This document shows, in pieces, positions 1 to 64,000 of a stretch of 64,000 nucleotides of DNA. This stretch comes from Squalus acanthias (taxonomy: Eukaryota). Positions within the stretch are counted from its first letter, which is position 1. The number at the start of each line of letters is the position of its first letter. The notes below the pieces were generated by a model. That model saw only the letters and a list, made by a program, of their open reading frames with translations. It did no database searches and was not told the DNA's origin. The position numbers and the translations under genes are program-made. Where the stretch lies: contig CM059437.1 of the NCBI GenBank assembly GCA_030390025.1, positions 54,374,001-54,438,000 on the forward strand, given 5' to 3'.

Positions 1-219
1 CTCTGCCCCAGGGAGTTGTGGAGGCTGGGTCATTTATTGTATTTAAGGTGGAGATAGACATATTTTTGAACAATATGGGAGTGATGGGTTATGGGGAGCG
101 GGCAGGGAAATGGAGCTGAGCCCAAGATCAGATCAACCATGATCTCATTAAATGGCGGGGCAGGCTCGAGGGGCCAAATTGCCTACTCCTTCTCCTATTC
201 CTTATGTTCTTATGTTCTT
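1..219 (+). mobile_element. 3' end and tail of a CR1 LINE, truncated by the window edge
   Basis: Matches the 3' ends of other CR1 copies here (e.g. 23200-23413) and ends in the (TTATGTTC)n tail. Confidence 0.75.
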
Positions 220-459
220 ATACCCACTGCAAAATCGGGGCCGTTTCACATCAATCTACAAAGCCTAAATCGTCATGGAGGATAGCATCTAACCTATTGT
301 TTTGTACTACCATACCTCAGCCTCTCGTTGGGTAAGTAGAATATCAATGCAACAGAACAATGCACAACATTACAGGTTACACACTTGCAGCCAATGTGAA
401 TGGTATTGAAGAGCGAAGGGAAGCGCTTTGAATGTTTTCTGAAAAGTACAATAATTGCG

Positions 460-1833
460 CAGCCGCATCAGTCTACGCTCAATCATCAGCAAAGTGATGG
501 AAGGTGTCGTCAACAGTGGTATCAAGTGGCACTTACTCACCAATAACCTGCTCACCGATGCTCAATTTGGGTTCTGCCAGGTCCACTCTGCTCCAGACCT
601 ATTGACAGCCTTTGTCCAATCATGGACAAAGGAGCTGAATTCGAGAGGTGAGGTGAGAGCGACTGCTCTTGACATCAAGCAGCATTTGACCGAGTGTAAC
701 ATCAAGAAGCCAGAGTAAAATTGAAGTCAATGGGAATCAATGAGAAAACTTTCCAGTGGCTGGATTCAGACCTAGCACAAAGAAAGATGGTTATGGTTGT
801 TGGAGGTCAATAATCTCAGCCCCAAGGTATCATTGCAGGAGTTCCTCAGGGCAGTGTCCTAGGCTGAACCATCTTCAGCTGCTTCATGAATGACCTTCCC
901 TCCATCTTAAGGTCACAAGTGGGGATGTTCGCTGATGATTGCACAGTGTTCAGTTCCATTCACAACTCCTCAGATAACGAAGCAGATCATGCACGAATGC
1001 AACAAGACCTGTACGACATTCAGGCTTAGTAGTTAAGTGGCAAGAAGCATTCGCGCCACACAAGTGCCAGGCAATGACTGTCTCCAACAAGGGAGCATCT
1101 AACCAGCGCCGCTTGCCATTGAATGGCATTGCCATCGCCGAATACCCCACCATCACCATCCTGGGGGATCATCATTGACCAGAAACTTAACTGGACCAGC
1201 CACATCAACACTGTAGCAACAAGAGCGGATCAGAGGCTGGGTATTCTGTGGCGACTGTCTCACCTCCTGACTCCACAAAGCCTTTCCACCATCTATAAAG
1301 CACATGTCAGGAGTGTGATGGAATACTTTCCACAAGCCAGGATGAGTGCAGCTCCAACAACTCTCAAGAAGCTCGACACCATCCAGGACAAAGCAACCCA
1401 CTTGATTGGCACCCCATGCACCACCTTAAACATTCACTCCCTCCACCACCGGCGCACCGTGGCTGCAATGTGTAGCATCTACAAGATCCATTGCTGCAGC
1501 TCGCCAAGGCTTCTTCGACAGCACCTGCCAACCCCCCGACCTCTACTACATAGAAGGACAAGGGCAGCAGGCGCATGGGAACATCATCACCTGCAAGTTC
1601 CCCTCCAAGTTACACACCATCCTGACTTGGAAATATATATCAACGTTCCTTCATCGTCGCTGGGTCAAAATCCTGGAAATTCTTCCCTAACAGAACTGTG
1701 GGAGTACCTTCCCCACAAGGACTGCAGCAGTTCACGAAGGCGGCTAAACACCACCTTCTCAAGAGCAAATAGGGATGGACAATAAATGCTGGCCTTGCCA
1801 ACGACACCCACAACCCAGGAACGAATAAAAAAA
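460..1833 (+). mobile_element. Degenerate 5'-truncated non-LTR retrotransposon (CR1/L2-group RT fragment)
   Basis: RT motifs across frames: QFGF...ALDI (455-718), GVPQGSVLG (~838-865), FADD (~928), and a C-terminal region ending LHHRR (1123-1785). Several stops and frameshifts; ends in GAATAAAAAA. Confidence 0.75.
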
Positions 1834-1911
1834 TCTATAGAAGTTGTCTGAAGGGATTGAATGTTCTTCAATGCAAGATGAAGGGCGTGATGAAGAATAC
1901 GTCAAGGACTG

Positions 1912-2620
1912 TTATGTTTGTAAATTCTCAGGGCAGGGCGTGAGAAGCCTATGAGCGGACCCCTGACATCTCGCTGCAAGGCACTGATGTGGCCCTCCTT
2001 CCTCTGCTGCTTCACCCTCCTTCCCCAGGTCTTCCTCGTCTGATGATGACTGCTGCTGGTGTTCTACCTCCTCAAAATGCAGGATTCTTTGCAATCCAAT
2101 GTTGTGCAACATGCAGCAAACCATAACAATGCCTGACACTCTATCTGAGGCAAATTGCAGTGAGCAGCCTGAGCGATCCAGTCTTCTGAACCTCTGCTTG
2201 AGCATTTCTATCGTGTGCTCTATAAGGATCCTGGTCAAACCCTTGCGTCGACTGTGTTGCTCCGGCGTGGTGGGGTTGCGGACTGATATAATGAACCAGG
2301 ACTGCAGGAGGTATTCCTTGACCCCCAGCAGCCATCCTGTCACGCTCCTCTCAGGGTTGAATAGCGGAGAGAATGGTGGAGTGGCAGCTCCCTGGGTACC
2401 TTGCACAGCGCTGCATGATGTTGTTCCAGTGATCGGCCACTCGCTGTACATTGTTAGAGTGGTACCCTTCTCTGTTGGTGAATATTGCGGTGCTCCGGTG
2501 TCCTGATGACCAAGTGTGTACTGTCAATTACGTCCTGCACGAGAGGGAAGCCAGCGACTGCCGCAAGGTCATGAGCTCTGTACTGTACTTTTGAGTTTAG
2601 TGAGAAAGGTGATGTTCTGT
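1912..2620 (-). mobile_element. PIF/Harbinger transposase remnant, C-terminal part (element A)
   Basis: ORF 1912-2451 has GWLLG..EY, IEHTIEMLKQRFRRLD and CCMLHNIGL plus an acidic tail, homologous to the transposase at 26441-27601. Confidence 0.8.
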
Positions 2621-2626
2621 TGTGTC

Positions 2627-5600
2627 TCAGAAGGGAAGGGGGGAGAGCAGGAGAGCAATAGTTATTGGGGACTCAATAGTCAGAGGGACAGATAGGAGGT
2701 TCTGTGGCAGCAAAAGAGACTCACGGATGGTATGTTGCCTCCCGGGTGCCAGGGTCCGTGACGTCTCGGACCGTGTTTTCAGAATCCTCAAAGGGGAAGG
2801 GGAACAATCACAAGTCGTGCTACACATCGGTACCAACGACATAGGTAGGAGAAGGGACGGGGATTTAAAACAGGAATTTAGGGAGCTAGGTTGGAAGCTG
2901 AGAGCCAGTACAAACCATGTTGTAATTTCTGGTTTGTTGCCGGTGCCACGTGCTAGCGAGTTGAGGAACAGGGAGAGAGTGCAGATAAACACGTGGCTGC
3001 AGGGATGGTGTAAGGGGGAGGGTTTCAGTTATGTGGATAATTGGAGCACATTCTGGGGAAGGTGGGACCTGTACAAACAGGACGGTTTGCACCTGAACCA
3101 GAGGGGCACCAATATCCTGGGAGGGAAATTTGCTACGGCTCTTCGGGGGGGTTTAAACTAATTTGTCAGGGGGATGGGAAAAAGGGCTGTAGTCCACGAG
3201 CCAGTGGTGAGTGTAGGGAGGTACTGAGGAGGGTATCAAGGTCGCAGGAATGTACCGGCAGACAGGAAGATGGCTTGAAGTGTGTCTACTTCAATGCAAG
3301 GAGCATCCGGAATAAGGTAGGAGAACTTGGAGCGTGGATTGGTACTTGGGACTACGATGTGGTGGCCATTACGGAGACATGGTTAGAACAGGGACAGGAA
3401 TGGTTGTTGGAAGTTCCGGGGTATAGATGTTTCAGTAAGAGTAGGGAAGTCGGTAAGAAAGGTGGAGGAGTAGCATTGTTAATCAAGGATAGTTTAACAG
3501 CGACAGAAAGGCAGTTCGAGGGGGATCTGCCGTCTGAGGTAATATGGGCTGAAGTTAGAAATAGGAAAGGAGCGGTCACGTTGTTAGGAGTTTTCTACAG
3601 GCCCCCAAATAGTAATAAAGATGTGGAGGAAGAAATTGCAAAGCAGATTATGAATAGGTGTGGAGGTCACAGAGTAGTTGTCATGGGTGACTTCAACTTT
3701 CCAAATATTGATTGGAACCTTTATAGGTCAAACAGTTCGGATGGGATAGTTTTTGCACAGCGTGTGCAGGAGGGTTTCCTGACACAATATGTGGATAGGC
3801 CGACAAGAGGTGGGGCCACGTTGGATTTGGTACTGGGTAATGAACCGGGCCAAGTGTTTGATTTGTATGTGGGAGAGCACTTTGGAGATAGTGACCACAA
3901 TTCGGTAACTTTCACTATTGCAATGGAGAGGGATAGGGCCATACGGCAGGGCAGGGTTTATAATTGGGGGAGGGGTAATTATGATGCGATTAGGCAAGAA
4001 TTAGGGAGTATAAGATGGGAACAGAAACTATCAGGGAAAGGCACAAACGAAAAGTGGAGCTTTTTCATGGAGCAATTACTGCGTGTCCTTGATAGGTATG
4101 TCCCTGTCAGGCAGGGAGGAAATGGCAGAGTGAGAGAACCATGGTTCACAAAAGAGGTTGAATGTCTAGTCAAGAGGAAAAAGGAAGCGTATGTAAGGAT
4201 GAGAAAACAAGGTTCAGTTGGGTCGATTGAGGGGTACAAGGTAGCAAGGAATGAGCTAAAAAAAAGAGCTTAGGAGAGCTAGGAGGGGGCATGAGAAGTC
4301 CTTGGCGGGTCGGATCAAGAAAAACCCCAAGGCTTTTTACTCTTATGTGAGAAATAAAAGAATGACCAGGGTGAGGGTAGGGCCGGTCAAGGACAGTAGT
4401 GGGAACTTGTGCATGGAGTCAGAAGAGATAGGAGAGGTGATGAATGAATACTTTTCGTCAGTGTTCACCGAGGAGAGGGGCCATGTTCTTGAGGATGAGA
4501 GTGTGATAAAGGTGGATAGGCTGGAGGTGGTAGATGTTCTGAGGGAAGATGTTTTAGCAATATTGAAGAACCTGAGGGTCGATAAGTCCCCTGGGCCAGA
4601 TGGGATATATCCTAGGATTCTTTGGGAGGCAAGGGAGTAGATTGCAGAGCCTCTGGCTTTGATCTTTGGGTCCTCACTGTCCACGGGGATGGTGCCAGAG
4701 GACTGGAGAGTGGCGAATGTTGTTCCTCTCTTCAAGAAAGGAAATAGGAATGACCCTGGTAATTATAGGCCGGTTAGTCTTACTTCGGTGGTTGGTAAGA
4801 TAATGGAAAAGGTCCTGAGGGATAGGATTTATGACCATTTGGAAAGGGGCAACTTAATCAGGGATAGTCAACACGGATTCGTGAAGGGTAAGTCTTGCCT
4901 AACAAATTTGATTGAATTCTTTGAGGAGGTAACTAAGTGTGTAGATGAAGGTAGAGCAGTTGATGTCGTATACATGGATTTTAGTAAGGCGTTTGATAAG
5001 GTTCCCCATGGTCGTCTCATGAAGAAAGTAAGGAGTTGTGGGATAGAGGGAAATTTGGCCGATTGGATAAGTAACTGGCTATCTCATAGAAGGCAGAGGG
5101 TGGTGGTGGATGGAACATTTTCGGACTGGAGACCAGTTACCAGCGGTGTGCCACAGGGGTCGGTGCTGGGTCCTCTGCTGTTTGTGATTTTTATCAATGA
5201 CTTGGAGGAGGGGACTGAAGGGTGGATCAGTAAATTTGCTGATGACACCAAGATTGGTGGAGTAGTGGATGAGGTGGAGGGCAGTTGTAGGCTGCAAAGA
5301 GACATTGATAGGATGCAGAGCTGGGCCGAAAAATGGCAGATGGAATTTAACCCTGATAAGTGCGAGGTGATTCATTTTGGTAGGGCAAATTTGAATAAGG
5401 ATTACAGGGTCAACGGCAGGGTTCTGAGGAACGTGGAGGAGCAGAGGGATCTGGGGGTTCATATCCACAGATATCTGAAGGTTGCCACTCAAGTGGATAG
5501 AGCAGTAAAGAAGGCCTATGGTGTGTTGGCGTTTATTAACAGAGGGTTTGAGTTTAAGAACCGTGAGGTTATGCTGCAACTGTACAGGACCTTGGTGAGA

Positions 5601-6144
5601 CCACATTTGGAATATTGTTTGCAGTTCTGGTCACCTCACTATAGGAAGGACGTGGAAGCATTGGAAAGAGTGCAAAGGAGATTTACCAGGATGCTGCCTG
5701 GTTTGGGGGGGAGGTCTTATGAGGAAAGATTGAGGGAGTTGGGGCTTTTCTCTTTAGAGCGGAGGAGGATGAGAGGCGACTTAATAGAGGTTTATAAGAT
5801 GATGAGGGGGATAGATAGAGTGGATGTTCAGAGACTATTTCCTCGGGTAGAGGCAGCTGTTACAAGGGGGCATAACTATAAGGTGCATGGGGGGAGATAT
5901 AGAAGGGATGTCCGAGGTAGATTCTTTACTCAGAGAGTGGTTGGGGTGTGGAATGGACTGCCTGCTGTGATAGTGGAGTCGGACACTTTAGGAACTTTCA
6001 AGCGGTTATTGGATAAGCACATGGAGCACACCAGAGTGATAGGGAGTGTGATAGCTTGATCTTGGTCTCGGACAATGCTCGGCACAACATCGAGGGCCGA
6101 AGGGCCTGTACTGTGCTGTAATGTTCTATGTTCTATGTTCTATG
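2627..6144 (+). mobile_element. Large CR1 LINE (ORF1 SGNH-esterase part plus ORF2 APE-RT), inserted into Harbinger element A
   Basis: ORF1 GDSIVRG/GTNDI/DGLHLN (2622-3161). ORF2 endonuclease YFNARS, ITETW, GDFN, SDH; RT QHGF, GVPQGSVLGP, FADD (4659-6059). Frameshift in the A-run near 4258-4265, TAG at 4638-4640, (ATGTTCT)n tail to ~6144. Confidence 0.95.
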
Positions 6145-6148
6145 TGTC

Positions 6149-6520
6149 CTGGCAAAGTGGGTGTTAGGCATCTGCTTTATGCAGTTCTGAACTGCAGACA
6201 GCAAAATACGGCTGAAGTCCGTTGTTGCAAACTGAAAGGGTCCAGTGGCGTAAAAACTCAGGGCCGTGGTGACTTTGAGGGCCACTGACAAGGCATGCAC
6301 CGCCCCCCCCCCCCCCCCCCCCCCCCCGGTCCAGCAGGCAGCAGGTCATGTTGCAGGACGTTCCAGAGATCTACGAAAGCCTGCTTGGAGAACCACAGAC
6401 TGCTGATGCACTGCTCTTTAGATTGGTCCAGGAAGGTGACTCTTGACCTGTACATATTGTGTGCTGGGTATGGCCTCCTGCTTACAGCTCCCTCGCCTAA
6501 TTTAAGCAATGGTGTTTACA
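6149..6520 (-). mobile_element. PIF/Harbinger transposase remnant, N-terminal part (element A)
   Basis: ORF 6258-6509 RRPYP..MYR..FLDQSKEQC..LWFSKQ..VDL..LQHDL resembles the N-terminus of the transposase at 26522-26700. Confidence 0.7.
6303..6327. repeat. Poly-C homopolymer (25 nt)
   Basis: Seen directly. Confidence 0.9.
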
Positions 6521-9194
6521 CTTACTTTGGCAATCCTCCTGATAACACAGTACTCTTCCTTGTTTGTTTCCAGTCCATTCCCTCCTGGCTACCTCCATCC
6601 AAACTGCCTTGACCTCTGCTTTGGCAGAAGAATGGTCTTTTGTTGTAAAGATGGCTACAGTCATTTGCTGCATCTCCTGCAGCAGCACCTTCATTTATGT
6701 TGGCGTGCACCTCTAGGTACTTTAAGCTAAGTTCACAACAGTTCTTCTCCAACATGCCAAACTTTCAGCACCCTGGCATCTTCCTGGCGAATCTGCACTT
6801 TATGTTCTCTCTGTCTTTAATATAATCAGACATCCAAAACTACTCACAGTGCTCTAATTTTTCCCTTACCATTGCCTTGTACGAATTTATCATTCGCTCT
6901 TTTCCCTTGACACAGCTAAAACATGGAACTCAGCATTAGGATTGTGGGTGCAGACACACCATCTACCATATGGTGGTGCAACGGATTGAAATTGCTTACA
7001 AAGTGGCTTTAACAATCGAGTATTTGACAGAACACAGGATAGGGAGCTGAAGGTATTGATGGATGTAATGCGTGATTCTTCGACCTGACACTCCCATTGG
7101 GGAAAAAGCACTCACAGAGAGTGCATTCAGGGGCACACCATAATTCAAATAAAAGCCCTTTATCCAGGAAGCACTTCATTGTGCGGCAATCCATGTGCTA
7201 ACATTATATCAAATGAATGGATGGAAAAGCATGTGCTATACACCCGGGATTTCTTGACATACGCTGCCCACTAGCACTGTTCCCCACTCTGAACGCGGAT
7301 ATGGAATTACCCATTATGTTCCTTCAGACATTGGGTCATATAAGTGTGAGTTGTATGGGTTAGCTATGACCAATCATGCTCACATGGAGCTTCCTTCATT
7401 GCCTTTGGGAATTGGTCAGGAATTTCGCAGTTTTTTCCTGAAATTGACTGCAGGCTTTTTTCTCTGTGTTGTTGCCTCCTCCAGGATTTACCATTACTAC
7501 AGGTTGAAAATATGCTGCACAGTCTGCATGTTCCAATGGATAGAGTGAGCATTGATTGGCATGATGCTCCTCTATTGTCTGTTTTGTTGGCCCGGAATTT
7601 GTGTTCGGGATGATGACGAACTGGCAGCGTTCGCCCTCATTCCGCCTTTGAAACTGACCGCAACTTGGGGATTTGGCTCATGCGGAAATCCCAAAGTCAT
7701 GGTCAGTCATTGAGAGCTCCGAAACGGTTCCACCTCGGAGAAGCACTAGAATAGGAGAAAAAAGGCACGTTTAAATACAAAGGGGAAGCACGGTGTGAAG
7801 GAGTAGGATGACTAATTATCTCTCTGGAAGTGGTTGCAGTAAAACAGAAGATGCACTTATCTCGTCCCCAATTATCTATTGTAGGGACAAAAGGCGCAAA
7901 GTGATTTTATTCTTTAATTTTTCTAAATGCCTTTTTATCTCTACACGATTTAAAAATTATATTTAATTAAATTTGTTCGTTATCCTAATGAGAAACTGCA
8001 GGCATAAACGATGGCTTTGTAAATAACGCAATAATTTATTATGTACAATATCAGGACATGGAATTTAATAACTGCCTTCTTAGTACACTACAGCTGCCCT
8101 AAATAGACTGAGATCTCAAAATGACGAAAGCAAAACATGGAATAACGTTATTAACACTCTAGCACATAATAAATAACAGATAATACATAACGACAGCGTC
8201 GTAATTTTTAATATCCAGAAATTAGCAATTGACATGAGGCCCAGCAATATATCTGTTGAGAAATTACATAGAATGTACAGCACAGAAACAGGCCATTCGG
8301 CCCAAACAGTCCATGTCGGCGTTTCTGCTCCCCTCGAGCCTCCTCCCATGCTTCCTCATCTAACTTTATCAGCATAACCCTTTATTCCCTGGTCCTTCAT
8401 ATGCTTATCTAGCTTCCCCTTAAATGCGTCTATATTATTCGTGGGTCCTCATATAAAACTGTGAAAAATAGTGGCGATTGCGTTTTCGACAAGGGTATTG
8501 GGCATCAACGTGCTAAATACTGTACCGATGTTCATCATTTCCCTTCCTGAAGGTGTTGGTACTGAGGTTAGGGGCCTGCATGACCATATGCTTGACATCA
8601 ATGATGTTCTGCACACTGCAAAATCCAGGCAGTGAGGAAGAGTTCACGACTCTTTTCCACGCCTCGTTTCCATGCGGGGGTTTGACAAAGTAATTGGGCC
8701 GGACAACCAAGTGGTTTGTATCTTGCATGTTGCTGATGTGAGTTCCAAGTTGGGCGATTTTTCATATATCTCTTTTTGCTGCTTGAAAGGATCCAGGAGT
8801 ATAATTACGTACGGCAGAGGGCACCTTTGATTTAACCGTCACTGTCCTGGATCAGTTTCTACGTTTAGCTTCAGGGTGTTGCAAAGTTTCCTTGTGGCCT
8901 CTTTAGGGAATAATAAACTTCAGTTGCAACATTCCTGTAACATAATGATTGTCTTGTCCTCTAAATTGGACTAGGTCCTATTAGATGCTCGGAGGTGCCA
9001 GTACACTGTATTTCATGCCTCATTAGAGGATGGAAGTTATCATAATTACAATGTATAACATTACAGCTCCATAGCTCTATCGATATTTCAGAGTATCTAT
9101 ACGTTCGGGCTACTGTTAAAATGTATTCCAAGGTAAAAATATTTTAATGAGTTGTACTAGATTAAATAATAATATAAGGGGCAAGACACTGAAT

Positions 9195-9650
9195 ATGTGT
9201 GCATCTGTGCATGGGTGGGCGTGGGGGACGGGTGGGGCAGTGTGTGAGGTGTGATGCGTGTGTTAGGGGCAGGGTATGTGAGTGGGTGTGTGTGGGGAGA
9301 GTGTGTGTGTGGGGTGGAGTGTGGGGGGAGGTGGTGTGTGTGGGGTGGTGTGTGTGCGGGGTGATGTGTGTGGTGTGGTGTGTTTGGAGGTTGTGGTGTA
9401 TGAAGGGGTCAGGGGTATGTGGGGAGGATGTGTGTGGGGGTAGTGGTGATGTGTGCGGATTGGTGTGTGTGTGCGGGAGTGTTGTGTGTGGGGAGGTGGT
9501 GTGTGCGGGTTGGTGTGTGGGGGGTGGGGTTTGGTGTGTGTGGGGCGGGGGTGGGGGTGGTGTCTGTGGGGAGTGGTGTGTGTGGGGAGTGGTGTGTGTG
9601 GAGCCGAGGGTGTGTGTGTGTGGGTGGCGTGGGCATGTCAGTGTGTGGAT
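9195..9650. repeat. G/GT-rich low-complexity tract upstream of cluster 1
   Basis: Degenerate (GT)n/GGGG repeats; paralogous tracts at 31975-32235 and 59090-59340. Confidence 0.9.
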
Positions 9651-10793
9651 GACGGGATGTCCACTTAACCCATCTGTCCTGGGTATCGAACAGCGAACAG
9701 CGGAACCTCTTGCCTGTACAGAAAGGATAAAGAAATGAAATATTCAACACTTGCCAGATGATTAAGAAATGTTATCGTGAACTGTTATGGGGTTCATTGA
9801 TGAAATAATTTAATGTTTGGATAATAAAAGAGTCGCTCCATTTGGGAGACTTCCCGTTCTGTTTCCTACATCATAGAAAGAGCAGCAGAGAAAAGGGCGC
9901 AATTAAATGCCCATCTCTGGTTAACTGCTCTAAATAGCAACGACTTACTTCAATATCATTCTTGACGCCCAATGTAAACGAAACCTGTTGGCTCACATCA
10001 TTCACGCTCTTCTGCGCCATGAAGCAAGTTAATCCTCAATGCGCCTCTACAGTATGTACCAGTTCGCGCTCACAGACCATCGCCTGCCGGGAGCGCGGGT
10101 AGTACAATCTACCCTCTGTGCGATTCCGAGGTCTCTATAATGAGCGATAATATTGATGCCAAACTCCCTCTATAAAAACGCTCCCCTTTAAAACATGAAA
10201 TAAAAAGCTGCAGTTTTTAAAGCTACTTTGGGAGAACTAGTTTATGGAATTTTATCAAGTATTGTTTATTGACGTTTTTGGATTTTAAAAATGAGTTCTT
10301 CGTGGGCGATGAATGTTAAAAATGGAAGAAAAATGAAATCACTAACGCTTGTGCTCAGAGAAGAATAAGGAGATATGCTATATGGCACATTCTCTGCTCG
10401 CAGCTTCCAGTTGACTTGGCGCAGTGGTTGAATCACTGTAGCTTGATATCTCTTTCGATTGAACAATAATCAATTCTTCAAAGACGCATTGAGTCAAATT
10501 GCTCTGTGCAGTTTTGCTATATCTACCTTTCAGGTTTGCACGAAATTCAATTGGCCTTCATTTTAACAGACTTTAAATAGCGTAATGTCTCTGTTAAACA
10601 GCAGCCAATGGAATTTCACATTAACTCATTCAGCGTCCCCATGCTAAGAGGGACAACATAATTTCACCTCAACTGTTTCTGCATGTCGTGACCGAGTCGA
10701 GTATTTCAACAATATATTGGCTAAAATTCACTTTAGACAAACGTCAATCAGACCACTTCCAAGGATCCAATAAACGGCCGCAACGTGACAGAA

Positions 10794-10801
10794 ATTTGCA
10801 T
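10794..10801 (+). promoter_or_regulatory. Ig light-chain promoter octamer ATTTGCAT (cluster 1)
   Basis: Perfect octamer ~130 bp upstream of the leader ATG, followed by AT-rich AAATATTAAA and preceded by CCAAT. Confidence 0.85.
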
Positions 10802-10926
10802 AAATATTAAATGCGACGCGATAGCCCCCTGTGTAAATGCTCTTAAGGAGAAGTTTAGAAGGTGCCGCATCATTAGGTTCGACCAGGGAAACATTTTGCT
10901 CTGATCTTGTTAAAAAAATCTGCAAA

Positions 10927-10975
10927 ATGAGTGAGTGGCTTCGTGTTCTCGCCGCCCTGATGTTCTGTTTGCAAT
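10927..10975 (+). CDS. IGL: Ig light chain cluster 1 leader exon (MSEWLRVLAALMFCLQ + 1 nt)
   Basis: Hydrophobic signal peptide; phase-1 GTAAGT donor at 10976; conserved in all three clusters. Confidence 0.9.
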
Positions 10976-11123
10976 GTAAGTCGAGTGCTGTAAAAGTCTT
11001 CAATATTCCTGCTCTTTGTATTACGCTGATCGGGTGCTGTACTTGAGCTTCACCGGTCTGAATTGCAATTATTTTCCACGATTTTACTGAAGGTCACTTG
11101 TTAATAACTTTTTATTTCTCCAG

Positions 11124-11474
11124 GTACCAACGCGGGTATTGTGCTGACTCAGCCACCGTCCATCTCAACTTCACTGGAAAAATCCGTCACAATCACTTGC
11201 ACCCTGTCCGGAGGCAGCATGTGCAGCTACTACACGAGCTGGTACTGGCAGAAACCCGGCAGTGCCCCTGCCTTTGTTTGGAGCGACTATGATTCGAGCA
11301 GAGGTTCGGGGATTCCTGATCGATTCACTGGATCCAGGGACACGTCGTGCAACGTCATGCATTTAACCATCAGCAATTTACAATCCGGGGATGCCGCCGA
11401 TTATTACTGTGGTGCCTGGGATTACACTGTTGGTGGATTCACTTTCGGGACAGGAACTGAACTGAATCTGGGCA
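11124..11474 (+). CDS. IGL: Ig lambda-type (elasmobranch type II) fused VJ exon, cluster 1
   Basis: TTTCTCCAG acceptor; IVLTQPPS..ITCTLSG..WYWQKPGSAP..GIPDRFTGS..DAADYYC runs directly into FGTGTELNLG; GTAAGT donor at 11475; no RSS between V and J. Confidence 0.95.
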
Positions 11475-14400
11475 GTAAGTATATTTTTCGCTTTGTTCAT
11501 CTGAGAGTCTTGAAGTGCGAGTTTTCAATTGTTAGCTTAATCCGGTTGCAGTGAAAAAGCTTCCGAACGTACATTTATAATTCTCCGATTCCCTCTTGGT
11601 GTTTAGAGGGAGATGTATATCTATTCTGTTTGCCAAATGCTCATGAAACTGTCGCGCAACAATTACAATGTTATGGATGAAATTCTAAAATCTACCGAAT
11701 AATTATTTTTAGGTGGGTGGAATTCAGCCTGCACCAGTTTAATTATAATTTATTGGTGATTTGAAACTTATTCGTAAAGCATTGGTCAATCTGCATGAGA
11801 CGGCATTAAACATCTCTCGATACTTGTGAGTGACTTACATTGTCCTCGCGCTGTGCTTCATAACTCACGTAGAGCTAAAAAAAACTATAACCTGAAATAT
11901 TTTTATAATTCCCCGACACGGTGCCATTAAAGATTCCCAATCAGAGAGTTGGAGTATGTGTCATTAGTGCGACATTCTCAGTATTGTATTTCATGTTAGT
12001 CATTAATTCATAATTTCATTAGTGAGTAACGAATAGCTATAAATCACAGTGACTGGGTTAGAAATTATAATAATAAAAATTACAGTTTTTAAGAAGTTGA
12101 TCTTCTTTTTTGCAGACAGGGATATTGCGGTTATCAGAGATAAAATGTGATAAGAGATTTGTTGCCTTTGGAAAGACATTGTGGATGGAGACGGTCATAT
12201 CCTGTCTTGTATAGTTCTTCGTTTTTAAGGAAGCTGGGAAATATTGACTGAAGAGAGATTAGCTTAATTAGGTCAAATGATGCATCCTGGGTAACTACGA
12301 TTTCCTGGAGCTTCCTTGATCCCCTTCAAGAGTTTCAGAGAAATTTCCCAGAGCTTTCCCGGAATTGGTCACGTGTTTTTCGCTGTTTTGGCTCCCCAGA
12401 AGATGACAATACGGGACGGTGCATGAGTGGATATCCTCAGCAACTAAGGGTCTGAAACTCCTTTCCCATCTTTCCATTTGTATATTTGAAGCATTGCAAT
12501 AAGAATCAGTGTTTGAACCCGCGCCGATATTTTAACCACTGAAAGACTTCGACTTCGACTCCGATTTATTTTGTATGGATAGAACCGCGGGATCAGCATT
12601 CGAATTTTTATTTAATTCTGTCAGTAAAAAAGTATAACCCTACAGTTAATCCGAGAGACTCAAAGGGCATTTTTATTGGGATATTTAGCTACAGGCTGTA
12701 GAAAAGGCGCTTTGTTTTATTATAAGTTGTTTCATTCAACTTACATCTGATGCAAGTTAAATTTAGAAGACAATTTTAACAGAGTAGGTGATTATACTTT
12801 CAAACTATTTACACGTCTGACGGTTGGTTTGTCTCAGTTGATAACTTTCTCACGTCTGGATCAGAACGTTTTAGATTTAAATCCTCTTTCCAGGCGTTAC
12901 ATCGGAACATAGGAACAGGCGAACACTATGTAGCCCATTGAGCCTGTTCCACCATTCCATTGGATCATGGCTGATATGTAACTCAACTCCGCCTTTGCTC
13001 CCTATCCCTTGAGATCCTTAGAATACAAAAATCCATCGATCTCAGTCGTGAAAATCTCAATTTACCCAACAGCCACAACCTTTTTGGGGCAGGGGTTTTC
13101 AGATTTCCACCACCCTTTGTGTGAAAGAGTGCTTCCTGGTTTCACTCCTTAATGCCCTAGCTCTAATTTTAATACCTTGCCTTCTTGTTCTGAATTCCCC
13201 CACCAGAGGAAATAGTGATATGGAGGGAGTGCGGCATTGAAGGAAATGCCTTCCTTTGGATAACGCCATTAAGAGGAGTTCCACATTCCTGTTCAAGGGG
13301 ACGTTCACGATCCCATTGCATTATTCAAGGTACAGCAGAAAAGCACATCCCATACTCGCTTCAATCATTGCCTTAAAAGAAAGGGATTTGCGTCTGTAGC
13401 TTCGTGCTTTGTTTAAGCTTACTATCACTGCGCTTCAAAGTCATATGTGTGAAAACTGATGTGGTGCTAGATAATGCTACTCGTTATTCTTCTTATATTA
13501 ACATAAACAAGTAGAAGCAGCTGATCTTTCTGCAGCAGATTGTTCCTCGTCTGACTAGGCATCTAAAAGCCGAAATACTGGGTAGCGATTATATCAAACA
13601 GTTTCCCAAGCGTGACTCTGCCAGGATGTAATTTTAGTCTCAGCATTCAAAGTATAACCGACTGAAAAGACTGAACAGAATGGGGCTCTGAAGCATTGAA
13701 CATGCTGGGTGGTGGCCTAAAAGAGGTCTTTAAATTCATGAAAGCGTTTGATAGTGTAGAAGTAGGAAAGATGTTTCCACTTGATGGGTAGTCCAAAACC
13801 ATGGGTCATAAATAGTTGATAGTCACTAATAAATCCAAGAAGGAATTCAGGAAAAACTTTTTTATCCAAAGAGTGTTTAGACTGTGGAACTTGCTACCAC
13901 ATGCAGCAGATGAAGCGAAATGCCTTTAAGGGGAAGCAAGATAAGTACATGAGGGATAAACGGATGGAAGGATATGCAGATAGGGTTAGATGAATTAGTG
14001 TGGGAGGAGGCTCGTGTGGAGCATGAACACCGACATAGATCAGTTGGGTGGAATGGCCTGTTTCTGTACTCCACATTCTATGTAATTCCATGTAAAAATC
14101 TAAGAAAGTGTGGCGCCGTTTAGCGTTATTAAACTTGCACCGAAATATTCTTAATATGTTTGGACTACATATTAAAAGAAAATTTAAAGAAAGAAAAACT
14201 ATGATCTCCTGTTTTAATCCAAATAAGAGTGAATAGTCTTTCAGTTTTATATTTTTTCTCGATGCACGGAGCCCTCGGTTTTTCTTCAATTCGTTATATA
14301 GTTTTCTAAATCAACGGACCCTAAGTGATTAGTTAAAGAACGTTATTACTCTCCCATTTTAACAATTTTAAGCTAGTACAGACGTACCAAATTTAAAACT

Positions 14401-14484
14401 GTGAGAAAGTAAACGATTGAATGCAGACTCTTTACATCCAATTCAGAGTGGATCTTCACAGGCTGTTCCTACTTTGCTTTTTAG

Positions 14485-14807
14485 ATCCGCGGGCCCCCTC
14501 GGTGACCGTCCTTCCGCCTTCACCGGATCAAATCAGGGAAAAGAACACGGCGACCCTGGTGTGTCTGGTGAACCGCTTCAACCCGGGCGCTGTGGAGATT
14601 GAGTGGACTGTAGATGGTTGTGTCAGAGGGAATGGTGTTGTGACCAGTCGGATCAAGCAGGAGACGGACAACACATTCAGTGTGAGCAGTTATCTGACTC
14701 TACCAGCCTCAGAGTGGAACTCACATGAGCTTTACACCTGTGTGGTTAAACACGAGACTCAGGCAAACCCGCTTAAAACAAGTATCTCCAGATCCAGCAG
14801 TATCTGA
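14485..14807 (+). CDS. IGL: Ig light chain constant exon C1 (lacks the C-terminal Cys)
   Basis: TTTTAG acceptor; PRAPSVTVLPPS..ATLVCLV..EW..FSVSSYLTL..YTCVVKHE..SRSSSI*. L+VJ+C = 49+351+323 = 723 nt, an open 240-aa frame. Confidence 0.95.
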
Positions 14808-14919
14808 CAGAATAATCTTACGTATTCGTCTAATATACCATCAGCAAACTTTCTTTGAACAAAGTTCGAAATTAAAGGTTAGATCTTTTTGGTTTAATTG
14901 CTGTATTTCAAGTTATAGC

Positions 14920-14925
14920 AATAAA
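14920..14925 (+). terminator. Polyadenylation signal after C1 (second AATAAA at 15019-15024)
   Basis: AATAAA ~113 nt after the stop; conserved after C2 (37804) and the orphan C (45620). Confidence 0.6.
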
Positions 14926-16424
14926 TATGCAGTTAGTTTGTTTGCTTGATTGCACGAGGTGAACCCAAGAGTGTGCTGACTCTGCAGTCATCATACCTTT
15001 ACTGTCTCATTGCAGTGTAATAAAATTATTGTTCCACTGTCTCAGATGATATTATTCTTTTCTTGCTTTAATTCTCTCCGAATTTATGATCATTTTTAAA
15101 ACGTCCAAATCTCGAGATTGCACTCTTTGTAGACATTTGCAAATTTTCATAAAACTGCCAAACTCTCAGTAGAAATGAAGATTTAACAGAACGGTTGAGT
15201 GATGGGTCGAACTATAACAACGTATAAAATGCTAAATTCGGTTTGTATATTAATTGAACTACGTTGCGTCTGTGATTGCGTTTAACATTCTCCCTTTTCT
15301 GAATGACCTCGGTGGAAAACTATATAAATACCAAATAACGTTGTATTATACACATTGGATAATATAAATCTTAATCAGAATTCCAGTCGAATAAGAATAT
15401 AAAGTGAATTGAAAAGAGAACGCATAGAAACATAGAATGATGCCGCACAGAAGGAGGCCATGAGGCCCATCGGGTTTGTGCCGGCTCTTTGGAAGAGCTT
15501 CTCCAATTAGGCCCACTCCCTGCTCTTTCCCCATAGCCCTGCTATTTCCTCCCCTTCAAGTATTTCAGCGCCATCTCTGAATTCATCCCACAAGTAGTTA
15601 AAGCACGCATCCCATGATTAGAAACATTCACATGTTCGAGTTTATTTTGAATCAATTTTAATTGCATTGATCAGAGGCATAAGAACACGAACAGTACAAA
15701 TACCCCTTTTTGCGCAAAAGGCTTAGTGAATCAAAGGTATCGCTGTGCAGTGTTCGGTGGTGTGCGCAGATAACGGCTAAATTAGGATAACTTGACATGA
15801 GCAGAATGCATTATGGATGAATGCCTTGAGAATTACTAATGTTACTATGGGACAAACTAGTTTAGGCATAATGGGAAAGTACATGAATGAACTCATCGAA
15901 GCCTTGTAAGAAAACAGACTGAAGAGATATTGAGATAAAGGAACTGGAACCGTCTGCTACATATAAGGTTAGAGCAAGGCATACAAAGACAGCAGTTGAG
16001 ATGGAGTTCCAAGGGCAGAACTATTACAACTCAGTTCAGCTATGCCTGTTTGCTAATCTTTATAAATATGAATGATCAGCAAAAAAAGGTCAGACCCAGC
16101 GCTGCAAACTGCCATGAACAGTACCGTTTGTATGTCCCAAATAGACATTCTACTTCTGAGTTAATCGACGTCTATTACTTACTTTTAGTCTTAGTGCGCT
16201 CTCAAATATCAATAAACATGAGCCAATGTATCACTTACTCATGTGCCTTAGAATCTGTTATTTACTTTATATAGAACAGTTTTGGCGAACATAGAAGATA
16301 GGAACAGGAGTAGGACATTCGGCCCCTCGAGCCTGTTCCGACGTTGAATGAGATCATGGCTGATCATCCAAATTCAGTACCCAGTCCCTGCTTTCTCCCC
16401 ATAAGCCTTGATCCCTTTAGCCTT

Positions 16425-16650
16425 GTGTAACCGCAGCTCCTGCACCTGTGGCCGTGTGACCGGGGCTCCTGCACCTGTGGCCATCTAACCGGGGCTCCGC
16501 TTGCCGTGTAACCGGGGCTCCTGCATCTGTGGCCTTGTAGCCGCGGATCCTGCACCTGTGGCAGTGTACCCGGGGCTCCTGTACCTGTGGCCGTATAACC
16601 GGGGCTCCTGAACATGTGGCTGTGTAACCGAGGCTCCTGCACATGTGGCC
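16425..16650. repeat. 29-bp minisatellite, 8 units (GTGTAACCGGGGCTCCTGCACCTGTGGCC)
   Basis: Units visible directly; paralog with 6 units at 47123-47290. Confidence 0.9.
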
Positions 16651-16654
16651 GGGT

Positions 16655-17420
16655 TAGAAACATAGAAACATAGAAGATAGGAGCAGGAGTAGGCCATTCG
16701 GTCCCTCGAGCCTGCACCGCCATTCAATGCGATCATGTCTGATCATCCAAATTCAGTACCCTGTCCCTGCTTTCTCCCCATATCCCTTGGTCCCTTTAGC
16801 CTTAAGAAATATATCTAACTCCTTCTTGAATATATTTAATAAATTGACCTCAACTGCCTTCTGTGGTAGAGAATTCCACAGGTTCACCACTCTCTGGGTG
16901 AAGAAATTCCTCCTCATCTCAGTCCTAAATGGCTTACCCCTTATCCTTTGACTGTAACCTCTGGTTCTGGACTCCCCGGCCATCGGGAACATCCTTCCTG
17001 CATTTAGTCTGTCTAGTCCTGTTAGAATTTTATCAGTTTCAATGAGATCCCCTCTCATTCTTCTAAACTCTAGCGAATATAAGGCTAATCGACCAATCTC
17101 TCTTCATACGTCAGTCCTGCCATCCCAGGTATCAGTCTGGTGAATCTTCGCTGCACTCCCTTCATGGCAAGAACATCCTTTCTCAGATAAGGCAACAACA
17201 ACTGCGCACAATACTCAAGGTGTGGTCTCACCAAGGCCCTGCACAAACGTAGCAAGACATCCTTGCTCCTGTACTCGAATCCTCTCGCTATGAAGGCCAA
17301 CATACCATTTGCTTTCTTAACCGCCTGCTGCACCTGCATACTTACCTTCAGCGACTGGTGCACAAGGACACCCAGGTCTCGTCGCACTTCCCCTTTTCAA
17401 AATCTATTGCCGTTCAGATA
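16655..17420 (-). mobile_element. 5'-truncated CR1 (ORF2 C-terminus and tail); an extra tail copy lies at ~16288-16423
   Basis: ORFs 17085-17387 (RPHLEYC, VQRRFTRLIPG) and 16753-17058 (RGDLIE..FFTQRVVNLWNSLP). Confidence 0.9.
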
Positions 17421-17422
17421 AT

Positions 17423-17760
17423 GGGCAAAAAATTCGGGTCACCACGTGAGAGTACGCGCAGTGTACTCACCCATAGACCCAGCAAAAGTGCCGGTTTCGC
17501 GCTTGCACTGTGCATGCGCTGGAAACTGGAACTTCCGTTCCCTTGAAGTAAGAGGTTCAGAGTTCAAACGCATGCGCCGGAGAGGCAGCACATATGCCTG
17601 GAACTTCCGGTTTTTTTTTAGGTTTCTCCGTGAGGGTAAGTCCCTAGCAGATGCGTTGAAAAAGCAGGCACAAGGCCTGCTTTTAACAAATAAGTGCTGA
17701 ATTAAGTAAAATTTTAACATTTTTTCCACAGGTTTATATTTTTTAAATTTACTATAACAA
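17423..17760. mobile_element. Truncated Harbinger-type non-autonomous element (paralog ~48060-48400)
   Basis: Starts GGGCAAAAAATT and resembles the left end of the MITE at 34681; right end not found. Confidence 0.5.
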
Positions 17761-18353
17761 CCGAACTACAATTTGCACCATCATAAAGTTCAGCGTGGGA
17801 TTACAGTAAAACTGATTTGCATTGAATGTACAGCGAAAAAACAGGCCATTCGGCCCAACTGATCTATGCCGCCCTTTATGCTCCATATGAGGCTCCTCCC
17901 ACCCTACGTCATTTAACCCTATCACCATATCCTTCTATTCCTTTCTTCCGCTCAAACTCATCTCATCATCTATGCTATTTGTGTCAATTTATCCTTGTGG
18001 TTGCGTGTTCCATATTCTTACCACTCTTTGGGAATGACGTTTCTCCTGAATTCCCTATTGGATTTATTAGTGCCTATCTTATATTTCTGACCTCTAGTTT
18101 TGGACTCCCCCACAAGTGGAAAAAAATTCTTTACGTCTACCCTCTCAAACTCTTCCATTATCTCAGGTCACCCCTTAGCCTTTTCTTTTCTAGAAAAAAG
18201 AGTCTCAGCCTGTTCAGCCTCTCCTGATAAGTATTTCCTCTCGGTTCTGGTATCATCCCTGTGAATATTGTTTGCACCTTCAGCAATGCCTCTATATCCT
18301 CTTTATAATATAGAGACCAGAAATGTGCACAGTACTCCAAGTGTGGTATAACC

Positions 18354-18635
18354 AAAACAAAAGCAAAATACTGCTGATGCTGGAAATCTGAAATTAAAGT
18401 AAAAAAATGCTGGAAATACTCAGCAGGTCAGGCCGCATTTGTAGATAGAGAAACAGGGTTAACATTTCAGATCGAGGATTTATCATCAGAATTGGTGAAA
18501 GTTAGAGATGTTACAGGTTTTAAGCAAGTACAGAGGCAGGGAAAGGGGGAGGGGAGGAAATAACTAAAAGGAAGCTCTGTTGTAGGGTGGAAGGCCGAGG
18601 TAATTAAACGACAAAACGGATGATAGTGCAAGGCC
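18354..18635 (-). mobile_element. Penelope-like terminal-repeat fragment with a degenerate hammerhead motif (paralog ~48993-49275), within CR1 debris
   Basis: Same family as the palindrome at 63599-63822; minus strand has CTGATGA..GAAATGTTAACC at 18457-18493. Confidence 0.55.
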
Positions 18636-20578
18636 GTCGAAAATTTCCTTTGCATTATTTCCAAGACCTTGATATCCAATCTAAAGTGTGGTGTCCAGAA
18701 TTGGATACAAAACTCTAGCTGAGGTCTAACCATCATTTCCTTGCTTTTCTATTCTATGCCTTTATTTATATGCTTTTTTAAGAGCTTTATCAACTTGTCC
18801 TGCCACCTTCAAACATTTGTGTATGTGAATCCCCAGGTCTCATTCTTCCTGCACCCCCTTTGAAATTGTACCATTTAGTTCATACAGTCTCTCGTCATTT
18901 TATTTCCGAAATGCATCACTTCACACTTCTCTGCATTAAATTTAATCTGTCATGTGTCTGCCCAATTCACCAGTCTGTCTATTTCCTCCTGACGACTCCT
19001 ACTAGTCTCCGCATTGTTTATTACATTTCCACGCTTTGTGTACTTCCATAAATTAACCATTGGGCCAAAAATGGCTGTCGACGGCCTACCTCCGGAGTGC
19101 GCGGCCGACCTACGAAAAGAACACACAGCCACCGAAGGTGGCCCTCCTGCAGAAACTTGCGCTCGCACGCTGCGAGTCGGAGGGCAGAGGCTGCGTCCCT
19201 GGGATCACGTGGGCTTGGTCCGCCAATCGGAAAACAGATTGTCTTTCATTCATTTAAATTACTACATTACTTCATTACTACAGCTTTTCAATTACATACA
19301 GATATAGCTTCCTCTTGCGGGAATCCAATTAATTACTTATAATTCTCACTTCTAAGCAAATACTGTGCACGGTGCAGAAAGTTATGAAAATCAAACGTTA
19401 TTTAAGAAAAACCTGCAGCTTTAACATACACTAGGATTGCTTCGCATTTTTGCTGGATGTCATTTATTTAAAAGGAAAGCACTTTATTTTAATTTCGGTA
19501 TCCATTTACGCTGTGGAAACAGGCCCTGCGCCAGCTGTAAAATTTCCGTACGCAATAGCTGGGCAGTTGTTGGGCAAATAGCCCAACTCTGCGCCGGCAA
19601 TTAGGTTTTTGGAGGCGTAACGGATGGCCTCTCAACGCATACAAGCGCATGTGGAAATCCCAAACTTGCGGTGGATTTCAAAGGCAGTATGACAGTGTAC
19701 TCTGAGAGTACGCCGTCATACCCACCTCAAATCCGGGCCCTTTCACATCAATCTACAAAGCCTAAATCGTTTTGGAGAATAGCATCTAACCTACTTTTTT
19801 GTATTATAATACCTCAGCCTCTCGTTGGTTAAATAGAATATCGATACAACAGAACAATGCCCAACATTACAGGTTACAAACTTGCATCCCAGGTGAATGG
19901 AATCGAAGAGTGAAAGGAAGCGCTTTGACTGTATTCCGAAAAGTATAACCAGTGTAATTGCGCGAGGTACCAGGAAATGAAATTTAATAACTACCTTCTT
20001 AGTGTAATAATATAACACTACAGCTGCCCTAAACAGACTGAGATCTCAAAATGCCGAAAGTAATGACGTGGAATAACGTTATTAGCACTCTAGCACATAA
20101 TAAACAACTACTAATAGATAACGACAGCGTCTTAATTTTTTATATCCAGAAATTAGCAATTGCCATGATGCCCAGCAATATATCTGTTGAGAAATTACAT
20201 AGAATACACAGCACCGAAACAGGCCATTCGCCCCATCTAGTCCATGTCGTTGTTTTTGCTCGCGTCGAGCCTCCTCCCATCCTTCCTCATCTAACTTTAT
20301 AAGCGTAACCCTTTATTCCCTAGTCCCGAATATGCTTATCTAGCTTCCCTTTAAATGCGTCTATATTATTCGTGGGTCCTCATATAAAGCTGTGAAAAAC
20401 AGTAGAGATTGTGTTTTCGACCACCGTTTGGGGTATGAACGTGTTACATTCTGTACCTATGTTAACCATTTCCTTTCCTGAAGGTGTACGTAATGGGGTT
20501 AGGGACCTGCATGACCATATGCTTGGCATCAATAATGTTCTGCACACTGCAGAATCCAAACAGTTAGGAAGAAGTCGC

Positions 20579-23500
20579 GGGAGAGAAATTCATTATAGCT
20601 CAGAATAGGCCTCTAACTTTTAAAAATTGACGATTTAATGCCAGGCGCTGATGATTCAGACTGCACGCTAAATTAAGTGATAGCGCTCAAAGGGACACTG
20701 GAGCGCTAAATCAAGTGCTAATAACCCAGTTCAGTGGCGCTACACTCAGAGCACTAAGCAATTTAAGGTACAGTCTAATCGTTAGTCAAGAATGACACAG
20801 GCTCTTTTCAATTCTAAAAGGGAGGTTCAATCATGCTGCAGAACCTCATACTCACCATTGCTGACTCTGAAGTCGAAGGACCGCTGAAGAAGCTTGCATT
20901 ATGGCAGTTCCACGGCCCAGAGAGAGAGAGCTCGGCGATTCACGGACCAGGCATTGGAGGCCTTGGTCCTCAACGTTGAGAAACGGAGGGTGGTGCTGTA
21001 CCCGACAAGTGGCAGGAGGTCCTTACGACAAGTCTTCCACCCACAGCATGTGGAGGGAGATGGCCCAGCAGGTCTCGGGCTGCACTGTGGTCCCAAGGAC
21101 TCTAACACAGTGCAAGAAGAAATTTACCGACCTCACTCGGGTGGTCAGGGTGAGTAAATGCTACGACTACTCCTACATACCACCATCTCAACCTCAGTTT
21201 GCACACACTGCCCAAAGCACCACACTCCCAGTACTCACCCACCAACAATCTGGACCTACCAACACTCATACCCACATCTCACACCTTGCATACAATGACT
21301 GCTATTCAACAATGGCAGGCACATCTCCTAAACACATTGCTGCAGACTCATTTACACCCTTTCCTTTCTCTTGCAGGCCAAGGTCCCTCGCATCAGGATG
21401 GAGCAGAAGCACACAGGAGGGGACAACCTGATACACAACCACTCTCTGACCTGGAGGAGCGAGTGCGTTGCATCATTGGGTGTCAGGTGATGGGCGCCGT
21501 GGCGGCCAGTGACGTTGACCCCCTTGTGGACAACAACGGTATATTCATCCTTACTCCTTCTCACATCCCACTTTTCCCCCCACCCCACAAGCCTTTTCTA
21601 CTTTCCAGTTAATCATACTGTATGCATGCCTTTCTCCCTTCCTGCCACCCTCCCCTCACCTTAACTGAAATCTTGTGCCTTTATGTTTTCAGATAGTGAC
21701 CAGTAGCTGAGCAGCCTGTAGCTGAGGGTTCCGCTCAGATCAAGCTGAGAGACGAGGAGAATGAAGAACACACCGCGTCACTGCATGTCTCACCCGCAGG
21801 CACCGGCTCAGATACTGGTACTACGCATTCTTTAGAGGGAGTATAGTAGTGGGGTCTGCAGTGGGAGAGCGGGCTACAGCAAGTCCAGGGGGAAAGGATC
21901 GTTTGGGAGCCAGCTCCCCAGATGGCGAGTTCATGCATGAGTTCTGCAGCACAGGACGCGGGTGAGGATATCAATGGGGAGGCCTTTAAAAGATGGGTGA
22001 TGGGCATGCACATGGAGATGATAGGTGCAATGGCAAGGGTGCCCGAGAGCCTTTCGGCAAAGGTAAGGAGTGTGGAGGAGTCCACCTCCAATATTGCACA
22101 AGGCTCTGCGCACACCATGGAGCCCATCATTTCCAGTCTGCAAAGGATGGTATAATCCCAGAGAGACCATGGCGATCCAGACCTCATGCCGCATGTGATT
22201 GGCGATCTGGCATCTTCCATTGCAGCACAGGCAGAAGCTACACAACGTCTTAGTGCTGTAATGCAGTCTATGCTCGGTGGCATCCAATCTCAGACGGCTC
22301 TCCTGTCACAGAGAAATTAAACAAATTGAGGATTGGTTAACGGACAGAAAACAGAGAGTGGGAGGAAACGTGTCATTTTCGGGTTGGCAGGCTGTAGCTA
22401 GTGGGGTACCACAATGATCAGTGCTTGGGCCTCAGCTATTCACAATCTACATCAATGATTTGGATGAGGGAACCAAATGTAATGTATCCAAGTTTGCTGA
22501 TGATACAAACCTAGGTGGGAATGTAACTTGTGAGGAGAATGCAAGGCGGCTTCAAGGGGATAGAGACAGGCTGAGCGAGTAGGCAAGAACATTGCAAATG
22601 GAATATAACGTGGAGAAACGTGAAGTTGTCTACTTTGATAGGAAAATAGAAAAGCAGAGTATTTCTTAAATGGTGAGAGATTGGGAAATGTTGGTGTTCA
22701 GAGGGACATGGGTGTCCTTGTACACGAATCACTAAAAGTTAACATGCAGGTACAACAAGCAATTAGGAAAGCAAATGCTATGGTGGCCTTTATTACAAGA
22801 GGATTTGAGTGTAAGAGTAAAGATGTCTTACTACAATCATATAGTGCCGTGGTGAGACCACACCTGGAGTATTGTGTACAGTTTTGGTCTCCTTACCTAA
22901 GGAAGGATATACTTGCCATAGTGCAACGAAGGTTCACCAGACTGGTTCCTGGGATGGGGGATTGTCCTATGAGGAGAGATTGAGTAGACTAGGCCTATAT
23001 TCTCCAGAGTTTAGAAAAATGAGAGGTGATCTCATTGAAACATACAACATTCTTACACGGCTTGACAGGGTAGATACAGGGAGGATGTTTCCCCTGGCTG
23101 GGGAGTCTAGAACCAGGGGACACATTCTCAGAGGAGGGATCGGACAATTAGGACTGAGATGAGCAGAAATTTCTTCACACAGAGGGTGGTGAATCTTTGG
23201 AATTCTTTACCCCAGAGTGCTGTGCAGGCTCAGTCGTTGATTATATTCAAGACAGAGATCGATAATTTTTTGAATATTAAGGGTATCAAAGGATATGGGG
23301 ATAGTGCAGGAAAGTGGAGATGAGGTTGAAGATCAGCCATGATCTTATTGAATGGCGAAGCAGGCTCAAAAGGCCAAATGGCCTACTCCTGCTCCTATTT
23401 CATATGTTCTTATGCTGCCGCCCATACTGAGTGGTGTAGTCTGCAGCCGGGCCTTGCAGTCCCAGAGCTGGTCGAGGGCATCCTGAAAGGGCATCTTAAG

Positions 23501-25407
23501 TCCCCACATGGACACTCAGCAGCCTTCCACCATCCGTGCTGCAGCCACTGAGCCAACACTTCGTAGGAGCACCAGAGTAGGCCAAGGCACAGTAACGAGG
23601 GGCACTAAGGAATTGCACAGGGGTGAATAGTTAATAGATTTGTTGTAAATATGTGTTCACTTATTATTGATAAAATTATTAATTCAGTTGGGATTCTTTA
23701 GTGGAGTGTCTCATTTCGGCTTTGCGCTGTTATATGGCCTGTGACAGGGATGGAATGATGGAGATGTGGTGAGCAACGGGGATGTGGGGTTCAATTCATT
23801 GGAACCACAGTCTGATGAGGCGGTCACGGTCCACCCTTCCAGGAGGCCGATTGAGTGGCTGCCTCCTCCCTCGCTCCTGTTCCTCGTCCTCCTCCTCATC
23901 CTCCTCCTCGTCTTCATCCTCGTCCTCGTCCTCGGCCTCTTCTTCCTCCTGTGGTAGTCCCGCAATCCTTGGTGGCAAGGGCTCGGCCCTCATGATGGCC
24001 AAGTTGTGGAGCATGCAGCAGGCCACCACGAAATGGGACACACACTCAACCAAGTACTGGAAGGCTCCTCATGAGCGGTCAAGGCAGCGGAACCATTGCT
24101 TGAGCACCCCGATGGCCTGCTCGATGATGTTCCTGGTGGTGGTATGGCTCTCATTATATGAGTGCTGACCAGGACTGTTGGGGTTGCAGAGGGGAGTAAT
24201 AAGCCAGGTGGAGAGCGGATAGCCTTTGTTTCCGACCAGCCAGCCACGAGCTTCATATGCTGGCTGGAAGAGTGCTGGCACACCGGTCTGGTGCAGAATG
24301 AAGGCATCGTGGCTGCTGCCATGATAGTGAGCATTCACATTGAGGATTAGCTGTCTGTGGTCGCACACCAACTGCACATTAAATGAGTGATAGCCTTTGC
24401 GGTTATGGAAGACCTCAGGATTGTTATGCAGTGCTCGCAAAGCCACGTGGTGCTGTCAATGGTGCCCTGCACCACGGGGAAGACCGCTATCCTGGAAAAG
24501 CCACATGAACACTCGTCCTCCTTCTCTCTGGTGATGGGGAAGGAAATGTAGTCCCTTCTCCTACTGTAGAGAGCCTCTGTGACATGCCAGATGCAGCGAT
24601 GGATGGCGAACTGCGAGATGTTAGCTATATCTCCTCTTGCAGACTGGAAGGAACCGCTGCTGAAGAAATTGAGGGCGACAGTGACCTGGACTGATAGAGC
24701 CGTGGTCGCACTGATCTGAGGCTCGAGGTCAGGTTGCAGGAGGTGTCAGAGTTCTGTGACCACCTCCTTGCTGAAGCGGAGCCTTTTATTACACTGCTCC
24801 TCACTAAATTGGAATACCCTTGGAGGGTAAGGACTCCTGTTGAGAGCCCTGATGGCCCTCCTCCTCCCTCTGGCCACATGTTCAAATCTTTGTTGCCGCC
24901 TCAGCTCCCTCCACCATAGATCCTGGAGGGCGAGGTCGACTGCCAGTACAGGCCCCACTTAGATATCTTTCCAGAATAAATATCACTAATTCTTAGCAGC
25001 CAGAACACTCGTGAAAGTAACAAACCTTTAAATTAGTGAATTCAGCTGTTTCACAATCTCAAACTGACAAGGAAGCAATGAAACAGCACCAACCTGAAAG
25101 CTGCGACTGATCCCTTTAAATAGCGCCCCTGGAGCTGCCTTCCACCTGCATCACGCCTCCACTTCCTGTCGTCGTTGGGGCGAGGCGCTAAGGCAGGGGG
25201 CGCTAACTGAGCGTTGCACACTCGTTCACGTCACAATCTTTCTGGTGCTAAAGGCCCAGGCACTAACTGTTAATATTTGTACTAAAGGGGGACTGAATTT
25301 AATGTGCTGCACTGCATTCGCTGTGCCCCAGCGCTATAGGATTGGCACACTGTTAGCATCTCTGCCAGGCACTAACGGGAGGCAAAAACCGACTGAATTT
25401 CGCCCCT
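20579..25407. mobile_element. PIF/Harbinger element C, copy 1 (degenerate Myb/SANT gene on +, degenerate transposase on - at ~23796-24958)
   Basis: Imperfect 14-bp TIRs GGGAGAGAAATTCA / TGAATTTCGCCCCT, flanked by CGC and CAC; empty paralogous site with a single CAC at 8645-8647. Myb motif RARRF..LEALV..W..CKKKFTDL (20894-21150); transposase HNRKGYHS..HDAFI..GNKGY..IEQAIG. Confidence 0.9.
22307..23413 (+). mobile_element. CR1 3' fragment inserted in the Myb gene of Harbinger C copy 1
   Basis: FADD, RPHLEYCVQFWSP and RGDLIE motifs plus a CR1 tail. Confidence 0.9.
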
Positions 25408-26440
25408 CACGACTCTTTTCATACAACAGCCTCGTTTCCCTGCGGGGGATTGATAAATTAATTGCGCCAGATAAACAAGTCTTTTGTATCTTGCATGTTG
25501 CTGTTGTGAGCTGCAAGTTGGGCGATTTTTCATATATCTCTTGTTGCTGCTTTAAAGGACCCAGGAGTATAATAACGCATGGCAGAAGGATTTAACCGTC
25601 ACTGCCTTGGATCAGTTTCTACGTTTGGCTTCAGGGTGTTGCAAAGTTCCCTTGTGGCCTCTTTAGTGAATAATGAACTTCACTTGCAACATCCTTGTAA
25701 CATACTCAGCAATGATTGTCTTGGCCTCTGTACTGGACTAGGTCCTATTAGATGGCCGCAGGTGCCAGTACACTGTATTTCATGCCTTATTAGAGGATGG
25801 AAGTTATCATAATTACATTGTATAACATGACAGCTGCACGACTCTATCAATATTTAGAGTATCTACACGTTCGGGCTACTGTTAAAATGTATTCGTAGAA
25901 AAAATATTTCAATGAGTTAGAGTCATAGGGGGAAAATTCAGTTGGTTGCATCTCCCGTTAGCGCCTTAAGAGGGCGCCAATGGGGCGCAAAGCAACTCGC
26001 GCCCGAGCGCAGCGATGTTTCCGCAGCTCGCGAAATTAACTAGACATTTTGCGGCGGCGCTAAATTTTATTGCTGCGATCTCCGGCACACGCAGATCTTG
26101 CCATCATACGAGGGTGCAACGCCCTTGTGGCGCCCCGGAGCAGAAATTGAGTGGTGCCCCCATCCTTTCTGCCTGGCGCAACCAACGACCGGAAGACTGG
26201 AATGCTCCCCAGTCGCTGTGGGGCTGTGGGGGCGCTATTTAAAGGGGGCCTCTTCCTGTCTTTCTCTGTGGTTGACATTTTTGCACCACTCGTTCTGAGA
26301 AAGAGAGAGAGAGATTCGGAGAGAGAGAAAGAGAGACTTCTGCATTGAGTCAACGCTCTGTGAGGTAAATTTTGGCTACTGATCATAACTTTGCAATTAC
26401 TTTGGTTTTTCACCTTCATAACTTTGTTTGGCAAGAGACT

Positions 26441-27601
26441 CTGGGGGTTGCACTGATTGGGGGCGTCGTCCTGCGCCACCAGAATCGGAGGACACAGAGA
26501 CGCAGAGAGAGAGTGGCAATCATGGCCAGACGGAGGAGGGCCAACAGGCCTCTGTACAGGAGACCTTACCCTCCCAGGGTATATCGCCAACAATTCACAT
26601 CTATTAATATGTCTGAGGAGCAGAGTTTGCGAAGGCTGCGCTTCAGCAAAGAGGTAGTCACTGAGCTCTGCCATCTGCTGCAGCCAGATCTGCAACCTCA
26701 ACTGAGGTCCAGGACGTCTCTGTCGGTGGCAGTGAAGATCACAGTGGCTCTGAACTTTTATGCCACTGGCTCATTTCAATCAGCTACTGGGGACATCGCC
26801 AATATCTCCTAGTTCACGGTGCATTGCTGCATCCATCAGGTCACAAATGCCCTCTTTAAAAAGAGACGAGAGTGTATCTCTTTCCCCATGACCCCAGACA
26901 AGCAGCAAGAACGCGCAATGGGCTTTGCTAGGATAGCGGGCTTCCCCATGGTGCAGATCGCCATTGACTGCATGCATGTGGCTTTGCATGCTCTGCATGA
27001 GAATGCCGAGGATTTCCGCAACAGAAAGGGGTTCCATTCCTTAAACGTTCAGTTGGTCTTTGACCACAGACAGCTGATACTCGCTGTCAATGCCCACTAT
27101 CCTGGCAGCTGCCACGATGCATTCATCCTGCGCCAGACTACTGTGGCAGAACTTTTCCAGGCACCACATCAGCCAGTTGGTTGGCTTCTCGGGGACAAGG
27201 GATATCCACTGAGCACCTCGCTGATGACACCGCTCCGTACGCCCAACGCCCCTGCTGAGCTGCCGTACAACGAGAGCCATCAAGCTACCAGGAACATCGT
27301 TGAGCACACAATCGGCGTGCCCAAGTAACGGTTCCGCTGTCTGGACCATTCTGGAGGAGCCCTGCAGTACTCGACTGAGCGAGTTTCCCACTTCGTAGTT
27401 GTGTGCTGCATGCTGCATAACCTGGCAATCCTCAGGACCCAGCCAATGCCACCAGGCCTTGGAGCACCACCAGAGGAGGAGGAGGAAGAGGAGGAGGAAG
27501 AGGAGGAAGATGATCATCAGCAGCACCAAGGCGGGAGGGGGGCCCACAATGTAGAAACTGGAAGGGCCGTCCGTCAACGGCTGATAGCAAGCCGCTTCTA
27601 G
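26441..27601 (+). pseudogene. Harbinger (HARBI1-family DDE) transposase of element B with two premature stops
   Basis: ORFs 26372-26812, 26819-27328 and 27401-27601 are in one frame; IDCMH, GDKGY and RNIVEHTIG catalytic motifs present; stops TAG 26810-26812 and TAA 27326-27328. Start uncertain (CTG 26441 by homology to element C, or ATG 26522). Confidence 0.9.
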
Positions 27602-27900
27602 GCCCCTGCTGAGGAAATGGCTTCTGCCATTGAGAACAACATGAATGAAACCAACCCGCAACCCCTAAGCCGGCCAAGGCAGCAATGATTCCAAAGACCA
27701 AACATGTACATTTTGAATGCAAAAGCTTATTTATTTCACAAATTCTGTGTGTTTCATTTCCTCATGACAAACTAATGGAAAGAAACACAAAAACACAGTC
27801 AATAACATAACTGGTTCTCACAACCTGGAGATAATGTTCAAAAGTTTGACCACGAACCTCAGCATTTAATAAAAAAATGACCAACATTTTGTCACACCTC

Positions 27901-29774
27901 CTACTTTTTGCCCTTCGAGGGTGATCTCCTTCCCTTGCGCACTTCCCCCCTTCCCACCCTACTGCTCCTCCGTAATGGGACCTCAGTGGCTGCAGCAAGG
28001 CTGGTGGAAGTCTGCTGATTGTCAGAACCTGAGACTGCAGATGCCCTTGAAGGACGGCCTCGACCAGCTCTGGGCCTGGAGGGCCTGGCTGCAGACTGCA
28101 CCAACTCTGCATGGGCGGCAGCAGTCTGTCCTACAGGCAGTGGCAAGTGCAGTGGAGAAGTGACAGTGGTGGCAGCAGGAATGCTGTCATCTTGAGAGAG
28201 GACAGCAACTCCCTGCTCGACCGACACAATGGCACTCCCACGGGGCAGCAATTCAGCATCTGGAACAATCTGCTGGAGCACAGATTGCTGGCCTGCTGCG
28301 GCGCCGTGAGAGCCCAGGGGAAATGTGTACGAACCATCGAGGATGGCAGCTGTCAGTGCTCGCGTGGCCTCAATCTGAGTCTGCATGAGAGCAGTCTGAG
28401 ATGGGTTCATGGCAGCCAGTGACGGAATTGCAGCACTAAGCTTTAGTGTGACATCCGCCTGTGCTACAATGAAGTGCTCCACACTCCTTGCCAGTGATTC
28501 AATGCATTCGGGCACCCTACCCACTGCACCCAAGAGCTCAGTGTGCATGTCCACCGCCTGGGTGTTCATTTCAGCGATAAGCCGCTCCTCCTCTGCGTCC
28601 AGTGCAGTAGGACTCGCTGGCATACTCTCCCTCTGGGGAGAAGGCCCGCGAGCTTCCCAACCCCCATGGCGTTGCTGCAGCCCGCTGGGTCCTGGAGCTT
28701 CACCCTCATCAGAACCTTCCCCCCTGCTCCCCTCCAGGGAAGGCGTGTTCCCAGTGTGGGCATGGGCTTCCTCGGGAGAGGGTGGCGCTGATGCTCCGCC
28801 TTCATCTTCCTTCTTGGCTGCAGCTTCACTCCCACTGGCAGCTTGAGGGCCCGTCCCATCAGCTGGTGAATCACCATCTGAAAGCAGGGAGGTACAAGAG
28901 TGTCTTTAGCGTGAGGACAGGGGGGCAGTAAGGGAGGAATAAGTGCAGCGATTTAGTAAGTTGGATTGAAAGTGTCAAAGGCTGGTGTTGTGAGGGACAA
29001 GTGGAAGGACAGAGGACAAAAAGGTGATGACCTTACCATTGCTGTCCAGAACGGGGTCGGCGTTTCCAGTGGCGATGGGACCGATCACCCGGCTTGCCAC
29101 AATCCTGTGGACACGCACCTCAAGATCGCTGAGGGGTTGCAGCTGAGGCCGCCCTCCACCCGTCCGTTGCTGCTGTCTCCTATTATGAGATAGCTTGGCC
29201 TGCAAGAAAAAGGACGACGTCTGAGTAAATATACAGCCATGGTCTTGCCTGATGTGCCTCCCATAGGTGAATAGTCCTTACTGTATGCAGCCATGGTCTT
29301 GCCTGATGTGCCTCCCATAGGTGAATAGCCCTTACTGTATGCAGCCATGGTCTTGCCTGATTTGCCTCCCATAGGTGAATAGCCCTTACTGTATGTAAAG
29401 TGTGGAATGTGCGTGTGTGTTTCATGAGAGGGCCATAGGTGTTGGATGAGTGTTGTGCATTGGGGTTTTTAGACCCTCTGGCCATAGAGTAAGGTTGAGA
29501 TGGAGGGATGGAGAGGTATTGAAAAAAAGCCACTCACCCTGATGGTCCGAGTAAGGTCGTTGAACTTTTTTCGACATTGTATATGGGTCCTGGGCACTAT
29601 GCTCCTGGAGGAGACGCTCTGAGCCACGTCCCTCTGCACTCTTCTGTACTCACGTGGCAAAGGCCTCCTGCCACTCTCAGGGAAGAGTATAGATCTTCTG
29701 CGCTCCACCGCGCCAACCAGAGCATCCAAGGCCCGTTTACTGAAGCGCTGAGCTCGTTCTCTCACCCTCTCCAT
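27901..29774 (-). CDS. Harbinger Myb/SANT-like DNA-binding protein, 3 exons (29774-29538, 29199-29037, 28877-27901), predicted intact at 458 aa
   Basis: Exon 1 RERAQRFSKRALDALV..CRKKFNDL; exon 2 AKLSHNRRQQQRTGGG; canonical GT-AG introns of phase 0 and 1; 237+163+977 = 1377 nt with no internal stop in my manual translation. Confidence 0.8.
29234..29395. repeat. 54-bp tandem repeat x3 in intron 1 of the Myb gene
   Basis: Units start at 29234, 29288 and 29342. Confidence 0.9.
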
Positions 29775-31528
29775 AGTCCTTGGCTAGAAGATTTAGGCAC
29801 ATGTCTCTCCAGGCCGAGATTCAAGGCTCCAATGAGCAGGGTGTGGCTGGAGTGCACGATCGACCCTCCCCTTTAAGAACTGTCCGGCGCCAGTGTCTCT
29901 TTGTTCCATCGCTAACTGACAGCACCTGCGCTGTGCCCGCACTCTGAGAAAGCGCCTCGCTCCTCGGCCTTTGCGCCTTAAGACAGGTGTGTAGCGCCAG
30001 GCGCCAATCTTCGCGCCCGGCCGATAATTGCGCCCCAAATGGGGTGATACTCAATTTCTCCCCCATAGACTTATACAGCACAGAAAGAGGCCCTTCGGCC
30101 CATCGTGTCCGAGCTGGCCATCAAGCCCTGTCTATTCAAATCCCATTTTCCAGCACTTGGTCCGTAGCCTTGTATGCTATGGCGTTTCAAGTGCTCATCT
30201 AAATGCTTCTTGAATGTTGTGCGGGTTCCTGCCTCTACCATTCTTTCAGGCAGTGAGTTCCAGATTCCAACCACCCTCTGGGTGAAAAGTTTTTCCTAGA
30301 ATCCCCTCTAAACCTCCTGCCCCTTACCTTGAAACTGTGCCCCCTGGTTATTGACCCCTCTACTAAGGGGAAAAGTTCCTTTCTATCTACCCTATCTATA
30401 CCCCTCATAAGTTTGTACACATCAATCAGGTCCCCCCTCAGCCTTCTCTGCTCTAAGGAAAACAACCCAAGGCTGTCCAGTCTCTCTTCATAGCTGAAGC
30501 GCTCCAACCAGTTAACATCCGGGTGAATCTGCTCTGCACCCTCTCCAATGCAATCACATCCTTCCTATAGTGTGGCGACCAGAACTGCACACAGTATTCC
30601 AGCTGTGGCCTAACTAGCGTTTTGTACAGCTCCACCATAACCTCCCTGCTCTTATATTCTATGCCTCGGCTAATGAAGGCAAGTATCCCATATGCCTTTT
30701 TAACCACCTCATCTACCTGTCCTGCTACCTTCAGGGATCTATGTACATGCACACCAAGGTCCATCTGATCCTCTGTCCTTCCTAAGGTCCTACCATTCAT
30801 TATGTATTCCCTTGTCTTGTTAGTCCTCCCAAAATGCAGCACCTCACACTTTTCAGGGTTAAATTCCATTTGCCACTGTTCTGCCCATCTGACCAACCCG
30901 TCTATATCGTCCTGTAGCCTGAGGCTTCCCTCCTCGCTATTTACCACTCCACCAATTTTCGTGTTATCTGCGAACTTACTGATCATACCTCCTACATTCA
31001 TATCTAAATAATTAATGTACACTACAAACAGCAAAGGACCCAGCACCGATCCCTGTGGTACACCACTGGACACAGGCTTCCAGTCACAAAAACAACCTTC
31101 GACCATCACCCTCTGCCTCCTGCCAATAAGACAATTTTGGATCCAATGTGCCAAGTTGCCCTGGATCCCATGGGCTCTTACCTTCTTGACTAGTCTCCCA
31201 TGCGGGACTTTGTCAAAAGCCTTACTGAAGTACATGTAGACTACATCAACTGCACTACCCTCATCCACACACCTAGTCACCCCCTCGAAAAATTCAATCA
31301 AATTGGTTAGACATGATACCCACCTGACAAAGCCATGTTGACTATCTTTGATTAATCCTTGCCTCTCCAAGTGGAGACTAATTCTGTCCCTCAGAATTTT
31401 TTCCAATAATTTCCCTACCACTGATGTTAGGCTCACTGGCCTGTAATTCCCTGCTTTATCCCTACTACACTTCTTGAATAATGGTACTACGTTAGCTGTC
31501 CTCCAGTCCTCTGGCACCTCCCCTGTGG

Positions 31529-31768
31529 TCATGATGCGGAGATGCCGGTGTTGGACTGGGGTGGACAAAATTGAGAGGTCGCACAACACCAGGTTATAGT
31601 TCAACAGTTTTATTTGAAATCACAAGCTTTCGGAGCTATCGATTTGCTCCTTCCTCAGGTGAAGTGTACCTTCACCTGAGGAAGGAGCAAATCGATAGCT
31701 CCGAAAGCTTGTGATTTCAAATAAAACTGTTGGACTATAACCTGGTGTTGTGCAACCTCTCAATTTTG
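31529..31768. mobile_element. Palindromic Penelope-like mini-insertion (99-bp arms 31566-31664 / 31670-31768) with 13-bp TSD
   Basis: Arms are reverse complements with 2 mismatches; ACCTCCCCTGTGG duplicated at 31516-31528 and 31769-31781. The Penelope assignment is inferred from the hammerhead and inverted architecture. Confidence 0.8.
31672..31714 (+). ncRNA. Minimal type I hammerhead ribozyme motif (mirror copy on the - strand at 31620-31662)
   Basis: TCAC-CTGAGGA-A-GGAGC(AAATCGATA)GCTCC-GAAAGC-TT-GTGA: stem I TCAC/GTGA, core CUGANGA and GAAA, stem II GGAGC/GCTCC, palindromic AAGCTT helix III. Confidence 0.7.
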
Positions 31769-31974
31769 ACCTCCCCTGTGGCCAGAGAGGTTCTGAAAAT
31801 TTGTGTCAGAGCCCCTGCAATCTCCTCCCTTGCCTCACACAGCAGCCTGAGATACAACTCGCCTTGGTCTGGGGATTATCCACTTTTAAGCCAGCTAAAA
31901 CCGCTAGTACCTCCTCCCTCTCAATGCTAATTTTTACAAGATACAATAATAGAATGAAGCGCCAAGACACTGAA

Positions 31975-32235
31975 TATGTGTGCGTGTGAGTGGGTGTGGG
32001 TAGGGGCAATGTGTGAGGTTGGGGACGTGTTTAAGGTTGGGAAATGTGTGTGGGGGTGTGGGGGGAGAGTGTGGGGGGTATGTGGGTAGGGGTGGGCATG
32101 TCAGCGTGTGGATGACGGGATGTCAACTTAACCCATCGTGTGTGGGGTGAGGAATGTGTATGGGGGTGTGGGGGGAGAGTGTGTGGGGTGTGTGTGTTGG
32201 GGGGGGGGACGGTGTGGGCATGTCAGCGTGTGGAT
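31975..32235. repeat. G/GT-rich tract upstream of cluster 2
   Basis: Paralog of 9195-9650. Confidence 0.85.
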
Positions 32236-33460
32236 GACGGGATGTCAATTTAACCCATCTGTCCTAGGTATCGAACACCAGAACCTCTTGCCTGTACAGC
32301 GAAAGGGTGAGGAAATAAAACATTAAACACTCGCAACATGATTAAGAATTGTTGTCGTGAACTGTTTGTGGAGTTCACTGATAAAATAATTTAATGTTTG
32401 GACAATAAAAGAGTGGCTCCCTTTTGGAGATCTTCCCGTTCTGTTTCCCACATGATAGAAAGAGCAGCAGCGTAAAGGGCGTAATTAAATGCCCATCTCT
32501 GGTTAACTGCCCTAAATAGCAACGACTTACTTCAACCTGTTGGTTCACATAGTTCACGCTCTTCTGCGCAATGAAGCAAGTTAATCTTCAATGCACCTCT
32601 ACAGTATGTAACAGTTCGCTCTCCCAGACCATCGCCTGCCGGTAGCGCGGGTAGTACAATCTACCCTCTGAGCGATTCCAAGGTCTCCATAATGAGCGAT
32701 AATATTGATGCCATTCTCTCTCTAAAAAAAGCACTCCCCTTTAAAACATGGAATTAAAAGCTGCAGTTTTTAAAGATTTTGGGAGAACTAGTTTGCAGAA
32801 TATCATCATCAAATATTGTTTATTGACGTTGTTGGATTTAAAAATGAGTTATTCGTGGGCGATGAATGTCAAAAATGGAAGAAAATCGAAATCAATAAGG
32901 TTTGTGTTATCAGAAGAATAAGGAGATGTGCGATATGCCACATTCTCTGCTCGCAACCTTCAGTTGTCTTAGTGCAGTGGTTGAATCACTGTAGCTTGAT
33001 ATCTCTTTCGATTGAACAATAATCAATGCGTAAAATTGCACAGTGCAGTTTTGCTATACATACCTTTCAGGTTTGCATGTAATTCGATTGGCCTTCATTT
33101 TAACAGATTTTTAATAGTGTAATGTCTCTGTTAAATAGCAACAATGGAATTTCATGTGAACTCATTCAGCGTCCCCATGCTAAAATGGACAACGTGATTT
33201 CACCTCAACTATTTCTGCATGTCGAGACGAGTCCAGTATTTAAAAAATATATTGGCTAAAATTCACTTTATGCAAACGTCAATCAGACCAATTCCAATGA
33301 TCCAATAAACGGCCGCGAGATGTAGAAATTTGAATAAATATTAAATGCGACCTGATAGCCCCCTGTGTAATTGCTTTTAAGGAGAGGTTTAGAAGGTGCC
33401 GCATCATTAGGGTCGTGCAGGGAAACATTTTGCTCTGATCTTGTTAAAAAAATCTGCAAA

Positions 33461-34009
33461 ATGAGTGAGTGGCTTCGTGTTCTCGCCGCCCTGATGTGCT
33501 GTTTGCAATGTAATTAGAGTGCTGTAAAAGTCTTCAATATTTCTGCTCTTTGTATTACGCTGATCGGGGGCCGTAATTGAGCTTCGCCGGTCTAAATTGC
33601 AATTATTTTCCACGGTTTTACTGAGGATTATTTATCAATAACTTTTTATTTCTCCAGGTACCAACGCGGGTTCGGGTGCTGACTCAGCAACCGTCCATCT
33701 CAACTTCACTGGAAAAAGTCGTCACAATCACTTGCACCATGTCCGGAGGCAGCAAGGGCAGCTATCACACGAGCTGGTACTGGCAGAAACCCGGCAGTGC
33801 CACTGCCCTTGTTTGGAATGACTATGATTCGAGCAGAGGTTCGGGGATTCCTGATCGATTCACTGGATCCAGGGACACGTCGATCAACGTCATGCATTTA
33901 ACCATCAGCAATTTACAATCCTAGGATGCCGCCGATTATTACTGTGGTGCCTGGGGTGGCAGTCCTGTTGTATTCACTTTTGGGAAAGGAACTGAACTGA
34001 ATCTGGGAA
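33461..34009 (+). pseudogene. IGL: Ig lambda-type cluster 2 leader (33461-33509) and fused VJ exon (33658-34009), pseudogene
   Basis: +1 frameshift (TCGG replaces ATT near 33672-33675); TAG at 33922-33924 in the V frame; octamer mutated to ATTTGAAT (33328-33335); CDR3-J CGAWGGSPVVFTFGKGTELNLG. Confidence 0.92.
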
Positions 34010-34680
34010 GTAAGTAAATTTTTCGCTGTGTACGTCGGGGATTCTTAAAGTGTGAGTTTTCAATTGTTGGTTTAATCCGGTTGTTGTGAAAATGCTTTCG
34101 AACATACATTTATAATTCTCCCTCTTGGTGGTTAGAGGGAGATGTATTTCTATTCTGTTTGTTAAATGCTCATGAAACTGTCGCACAACAATTGCAATGT
34201 TATGGATGAAGTTCCAAATAATTATTTTTCGGTGGGTGGAATTCAGCCTGCACCAGTGTAATTATAATTTATTGGTGATTTGCAAAACATTCGTAAAGTA
34301 TTGGTCAATCTGTTTGAGGCGGCATTAAAAAATATCTGGACACTTGTGACTGCCATACATTATCCTCGCGCTGTTCTTCATGACTCGGGTAGAGCTAAAA
34401 AAAAAAACTACAACGTGAAATATTTTATAATTCCCCGACACGGTGCCATTAAAAATTCCCAATCAGAGATTGGGAGCGTGTGTCATTCATGCGATACTCT
34501 CAGTATTGTATTTCATGTTAGTCATAATTTCACTTGTAAGTAACGGATAATTATATTGGGTTTGGGATTGGGTTAGAAATCTTAATATAAATTACAGATT
34601 TTAAGAAGTTGATGGTCTTTTCTGCAGACAGGGATATTGAGGTTATCAGAGATAAAATGTGATTAGAGGTTTGTTGCCTT

Positions 34681-35423
34681 GGGCCAAAAATTCATCCCGC
34701 TGCGCGAGAGTACGCACTGCGTACTCTCGCGTATTCTCTCTCCAATTGCCGGTTTTCTGCATGCCCTGCGCATGCGCTGAAAACCGGCACTTGGTCTTTT
34801 GAAAAGGGGGCGGTTCCTCGGTGCATCGCGTGCGCGCTGCAGGCTGCTCGCACGCTGTGCACTTCGTGCTTTGGACGCGCAGGTAAGGACGGAAGATTTT
34901 AGAAATGGAAAAAGGAGGAGTAAGACCCACTTTTAACAAGGTAAGTAGTGAATTAAGTATTTTTTTGAATTTTTTTTAACAGGTATATCTTTTTTAGAGA
35001 CTTTAAAGACAGGTAAGTTTATTTTTATAACTTTTTAAAAGATTTTAAATTTTTTCAAAAATTTAATTTTTAATTTAAAATGGTTATTTTATTTAACTAT
35101 ACTTATTTTATTAATGTGATGGTTTTTTTTTAAATTTAATTGAGGTTTAGCTGTTATTTTGGGGGTGTGTAAGATTCATATATTTCACTGTACGTATGTG
35201 AAACTTATGAATGGAAGATGGTGTGCTGCCATTGGCTCTAACTGAGTCACGTGATCCCACAGCTCGCACGAATTCACTACGCCGGTGGGATACGCAAGCA
35301 CTGCCCAGCTGATGTCTGGAACATCAAGTTCGTGCGAGCTGGATCTGAAAAAGCCAACGCGGAGTGAGAGATGGCGGGGAAGCCTTACCCCCGCGGGAAC
35401 AGAGCGAGATCAATTTCTGGGCC
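34681..35423. mobile_element. ~743-bp Harbinger-type MITE in the J-C intron of cluster 2
   Basis: TIRs GGGCCAAAAATT / AATTTCTGGGCC; GC-rich hairpin ends and an AT-rich core; absent at homologous sites (~12170, ~61805); inverted copy at 49878-50621. Confidence 0.8.
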
Positions 35424-37368
35424 ATTTATGATTGGAGACGGCCATATCCTGTCTGATAGAGTTCTTAATTGTTAATAAATTTGTTAATTTATTTATCGGT
35501 CAGTAAAAAAGTATAACGCTACAGTTAATCCGAGAGATTCAAACGGCATTTTTATTGGGATAGTTAGCTACAGGCTGTAGAAAAGGCGCTGCGTTGTTTA
35601 TAATTTCTTCCATTCAATTTACATCTGGTGCAAGTTAAACTTAAAAAACAATTTTAGCAGAGTAGGAGATTATACTTTCAAACTATTTACACGTCTGGCG
35701 GTGGGTTTGTATGAATTGGTAACTTTCTCACGTCTGGATCAGAACGTTTTAGATTCAAGCCCCTTTTCCAGGCGTAACACCGGAACATAGGAACAGGAGA
35801 ACACGAGGGAGTCCCTTGAGGCTGTTCCAACATTCCATTTGATCATGGCTGATATGTACCTCCACTCCATTTATCAGCCTTTGTTCCCTATCCCTTGATA
35901 CCATTAGCCTACAAAAATCTATCGACCTCAGTCCTGAAGATCTCATTTCACCCAACAGCCACAACCGTTTTGGGGCAGGGAGTTTCAGATTTCCACCACC
36001 CTTTGTGTGAAAGAGTGCTTCCTGGTTTCATTCCTTAATGCCCTAGCTCTAATTTTAAGACCTTGCCTTCTTGTTCTGGATTCCCCATCAGAGGAAATAG
36101 TGATATGAAGGGAGTGCGGCATTGAAGGAAAGGCCTTCCTTTCGATAACGTCATTAAGAGACGTTCCACATTCCTGTTCAAGGGGACGTTCACGATCCCG
36201 TTGCCTTATTCAAGGGGCAGCAGAAAATCACAGCCCATAACCACACCCCCGCCTCAATCATTGCCTTAAAGGAAAGGGATTTGTGTCTGTAGCTTCTTGC
36301 TTTGTTTAAGTTTACTATCATTGCGCATCAAAGTAATATAAGTGAAAACTGATGTGGTGCTATATAATGCTACTCGTTATTCTTTTTACACTAACATAAA
36401 CAAGTAGAAGCAGCTGATCTTTCTGCAGCAGATGGTTCCTCGCCTGACTAGGCAGCTAAAAGCCGAAATACTGGGTAGCGATTACATCAAACAACGTCTC
36501 AAGCGTGACTCTGCCAGGTGCAATTGTAACCCCAGCATTCAAATTATAGCCGGTTGAAAAGAAATGAACAGATTGGAGCTCTGAATCATTGAACATGTTG
36601 GGCGGTGACTTAATAGAGATCTTTAAATTTATGAAAGGTTTTGATAGTGGAGACGTAGGAAAAACGTTTCCACTTGAGGGTTAGTCCAAAACCAGGGGTC
36701 ATCAATATTAGATTGTCACTAATAAATACAAGAAATAATTCAGGAGAAACTTCTTTACCCAGAGACTGGTTAGAATGTGGAACTTGCTGCCACATGGAGC
36801 AGTTGAGGCGAAAAGCTGAAATGCCTTTAAGGGGAAACTCGATAAGTACATGAGGGAAAAAGGGATCGAAGGATATGCAGATAGGGTTAGATGAAGTAGA
36901 GTGGGAGGATGCTCGAGTGGAGAATGAACACCGGCACAGACCAGTTGGGCCGAATGGCCTGTTTCTATGCTGGATAGTCTATGTAATTCCATGTAATAAT
37001 CGAAGAAAGTTTGGCGCCGATGAGCGTGATTATTCTTGCATCGTAATATTCTCAATATGTTTGGACTACAGTTTAAATAAAGAAAAACTATGATCTTCAG
37101 GTTTAATCCAAATAAGAGTGAATAGTCGTTCAGGTTTTTTTCTCGATGCACGGAGCTCTCGGTTTTTCTTAAATTCGTTATATCGTTTTATCGATCAACG
37201 GACACTATGTCATCAGTTAAATAACATTACTAATCTCTCATTGTAACATTCTTAAGCTTGTAAAGTGGTCCCAAATATAAAACGTTGAAAAAGTAAAACG
37301 TTGAATTTCGACTTTTCACATCCAATTCAGAGTGGATCTTCACAGGTTGTTTCTACTTTTCTTTGTAG

Positions 37369-37691
37369 AACCGCGGGCTCCGTCGGTGACCGTCCTTCCG
37401 CCTTCATTGGATCAAATCGCAGCAAAGACCACGGCGACCCTGGTGTGTTTGGTGAACGGCTTTAAACCGGGTTCTGTGGAGATTGAGTGGACTGTAGATG
37501 GCAGTGTCAGAGGCAATGGTGTTGAGACCAGTCGGATCCAGCAGGAGACGGACAACACGTTCAGTGTGAGCAGTTATCTGACTCTGCCAGCCTCAGAGTG
37601 GAACTCACACGAGCTTTACACCTGTGTGGTTAAACACGAGACTCAGGCAAATCCGCTTCAAACAAGTATCGCCAGATCGAGTTGTATCTGA
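37369..37691 (+). CDS. IGL: Ig light chain constant exon C2 (intact, canonical ..SSCI end)
   Basis: TTTGTAG acceptor; PRAPSVTVLPPS..LVC..YTC..SIARSSCI*; its partner VJ2 is disabled. Confidence 0.92.
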
Positions 37692-38490
37692 TTCAAGAAT
37701 CTTATGTATTCGACTAATATACCATCAGTAAACGTTCTTTGAACAAAGTTCGAAATTAAAGATTATTTTTTTTTTGTTTAGTTGCTGTATTTCAAGTTAT
37801 AACAATAAATATGCAGTTAGTTTGTTTGCTAGATTCCACTGGGTGAACCCAAGAGTGTGCTGAGTCTGCAGTCATCACACCTTTACTGTCTCATTGCAGT
37901 GAAATAAAATTATTGTTCCACTGTCTCAGATGATGTTATTCTTTTCTTGCTTTAATTCTCTCCGAATTTATGACCATTTTTAAAACGTTCAGATCTCGAG
38001 GTTCCACTCTTTGTAAACGTTTTCAAATTTACATAAAGTTGCCAAACTCTCGATCGAAATAGCGGTTTTACAGAACGGATGGGTGATCGTGTCGAAATAT
38101 AACAACCTATAAAATGCTCAATTCGGTTTGTATATTGATTGAAATACATTGCGTCTGTGATTGCGTTTATGATTCTTCCTTTTTCTGAATGATCTCGGTG
38201 AGCAACTACATAAATACCAAATAACGTTGTATCATACCCGTTGGAAAAGATAAATCTTAATCAGAGTTCCAGCAGAATGCGAATAGAACCTGAATTGAAA
38301 AGAGAACGCATAGAATCATAGAATGATGCCGCACGGAAGGAGGCCATTCGGCCCATCGGGCTTGTGCTGGCTCTTTGGAAGAGCTTGTCCAATAGTCCCA
38401 CTCTCCTGCTCTTTCCCCATAGCCCTGCAATTTTCTCCTCTTCAAGTATTTCAGCGCCATCTCTGAATTCATGCTACAAGTAGTTAAAGC

Positions 38491-41400
38491 GTAAAAAACT
38501 GTTGAGGGGGATGACTCACCAGGGGAGTGCAGCAGCAGCCAACTTCCTGGTACCAGGGTTGATTCTGTTGCTCAGAAAGGGAGGAAAAAGAGTGGGAGCG
38601 CAATAGTGGTAGGGGATTCTATCGTAAGGGGAACAGATAGGCGTTTCTGTGTCCGTAAACGTGACTCCAGGATGGTTTGTTGCCTCCCTGGGGCCAGGGT
38701 CATGGATGTCACTGAGCGGCGACAGGGCATTCTTAAGGGGGAGGGGTAGCAGGCAGAGGTCGTGGTTCACATTGAGACCAACGACATAGGTAGGAAGGGG
38801 GATGAGGTCCTGCATCAAGAATTTAGGGAGCTAGGCAGCAGATTAAAGAGCAGGACCTCAAAGGTTGTAATCTCTGGATTACTCCCAGTGCCACGTGCTA
38901 GTGAGTATAGGAATAGGTGGATAGAACAGATGAATGCGTGGCTAAAGAGTTGGTGCAGGAGGGAAGGTTTTAGTTTCCTGGATCACTGGGCCTGCTTCTG
39001 GGGAAGGTGGGACTTTTACAAGTCGGACGGTTTGCACCTGAACCAGAGCGGGACAAATATCCTTGCGGGGAGGTTTGCTAGCACTGTTGGGGGAGGTTTA
39101 AACTAACTTGGCAGGGGGATGGGATACAGAGTGGAGCTACAATAGGGGGTGACGTACAGTCAAATATAGAGAAAAAAACAAGTCAGCTTGGAAGACACGG
39201 CAAACATGTAAGAGCAAGGCTGGAAGGCATCTATTTTAATGCAAGGAGTCTAGCGAATAAGGTGGATGAACTGAAGGTGTTGATAAACACATGGGAGTAT
39301 GATATTGTTGTTATCACGGAGACATGGTTGAGGGAGGGGCAAGACTGGCAGCTCAATATTCCGGGGTACAGAATCTTCAGGCGAGACAGAGGGGGAGGTA
39401 TAAGAGGAGGGGGTGTCGCAATATTAATTAAAGAATCAATTACTGCCATAAGGAGGGATGATATATTAGCAGGTACCTCCAATGAGGCTATATGGCTGGA
39501 GCTTAAAAACAAAAAGGGGGCAAGCACTTTGCTGGTAGCGTACTATAGGCCCCCAAACAGTCAGGGGGAGATAGAGGAACAGATATGTAGGCAAATCTCA
39601 GAGAAATGTGCAAATAATAGGGTAATAATAATGGGGGACTTCCACTTCCCCAATATTAACTGGGATAGTCAGAGTGTGAAAGGCTTAGAGGGTTCAAAAT
39701 TCTTAAAGTGCATCCAGGAGAGCTTTTTGAGCCAGCATGTAGAAAGTCCTACAAGAGAGGGGGCGGTACTGGACCTAATTCTAGGGAATGTGGCCGGCCA
39801 AGTGGAAGAAGTGCTAGTAGGTGAGCACTTTGGTGACAGTGACCATAATACGGTGAGATTTAAGGTGGTCATGGAAAAGGACAGGGATGGGCCGGAAATA
39901 AAGGTTCTAAATTGGGGGAAGGTCGATTTTAATAGGATAAGGCAGGATCTGGCCAAAATTGACTGGGATCAGCAGCTTGTAGGAAAATCCGCATCGGAGC
40001 AATGGGATTCTTTCAAAAGAGAGATTGAGATCATACAATGGCAGCATGTTCCCGTAAAGGTCAAGGGTGGTTCCAAAAACCCCAGGGAACCTTGGATGTC
40101 AGGGGATATACGAGAATGGATCAGGAAAAAAAGGAGGGCTTTTGGCAGATACAAAATGCTAAAGACAGAGGAAGCCCTAGAGGAGTACAAAAAGTGCAGG
40201 GGGATACTTAAAAAAGAAATTAGGAGATCAAGGAGGGGCCAGAAAATAACACTGGCGAGCAAAATAAAGGAGAATCCTAAGATGTTTTATAAGTATATTA
40301 AGGGTAAGAGGATAACTAGGGAAAAAATAGGGCCCATTAGGGACAAAAGTGGCAATCTGTGTGTGGAGCCGGAAGATGTAGGTGGGGTTCTAAATGAATT
40401 TTTTGCATCTGTTTTCACTATGGAGAAGGACGATGCAGACATAAAATTAGGGCAGGGGGACTGTGATATACTCGAACATTTTAACATCGAGAGGGAGGAG
40501 GTATTGGCGGTTTTAGCAGGTCTAAAATGGATAAATCCCCAGGTCCGGACGAAATGTATCCCAGGCTACTATGTGAGGCAAAGGAGGAGATTGCGGGGGC
40601 TCTAACACATATATTCAGAACCTCTCTCGCCACAGGGTATGTGCCAGAGGACTGGAGAACCGCTAATATAGTACCATTATTCAAGAAAGGGAGTAGGGAA
40701 AAACCGGGGAACTACAGGCCAGTGAGCCTAACATCAGTGGTAGGAAAATTATTGGAAAAAATTCTGAGGGACAAAATTAGTCTCCACTTGGAGAGGCAAG
40801 GATTAATCATGGTTAGCCAACATGGCTTTGTCAAGGGAAGATCATGTCTGACTAATCTGATTGAATTTTTTGAGGGGGTGACTAGGTGTGTGGATGAGGG
40901 TAACGCAGTGGATGTGGTATACATGGATTTCAGTAAGGCCTTCGATAAAGTCCCGCACAGGAGACTGGTCAAGAATGTAAGAGCCCATGGAATCCAGGGT
41001 GCCTTGGCACATTGGATACAAAACTGGCTCAGTGGCAGAAGGCAGAGGGTGATGGTCGAAGGTTGTTTTTGTGACTGGAAGCCTGTGGCCAGTGGGGTAC
41101 CAGAGGGATCGGTGCTGGGTCCCTTGCTGTTTGTGGTCTACATTAACGACTTGGATATGAATGTAAAAGGTATGATCAGTAAGTTCGCGGATGATACAAA
41201 AATTGGTAGGGTGGTAAATAGCGAGGAGGGTAGCCTCAGTCTGCAGGACGATATAGATGGGTTGGTCAGATGGGCGGAACAGTGGCAAATGGAATTTAAT
41301 CCGGAAAAGTGCGAGGTGATGCACTTTGGAGGGACTAACAAGGCAAGGGAATACACAATGAATGGTAAGACCCTAGGCAAGACAGAGGGTCAGAGGGATC

Positions 41401-42110
41401 TTGGTGTGCAAGTACACAGATCCCTGAAGGCGGCGGAACAGGTGGATAAGGTGGAAAAAAAAGGCATATGGGATATTTGCATTCATTAGCCGAGGCATAG
41501 AATATAAGAGCAAGGAGGTTATGATGGAGCTGTATAAAACACTGGTTAGGCCACATCTGGAATACTGTGTGCAGACTGGTCGCCACACTACAGGAAGGAT
41601 GTGATCACTTTGGAGAGGGTGCAGAGGAGATTCACCAGAATGTTACCCGGGCTGGAGTGCTTCAGCTATGAAGAGAGACTGGGCAGATTGGGTTTGTTTT
41701 CCTTGGAGCAGAGGAGGCTGAGGGGGGACATGATTGAGGTGTACAAAATTATGAGGGGCATAGATAGGATGGATACTAAGGAGCTTTTTCCCTTAGTAGA
41801 GGGGTCTATAACAAGGGGGCATAGATTCAAGGTAAAGGGCGGGAGGTTTAGAAGGGATTTGAGAAAGAACTTTTTCATCCAGAGGGTGGTTGGAGTCTGG
41901 AACTCACTGCCTGAAAGGGTTGTGGAGGCAGGAACCCTCACAACATTCAAGAAGCATTTGGATGAGCACTTGAAATGCCATAGCATACAAGGCTACGGAC
42001 CAAATGCTGGAATATGGGATGAGATTAGACAGGGCTTGATGGCCGGCGCGGACACGATGGGCCGAAGGGCCTCTATCCGTGCTGTATAACTCTATGACTC
42101 TATGACTCTA
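38491..42110 (+). mobile_element. Large CR1 LINE (ORF1 esterase part plus ORF2), frameshifted
   Basis: ORFs 38762-39106 (DGLHLN), 39262-40605 (APE), 40527-41489 (RT, FADD) and 41601-42089; (TATGACTC)n tail; absent from the paralogous flank near 15600. Confidence 0.95.
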
Positions 42111-45100
42111 AACATCCACATGTTAGAGTTAATTTTGAATTCATTTTAATTGCATTGACCAGACGCATAAGAACAGGAACAGTACAAATACCCCTTTTTG
42201 TGCAAAATGCTTAGCGAACCAAAGGTATCGCTGTGGAGTGTTAGAAGGTGTACATAGATAACGGCAAAATTAGGATAACTTGATATGACCAGAATGCATT
42301 ATGGCTGAATGCCTTGAGAATTAGTAATGTTATTATAGGACCAACAAGATTAGGGATAATAGAAAAATGCATGACTGAGCTCATCAAAGCCATGTAAGAA
42401 AAAAGGCGTAAGAGATCTTGAGCTAAAAAGAACTAGAACAAGGGATACAAAGACAGCAGTTGAGATGGAGTTCCAAGGGTAGAACTATTACAACTCAGTT
42501 CAGATATGCCTGTTTGCTAACCTGTATAAATATGAATGATCAGCAACAACGTTCAGTCTTAGCGCTGCAAATTGCCATGAACAGTATCCAAATAGACATT
42601 CTACTTCTGAGTTAATAGACGTATATTAGTTACTTGCAGTCTTAGTACTTTCTCAAATATCAATAAACATCAGTCAATGTATCCCTTACTCATGCGTCTT
42701 AGAATCTGTTAAATACTGCTTATACAACAATTTTTGCAACTTGTAGCAAGACTCTAAGCAATGCGTATCTGACCAGCGATCCAGGACTGATCAACCCGGA
42801 GCCAACCCCAACGTGTATTAAAGGGAATTCAGGAATAACAAATGAAGTTGACGTTAATAATAAAAAGACATTTTGGATGGAGAAGGTCATATCCTGTCTT
42901 GTATAGTTCTATATTTTAAATGAAACTGGGAAATATTGACTGAAGAGACATTAGCTTAATTAGGTCAAATGATGCATCCTGGGTAACTACGATCCCCTGG
43001 AGCTTCCTTGATCCCCTTCAACAGTTTCAGAGAAATTTCCCAGAGCATTCCCGGAATTGGTCACGTGTTTTTCGCTGTTTTGACTCCCCAGAAGATGACA
43101 ATACGGGAGGGTGCATGAGTGGATATCCTCAGCAACTAACGGTCTGAAACTCCTTTCCCATCTTTCTATTTGTATATTTGAAGCATTGCAATAAGAATCA
43201 GTGTTTGAACCCGCGCCGATATTTTAACCACTGAAAGACTTCGACTTCGACTCCGCTTTATTTTGTATGAATAGAACCGCGGGATCAGCATTCGAATTTT
43301 TATTTAATTCTGTCAGTAAAAAAGTATAACCCGGCAGTTAATCCGAGAGACTAAAAGGGCATTTTTATTGGGATATTTAGCTACAGGCTGTAGTAAAGAC
43401 GTTTTGTTGTATTATAAATTGTTTCATTCAACTTACATCTGATGCAAGTTAAATTTAGAAGACAATTTTAACAGAGTAGGTGATTATACTTTCAAACTAT
43501 TTACACGTCTGGCGGTTGTTTTGTCTCAGTTGGGAACTTTCTCACGTCTGGATCAGAACGTTGTAGATTTAAGCCCTCTTTCCAGGCGTTACATCGGAAC
43601 ATATGAACAGGAGAACACTATGTAGCCCATTGAGCCTGTTCCACCATTCTATTAGATCATGGCAGATATGTAACTCAACTCCATCTATCCGCCTTTGCTC
43701 CCTATCCCTTGATACCCTTAGAGTACAAAAATCCATCGATCTCAGTCGTGAAACTCTCAATTTACCCAACACCCACAAACTTTTTGGGGCAGGGGATTTC
43801 AGATTTCCACCACCCTCTGTATGAAAGAGTGCTTCCTGGTTTCACTCCTTAATTCCCTAGCTCTAATTGTAATACCTTGGCTTCTTGTTCTGGATTCCCC
43901 CACCAGAGGAAATAGTGATATGGAGGGAGTGCGGCATTGAAGGAAATGCCTTCCTTTGGATAACGCCATTAAGAGGAGTTCCACATTCCTGTTCAAGCGG
44001 ACGTTCACGATCCCATTGCATTATTCGAGGAACAGCAGAAAATCACATCCCATACTCGTTTCAATCATTGCCTTAAAAGAAAGGGATTTGCGTCTGTAGC
44101 TTCGTGCTTTGTTTAAGCTTACTATCACTACGCTTCAAAGTCGTATGTGTGAAAACTGATGTGGTGCTAGATAATGCTACTCGTTATTCTTGTTATATTA
44201 ACATAAACAAGTAGAAGCAGCTGAGCTTTCTGCAGCAGATGGTTCCTCGCCTGACTAGGCAGCTAAAAGCCGAAATACTGGGTAGCGATTATATCAAACA
44301 GTTTCCCAAGCGTGACTCTGCCAGGATGTAATTTTAGTCTCAGCATTCAAAGTATAACCGACTGAAAAGACTGAACAGAATGGGGCTCTGAAGCATTGAA
44401 CATGCTGGGTGGTGACCTGAAAGAGGTCTTTAAATTCATGAAAGCGTTTGATATTGTAGAAGTAGGAAAGATGTTTCCACTTGATGGGTAGTCCAAAACC
44501 ATGGGTCATAAATAGTTGATAGTCACTAATAAATCCAAGAAGGAATTCAGGAAAAACTTTTTTATCCAAAGAGAGTTTAGACTGTGGAACTTGCTACCAC
44601 ATACAGCAGATGAAGCGAAATGCCTTTAAGGGGAAGCAAGATAAGTACATGAGGGATAAACGGATGGAAGGATATGCAGATAGGGTTAGATGAATTAGTG
44701 TGGGAGGAGGCTCGTGTGGAGCATGAACACCGACATAGATCAGTTGGGTGGAATGGCCTGTTTCTGTACTCCACATTCTATGTAATTCCATGTAAAAATC
44801 TAAGAAAGTGTGGCGCCGTTTAGCGTTATTAAACTTGCACCGAAATATTCTTAATATGTTTGGACTACATATTAAAAGAAAATTTAAAGAAAGAAAAACT
44901 ATGATCTCCTGTTTTAATCCAAATAAGAGTGAATAGTCTTTCAGTTTTATATTTTTTCTCGATGCACGGAGCCCTCGGTTTTTCTTCAATTCGTTATATA
45001 GTTTTCTAAATCAACGGACCCTAAGTGATTAGTTAAAGAACGTTATTACTCTCCCATTTTAACAATTTTAAGCTGGTACAGACGTACCAAATTTAAAACT

Positions 45101-45184
45101 GTGAGAAAGTAAACGGTTGAATGCAGACTCTTTACATCCAATTCAGAGTGGATCTTCACAGGCTGTTCCTACTTTGCTTTTTAG

Positions 45185-45507
45185 ATCCGCGGGCCCCCTC
45201 GGTGACCGTCCTTCCGCCTTCACCGGATCAAATCAGGGAAAAGAACACGGCGACCCTGGTGTGTCTGGTGAAACGCTTCAACCCGGGCGCTGTGGAGATT
45301 GAGTGGACTGTAGATGGTTGTGTCAGAGGGAATGGTGTTGAGACCAGTCGGATCAAGCAGGAGACGGACAACACATTCAGTGTGAGCAGTTATCTGACTC
45401 TACCAGCCTCAGAGTGGAACTCACATGAGCTTTACACCTGTGTGGTTAAACACGAGACTCAGGCAAACCCGCTTGAAACAAGTATCTCCAGATCCAGCTG
45501 TATCTGA
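45185..45507 (+). CDS. IGL: Orphan Ig light chain constant exon C3 (no own L/V/J)
   Basis: Differs from C1 at only 4 nt; intact acceptor and ORF ending ..SRSSCI*; no V or J between 37691 and 45185. Confidence 0.88.
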
Positions 45508-47122
45508 TAGAGTAATCTTATGTATTCGTCTAATATACCATCAGCAAACTTTCTTTGAACAAAGTTCGAAAGTAAAGGTTAGATCTTTTTGGTTTAATTG
45601 CTGTATTTCAAGTTATAGCAATAAATATGCAGTTAGTTTGTTTGCTTGATTCCACTAGGTGTACCCAAGAGTGTGCTGACTCTGCAGTCATCATACCTTT
45701 ACTGTCTCATTGCAGTGTAATAAAATTATTGTTCCACTGTCTCAGATGATATTATTCTTTCCTTGCTTTAATTCTCTCCGAATTTATGATCATTTTTAAA
45801 ACGTCCAAATCTCGAGATCCACTCTTTGTAGACATTTGCAAATTTTCATAAAACTGCCAAACTCTCAGTAGAAATAAAGATTTAACAGAACGGATGAGTG
45901 ACGGGTCGAACTATAACAACGTATAAAATGCTAAATTCGGTTTGTACATTAATTGAACTACATTGCGACTGTGATTGCGTTTAATATTCTCCCTTTTCTG
46001 AATGACCTCGGTGAAAACTATATAAATACAAAATATCGTTGTATCATACACATTGGAAAAGATAAATCTTAATCAGAATTCCAGTAGAATAAGAATATAA
46101 ACTGAATTGAAAAGAGAACGCATAGAAACATAGAATGATGCCGCACAGAAGGAGGCCATGAGGCCCATCGGGTTTGTGCCGGCCCTTTGGAAGAGCTTGT
46201 CCAATTAGGCCCACTCCCCTGCTCTTTCCCCATAGCCCTGCTATTTCCTCCCCTTCAAGTATTTCAGCGCCATCTCTGAATTCATGCCACAAGTAGTTAA
46301 AGCACGCATCCCATGATCAGAAACATTCAGATGTTCGAATTTATTTTGAATCAATTTTAATTGCATTGATCAGAGGCATAAGAACACGAACAGTACAAAT
46401 ACCCCTTTTTGCGCAAAAGGCTTAGTGAATCAAAGGTATCGCTGTGCAGTGTTCGGTGGTGTGCACAAATAACGGCTAAATTAGGATAACTTGACATGAG
46501 CAGAATGCATTATGGATGAATGCCTTGAGAATTACTAATGTTACTATGGGACAAACTAGTTTAGGCATAATGGGAAAGTACATGAATGAACTCATCGAAG
46601 CCATGTAAGAAAACAGACATAAGAGATATTGAGATAAAGGAACTGGAATCGTCTGCTACATATAAGGTTAGAACAAGGGATACAAAGACAGCAGTTGGGA
46701 TGGAGTTCCAAGGGCAGAAATATTACAACTCTGTTCAGCTATGCCTGTTTGCTAATCTTTATAAATATGAATGATCAGCAACAAAGTTCAGTCCCAGCGC
46801 TGCAAACTGCCATGAACAGTATCGTTTGTATGTCCCAAATCGACATTCTACTTCTGCTTTCATAGACGTCTATTACTTACTTGTAGTCTTAGTGCGCTCT
46901 CAAATATCAATAAATATCAGCCAATGTATCACTTACACATGTGTCTTAGAATCTGTTATTTAATTTATATAGAACAGTTTTGGCGAACATAGAAGATAGG
47001 AGCAGGAGTAGGCCATTCGGCCCCTCGAGCCTGTTCCAACGTTTAATGAGATCATGGCTGATCATCCAAATTCAGTACCCAGTCCCTGCTTTCTCCCCAT
47101 ATCCCTTGATCCTTCTAGCCTT

Positions 47123-47290
47123 GTGTAACCGCGGCTCCTCCAACTGTGGCCATGTGAACGGGGCTCCTGCACCTGTGGCCATCTAACTGGGGCTCCTGTT
47201 GCCGTGTAACCGGGTCTCCTGCATCTGTGGCCTTGTAACAGCGGATCCTGCACCTGTGGCAGTGTAACCGAGGCTCCTGCACATGTGGCC
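47123..47290. repeat. 29-bp minisatellite, 6 units
   Basis: Paralog of 16425-16650. Confidence 0.9.
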
Positions 47291-47295
47291 TGATT

Positions 47296-48058
47296 AGAAA
47301 CATAGAAACATAGAAGATAGGAGCAGGAATAGGCCATTCGGCCCCTCGAGCCTGCACCACCATTCAATGCGATCATGGCTGATCATCCAAATTCAGTACC
47401 CTGTCCCTGCTTTCTCCCCATATCCCTTGGTCCCTTTAGCCTTAAGAAATATATCTAACTCCTTCTTGAATATATTTAATGAATTGGCCTAAACTGCCTT
47501 CTGTGGTAGAGAATTCCACATGTTCACCACTGCCTGGGTGAAGAAATTCCTCCTCATCTCAGTCCTAAATGTCTTACCCCTTATCCTTTGACTGTGACCT
47601 CTGGTTGTGGACTCCCCCACCATCGGGAGCATCCTTCCTGCATCTAGTCTGTCTACTCCTGTTAGAATTTTATCAGTTTCAATGAGATCCCCTCTCATTC
47701 TTCTAAACTCTAGCGAATATAAACGTAATCGACCCAATCTCTCTTCATACGTCATTCCTGCCATCATATCAGTCTGGTGAATCTGCGCTGCACTCCCTTC
47801 ATGGCAAGAACATCCTTTCTCAGGTAAAGCGACCAAAACTGTGCACAATACTCAAGGTGTGGTCTCACCAAGGCCCTGTACAAAAGCAGCAAGACATCCT
47901 TGCTCCTGTACTCGAATCCTCTCGCTATGAAGGCAAACATACCATTTGCTTTCTTAACCGCCTGCTGCACCTGCATACTTACCTTCAGCGACTGGTGCAC
48001 AAGGACACCCAGGTCTTGTTGCACTTCCCCTTTTCCCAATCTATTGCCGTTCAGATAT
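47296..48058 (-). mobile_element. 5'-truncated CR1, paralog of 16655-17420
   Basis: ORFs 47764-48204 and 47489-47848. Confidence 0.88.
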
Positions 48059-49877
48059 TGGGCCAGAAATTCGGGTCTCCACGGGTGAGTACGCACAGTG
48101 TACTGACCCGTAGACCCAACAAAAGTGCCAGTTTCGCGCATGCACTGTGCATGCGCTGGAAACTGCAACTTCCGTTCCCTTGAAGGAAGGGGTTCGGAGG
48201 TCAAACGCGTGCGCTGGAGAGGCAGTGCATATGCCTGGAACTTCCGGGTTTTTTTCAGGTTTCTCCGTTGGGGTAAGTCCCTGGCAGATGCGTTGAAAAA
48301 GCAGGCACAAGGCCTGCTTTTAACAAGATAAGTGGTGAATTAAGTAAAATTTACACATTTTATCCACAGGTTTATCTTTTTTAAATTTACTATAACCACC
48401 GAACTACAATTTGCACGATCATAAAGTTCAGCGTGGGATTACAGTAAAAATGATTTGCATTGAATGTACAGCGAAGAAACAGGCCCTTCGGCCCAACTGA
48501 TCTATGCCGCCTATTATGCTCCATATGAGGCTCCTCCCACCCTACGTCATTTAACCCTATCACCATATTCTTCTATTCCTTTCTTCCGCTCAAACTCATC
48601 TCATCATCTATGCTATTTGTGTCAATTTATCCTTGTGGTTGCGTGTTCCATATTCTTACCACTCTTTGGGAATTACGTTTCTCCTGAATTCCCTATTGGA
48701 TTTATTAGTGCCTATCTTATATTTCTGACCTCTGGTTTTGGACTCCCCCACAAGTGGAAAAAAATTATTTATGTCTACCCTCTCAAACTCTTTCATTATC
48801 TCAGGTCATCCCTTAGCCTTCTTTTTTCGAGAAAAAAGAGTCTCAGCCTGTTCAGCCTCTCCTGATAAGTATTTCCTCTCGGTTCTGGTATCATCCCTGT
48901 GAATAGCTTTTTGCACCTTCACCAATGCCTCTATGTCCTTTTTATAATATGGAGACCAGAAATGTGCACAGTACTCCAAGTGTGGTATAACCAAAACAAA
49001 AGCAAAATACTGTTGATGCTGGAAATCTGAAATTAAAGTAGAAAATGCTGGAAATACTCAGCAGGTCAGGCCGCATTTGTAGATAGAGAAACAGGGTTAA
49101 CATTTCAGATCGAGGATTTATCATCAGAATTGGTGAAAGTTAGAGATGTGAAAGGTTTTAAGCAAGTACAGAGGCAGGGAAAGGGGAGGGGAGGAAAGAA
49201 CTAAAAGGAAGGTCTGTTGTAGGGTGGAAGGCCAAGGTAATTAAACGACAAAACGGATGATAGTGCAAGGCCGTCGAAAATTTCCTTTGCATTATTTCCA
49301 AGACCTTGATATCCAATCTAAAGTGTGGTGTCCAGAATTGGATACAAAACTCTAGCTGAGGTCTAACCATCATTTCCTTGCTTTTCTATTCTATGCCTTT
49401 ATTTATATGCTTTTTTAAGAGCTTTATCAACTTGTCCTGCCACCTTCAAACATTTGTGTATGTGAATCCCCAGGTCTCATTCTTCCTGCACCCCCTTTGA
49501 AATTGTACCATTTAGTTTATACTATCTCTCGTCATTTTATTTCCAAAATGCATCACTTCACACTTCTCTGCATTAAAATTAATCTGTCATTAATCTGCCC
49601 AATTCACCAGTCTGTCTATTTCCTCTTGACGTCTCCTACTAGTCTCCGCATTGTTTATTACATTTCCACGCTTTGTGTACTTCCATAAATTAACCATTGG
49701 GCCAAAAATTGCGGTCGACGGCCTCCCTCCGGAGTACGCTGCCGACCTGCGAAAAGAACACACAGCCACCGAAGGTGGCCCTCCTGCAGAAACTTGCGCT
49801 CGGACGCTGCGAGTCGGAGGGTAGTGGCTGCGTCCCTGGGATCACGTAGGCTTCGTCCTCCAATCAGAAAACAGATT

Positions 49878-50621
49878 GGCCCAGAAATTGATCTCGCTCT
49901 GTTCCCGCGGGGGTAAGCCTTCCCCGCGATGTCTCACCTCGCTTATGCTTTTTCTGATCCAGCTCGCACGAACTTGATGTTCCAGACATCAGCTGTGCTG
50001 GGCTTGCGTATCCCAGCGGCGTAGTTAATTCGTGCGAGCTGTGGGATCACGTGACTCAGTTAGAGCCAATGGCAGCACACCATCTCCCATTCATAAGTCT
50101 CACAGCATGGCTGTGAGACTTATGAATCTTACACCCCCCCAAAATAACAGCTAAACCTCAATTAAATTAATAAAAATACCCATCACATTAATAAAATAAG
50201 TATAGTTAATTAAATTAACCATTTTAAATAAAAAATTAAATTTTTGAAAAAATTTAAAATCTTTTAAAAAGTTATAAAAATAAACTTACCTGTCTTTAAA
50301 GTCTATAAAAAAGATATACCTGTAAAAAAAAATTCAAAAAAATACTTAATTCACTACTTACCTTCTTAAAAGCGGGTCTTACTCCTCCTTTTTACATTTC
50401 CAAAATCTTCCCTACTTACCTGCGCGTCCAAAGCATGAAGTGCACAGCGTGCGCGCAGCCTGTAGCGCGCACGCGATGCACCCAGGCCCCGCCCCCTTTT
50501 CAGAAGAGCAATTGCCGGTTTTCAGCGCATGCGCAGGGCATGCAGAAAACCGGCAATTGGAGTGGAAATACGCGAGAGTACGCAGTGCGTACTCTCGCGT
50601 CCCGGGATCAATTTTCGGCAT
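49878..50621. mobile_element. ~744-bp Harbinger-type MITE, inverted relative to 34681-35423
   Basis: Starts GGCCCAGAAATT; reverse-complement match to the cluster 2 copy; absent at the paralogous site ~19241. Confidence 0.8.
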
Positions 50622-51951
50622 TCATTTAAATTACTACATTACTTCATTACTACAGCTTTTCAATTACATACAGATATAGCTTCCTCTTGTGGGAATCCAA
50701 TTAATTACCTATAATTCTCACTTCTAAACAAATACTGTGCACGGTGCAGAAAGTTATGAAAATCAAACGTTATTTAAGAAAAACCTGCAGCTTTAACATA
50801 CACTAGGATTGCTTCGCATTTTTGCTGGATGTCATTTATTTAAAAGGAAAGCATTTTATTTTAATTTCGGTATCCATTTACGCTGTGGAAACAGGCCCTG
50901 CGCCAGCTGTAAAATTTCCGTACGCAATAACTGGGCAGTTGTTGGGCAAATAGCCCAACTCAGAGTCGGCAATTAGGTTTTTGGAGGCGGAACGGATGGC
51001 CTCTCAACGCATACAAGCGCATGTGGAAATCCCAAACTTGCGGTGGATTTCAAAGGCAGTATGACAGTGTACTCTGAGAGTACGCCGTCATAACCACCAC
51101 AAAATCCGGGCCATTTCACATCAATGTACAAAGCCTAAATCGTTTTGGAGAATAGCATCTAACCTACTTTTTTGTATTATAATACCCCAGCCTCTCGTTG
51201 GTTTAATAGAGTATCGATACAACAGAACAATGCCCAACATTACAGGTTACACACTTGCATCCCAGGTGAATGGAATCGAAGCGTGAAAGGAAGCGCTTTG
51301 ACTGTATTCTGAAAAGTACAACCGGTGTAATTGCGCGAGGTACCAGGTAATGAAATTTAATAACTACCTTCTTAGTATAATTATATAACACTACAGCTGC
51401 CCTAAACAGACTGAGATCTCAAAATGCCGAAAGTAATGACGTGGAATAACGTTATTAGCACTCTAGCACATAATAAACAACTGCGAATAGATAACGACAG
51501 CGTCCTAATTTTTAATATCCAGAAATTAGCAATTGCCATGAGGCCCAGCAATATATCTGTTGAGAAATTACATAGAATACACAGCACCGAAACAGGCCAT
51601 TCGCCCCATCCAGTCCATGTCGGTGTTTTTGCTCGCCTTGAGCCACCTCCCATCCTTCCTCATCTAACTTTATAAGCGTAACCCTTTATTCCGAAGTCCC
51701 GCATATGCTTATCAAACTTCCCTTTAAATGCGTCTAAATTATTCGTGGGTCGTCATATAAAGCTGTGAAAAACAGTAGAGATTGTGTTTTCGACAACCGT
51801 TTGGGGTATGAACGTGCTTCATTCAGTACCTATGTTCACCATTTCCTTTCCTGAAGGTGTACGTAATGGGGTTAGGGACCTGCATGACCATATGCTTGGC
51901 ATCAATAATGTTCTGCACACTGCAGAATCCAGACAGTCAGGTAGAATTCGC

Positions 51952-54900
51952 GGGAGAGAAATTCATTATAGCTCAGAATAGGGATCTATTTTCAAAAATT
52001 GACGGTTTAGTGCCAGGCGCTAATGAGTCAGACTGCACGCTAAATTAAGTGATAGCGTTCAAAGGAACACTGGAGCGCTAAATCAAGTGCTAATGACCCA
52101 GTTCAGCGGCGCTACACTCAGAGCGCTAAGCAATTTCAGGTACATTCTAATCGTTAGTCAAGAATGACACAGGCTCTTTTCAATTCTAAAAGGGAGGTTC
52201 AATCATGCTGCGGAGCCTCATTCTCACCATTGCTGACTCTGAAGGCGAAGGACCGCTGAAGAAGCTTGCATTATGGCAGTTCCACGGCCCAGAGAGAGAG
52301 AGCTCGGCGATTCATGGGCCAGGCATTGGAGGCCTTGGTCCTCAACGTTGAGAAACGTAGGGTGGTGCTGTACCCGACAAGTGGCAGGAGTTCCTCCCAA
52401 CAATTCTTCCACAGCATGTGGAGGGAGATGGCCCAGCAGGTCTCGGGCAGCAATGTGGTCCCCAGGACCCTAACATAGTGCAAGAAGAAAGTTACCGACC
52501 TCACTCGGGTGGTCAGGGTAAGTAAATGCTTCAAAAAATCCTACATACCACCATCTCAACCTCAGTCTGCACACACTGCCCAAAGCACCACACCCCAGTA
52601 CTCACCCACCAACAATCTCGACCTACCAACACTCACATCCACATCTCACACCTTGCATACAATGACTGCTATTCAACAATGGCAGGCACAACTCCCAAAC
52701 ATTTTGCTCCACGCTCACTCACACCCTTTCCTTTCTCTTGCAGGCCAAGGTCGCTCTCAAAAGGATGGAGCAGAAGCACACAGGATGGACATCCTGATAC
52801 ACAACCACTGTCTGACCTGGAGAAGCGAGGGCTCTGCATCTTTGGGTGTCAGATGTTGTGCGCTGTGGCGGCCAGTGACGTTGACCCCCTTGGGGACAAC
52901 AATGGTATATTCATCCTTACTCCTTCTTCTCCCATCCCACTTCCCCCCTCACCCCACAAACCTTTTCCACTTTCCGGTTAATCATACTGTGTGCATGCCT
53001 TCCTCCCTTCCTGTCCCCCTCCCCTCACATTAACTAGACTCCTGTGCATTGATGCTTTCAGATAATGACCAAGCAGATGAGCAGCCTGTCGCTGAGGGTA
53101 CCGTTCATAACAAGGCAGGGAGACGAGGAGGATGAAGAACACACCACGTCACTGCATCTCTCACCCGCGGGCAAAAGCTCAGACACTGGTACTATGCGTT
53201 CTTTAGAGGTAGTATAGTAGTGGCGTCTGCAGTAGGGCGGGGAAGAGCGGGCTATGGCAAGTCCAGGGGGAAAGGATAGCTCAGGAGCCAGCTCCCCAGA
53301 GGGCGAGTTCACGCACGAGTTCTGCTGCATGGGACTCAGGTGAGCACGTCGAAGGGGAGGCCTTTAAAAGAAGGGTGATGGGCATGCACAAGGAGATGAT
53401 AGGTGCAATGGCAAGGGTTCCCCGAGAGCCTCTCGGCAATGGTAAGGAGCATGGACGAGTCCACCTCCAACATTGCACAAGGCTCTGCGCACACCATGGA
53501 ACCCATCATTTCCAGTCTGCAAAGGATGGTATACTCCCAGAGAGACTGTGGCGACCCAGACCTCATTCCGCATGTGATGAGCGATCTTGCAGCTTTCATT
53601 GCAGCACAGGAAGAAGCTACACAACGTCTTAGTGCTGTAATGCAGTCTATGCTTGGTGGCATCCAATCTCAGACTGCTCTCCTGCAGTCTCAGCTTGATG
53701 CCAGGCAAGCTCTGACTGCTGCCACCGTGGCTGGGTCTACTACAGTCGACCGGGGCTTTCACGGAGTCTCAGCAGGCCAGCAATCTTTGCTACAACAGAT
53801 TGCGAGGGATGCTGTGATACTGCCCAAGGAGGTTTGGCAGAGGGTCAGAGGAGCAGGAACCTGCTGTCCTCTTTCAGGATGACAGCATTACTGCTTCCAC
53901 CACTGCCACTCTGCCATTGCCCTTGTTGCTGCCTGTAATCCAGCTAGCCTAGACTAAGAGTAAAGTAACGAGAGGCATAAAAACAGTCTGTAAAAGCTTC
54001 TATAAGTATGTAAAACGGAAAAGTTTAGCGAAAGTAAATGTTAGTCCCTTACAGGCTGAGAAAGCAAAAATTATAATGGGGGATAAGGAAATGAAAGAGA
54101 AATTAAACAAATAATGTGTGTCTGTCTTCACAGAAGAAGACGCAAAAAACTTCCCGGGAATAGTGGAGAACCAAGGCTCTGTCAAGAATGAGGAACTGAA
54201 AGAAATTAGTATTTGTAAAAAAAATAGTACTGGAGAAATTAACAGGACTGAAAGCCGATAAATCCCCTGGACATGATGGCTTACATCCTAGGGTTTTGAA
54301 AGAGGTGGCTATAGAGATAGTGGATACATTGGTTGTCATTTTCCAAAATTCCATAGATTCTAGAACGGTTCCCACGGATTGGAAGGTAGCAAATGTAACC
54401 CCACTATTTAAGAAAGAAGGGAGAGAGAAAACGGGGAACTACAGACCAGATAGCCTAACATCAGTAGTAGAGAAATTGATAGAATCTATTATTAAGGACT
54501 TGGTAACAGGGCACTTAGAAAATAATATTAGGATTGGGCAGAGTCAACATGGATTTATGAAAGGGAAATCGTGTTTGACAAATCTGTTAGAGATTTTTGA
54601 GGTTGTAACTAGCAGAAGAGATAAGGGAGAACCAGTGGATGTGGTGTATTTGGATTTTCAGAAGGCTTTCGATAAGGTGCCAGACAAGAGGTTATTAAAC
54701 AAAATTAGGGCTCATGGGATTGGGGGAAATATAGTAGCATGGACTGAAGGTTGGTTAACGGACAGAAAACAGAGTGGGAAGAAAGAGGTCATTTGCTGGT
54801 TGGCAGGCTTGCAGCTAGTGGGGTACCGCAATGATCAGTGATTGGGCCTCAGCTATTCACAATCTACATCAATGATTTGGATGAGGGGACCAAATGTAAT

Positions 54901-57900
54901 ATCTCCAAGTTTGCTGATGATACAAAGCTGGGTGGGAATGTAAGTTGTGAGGAGGATGCAAGGAGGCTTCAAGGGGATAGGGACAGGCTAAGCGAGAGGG
55001 CAAGAGAGTAGTATAGTAGTGGGGTCTGCAGTGCGTGATGCACCGGGGAGGAGCGGGCTATAGCAAGGCCAGGGGGAAAGGATAGCTCTGGAGCCAGCTC
55101 CCCAAAGGGCGAGTTCATGCACGACTTCTGCTGCACAAGACTCAGATGAGGACATCGAAGGGGAGGCCTTTAGAAGGAGGGTGATGGGCATGCACAAGGA
55201 GATGATAGGTGCAACGGCAAGGGTACCCGATAGCCTCAGGGCAATGGTAAGGAGCATGGAGGAGTCCACCTCCAACATTGCACAAGGCTCTGCGCACACC
55301 ATGGAATCCATCATTTGCATCTGCAAAGGATGGTATACTCCCAGAGAGACCATGGCGATCCAGAACTCAAGCCGCCTGTGATGGGTGATCGTGCAGCTTC
55401 CATTGCAACACAGGTAGAAGCTACAGAACGTCTTAATGCTGTAATGCAGTCTATGCTTGTTGGCATCCAATCTCAAACTGCTCTCCTGTGGCACAGAAAT
55501 TAAACAGCATGGATTGAGGATTGGTTAATGGACAGGAAACAGAGAGTGGTAGGAAACGGCACATTTTCGGGTTGGCTGGCTGTAGTTCGGGGGGTACCGC
55601 AATGATCAGTGCTTGGGCCTCAGCTATTCACAATCTATATCAATAATTTGGATGAGGGGACCAAATGTAATATATCCAAGTTTGCTGATGAGGCAAAGCT
55701 GGGTGGGAATGTAAATTGTGAGGAGGATGCAAAGAGGCTTCAAGGGGATAGAGACAGATTAAGCGAGTGGGCAAGAACATGGCAAGCAGAGTATTTTTTA
55801 AATGGTGAGAGATTGGGAAATGTTGGACTTGTGGTCCTTGTACACGAATCACTAAAAGTTAACATGCAGGTACAGCAAGCAATTAGGAAAGCAAATGGTA
55901 TGGTGGCCTTTATTACAAGAGGATTTGAGTATAAGAGTAAAGACGTCTTACTGAAATCATATAGGGCCGTGGTGAGACCACACCTGGAGCATTGTGTACA
56001 GTTTTGATCTCCTTACCTAAGGAAGGATATACTTGCCATAGCAGGAGTGCAACGAAGGTTCACCAGACTGGTACCTGGGATGGGGGGATTGCCCTATGAG
56101 GAGAGATTGGGTAGACTAGACCTATATTCTCTAGAGTTTAGAAGAATGAGAGGTGATCTCATTGAAACATACAAAATTCTGACAGTGCTTGACAGGGTAG
56201 ATGCAGGGAGGATGTTTCCCCTAGCTGGGGAGTCTAGAACCAGGGGACACAGTCTCAGAGCAGGGATCGGCCAATTAGGACTGAGATGAGGAGAAATTTC
56301 TTCACTCAGAGGGTGGTGTATCTTTGGAATGCTTTACCCCAGAGTGCTGTGGAGGCTCAGTCGTTGGGTATATTCAAGACAGAGATCGATAGATTTTTGA
56401 ATATTAAGGGATCAAAGGATATGGGGATAGTGCAGGAAAGTGGAGATGAGATAGAAGATCAGCCATGATCTTATTGAATGGCGGAGCAGGCTCAAAGGGC
56501 CAAATGGCCTACTCCTGCACCTATTTCATATGTTCTTATGTTCTTAAGCTGCCGCCCATACTGAGGCCTAGAACTGGTCGAGGGCTTCCTGAAAGGCCAT
56601 CTGAAGTATCTCACACGGACACTCAGCTGCCTTCCACCATCCGTGCTGCAGCCACTGAGCCAACACTTCGTAGGAGCACTAGAGTAGGCAAAGGCACAGT
56701 AACGAGAGGCACAAAGGAATGGCACAAGGGTGAATAGTTAATATTTTAGTTGTAAATATGTGTTCACTGATTATTGATAAATGTATTAATTCAGTTTGGA
56801 TTCTTTAGTGGCATGTCCCATTTCGGCTTTTCACTGTTATATGGCCTGCAACAAGGATGGAATGATGGGGATGTGGTGAGCAACGGGAATGTGGGGTTTC
56901 ATTCATTGGAACCGCAGTCTAATAAGGCAGTCACGGTAGACCATTCCAGGAGGCCGATTGAGTGGCTCCCTCCTCCCTCGCTCCTGTTCCTCCTCCTCGT
57001 CCTCATCCTCCTCCCTGACTTCACCCTCGTCCTCGTCGTCCTCCTCTCCCTCTTCCTCCTCCTGTGGTTGTCCCGCAATCCTTGGTGGCAAGGGCTCGGC
57101 CCTCATGATGACAAGTTGTGGAACATGCAGCAGACCACCACGAAATGGGACACCCATTCTGCCAAGTACTGGAGAGCTCCTCACGAGCGGACAAGGCAGT
57201 GGAACCATTGCTTGAGCACCCCAATGCCCTGCTCGATGATGTTCCTGGTGGTGGTATGGCTCTCATTTTCTGAGGGCTGAGCAGGACTGTTGGAGTTTCA
57301 AAGGGGAGTAATGAGCCAGGTGGAAAGTGGATAGCCCTTGTTTCCGACCAGCCAGCCACGAGCTTCATATGGTGGCTGGAAGAGTGTTGGCTAACCGGTC
57401 TGGCACAGGATGAAGGCTGCTGCCAGGATAGTGAGCATTCACATTGAGGATTAGCTGTCTGTGGTCGCACACCAACTGCACATTATGTGAGTGATAGCCT
57501 TTGCGGTTATGGAAGACCTCAGGATTGTTATGCAGTGCTCGCAAAGCTACGAGGTGCAGTCAATGCTGCCCTGCACCATGGGGAAGCCCGCTACCCTGGC
57601 AAAGCCACATGAACACTCGTCCTGCTTCTCTCTGGTGATGGGGAAGGAAATGTAGTCCCTTCTCTGACCGTAGAGAGCCTCTGTGACCTGCCGGATGCAG
57701 CGATGGATGGCAAACTGCGAGATGTTAGCTATATCTCCTGTTGCAGACTGGAAGGAACCGCTGGTGAAGAAATTGAGGGCGACAGTGACCTTGACTGTGA
57801 CTGAGAGAGCCGTGGTCGCCCTGATCTGAGGCGCGAGGTCAGGTTGCAGGAGGTGCCAGAGTTCTGTGACCACCTCCTTGCTGAAGCAGAGCCTTCTAAT

Positions 57901-58528
57901 ACACTGCTCCTCACTAAATTGGAATACACTCGCAGGGTAAGGACTCCTGTTGAGAACCCTGATGGCCCTCCTCCTCTCTCTGGTCACATGTCCAAATCTT
58001 TGTCGCTGCCTCAGCTCCCTCCACCGTAGATCCTGGAGGGCGAGGTCGACTGCCAGTACAGCCCCCATAATGATACCAAGTGTATCACTTTTTATCTTTT
58101 CAGAATAAATGTCACAAATTTTTAGCAGCCAGAACACTCGTGAAAGTAACAAACTTTTAAGTTAATGAATTCAGCTGTTTCACAATCTCAAACTGACAAG
58201 GAAGCAATGAAACAGCACCAACCTGCGACTGATCCCTTTAAATAGCGCACCTAGAGCTGCCTTCCACCTGCATCACGCCTCCACTTCCTGTCGCTGTTGG
58301 GGAGAGGAGCTAAGGCAGGGGGCGCTAACAGAGCGTGCACACTCACTGGCGTCACGATCTGTCTGGTGCCTAAGGCCTAGGTGCTAACAGTTAATAGCGG
58401 CGTTAAAGGGGGACTGAATTTAGTGTGCTGCGCTGCATTCGCCGTGCCCCAGCGCTAATGGATTAGCACGCTGTTAGCATCTCCGCCAGGCGCTAACGGG
58501 AGGCGCTAACCTACTGAATTTCTTCCCC
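51952..58528. mobile_element. PIF/Harbinger element C, copy 2 (degenerate Myb gene on +; transposase on - at 56903-58068; CR1 fragments at ~53957-55000 and ~55490-56545)
   Basis: TIRs GGGAGAGAAATTCA / TGAATTTCTTCCCC with CGC/CAC flanks; ORF 57547-58152 contains ALNFFTSGSFQ and GSIDCT. Confidence 0.9.
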
Positions 58529-59089
58529 CACGACTCTTTTCATACAACAACCTCGTTTCCCTGCGGGTGATTGGTAAATTAATTGCGCCAGATAAACAAG
58601 TCTTTTGTACCTTGCATGTTGCTGTTGTGAGCTGCAAGTTGGGCGATTTTTCATATATCTCTTGTTACTGCTTGAAAGGACCCAGGAGTATAATAACGCA
58701 TGGCAGAAGGCACCTTTGATTTAACCGTCACTGTCTTGGATCATTTTCTGCGTTTGGCTTCAGGCTGTTGCAAAGTTCCCTTGTGGCTTCCTTAGCGAAT
58801 AATAAACTTCACTTGCAACATCCTTGTAACATACTCAGCAATGATTGTCTTGGCCTCTGTACTGGACTCGGTCCTATTAGATGGCCGCAGGTGCCAGTAC
58901 ACTGTATTTCATGCCTTATTAGAGGATGGAAGTTATCATAATTGCATTATATAACATGACAGCTCCACGACTCTATCTATATTTTAGAGTATCTACACGT
59001 TCCGGCTACTGTTAAAATGTACTCGTAGATAAAAATATTTTAATGAGTTATACGAGATAAAATAATAGAATGAAGCGCTAAGACACTGA

Positions 59090-59340
59090 ATATGTGTGCG
59101 TGTGTGTGTGGGTGTGGGTAGGGGCAATGTGTGAGGTGGAGTGCCTGTGTGGGGGTGGGAAATGCGTGTGGGTGTTGGGGGGAGAGTGTGTGGGGTGTGT
59201 GTGGGAGTGGGCATGTCAGCGTGTGTATGACGGGATGTCAACTTAAGCCATCGTCTGTGAGGTGGGGAATGTGTGTAGGGGTGTGGGGTGAGTGTTTGTG
59301 GGGTGTGTGTGTGGGGGTGGGCATGTCAGCGTGTGGGTGA
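59090..59340. repeat. G/GT-rich tract upstream of cluster 3
   Basis: Paralog of 9195-9650. Confidence 0.85.
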
Positions 59341-60449
59341 CGGGATGTCAACTTAACCCATCTGTCCTGGGTATCGAACACCGAAACCTCTTGCCTGTAC
59401 AGTGAAAGGGTGTGGAAATAAAACATTCAACACTTGCAACATGATTAAGAAATGTTATCGTGAACTGTTTGTGGAGTACACTGATAAAATAATTTAATGT
59501 TTGGATAATAAAAGAGTCGCTCCCTTTTGGAGATCTTCCCGTTCTGTATCCCACATCACAGAAAGAGCAGCAGCGTAAAGGGCGCAATTAAATGCCCATC
59601 TCTGGTTAACTGCTCTAAATAACAACGACTTACTTCAATATCATTCTTTGCGCTCAATGTAAGCGAAACCTGTTGGCTCACATAGTTCACGCTCTTCTGC
59701 GCAATGAAACAAGTTAATCCTCAATGCGCCTCTACAGTTCGCGCTACCAGACCATCGCCTGCCATCGCCCTCTGGGTGATTCCAATGTCTCTATAATGAG
59801 CGATAATATTGATGCCATTCTCTCTCTTAAAAAAAGCACACCATTTTAAAACATGGAATTAAAAGCTGCAGTTATTAAACATTTAGGGAGAACCATTTTG
59901 CGGAATATCATCATCAAGTATTGTTTATTGACGTTGTTGGATTTAAAAATGAGTTCTTCGTGGGCGATGAATGTTAAAAATGGAAGATAATCGAAATCAA
60001 TAAGGCTTGTGTTCATAGAAGAATAAGGAGATGTGCGATATGCCACATTCCCTGCTCGCAACCTCCAGTTGTCTTAGTGCAGAGGTTGAATCACTGTAGC
60101 TTGATATCTCTATCGATTGAAGAATGATCAATTCTTCAAAGACGCATTGGCTCAAATTGCACTGTGTAGTTTTCCAATGTCTACCTTTCAGGTTTGCATG
60201 AAATTCAATTGGCCTTCATTTTAACAGATTTTTAACAGTGTAATGTCTCTGTTAAATAGCAGCCAATGGAATTTCATATGAACTCATTCAGCGTCCCCAT
60301 GCTAAGATGGACAACATGATTTCACCTCAACTGTTTCTGCATATCGTGAACGAGTCGATTATTTCAAAAATATATTTGCTAAAATTCACTTTATGCAAAC
60401 GTCAATCGTCCAATTCCAATGATCCAATAAACGGCCGCGACATGTAGAA

Positions 60450-60457
60450 ATTTGCAT
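60450..60457 (+). promoter_or_regulatory. Ig promoter octamer ATTTGCAT (cluster 3)
   Basis: Perfect octamer ~130 bp upstream of ATG 60584; a near-octamer ATGCAAAC lies at 60393-60400. Confidence 0.85.
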
Positions 60458-60583
60458 AAATATTAAATGCGACGTGATAGCCCCCTGTGTAATTGCTTTT
60501 AAGGAGAGGTTTAGAAGGTGCCACATCATTAGGTTCGACCAGGGAAACATTTTGCTCTGTTCTTGTTAAAAAAAATCTGCAAA

Positions 60584-60632
60584 ATGAGTGAGTGGCTTCG
60601 TGTTCTCGCCGCCCTGATGTTCTGTTGGCAAT
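60584..60632 (+). CDS. IGL: Ig light chain cluster 3 leader exon (MSEWLRVLAALMFCWQ + 1 nt)
   Basis: Homologous to leader 1; GTAAGT donor at 60633. Confidence 0.9.
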
Positions 60633-60780
60633 GTAAGTAGAGGGATGTAAAAGTCTTCAATATTCCGGCTCTTTGTATTACGCTGATCGGGTACAATACT
60701 TGAGCTTCACCGGTCTGAATTGCAATTATTTTCCACGGCTTTACTGAGGGTCACTTATCAATAACTTTTTATTTCTCCAG

Positions 60781-61131
60781 GTACCAACGCGGGTATTGTG
60801 CTGACTCAGCCACCGTCCATCTCAACTTCACTGGGGAAAACCGTCAAAATCACTTGCACCCTGTCCGGAGGCAGCATGGGCAGCTGGTATACGAGCTGGT
60901 ACTGGCAGAAACGCGGCAGTGCCCCTGCCTTTGTTTGGAGGGACTATGATTCGAGCAGAGGTTCGGGGATTCCTGATCGATTCACTGGATCCAGGGACGC
61001 GTCGAGCAACGTCATGCATTTAACAATCAGCAATTTACAATCCGGGGATGCCGCCGATTATTACTGTGGTGCCTGGGATGGCAGTCCTGCTGGACACACT
61101 TTCGGGAAAGGAACTGAACTGAACCTGGGAA
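60781..61131 (+). CDS. IGL: Ig lambda-type fused VJ exon, cluster 3 (intact; C exon expected ~0.3 kb beyond the window)
   Basis: 351-nt open exon ..YYCGAWDGSPAGHTFGKGTELNLG with canonical splice sites; the downstream intron is colinear with cluster 2 up to ~37035. Confidence 0.95.
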
Positions 61132-63598
61132 GTAAGTAAATTTTTCGCTGTGTACGTCGGGGATTTTAAAGTGTGAGTTTTCAATTGTTGGTTTAATCCG
61201 GTTGTAGTGAAAATGCTTTCGAACATACATTTATAATTCTGCGATTCCCTCTTGGTGTTTAGAGGGAGATGTGTTTCTGTTCTGTTTGTTAAATGCTCAT
61301 GAAACTGTCGCACAACAATTGCAATGTTGTGGATGAATTTCCAAATAATTATTTTTAGGTGGGTGGAATTCAACCTGCACCAGTGTAATTATAATTTCTT
61401 GGTGATTTGCAAATCATTCGTAAAGTATTGGTCAATCTGCTTGAGACGGCATTAAAAAAATATCTGGACACTTGTGACTGCCATACTTTATCCTCGCGCT
61501 ATGCTTCATGACTCGCATAGAGATAAAAAAAACTATAACGTGAAATATTTTATAATTCCCCGACACGGTGCCATTAAAAAATCCCAATCAGAGAGTGGGA
61601 GCGTGTGTCATTCGTGCGATACTCTCAGTATTGTATTGCATGTTAGTCATGATTTCACTCGAAAGTATCGGATAATTATAAATCATAGTGATTGGGTTAG
61701 AAATTTTAATATACATTACAGATTTTAAGAAGTTGATGTTTATTTCTGCAGATAAGGATATTGAGGTTATCAGAGATAAAATGTGATTAGAGGTTTGTTG
61801 CATTTGGAAAGACATTATGGTTGGAGACGGTCATATCCTGTCTTGTATAGTTCTTAATTTTTAAGGGAACTGGGAAATATTGACTGAAGAGAGATTAGCT
61901 TAATTAGGTCAAATGATGCGTCCTGGGTAACTATGATCTTCTGGAGCTTGCTTGATCCCCTTCAAGAGTTTCAGAGAAATTTCCCAGAGCATTCACGGAA
62001 TAGGCCACATGTTTTTCGCTGTTTTGGCTCCCCAGAAGATGACAGTACCGGAGGGTGCATGAGTGGATATCATCAGCAACTTAGGGTCTGAGACTCCTTT
62101 CCCATCTGTCTATTCGTATATTTGAAGCATTGTAATGAACACCAGAGTTTGATCCCGCGTCGATATTAAAATCACTGACAGACTCATTACCTTCGAATCC
62201 GATTAATTTGTATGAATAGAACCGCGGGATCAGCATTTGAATTTTTATTTGTCAATTTATTTATCTGTCAGTAAAAAATGTATAACCCTACAGGCAATCC
62301 GAGAGACTCAAACGGAATTTTTATTGGGATATTTAGCTACAAGCTGTAGAAAAGGCGCTGCGTTGTATTATAAATTGTTCCATTCAACTTACATCTGGTG
62401 AAGCTAAATTTCAAAAACAATTCTAACAGAGTAGGAGATTATACTTCCAAACTATTTACACGTCTTGATCAGAACGTTTTCGATTTAAGCCCCTTTTCCA
62501 GGCGTTACACCGGAACATAGGAACAGGAGAACACTAGGGAGTCCCTTGAGCCTGTTCCACCATTCCATTTGATCATGGCTGATATGTACCTCCATTCCGT
62601 TTTTCAGACTTTGTTCCCTATCCCTTGATAACCTTAGCCTATAAAAATGTATCGACCTCAGTCCTGAAAATCTCATTTCACGCAACAGCCACAACCGTTT
62701 TGTGGCAGGGAGTTTCAGATTTCCACCACCCTTTGTGTGAAAGACTGCTTCCTGGTTTCACTCCTTAATGCCCTAGCTCTAATTTTAAGTCCTTGGCTTT
62801 TTGTTCTGGATTCCCCCATCACAGAAAATAGAGATATGGAGGGAGTGCGGCATTGAAGGAAATGCCTTCCTTTGTATAACGCCATTAAGAGGCGTTCCAC
62901 ATTTCTGTTCAAGTGGACGTTTACGATCCCGTTGCATTATTCAAGGTGCAGCAGAAAATCACAGCCCATACCCCCGCCTAACTCATTGCCTTAAAAGAAA
63001 GGGATTTGTGTCTGTAGCTTCTTGCTTTGTTTAAGTTTGCTATCACTGCGCTTCAAAGTAAGATAAGTGAAATCTGATGTGGTGCTATATAATGCTACTC
63101 GTTATTCTTTGTATATTAACATAAACAAGTAGAAGCAGCTGAGCTTTCTGCAGCAGATGGTTCCTCGGCTGACTAGGCAGCTAAAAGCCGAAATACTGGG
63201 TAGCGATTACATCAAACAACGTCTCAAGCGTGAATCTGCCAGGTGCAATTGTAACCCCAGCATTCAAATTATAGCCGGTTGAAAAGAAATGAACAGATTG
63301 GAGCTCTGAATCATTGAACATGCTGGGCGGTGACTTAATAGAGATCTTTAAATTTATGAACGGTATTGAAAGTGGAGACGTAGGAAAAATGTTTCCACTT
63401 GAGGGGTAGTCCAAAACCAGGGATCATCAATATTAGATTGTCACTAATAAATACAAGAAAGAATCCAGGAGAAACTTCTTTGCCCAGAGACTGGTTAGAA
63501 TGTGGAAGTTGCTAACACATGGAACAGTTGAGGCGAAATGCTGAAATGCCATTCAGGGGAAGCTCGATAAATACATGAGGGAACAAGGGATAGAAGGA

Positions 63599-63822
63599 AG
63601 TAACAACAGAAAACGCTGGAAAAACTCAGCAGGCCAGGCAGCATCCGTGGAGAGAGAAAGAGAGTTAACGTTTCAGGTCGATGACCTTTCATCAGAAGGT
63701 CATCGACCTGAAACGTTAACTCTCTTTCTCTCTCCACGGATGCTGCCTGGCCTGCTGAGTTTTTCCAGCGTTTTCTGTTGTTACTTCGGATTTCCAGCAT
63801 CCGCAGTATTTTGCTATCGTAT
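63599..63822. mobile_element. Palindromic Penelope-like mini-insertion (perfect 92-bp arms 63597-63688 / 63696-63787) with 14-bp TSD
   Basis: AAGGGATAGAAGGA duplicated at 63585-63598 and 63823-63836; empty paralogous site at ~36860-36873. Confidence 0.82.
63663..63697 (-). ncRNA. Minimal hammerhead ribozyme motif with stem I truncated by the inversion
   Basis: Minus strand TT-CTGATGA-A-AGGTC(ATC)GACCT-GAAAC-GTT-AACT; palindromic AACGTT helix III. Confidence 0.6.
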
Positions 63823-64000
63823 AAGGGATAGAAGGATATGCAGATAGGCTTAGATGAAGTAGGGTGGGAGGAGGCTCGTGTGGAGAATGAACACTGGCAC
63901 AGACCAGTTGGGCCGAATGGCCTGTTTCTATGCTGGATATTCTATGTAATTTCATGTAATAATCTAAGAAAGGTTGGCGCCGTTGAGCGTGATTATTCTC

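Follow-up and report, generated by a model that had tools for sequence, protein, structure and literature searches.

Cluster 1 of this stretch of DNA is an intact germline-joined shark immunoglobulin lambda (type II) gene whose constant exon, C1, has lost the cysteine that normally bonds a light chain to the heavy chain. The penultimate cysteine of CL makes the heavy-light (H-L) disulfide. Cluster 1 is intact and invariant and encodes serine at that codon; its product therefore cannot form the canonical bond. Of the seven cysteines in the mature chain, four are canonical; the other three are Cys30 (CDR1), Cys72 (DE loop) and Cys45 (C domain). In our assessment, the scales tip towards drift, selection on this redundant copy having recently relaxed, which gives a lineage-specific variant and not a designed rewiring.

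Anatomy of cluster 1 and its neighbours

The window, that is, the whole 64-kb stretch analysed (G000:C13:54374001-54438000), is part of a lambda light-chain array made up of germline-joined clusters, and three VJ and three C exons fall within the window. Cluster 1 is one of about thirty such genes in this shark genome. The parts of the window described here, from the octamer of cluster 1 to C3, lie on the + strand. The cluster begins with an intact promoter octamer (ATTTGCAT, 10794..10801) and a leader exon with donor GTAAGT (10927..10975), followed by the germline-joined VJ1 exon (11124..11474), with an open frame, a lambda V fold and CDR3 GAWDYTVGGFT, and the C1 exon (14485..14807). Two AATAAA polyadenylation signals follow (14920 and 15019; 14920..15024), likewise present in C2 and C3. 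Spliced leader, VJ and C encode 240 aa, with the sole stop at the end. Splice sites, octamer and polyadenylation signals are all undamaged, and a pseudogene check for stops, frameshifts and broken signals found none. The GT..AG joint 10975>11124 occurs in a contig of run X11 that possibly derives from a paralogue. Scanning the window for recombination signal sequence (RSS) patterns gave no match, and the VJ frame is continuous, as in germline-joined V-J-C genes. This joined state is ordinary, because every cartilaginous-fish lambda gene studied is germline-joined (PMC4279169, PMC5192425).

The C domain is 85-88% identical to lambda chains of Heterodontus, Squalus and Pristiophorus, the nearest annotated proteins being chondrichthyan lambda. 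Two named Squalus acanthias C domains equal genomic copies at 106/106 residues. The predicted structure of VJ1 has a mean pLDDT of 95.7, and human lambda-6 V domains are its closest solved structures. VJ1 sits in a seven-copy V branch of this genome and, more widely, in an old branch of germline-joined lambda V that spans seven shark genera, with chains of exactly 240 aa and V identity of 73-82% (P0033, P0010, P0042, P0023, P0011, P0041, P0057, P0122, P0046, P0036). Its CDR3 stretch GAWDYTVGG is found again in Mustelus. The penultimate cysteine is kept by 11/12 members of this branch.

Downstream lies a broken leader-VJ2 (33461..34010), with altered octamer and leader donor, a frameshift and a TAG stop, which serves as a neutral control. 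The C2 exon (37369..37691) is an ordinary lambda constant exon with loop Ser and C-terminal Cys. Downstream of both is a V-less duplicate of 12172-19241 (42864..49878, 95% identical), which carries C3 (45185..45507). C3 is 98.8% identical to C1 (4 exon positions differ), has cysteines in the loop (45319) as well as at the C-terminal site (45499), and lacks a VJ of its own; the two are sisters with full support in the tree. C3 as a mis-assembled C1 allele is ruled out, the blocks differing by ~5% over 7 kb. Between ~13750 and ~14750 the two blocks diverge unusually little, and a conversion tract may therefore have moved the loop Cys between C1 and C3. The VJ2 intron ends at the equivalent of 12171 (window 34683) and the C3 block begins at the equivalent of 12172 (42864), with ~8 kb containing C2 and an inverted 760-base piece in between; on this alignment the two ends appear to be the shared breakpoint of one rearrangement.

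The family has signs of birth and death (broken VJ2, L011, L030, L061 and L062). The AGGGAA (Arg-Glu) patch of C1 and C3 (window 14535-14540) also occurs in the broken neighbours L030 and L062, a likely sign of conversion or shared ancestry. For the PDQIREK stretch, tandem hypermutation is an unlikely origin: AGGGAA is common to L030 and L062, and similar motifs occur in other sharks. VJ4 (window 60584-61131) is open and has changed at the flanking rate (11/399 against 37/1471 flanking). Its C exon, L027, just outside the window, has Val87Asp and other rare residues, and the VJ4 cluster may also be drifting.

Lost and gained cysteines

The 3' end of C1 reads ISRSSSI before the stop and those of C2 and C3 read SSCI; every letter given for these ends in the original prediction was correct on re-reading. 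The penultimate codon of C1, at the position of the H-L cysteine (Cys105; 14799..14801), is AGT, the result of a single T>A change found in C1 alone. TGT stands there in 29/30 near-full-length genomic lambda C copies, with C1 as the sole exception. The C-terminal Cys is likewise present in 9/9 further readable lambda-type C exons and in 43/43 C exons of other light-chain types. The total comes to 81 of at least 82 readable light-chain C exons, again with C1 as the exception, a lower bound in which the best 150 of 836 candidates were scored and part of those fetched. Four C exons on one contig (L109-L112; G000:C75), presumably kappa-like, are identical in protein sequence.

A set of 262 cartilaginous-fish lambda proteins from other records, reduced to 259 after 3 were dropped as too short or unrelated, was used for comparison. 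The penultimate Cys is present in 256/259 of these C domains; one of the others has Tyr, one Gly and one is truncated. Judged from these sequences, loss of the C-terminal Cys by point change (C1 in this genome, 2/259 homologues) is not a conserved design.

The whole difference rests on a single base, and 14799A might mean nothing for the species at large, as an error of the assembly or as one animal's rare allele. We regard this as unlikely. The base was to be verified in reads, and in public DNA run X1 an 83-base contig (depth 6.6) equals 14769-14851 without mismatch, 14799A included. It agrees with four linked C1-specific letters (14799, 14808, 14812 and 14821), which speaks against a consensus error; an assembly or sequencing error is thus unlikely, and the contig says nothing on allele frequency. 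The read support is this one contig, whose short side is 30 letters, one below the 31-letter bridging rule, and X1 is possibly the assembly's own sample. In run X3, from a second animal, no C1-specific contig over 14799 was seen among 8 pieces listed, with thin cover. Two further points weigh against the rare-allele reading: Cys45 occurs in two copies, and VJ1-specific contigs were found in both DNA samples.

The V frame of L032 (G000:C13:54529451-54529802) is shifted by a one-base deletion in the assembly. An X11 contig that otherwise matches L032 has no gap, and a spliced J-C end matches the C exon of L032 (L005). This deletion would be either an assembly error or an allele; its absence from the contig indicates that the region has errors or alleles, and to that extent favours the rare-allele reading.

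The second change in the C domain is a gain. Cys45 (Ser>Cys, TGT, 14619..14621) lies in a loop that reads TVDGCVRG in C1 and C3 and TVDGSVRG in C2, letters that the original prediction had right. This codon is TGT in 2/30 near-full-length genomic lambda C copies (C1 and C3), and a cysteine is found there in 0/259 cartilaginous-fish lambda C domains. By alignment the residue corresponds to IMGT 45.1 and to an Ala of human kappa, which we take to be residue 153. Kappa 153 is the Km allotype site, detected by serology (PMC7555362); because the aligned site is serologically detectable, Cys45 would be exposed. An A153C conjugation-site parallel was dropped, with no support in the literature searched.

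That Cys45 takes over from Cys105 by bonding to the heavy chain (Cmu1 or Cmu2) or to a second light chain (an L-L bond), as originally suggested, is most improbable. Some facts do fit: the same domain gained one Cys and lost one, an exposed Cys is available, and L-L bonds exist in IgA2 (PMC2138581), via other residues. The orphan C3 exon speaks against it, since it has the C-terminal Cys as well as Cys45, and Cys45 thus does not compensate for the loss of Cys105. In addition, the Km-equivalent site falls outside the confidently modelled CH1 contacts, and Cmu1 residues 9-14, beside its Cys15, are modelled as touching C1 near 100-101. Four of the four Cmu1 exons read have the usual A-B loop Cys and none has an extra partner Cys, a sample that covers a minority of the IgM/IgW clusters. 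On these sequences, Cys45 is probably not a replacement for Cys105.

The structure model of C1 with Cmu1 scores 0.78, against 0.02 for the best control. The score mark was reached by 51/78 solved against 2/108 mismatched microbial pairs, and by 39/65 eukaryotic pairs without a like complex against 2/126 unrelated pairs, a calibration with no antibodies in it. At least 95% of contacts recur between runs, and the partner pLDDT is 91. CH1-CL pairs are widely solved, and the score therefore indicates likeness to such pairs and not binding. The confident contacts involve C1 residues 7-29, 52-69 and 100-101, that is, the usual sheet plus 100-101; Cys45 is not among them, an unlisted residue being uncertain and not proof of distance. 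Glu52Val, private to C1 (14640..14642), lies at the modelled CH1 contact face. Non-covalent pairing, one of the fates first proposed for the chain, is plausible. If translated, the chain would be expected to sit on IgM Cmu1 via the usual beta-sheet face without a disulfide, and Cmu1's own Cys and the surface Cys45 would then stay free or be capped.

The two extra V cysteines that had been predicted are present in the assembly as TGC codons, both private to VJ1: Gly30Cys in CDR1 (11222..11224) and Ser72Cys at residue 5 of the 8-residue DE loop (11348..11350). Cys occurs at position 30 in 1/258 homologues and at position 72 in 0/258. CDR1 and the DE loop are adjacent (PMC7671036); Cys30 and Cys72 may or may not pair with each other. 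The complete pattern of three extra cysteines and a missing penultimate Cys occurs in 0/259 homologues.

Relaxed selection or a functional chain

Since its split from C3, the C1 exon has acquired 3/323 private changes, against 20/2280 in the flanks (Fisher P=0.76; small counts), and all three are nonsynonymous. The orphan C3 behaves alike (2/323 against 15/2280). Across cluster 1, 8/8 private coding changes are nonsynonymous (P=0.12 under neutral expectation). The V side is different. Leader plus VJ1 have 5/399 private changes against 57/1471 flanking (P=0.007), and the dead VJ2 shows no such deficit (13/399 against 49/1471). For most of its history the V exon was under constraint or was being homogenised, and any decay must therefore have begun recently; conversion could also explain the VJ1 deficit, because there is no synonymous change at all.

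Cysteine is involved in 3/8 private coding changes (P=0.006 under neutral change), which weakens to ~0.13 over 23 clusters, and in 4 of ~6 rare residues (P ~0.0005 to 0.001 before correction). Set against 127 homologues, C1 has no unseen residues beyond the two Cys changes; the other substitutions occur in other sharks. Stray Cys gains are common among genomic C copies. They are found in lambda L017 and in 5/39 C exons of another light-chain type (L116, L119, L138, L145 and L152), which we take to be sigma-2-like. A further C exon, L114, reads on past its usual stop. An A>T mutation bias was rejected, with 93/499 private non-coding changes around V exons against 12/57 in cluster 1 and no special excess.

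Early decay, which the original prediction had set as its null, comes out as the somewhat more likely reading: C1 changes at the flanking rate, against which stand the conserved VJ1 exon and the intact signals. Concerted rewiring, in whose favour the enriched Cys changes and the conserved V exon speak, is somewhat less likely than early relaxation. The description of a disulfide-rewired invariant chain survives in part, the chain being invariant and without the canonical H-L bond; Cys45 as the replacement link is not supported.

A functional, selected invariant lambda chain is possible at lower probability. Such a chain would pair non-covalently with the heavy chain, carry a Cys30-Cys72 staple, keep Cys45 free or capped, and possibly serve in early life. 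It would account for the conservation of VJ1 relative to its flanks, for the creation of Cys by 2/5 private V changes (P=0.013) in loops that the source places side by side, and for the non-Cys C1 changes all being of tolerated types. The undamaged expression signals and the membership of the old 240-aa branch, with the same CDR3 stretch in another shark, point the same way. Non-covalent H-L pairing has precedents: IgA2, for which it is described (PMC2138581), and squamate IgM, for which it is presumed (PMC4279169). Expression confined to early life, in pups, is known for some of the germline-joined light chains of sharks (PMC2193156). Against a functional chain stand the absence of the pattern from every homologue, the flanking rate of C1 since its split from C3, and the weakening of the Cys excess over all clusters.

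Under the preferred reading of drift in a redundant copy, the history would run in three steps. Cys45 would have arisen first, the C block would then have been duplicated to give C3, and C1 would afterwards have lost Cys105 via the one T>A change and gained Glu52Val. A C1/C3 conversion tract could blur this putative order.

Transcript evidence comes from runs X11 and X13, which are RNA only by our guess. Every aligned contig has the paralogue letters at 11222, 11348, 14618, 14641 and 14655, and neither V Cys was seen in the aligned read contigs. These runs are unfit to show absence: there is no cover at 14812-14823, low-frequency variants are lost from contigs, and the allele may be missing from these animals. 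Named Squalus light-chain proteins include 0/13 that are C1-like, a sample too small to count. A full-text literature search, mainly in open-access papers, found no report of this light-chain variant.

If cluster 1 is drifting, it does no more than illustrate how a spare antibody cluster loses constraint while its frame still has no premature stop. Were it both expressed and fixed, sharks would have a natural case of the H-L bond being abandoned by the light chain, whose binding loops a new disulfide may lock, and this would bear on the role of germline-joined shark light chains. The surface site equivalent to kappa 153 would then also offer a test, made by nature, of what a Cys does there. 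Lack of an H-L bond is in itself already known among antibodies.

Comparison with known systems

Cluster 1 has the layout of the cartilaginous-fish lambda (type II/NS3) VJ-C clusters, with joined VJ (PMC4279169, PMC5192425). It differs from them in the missing penultimate Cys and in the extra cysteines at C45, V30 and V72.

The closest parallel is an annotated protein of the sawshark Pristiophorus japonicus, P0010 (UniRef100_UPI00398F2077), from the same V branch (82% identity), which ends in SSYI. Like cluster 1, it has lost the penultimate Cys, to Tyr and not Ser, and has one extra V Cys; unlike cluster 1, it has that Cys in CDR2 and not in CDR1 or the DE loop, and Arg at C position 45. The shared loss counts in favour of a functional chain. 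P0010 also has 7 residues found in no other homologue and may itself be decaying, so that the two sequences would represent either convergent loss or parallel decay. It is rather doubtful that an old invariant lambda branch shed the H-L disulfide independently in two shark lineages, with a CDR1-DE-loop staple here making a rigid, pre-formed chain, either paired non-covalently or secreted on its own, perhaps in early life.

The surrogate light chain resembles cluster 1 in being invariant and lambda-related. VpreB and lambda5, however, are separate chains, each with a unique tail, and a disulfide links lambda5 to mu; cluster 1 encodes a single chain of ordinary V-J-C lambda layout with no separate V-like and C-like parts of that kind, and the suggestion of a surrogate-like chain was set aside.

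Human IgA2 and squamate IgM/IgY share with cluster 1 the lack of a canonical H-L bond, pairing being non-covalent or presumed so (PMC2138581, PMC4279169). Human IgA2 has its light chains joined to one another (PMC2138581; PMC7916673), and cluster 1 differs in that the Cmu1 exons read keep their Cys. In squamates it is the heavy chain of a whole class that lost the cysteine (PMC4279169), whereas in cluster 1 it is one light-chain paralogue that has lost its own cysteine.

Follow-up and report, generated by a model that had tools for sequence, protein, structure and literature searches.

A palindromic insertion with two opposed hammerhead motifs in a shark light-chain region, a likely truncated Penelope-like insertion

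What is a 240-bp palindrome that carries a minimal hammerhead motif on each strand, and how could it have arisen among the immunoglobulin light-chain genes of a shark? The preliminary description of this locus proposed a mini-retroelement of Penelope-like origin with two ribozymes. The proposal was followed up computationally in the whole 64,000-nucleotide stretch of DNA that contains the palindrome, referred to here as the window.

Immunoglobulin light-chain clusters of the germline-joined VJ plus C type are arrayed along the window; multiple VJ-C clusters have been described for cartilaginous-fish light chains (PMC2193156). The exons were located as follows:

11125, 33659 and 60782: VJ exons
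14485, 37371 and 45185: C exons

Apart from its top match, which was labelled Aeromonas and is probably contamination, the C exon had four named animal matches, all of them lambda-like chains of sharks and rays (Mustelus asterias, 82%). The cluster organisation, these matches and the affinities of the LINE RT given below identify the host as a cartilaginous fish, most likely a shark. Harbinger-like transposase remnants were detected in the window with Pfam. No tRNA genes were found in the window by ARAGORN, and therefore there was no intact tRNA-like SINE head by this program. The palindromic insertion, designated E1, sits in a broken LINE; the middle cluster follows, its promoter lying about 1.5 kb downstream of E1. 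This cluster, with a frameshift, a stop and a mutated octamer, looks like a pseudogene.

Structure of the insertion and its target site

The features of E1 and of its host element were as follows:

30064 to 31930, minus strand: host LINE, 5'-truncated, CR1-type, with its RT region interrupted by E1; 84-88% identical to the LINE at 40481 to 42096
31516 to 31528, no strand: left copy of the target-site duplication (TSD), 13 bp, or, with one mismatch allowed, 16 bp up to 31531; single in paralogous LINEs
31529 to 31565, minus strand: one-sided tail of 37 nt (34 nt with the longer TSD), a length that fits the 30-40 bp tail of Penelope-like elements (PLEs)
31566 to 31664, minus strand (sense): left arm, putative 5'-truncated pseudo-LTR (pLTR) copy, delimited by inverted-repeat pairing
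31620 to 31662, minus strand: minimal type I hammerhead motif, with C3 at 31658 and H17 at 31624, from descriptor match and consensus fit
31665 to 31669, no strand: head-to-head junction TGTAC, with a 4-bp palindrome inside
31670 to 31768, plus strand (sense): right arm, putative 5'-truncated pLTR copy without a tail, delimited by inverted-repeat pairing
31672 to 31714, plus strand: minimal type I hammerhead motif, with C3 at 31676 and H17, a U, at 31710, from descriptor match and consensus fit
31769 to 31781, no strand: right copy of the TSD, 13 bp, exact

The dimensions given in the preliminary description were all obtained again: an insert of 240 bp (31529 to 31768) flanked by an exact 13-bp direct repeat, arms pairing over 99 nt with two mismatches (31601/31733 and 31580/31754; 97 of 99 positions identical), a 5-nt centre and a 37-nt extension on the left only. 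The centre had been described as a loop. Its length was correct, but it contains the palindrome GTAC and is one base off perfect symmetry. Likewise, the ribozyme motif is located beside the symmetry centre but begins 2 nt into each arm rather than immediately after the centre. The sense strand of the tail is C/A-rich (26 of 37 nt) and terminates in an ATG at positions 31532 to 31530. No ORF was found in the insert, in which this ATG at the tail end is the only one in sense orientation and the hammerhead frames contain stops. No tandem array overlapping E1 was found either.

The host LINE has an RVT_1 (Pfam) match on the minus strand, and the highest identity of its RT among the named animal matches was to Hypanus and Scyliorhinus proteins (63-64%). 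Two paralogous LINEs in the window, at about 40.6 kb and about 4.7 kb, contain the target sequence of E1 once and lack the insert. The direct repeat is thus a real target duplication. Its G+C content is 9/13. Only two long, closely spaced inverted repeats were present in the 64-kb window, namely, E1 and a second insertion at 63.6 kb (E2). Exact 13-mer repeats at a spacing of 200-300 bp were found 14 times in the window; 11 of them were GT-rich simple repeats, and the remaining three were the duplications of E1 and E2.

Long near-perfect palindromes are a known type of artefact in sequencing and assembly, and such a fold-back error was considered for E1. It was rejected as scarcely credible, since the mirrored sequence is foreign to its flanks, the LINE resumes collinearly beyond the clean duplication, the arms differ at two sites and the tail is not mirrored.

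The hammerhead motif and its predicted folding

Hammerheads were searched for with a descriptor that comprised the core boxes, helices I and II, helix III as a hairpin or palindrome, and UH. Exactly two matches were obtained in the 64 kb, at 31676 on the plus strand and at 31658 on the minus strand, and none in 100 dinucleotide-shuffled windows (0/100). As the two matches mirror each other, they count as one event; their C3 positions are 18 bp apart. The plus copy consists of a 4-bp helix I (UCAC/GUGA), the core CUGAGGA with an unpaired A, a 5-bp helix II, GAAA and a palindromic AGCU. A hammerhead search had been named beforehand as a check on the motif, and its outcome was divided. Our own descriptor found both copies, but the Rfam models reported no hammerhead. 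At the gathering threshold, the whole window gave 0 Rfam matches; at E<=10, E1 gave 13 sub-threshold matches of the hairpin type, and the motif taken separately gave one chance match, with no hammerhead in either case.

The E1 motif satisfies every position of the published consensus of PLE minimal hammerheads (Cervera & de la Pena 2014, PMC4209133, Fig. S3), that is, CUGANGA with an unpaired H, the G10.1-C11.1 pair, helix II, GAAA, the palindromic positions 15/16, UH, a short helix I and an AU-rich 3' flank. The core octamer, including G at position 7, is identical to that of the Latimeria(1) row in this alignment, helix III (AGCU) and H17 to those of the Chrysemys row, and helix I to that of the Petromyzon row. 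In a by-eye count of 44 alignment rows, which did not extend to the first rows of the figure, H17 was U in 20. The examined part of the alignment has no shark row, and the words "shark" and "Callorhinchus" are absent from the supplement searched. With the consensus followed throughout and the descriptor results given above, the reading of the motif as a minimal type I hammerhead was upheld. The predicted cut positions, taken from H17 of the descriptor, were again 31710 (+) and 31624 (-).

In the isolated 51-mer, helices I and II formed with pair probabilities of 0.70-0.80 and about 0.96, respectively, and the stability of this 51-nt motif was unremarkable relative to shuffled sequences (z -0.89). 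The full E1 transcript folded as a near-perfect hairpin of -187.5 or -181.9 kcal/mol, depending on the strand. In the plus-strand transcript, the pair probabilities of helices I and II were 0.0, in agreement with the masking of the ribozyme that had been foreseen. A transcript of either strand contains one sense hammerhead and its complement. Therefore, a dimer in cis is impossible, and a cis-dimeric ribozyme pair was rejected as a candidate. For isolated motifs, a rough model gave -20.1 kcal/mol for the catalytic dimer versus -31.7 kcal/mol for the best dimer, which pairs via the loop II palindrome.

The cleavage triplet of E1 is CUU; among engineered hammerheads, triplets of this class are the weakest (PMC8879150). 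For PLE minimal hammerheads, it was reported that monomers are inactive and dimers weak (PMC4209133; review PMC6765202), and the hammerhead of an anole PLE required its protein (PMC11167929). The E1 hammerhead is probably inactive in place. Ribozyme cleavage was also rejected as the maker of the E1 ends; neither boundary is located at H17.

A second insertion of the same build and the Penelope-like reading

Further evidence came from E2 and from older relatives of E2 in the window:

63585 to 63836, no strand: E2, unrelated to E1 in sequence, of the same build; 14-bp TSD (copies at 63585 and 63823), insert 63599 to 63822
18362 to 18620, minus strand: E3a, older single-orientation copy of the E2 family, 5' boundary approximate; its paralog, E3b, is at about 49001 to 49260

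The E2 insert is 224 bp long, with perfect arms of 92 nt (92/92) and a tail of 28-35 nt on the right only. The G+C content of its TSD is 6/14, and its site is empty in three paralogous segments. E1 and E2 share no significant sequence, the best match being 7 nt. E2 contains a hammerhead core in which the palindrome is ACGU and position 17 is U (U17), but this core is split across the arms and is whole in neither of them: one arm is cut just before C3 and lacks a complete 5' strand of helix I, and the other is cut at the start of helix II and lacks the first core box. The arms meet at a 2-nt microhomology (AA/TT), and the 7 nt of the junction read as antisense on the strand that lacks the tail. 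Relative to C3, the arm ends at +96-98 in E2 and at +92 in E1, and the tail ends at about +127-134 and at +126-129, respectively. Both inversion junctions are located no more than about 11 nt from C3, the first base of the core.

The E3 copies, which represent one event that was subsequently duplicated, are not inverted. They extend at least 100 nt farther 5' than E2 and end at the tail point of E2. Read by eye, they no longer have the helix III palindrome or all of helix II; neither a TSD nor a clean empty site was found for these copies. Since neither arm of E2 has a whole hammerhead, paired ribozymes are not required for such insertions. The two whole hammerheads of E1 look like a chance result of truncation a few bases farther upstream, that is, a by-product of integration and not a design.

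This layout has published counterparts. In endonuclease-bearing (EN+) PLEs, an inverted 5'-truncated copy is found at the 5' end, and a tail of 30-40 bp is often present at one end only (PMC8557442). Adineta copies have inverted pLTRs, a 31-bp tail, TSDs of 8-10 bp and palindromes at head-to-head junctions (PMC3846280), and the Penelope element of D. virilis has a 34-bp repeat at the start of its ORF (PMC2377424). Like Adineta Pen2a and D. virilis Penelope (PMC8557442, Fig. 2), E1 has a head-to-head inverted 5'-truncated copy, a tail of this kind at one end, a target duplication, a palindrome at the inverted junction and a location inside another non-LTR element. It is an extreme case among them, with pLTR ends only and no ORF in between, and the TSDs of E1 and E2 (13-14 bp) are longer than the 8-10 bp of Adineta. 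Pairs of minimal hammerheads on opposite strands, probably derived from truncated PLEs, have also been described, at distances of 100-700 bp (PMC4209133), compared with 18 bp between the C3 positions of the ORF-less E1.

In the anole element PAc (Poseidon_Ac) of Anolis carolinensis (Frangieh et al. 2024, PMC11167929), as in E1, the hammerhead lies just upstream of two internal RT start sites with an AC-rich tail between them. PAc differs from E1 in that its ORF starts inside the hammerhead. The anole PLE enzyme also prefers AT-rich DNA, although this is a tendency and not a strict criterion (PMC11167929), whereas the E1 target is GC-rich.

With a consensus minimal hammerhead, inverted truncated pLTRs, a one-ended tail and a TSD all present, the proposed Penelope-like origin was retained. 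It is likely that E1 is an ORF-less, dead-on-arrival insertion of an EN+ PLE consisting of two heavily 5'-truncated pLTR copies placed head to head, a limiting case of the PLE layout in which just the two pLTR ends are left; this assignment is drawn from motif and architecture. E1 is not an autonomous PLE. No PLE RT or GIY-YIG was matched by Pfam among the 164 window ORFs of at least 85 aa (20 + 144), a six-frame motif scan of the window revealed neither, and the RVT_1 matches in the window belong to APE-type LINEs. Peptide searches with the 30-aa frame that ends at the tail ATG yielded no homologue, which is weak evidence. A second copy of E1 was absent from the 64-kb window. When bacterial and archaeal genomes were scanned, neither a pLTR 20-mer nor the hammerhead pattern identified any locus, and the 141-nt sense unit had no blastn match among plasmids and phages.

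As an alternative, E1 could be an independent non-autonomous palindromic mini-retroelement with a family of its own, the 240-bp unit being copied into RNA and inserted again in one piece by a PLE protein. pLTR 3' ends are present at both termini of E1, and such cis signals were sufficient for trans mobilisation in Adineta (PMC3846280); PLE-derived non-autonomous retrozymes occur in vertebrates, including one chondrichthyan (bioRxiv 10.64898/2026.07.22.740005); and E1 and E2 are similar in size (240 and 224 bp). However, the 99-bp duplex hides the hammerhead (pair probability 0.0) as well as the RT start region. The junction of E2 is asymmetric, and the E2 family also exists in an uninverted and longer form. 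In addition, the arms are near-identical or identical (97/99 and 92/92), as a single insertion event predicts. An element that propagates itself by means of two ribozymes was therefore not borne out: the layout is that of a published by-product of PLE integration, and E2 has the same build without a complete hammerhead. Transposition of the 240-bp unit as such is considered improbable.

Animal non-LTR retrozymes resemble E1 in being short, non-coding and related to pLTRs, in having a type I hammerhead and in their chondrichthyan occurrence. They are head-to-tail tandems, in which neighbouring hammerheads can dimerise and release circles (bioRxiv 10.64898/2026.07.22.740005), whereas E1 is head to head with one sense hammerhead per transcript. 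Considering this inverted layout and the absence of a tandem array at the site, a non-LTR retrozyme was rejected, and the lack of such an array likewise counts against a mini-retroelement.

A short, non-coding inverted repeat with a TSD would also be expected of a MITE or foldback DNA transposon with an incidental hammerhead match, and the Harbinger-like transposase remnants of the window are compatible with such an origin. MITE families typically have TSDs of 2-9 bp, far below the 13 and 14 bp found here. Furthermore, the inverted repeat of E1 ends 37 nt short of the left end of the insert, a full minimal hammerhead consensus would arise by chance in fewer than 1 in 100 windows, and a hammerhead core together with a tail is common to two elements of unrelated sequence. 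Because of the one-sided 37-nt tail, the long TSD and the hammerhead, a MITE was rejected as hardly tenable.

Retention of E1 as a functional RNA was also considered, either as a co-opted hairpin (endo-siRNA or miRNA-like) or as a regulated ribozyme acting on the light-chain cluster. The full transcript forms the near-perfect hairpin of -187.5 kcal/mol, small RNAs arise from Penelope copies in Adineta and Drosophila (PMC3846280), and E2 is located downstream of an intact-looking VJ exon, where a J-C intron would be expected. E1 itself, however, is in a broken LINE, and the cluster downstream of it is the one with the frameshift, the stop and the mutated octamer. The Rfam miRNA matches were far below the gathering score and reflect a generic hairpin, the insertion is missing from the paralogous LINEs, and the loss of hammerhead parts from the older E3 copies, read by eye, leaves no sign of selection. 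A retained function is thus very improbable. An output of dsRNA or small RNAs from E1 or E2 is possible, and more plausible for E2 than for E1 because of the position of E2 relative to the intact-looking VJ exon; the corresponding C exon would fall past the end of the window.

A possible route of formation and its meaning

The protein of the anole PLE nicks the two strands of its target and extends each of them. Reverse transcription begins at two internal sites, the interval between which becomes the tail; insertion is just as efficient when the hammerhead is dead, the template being unprocessed RNA (PMC11167929). Extension of both target strands on an uncut RNA template would be common to PAc and E1. 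In the route proposed for E1, both strands would be nicked 13-16 bp apart by the RT-GIY-YIG protein of an autonomous PLE located at another place in the genome, and each 3'-OH would prime cDNA synthesis on uncut pLTR RNA. One cDNA would begin at the outer start site and carry the tail, and the other would begin at the inner site, 34-37 nt upstream, and lack it. Both cDNAs would end just 5' of the hammerhead and be joined via a microhomology of a few bases, GTAC in E1 and AA/TT in E2. The hammerhead would be inherited pLTR cargo that in the parent may act as a weak, dimer- or protein-dependent ribozyme. Since both arms of E1 keep about 41 nt upstream of the cut site, the template RNA appears to have been uncut.

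Antisense self-priming, which has been proposed for PLEs (Arkhipova 2013, PMC3846280), would give the same product as this twin priming. The E2 junction, being antisense on the tail-less strand, fits either of them; the same bases exclude a plain snap-back of the tail-bearing cDNA. Twin priming is somewhat favoured by us, the priming route being deduced from two junctions, those of E1 and E2. The formation of inverted pLTRs by PLEs is described as unsettled in the literature (PMC8557442, PMC3846280).

E1 and E2 have in common an inversion near C3, an uncleaved cut site, palindromes of 224-240 bp and the same internal geometry. As a hint from two insertions, the hammerhead region could mark the RT end, whether through its structure or because it is where the RNA begins. 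A more far-reaching suggestion, which we regard as doubtful, is that in shark PLE families the hammerhead fold, or a protein bound to it, acts less as a nuclease than as an RT stop or strand-switch signal.

Taken together, E1 is probably a small, dead scrap of a Penelope-like retrotransposon. Its arrangement, in which mirror-image element ends each have a minimal hammerhead, has already been described in other animals. In the literature searched, neither shark PLE hammerheads nor ORF-less pLTR palindromes as a class were found. E1 adds a cartilaginous-fish example to the known PLE hammerhead palindromes, none having been found in print by these searches. Such ORF-less PLE palindromes are easily misannotated as MITEs or miRNA hairpins. 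Repeats of both kinds, that of E1 and that of E2, are abundant in shark assemblies. Short, young, TSD-flanked palindromes with known empty sites offer junctions whose counts can separate twin priming from antisense self-priming. If the reading of the hammerhead as a stop signal were true genome-wide, sharks would have a stereotyped class of PLE hairpin insertions that lack ORFs; their junctions would record the PLE integration mechanism base by base, and long dsRNA could be produced in B cells from some copies, such as E2, at 63.6 kb in a light-chain intron.

The tail and loop II of E1

E1, the 240-bp palindromic insertion with a minimal hammerhead motif in each arm, has a one-sided extension (tail) that ends in an ATG. 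This ATG was found to be in frame with the reverse transcriptase (RT) of the host LINE, giving a frame of 359 codons (31532-30453, minus strand) with an RVT_1 match inside. This shared frame was probably due to chance; the ATG may be the start codon of the parent Penelope-like element (PLE). Loop II of the E1 hammerhead contained ATCGAT, a 6-bp palindrome (31691-31696), which in folding drove a predicted alternative extended dimer.

Other repeats and light-chain clusters

The following repeats were found in the window:

2613-6059 and 38750-42096: long CR1-type LINEs with GDSL-esterase ORF1, AP endonuclease and RT
1915-2523, 20871-21431, 24072-24455, 26813-27328 and 29472-29783: DDE_Tnp_4 and Myb/SANT fragments
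16425-16651, 47124-47291 and 29230-29395: 29-bp and 54-bp minisatellites

Both long LINEs were broken by stops or frameshifts. The DDE_Tnp_4 and Myb/SANT fragments were consistent with remnants of PIF/Harbinger transposons. Large segmental duplications (83-95% identical) were also present.

Lambda-like light-chain clusters of a cartilaginous fish, with germline-joined VJ plus C, were arrayed in the window:

10760-14810
33295-37691
45185-45510
60417-61137

At 33.3-37.7 kb the octamer of the cluster was changed and its sequence carried a frameshift and a stop, as in an apparent pseudogene. No VJ exon belonging to the C exon at 45185 was found within the window.

Two database proteins with bacterial labels matched shark sequences: P0007, labelled Klebsiella pneumoniae (source contig 1602 bp), was 69% identical to the LINE RT, and P0121, labelled Aeromonas veronii (source contig 652 bp), was 81% identical to the Ig C exon. 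Both probably represent host contamination.

E2 and its uninverted relatives

63585-63836: E2, a PLE-type palindromic insertion with perfect 92-nt arms, a 14-bp target-site duplication, a one-sided tail and a split hammerhead
~18362-18620 and ~49001-49260, minus strand: E3 copies, older, uninverted members of the E2 family within CR1 fragments

The hammerhead was decayed in the E3 copies. Directly upstream of its core, they carried a pyrimidine tract and a CTAAC resembling a branch point but no AG, an arrangement reminiscent of the D. virilis intron whose end, according to PMC4209133, falls at helix I.

Seven bases of E2 (63816-63822) had no match in the target or in the other copies of the family. 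A VJ exon that looks intact, as does its octamer, precedes E2, so E2 probably lies in a J-C intron. If so, a long hairpin would form in the pre-mRNA.
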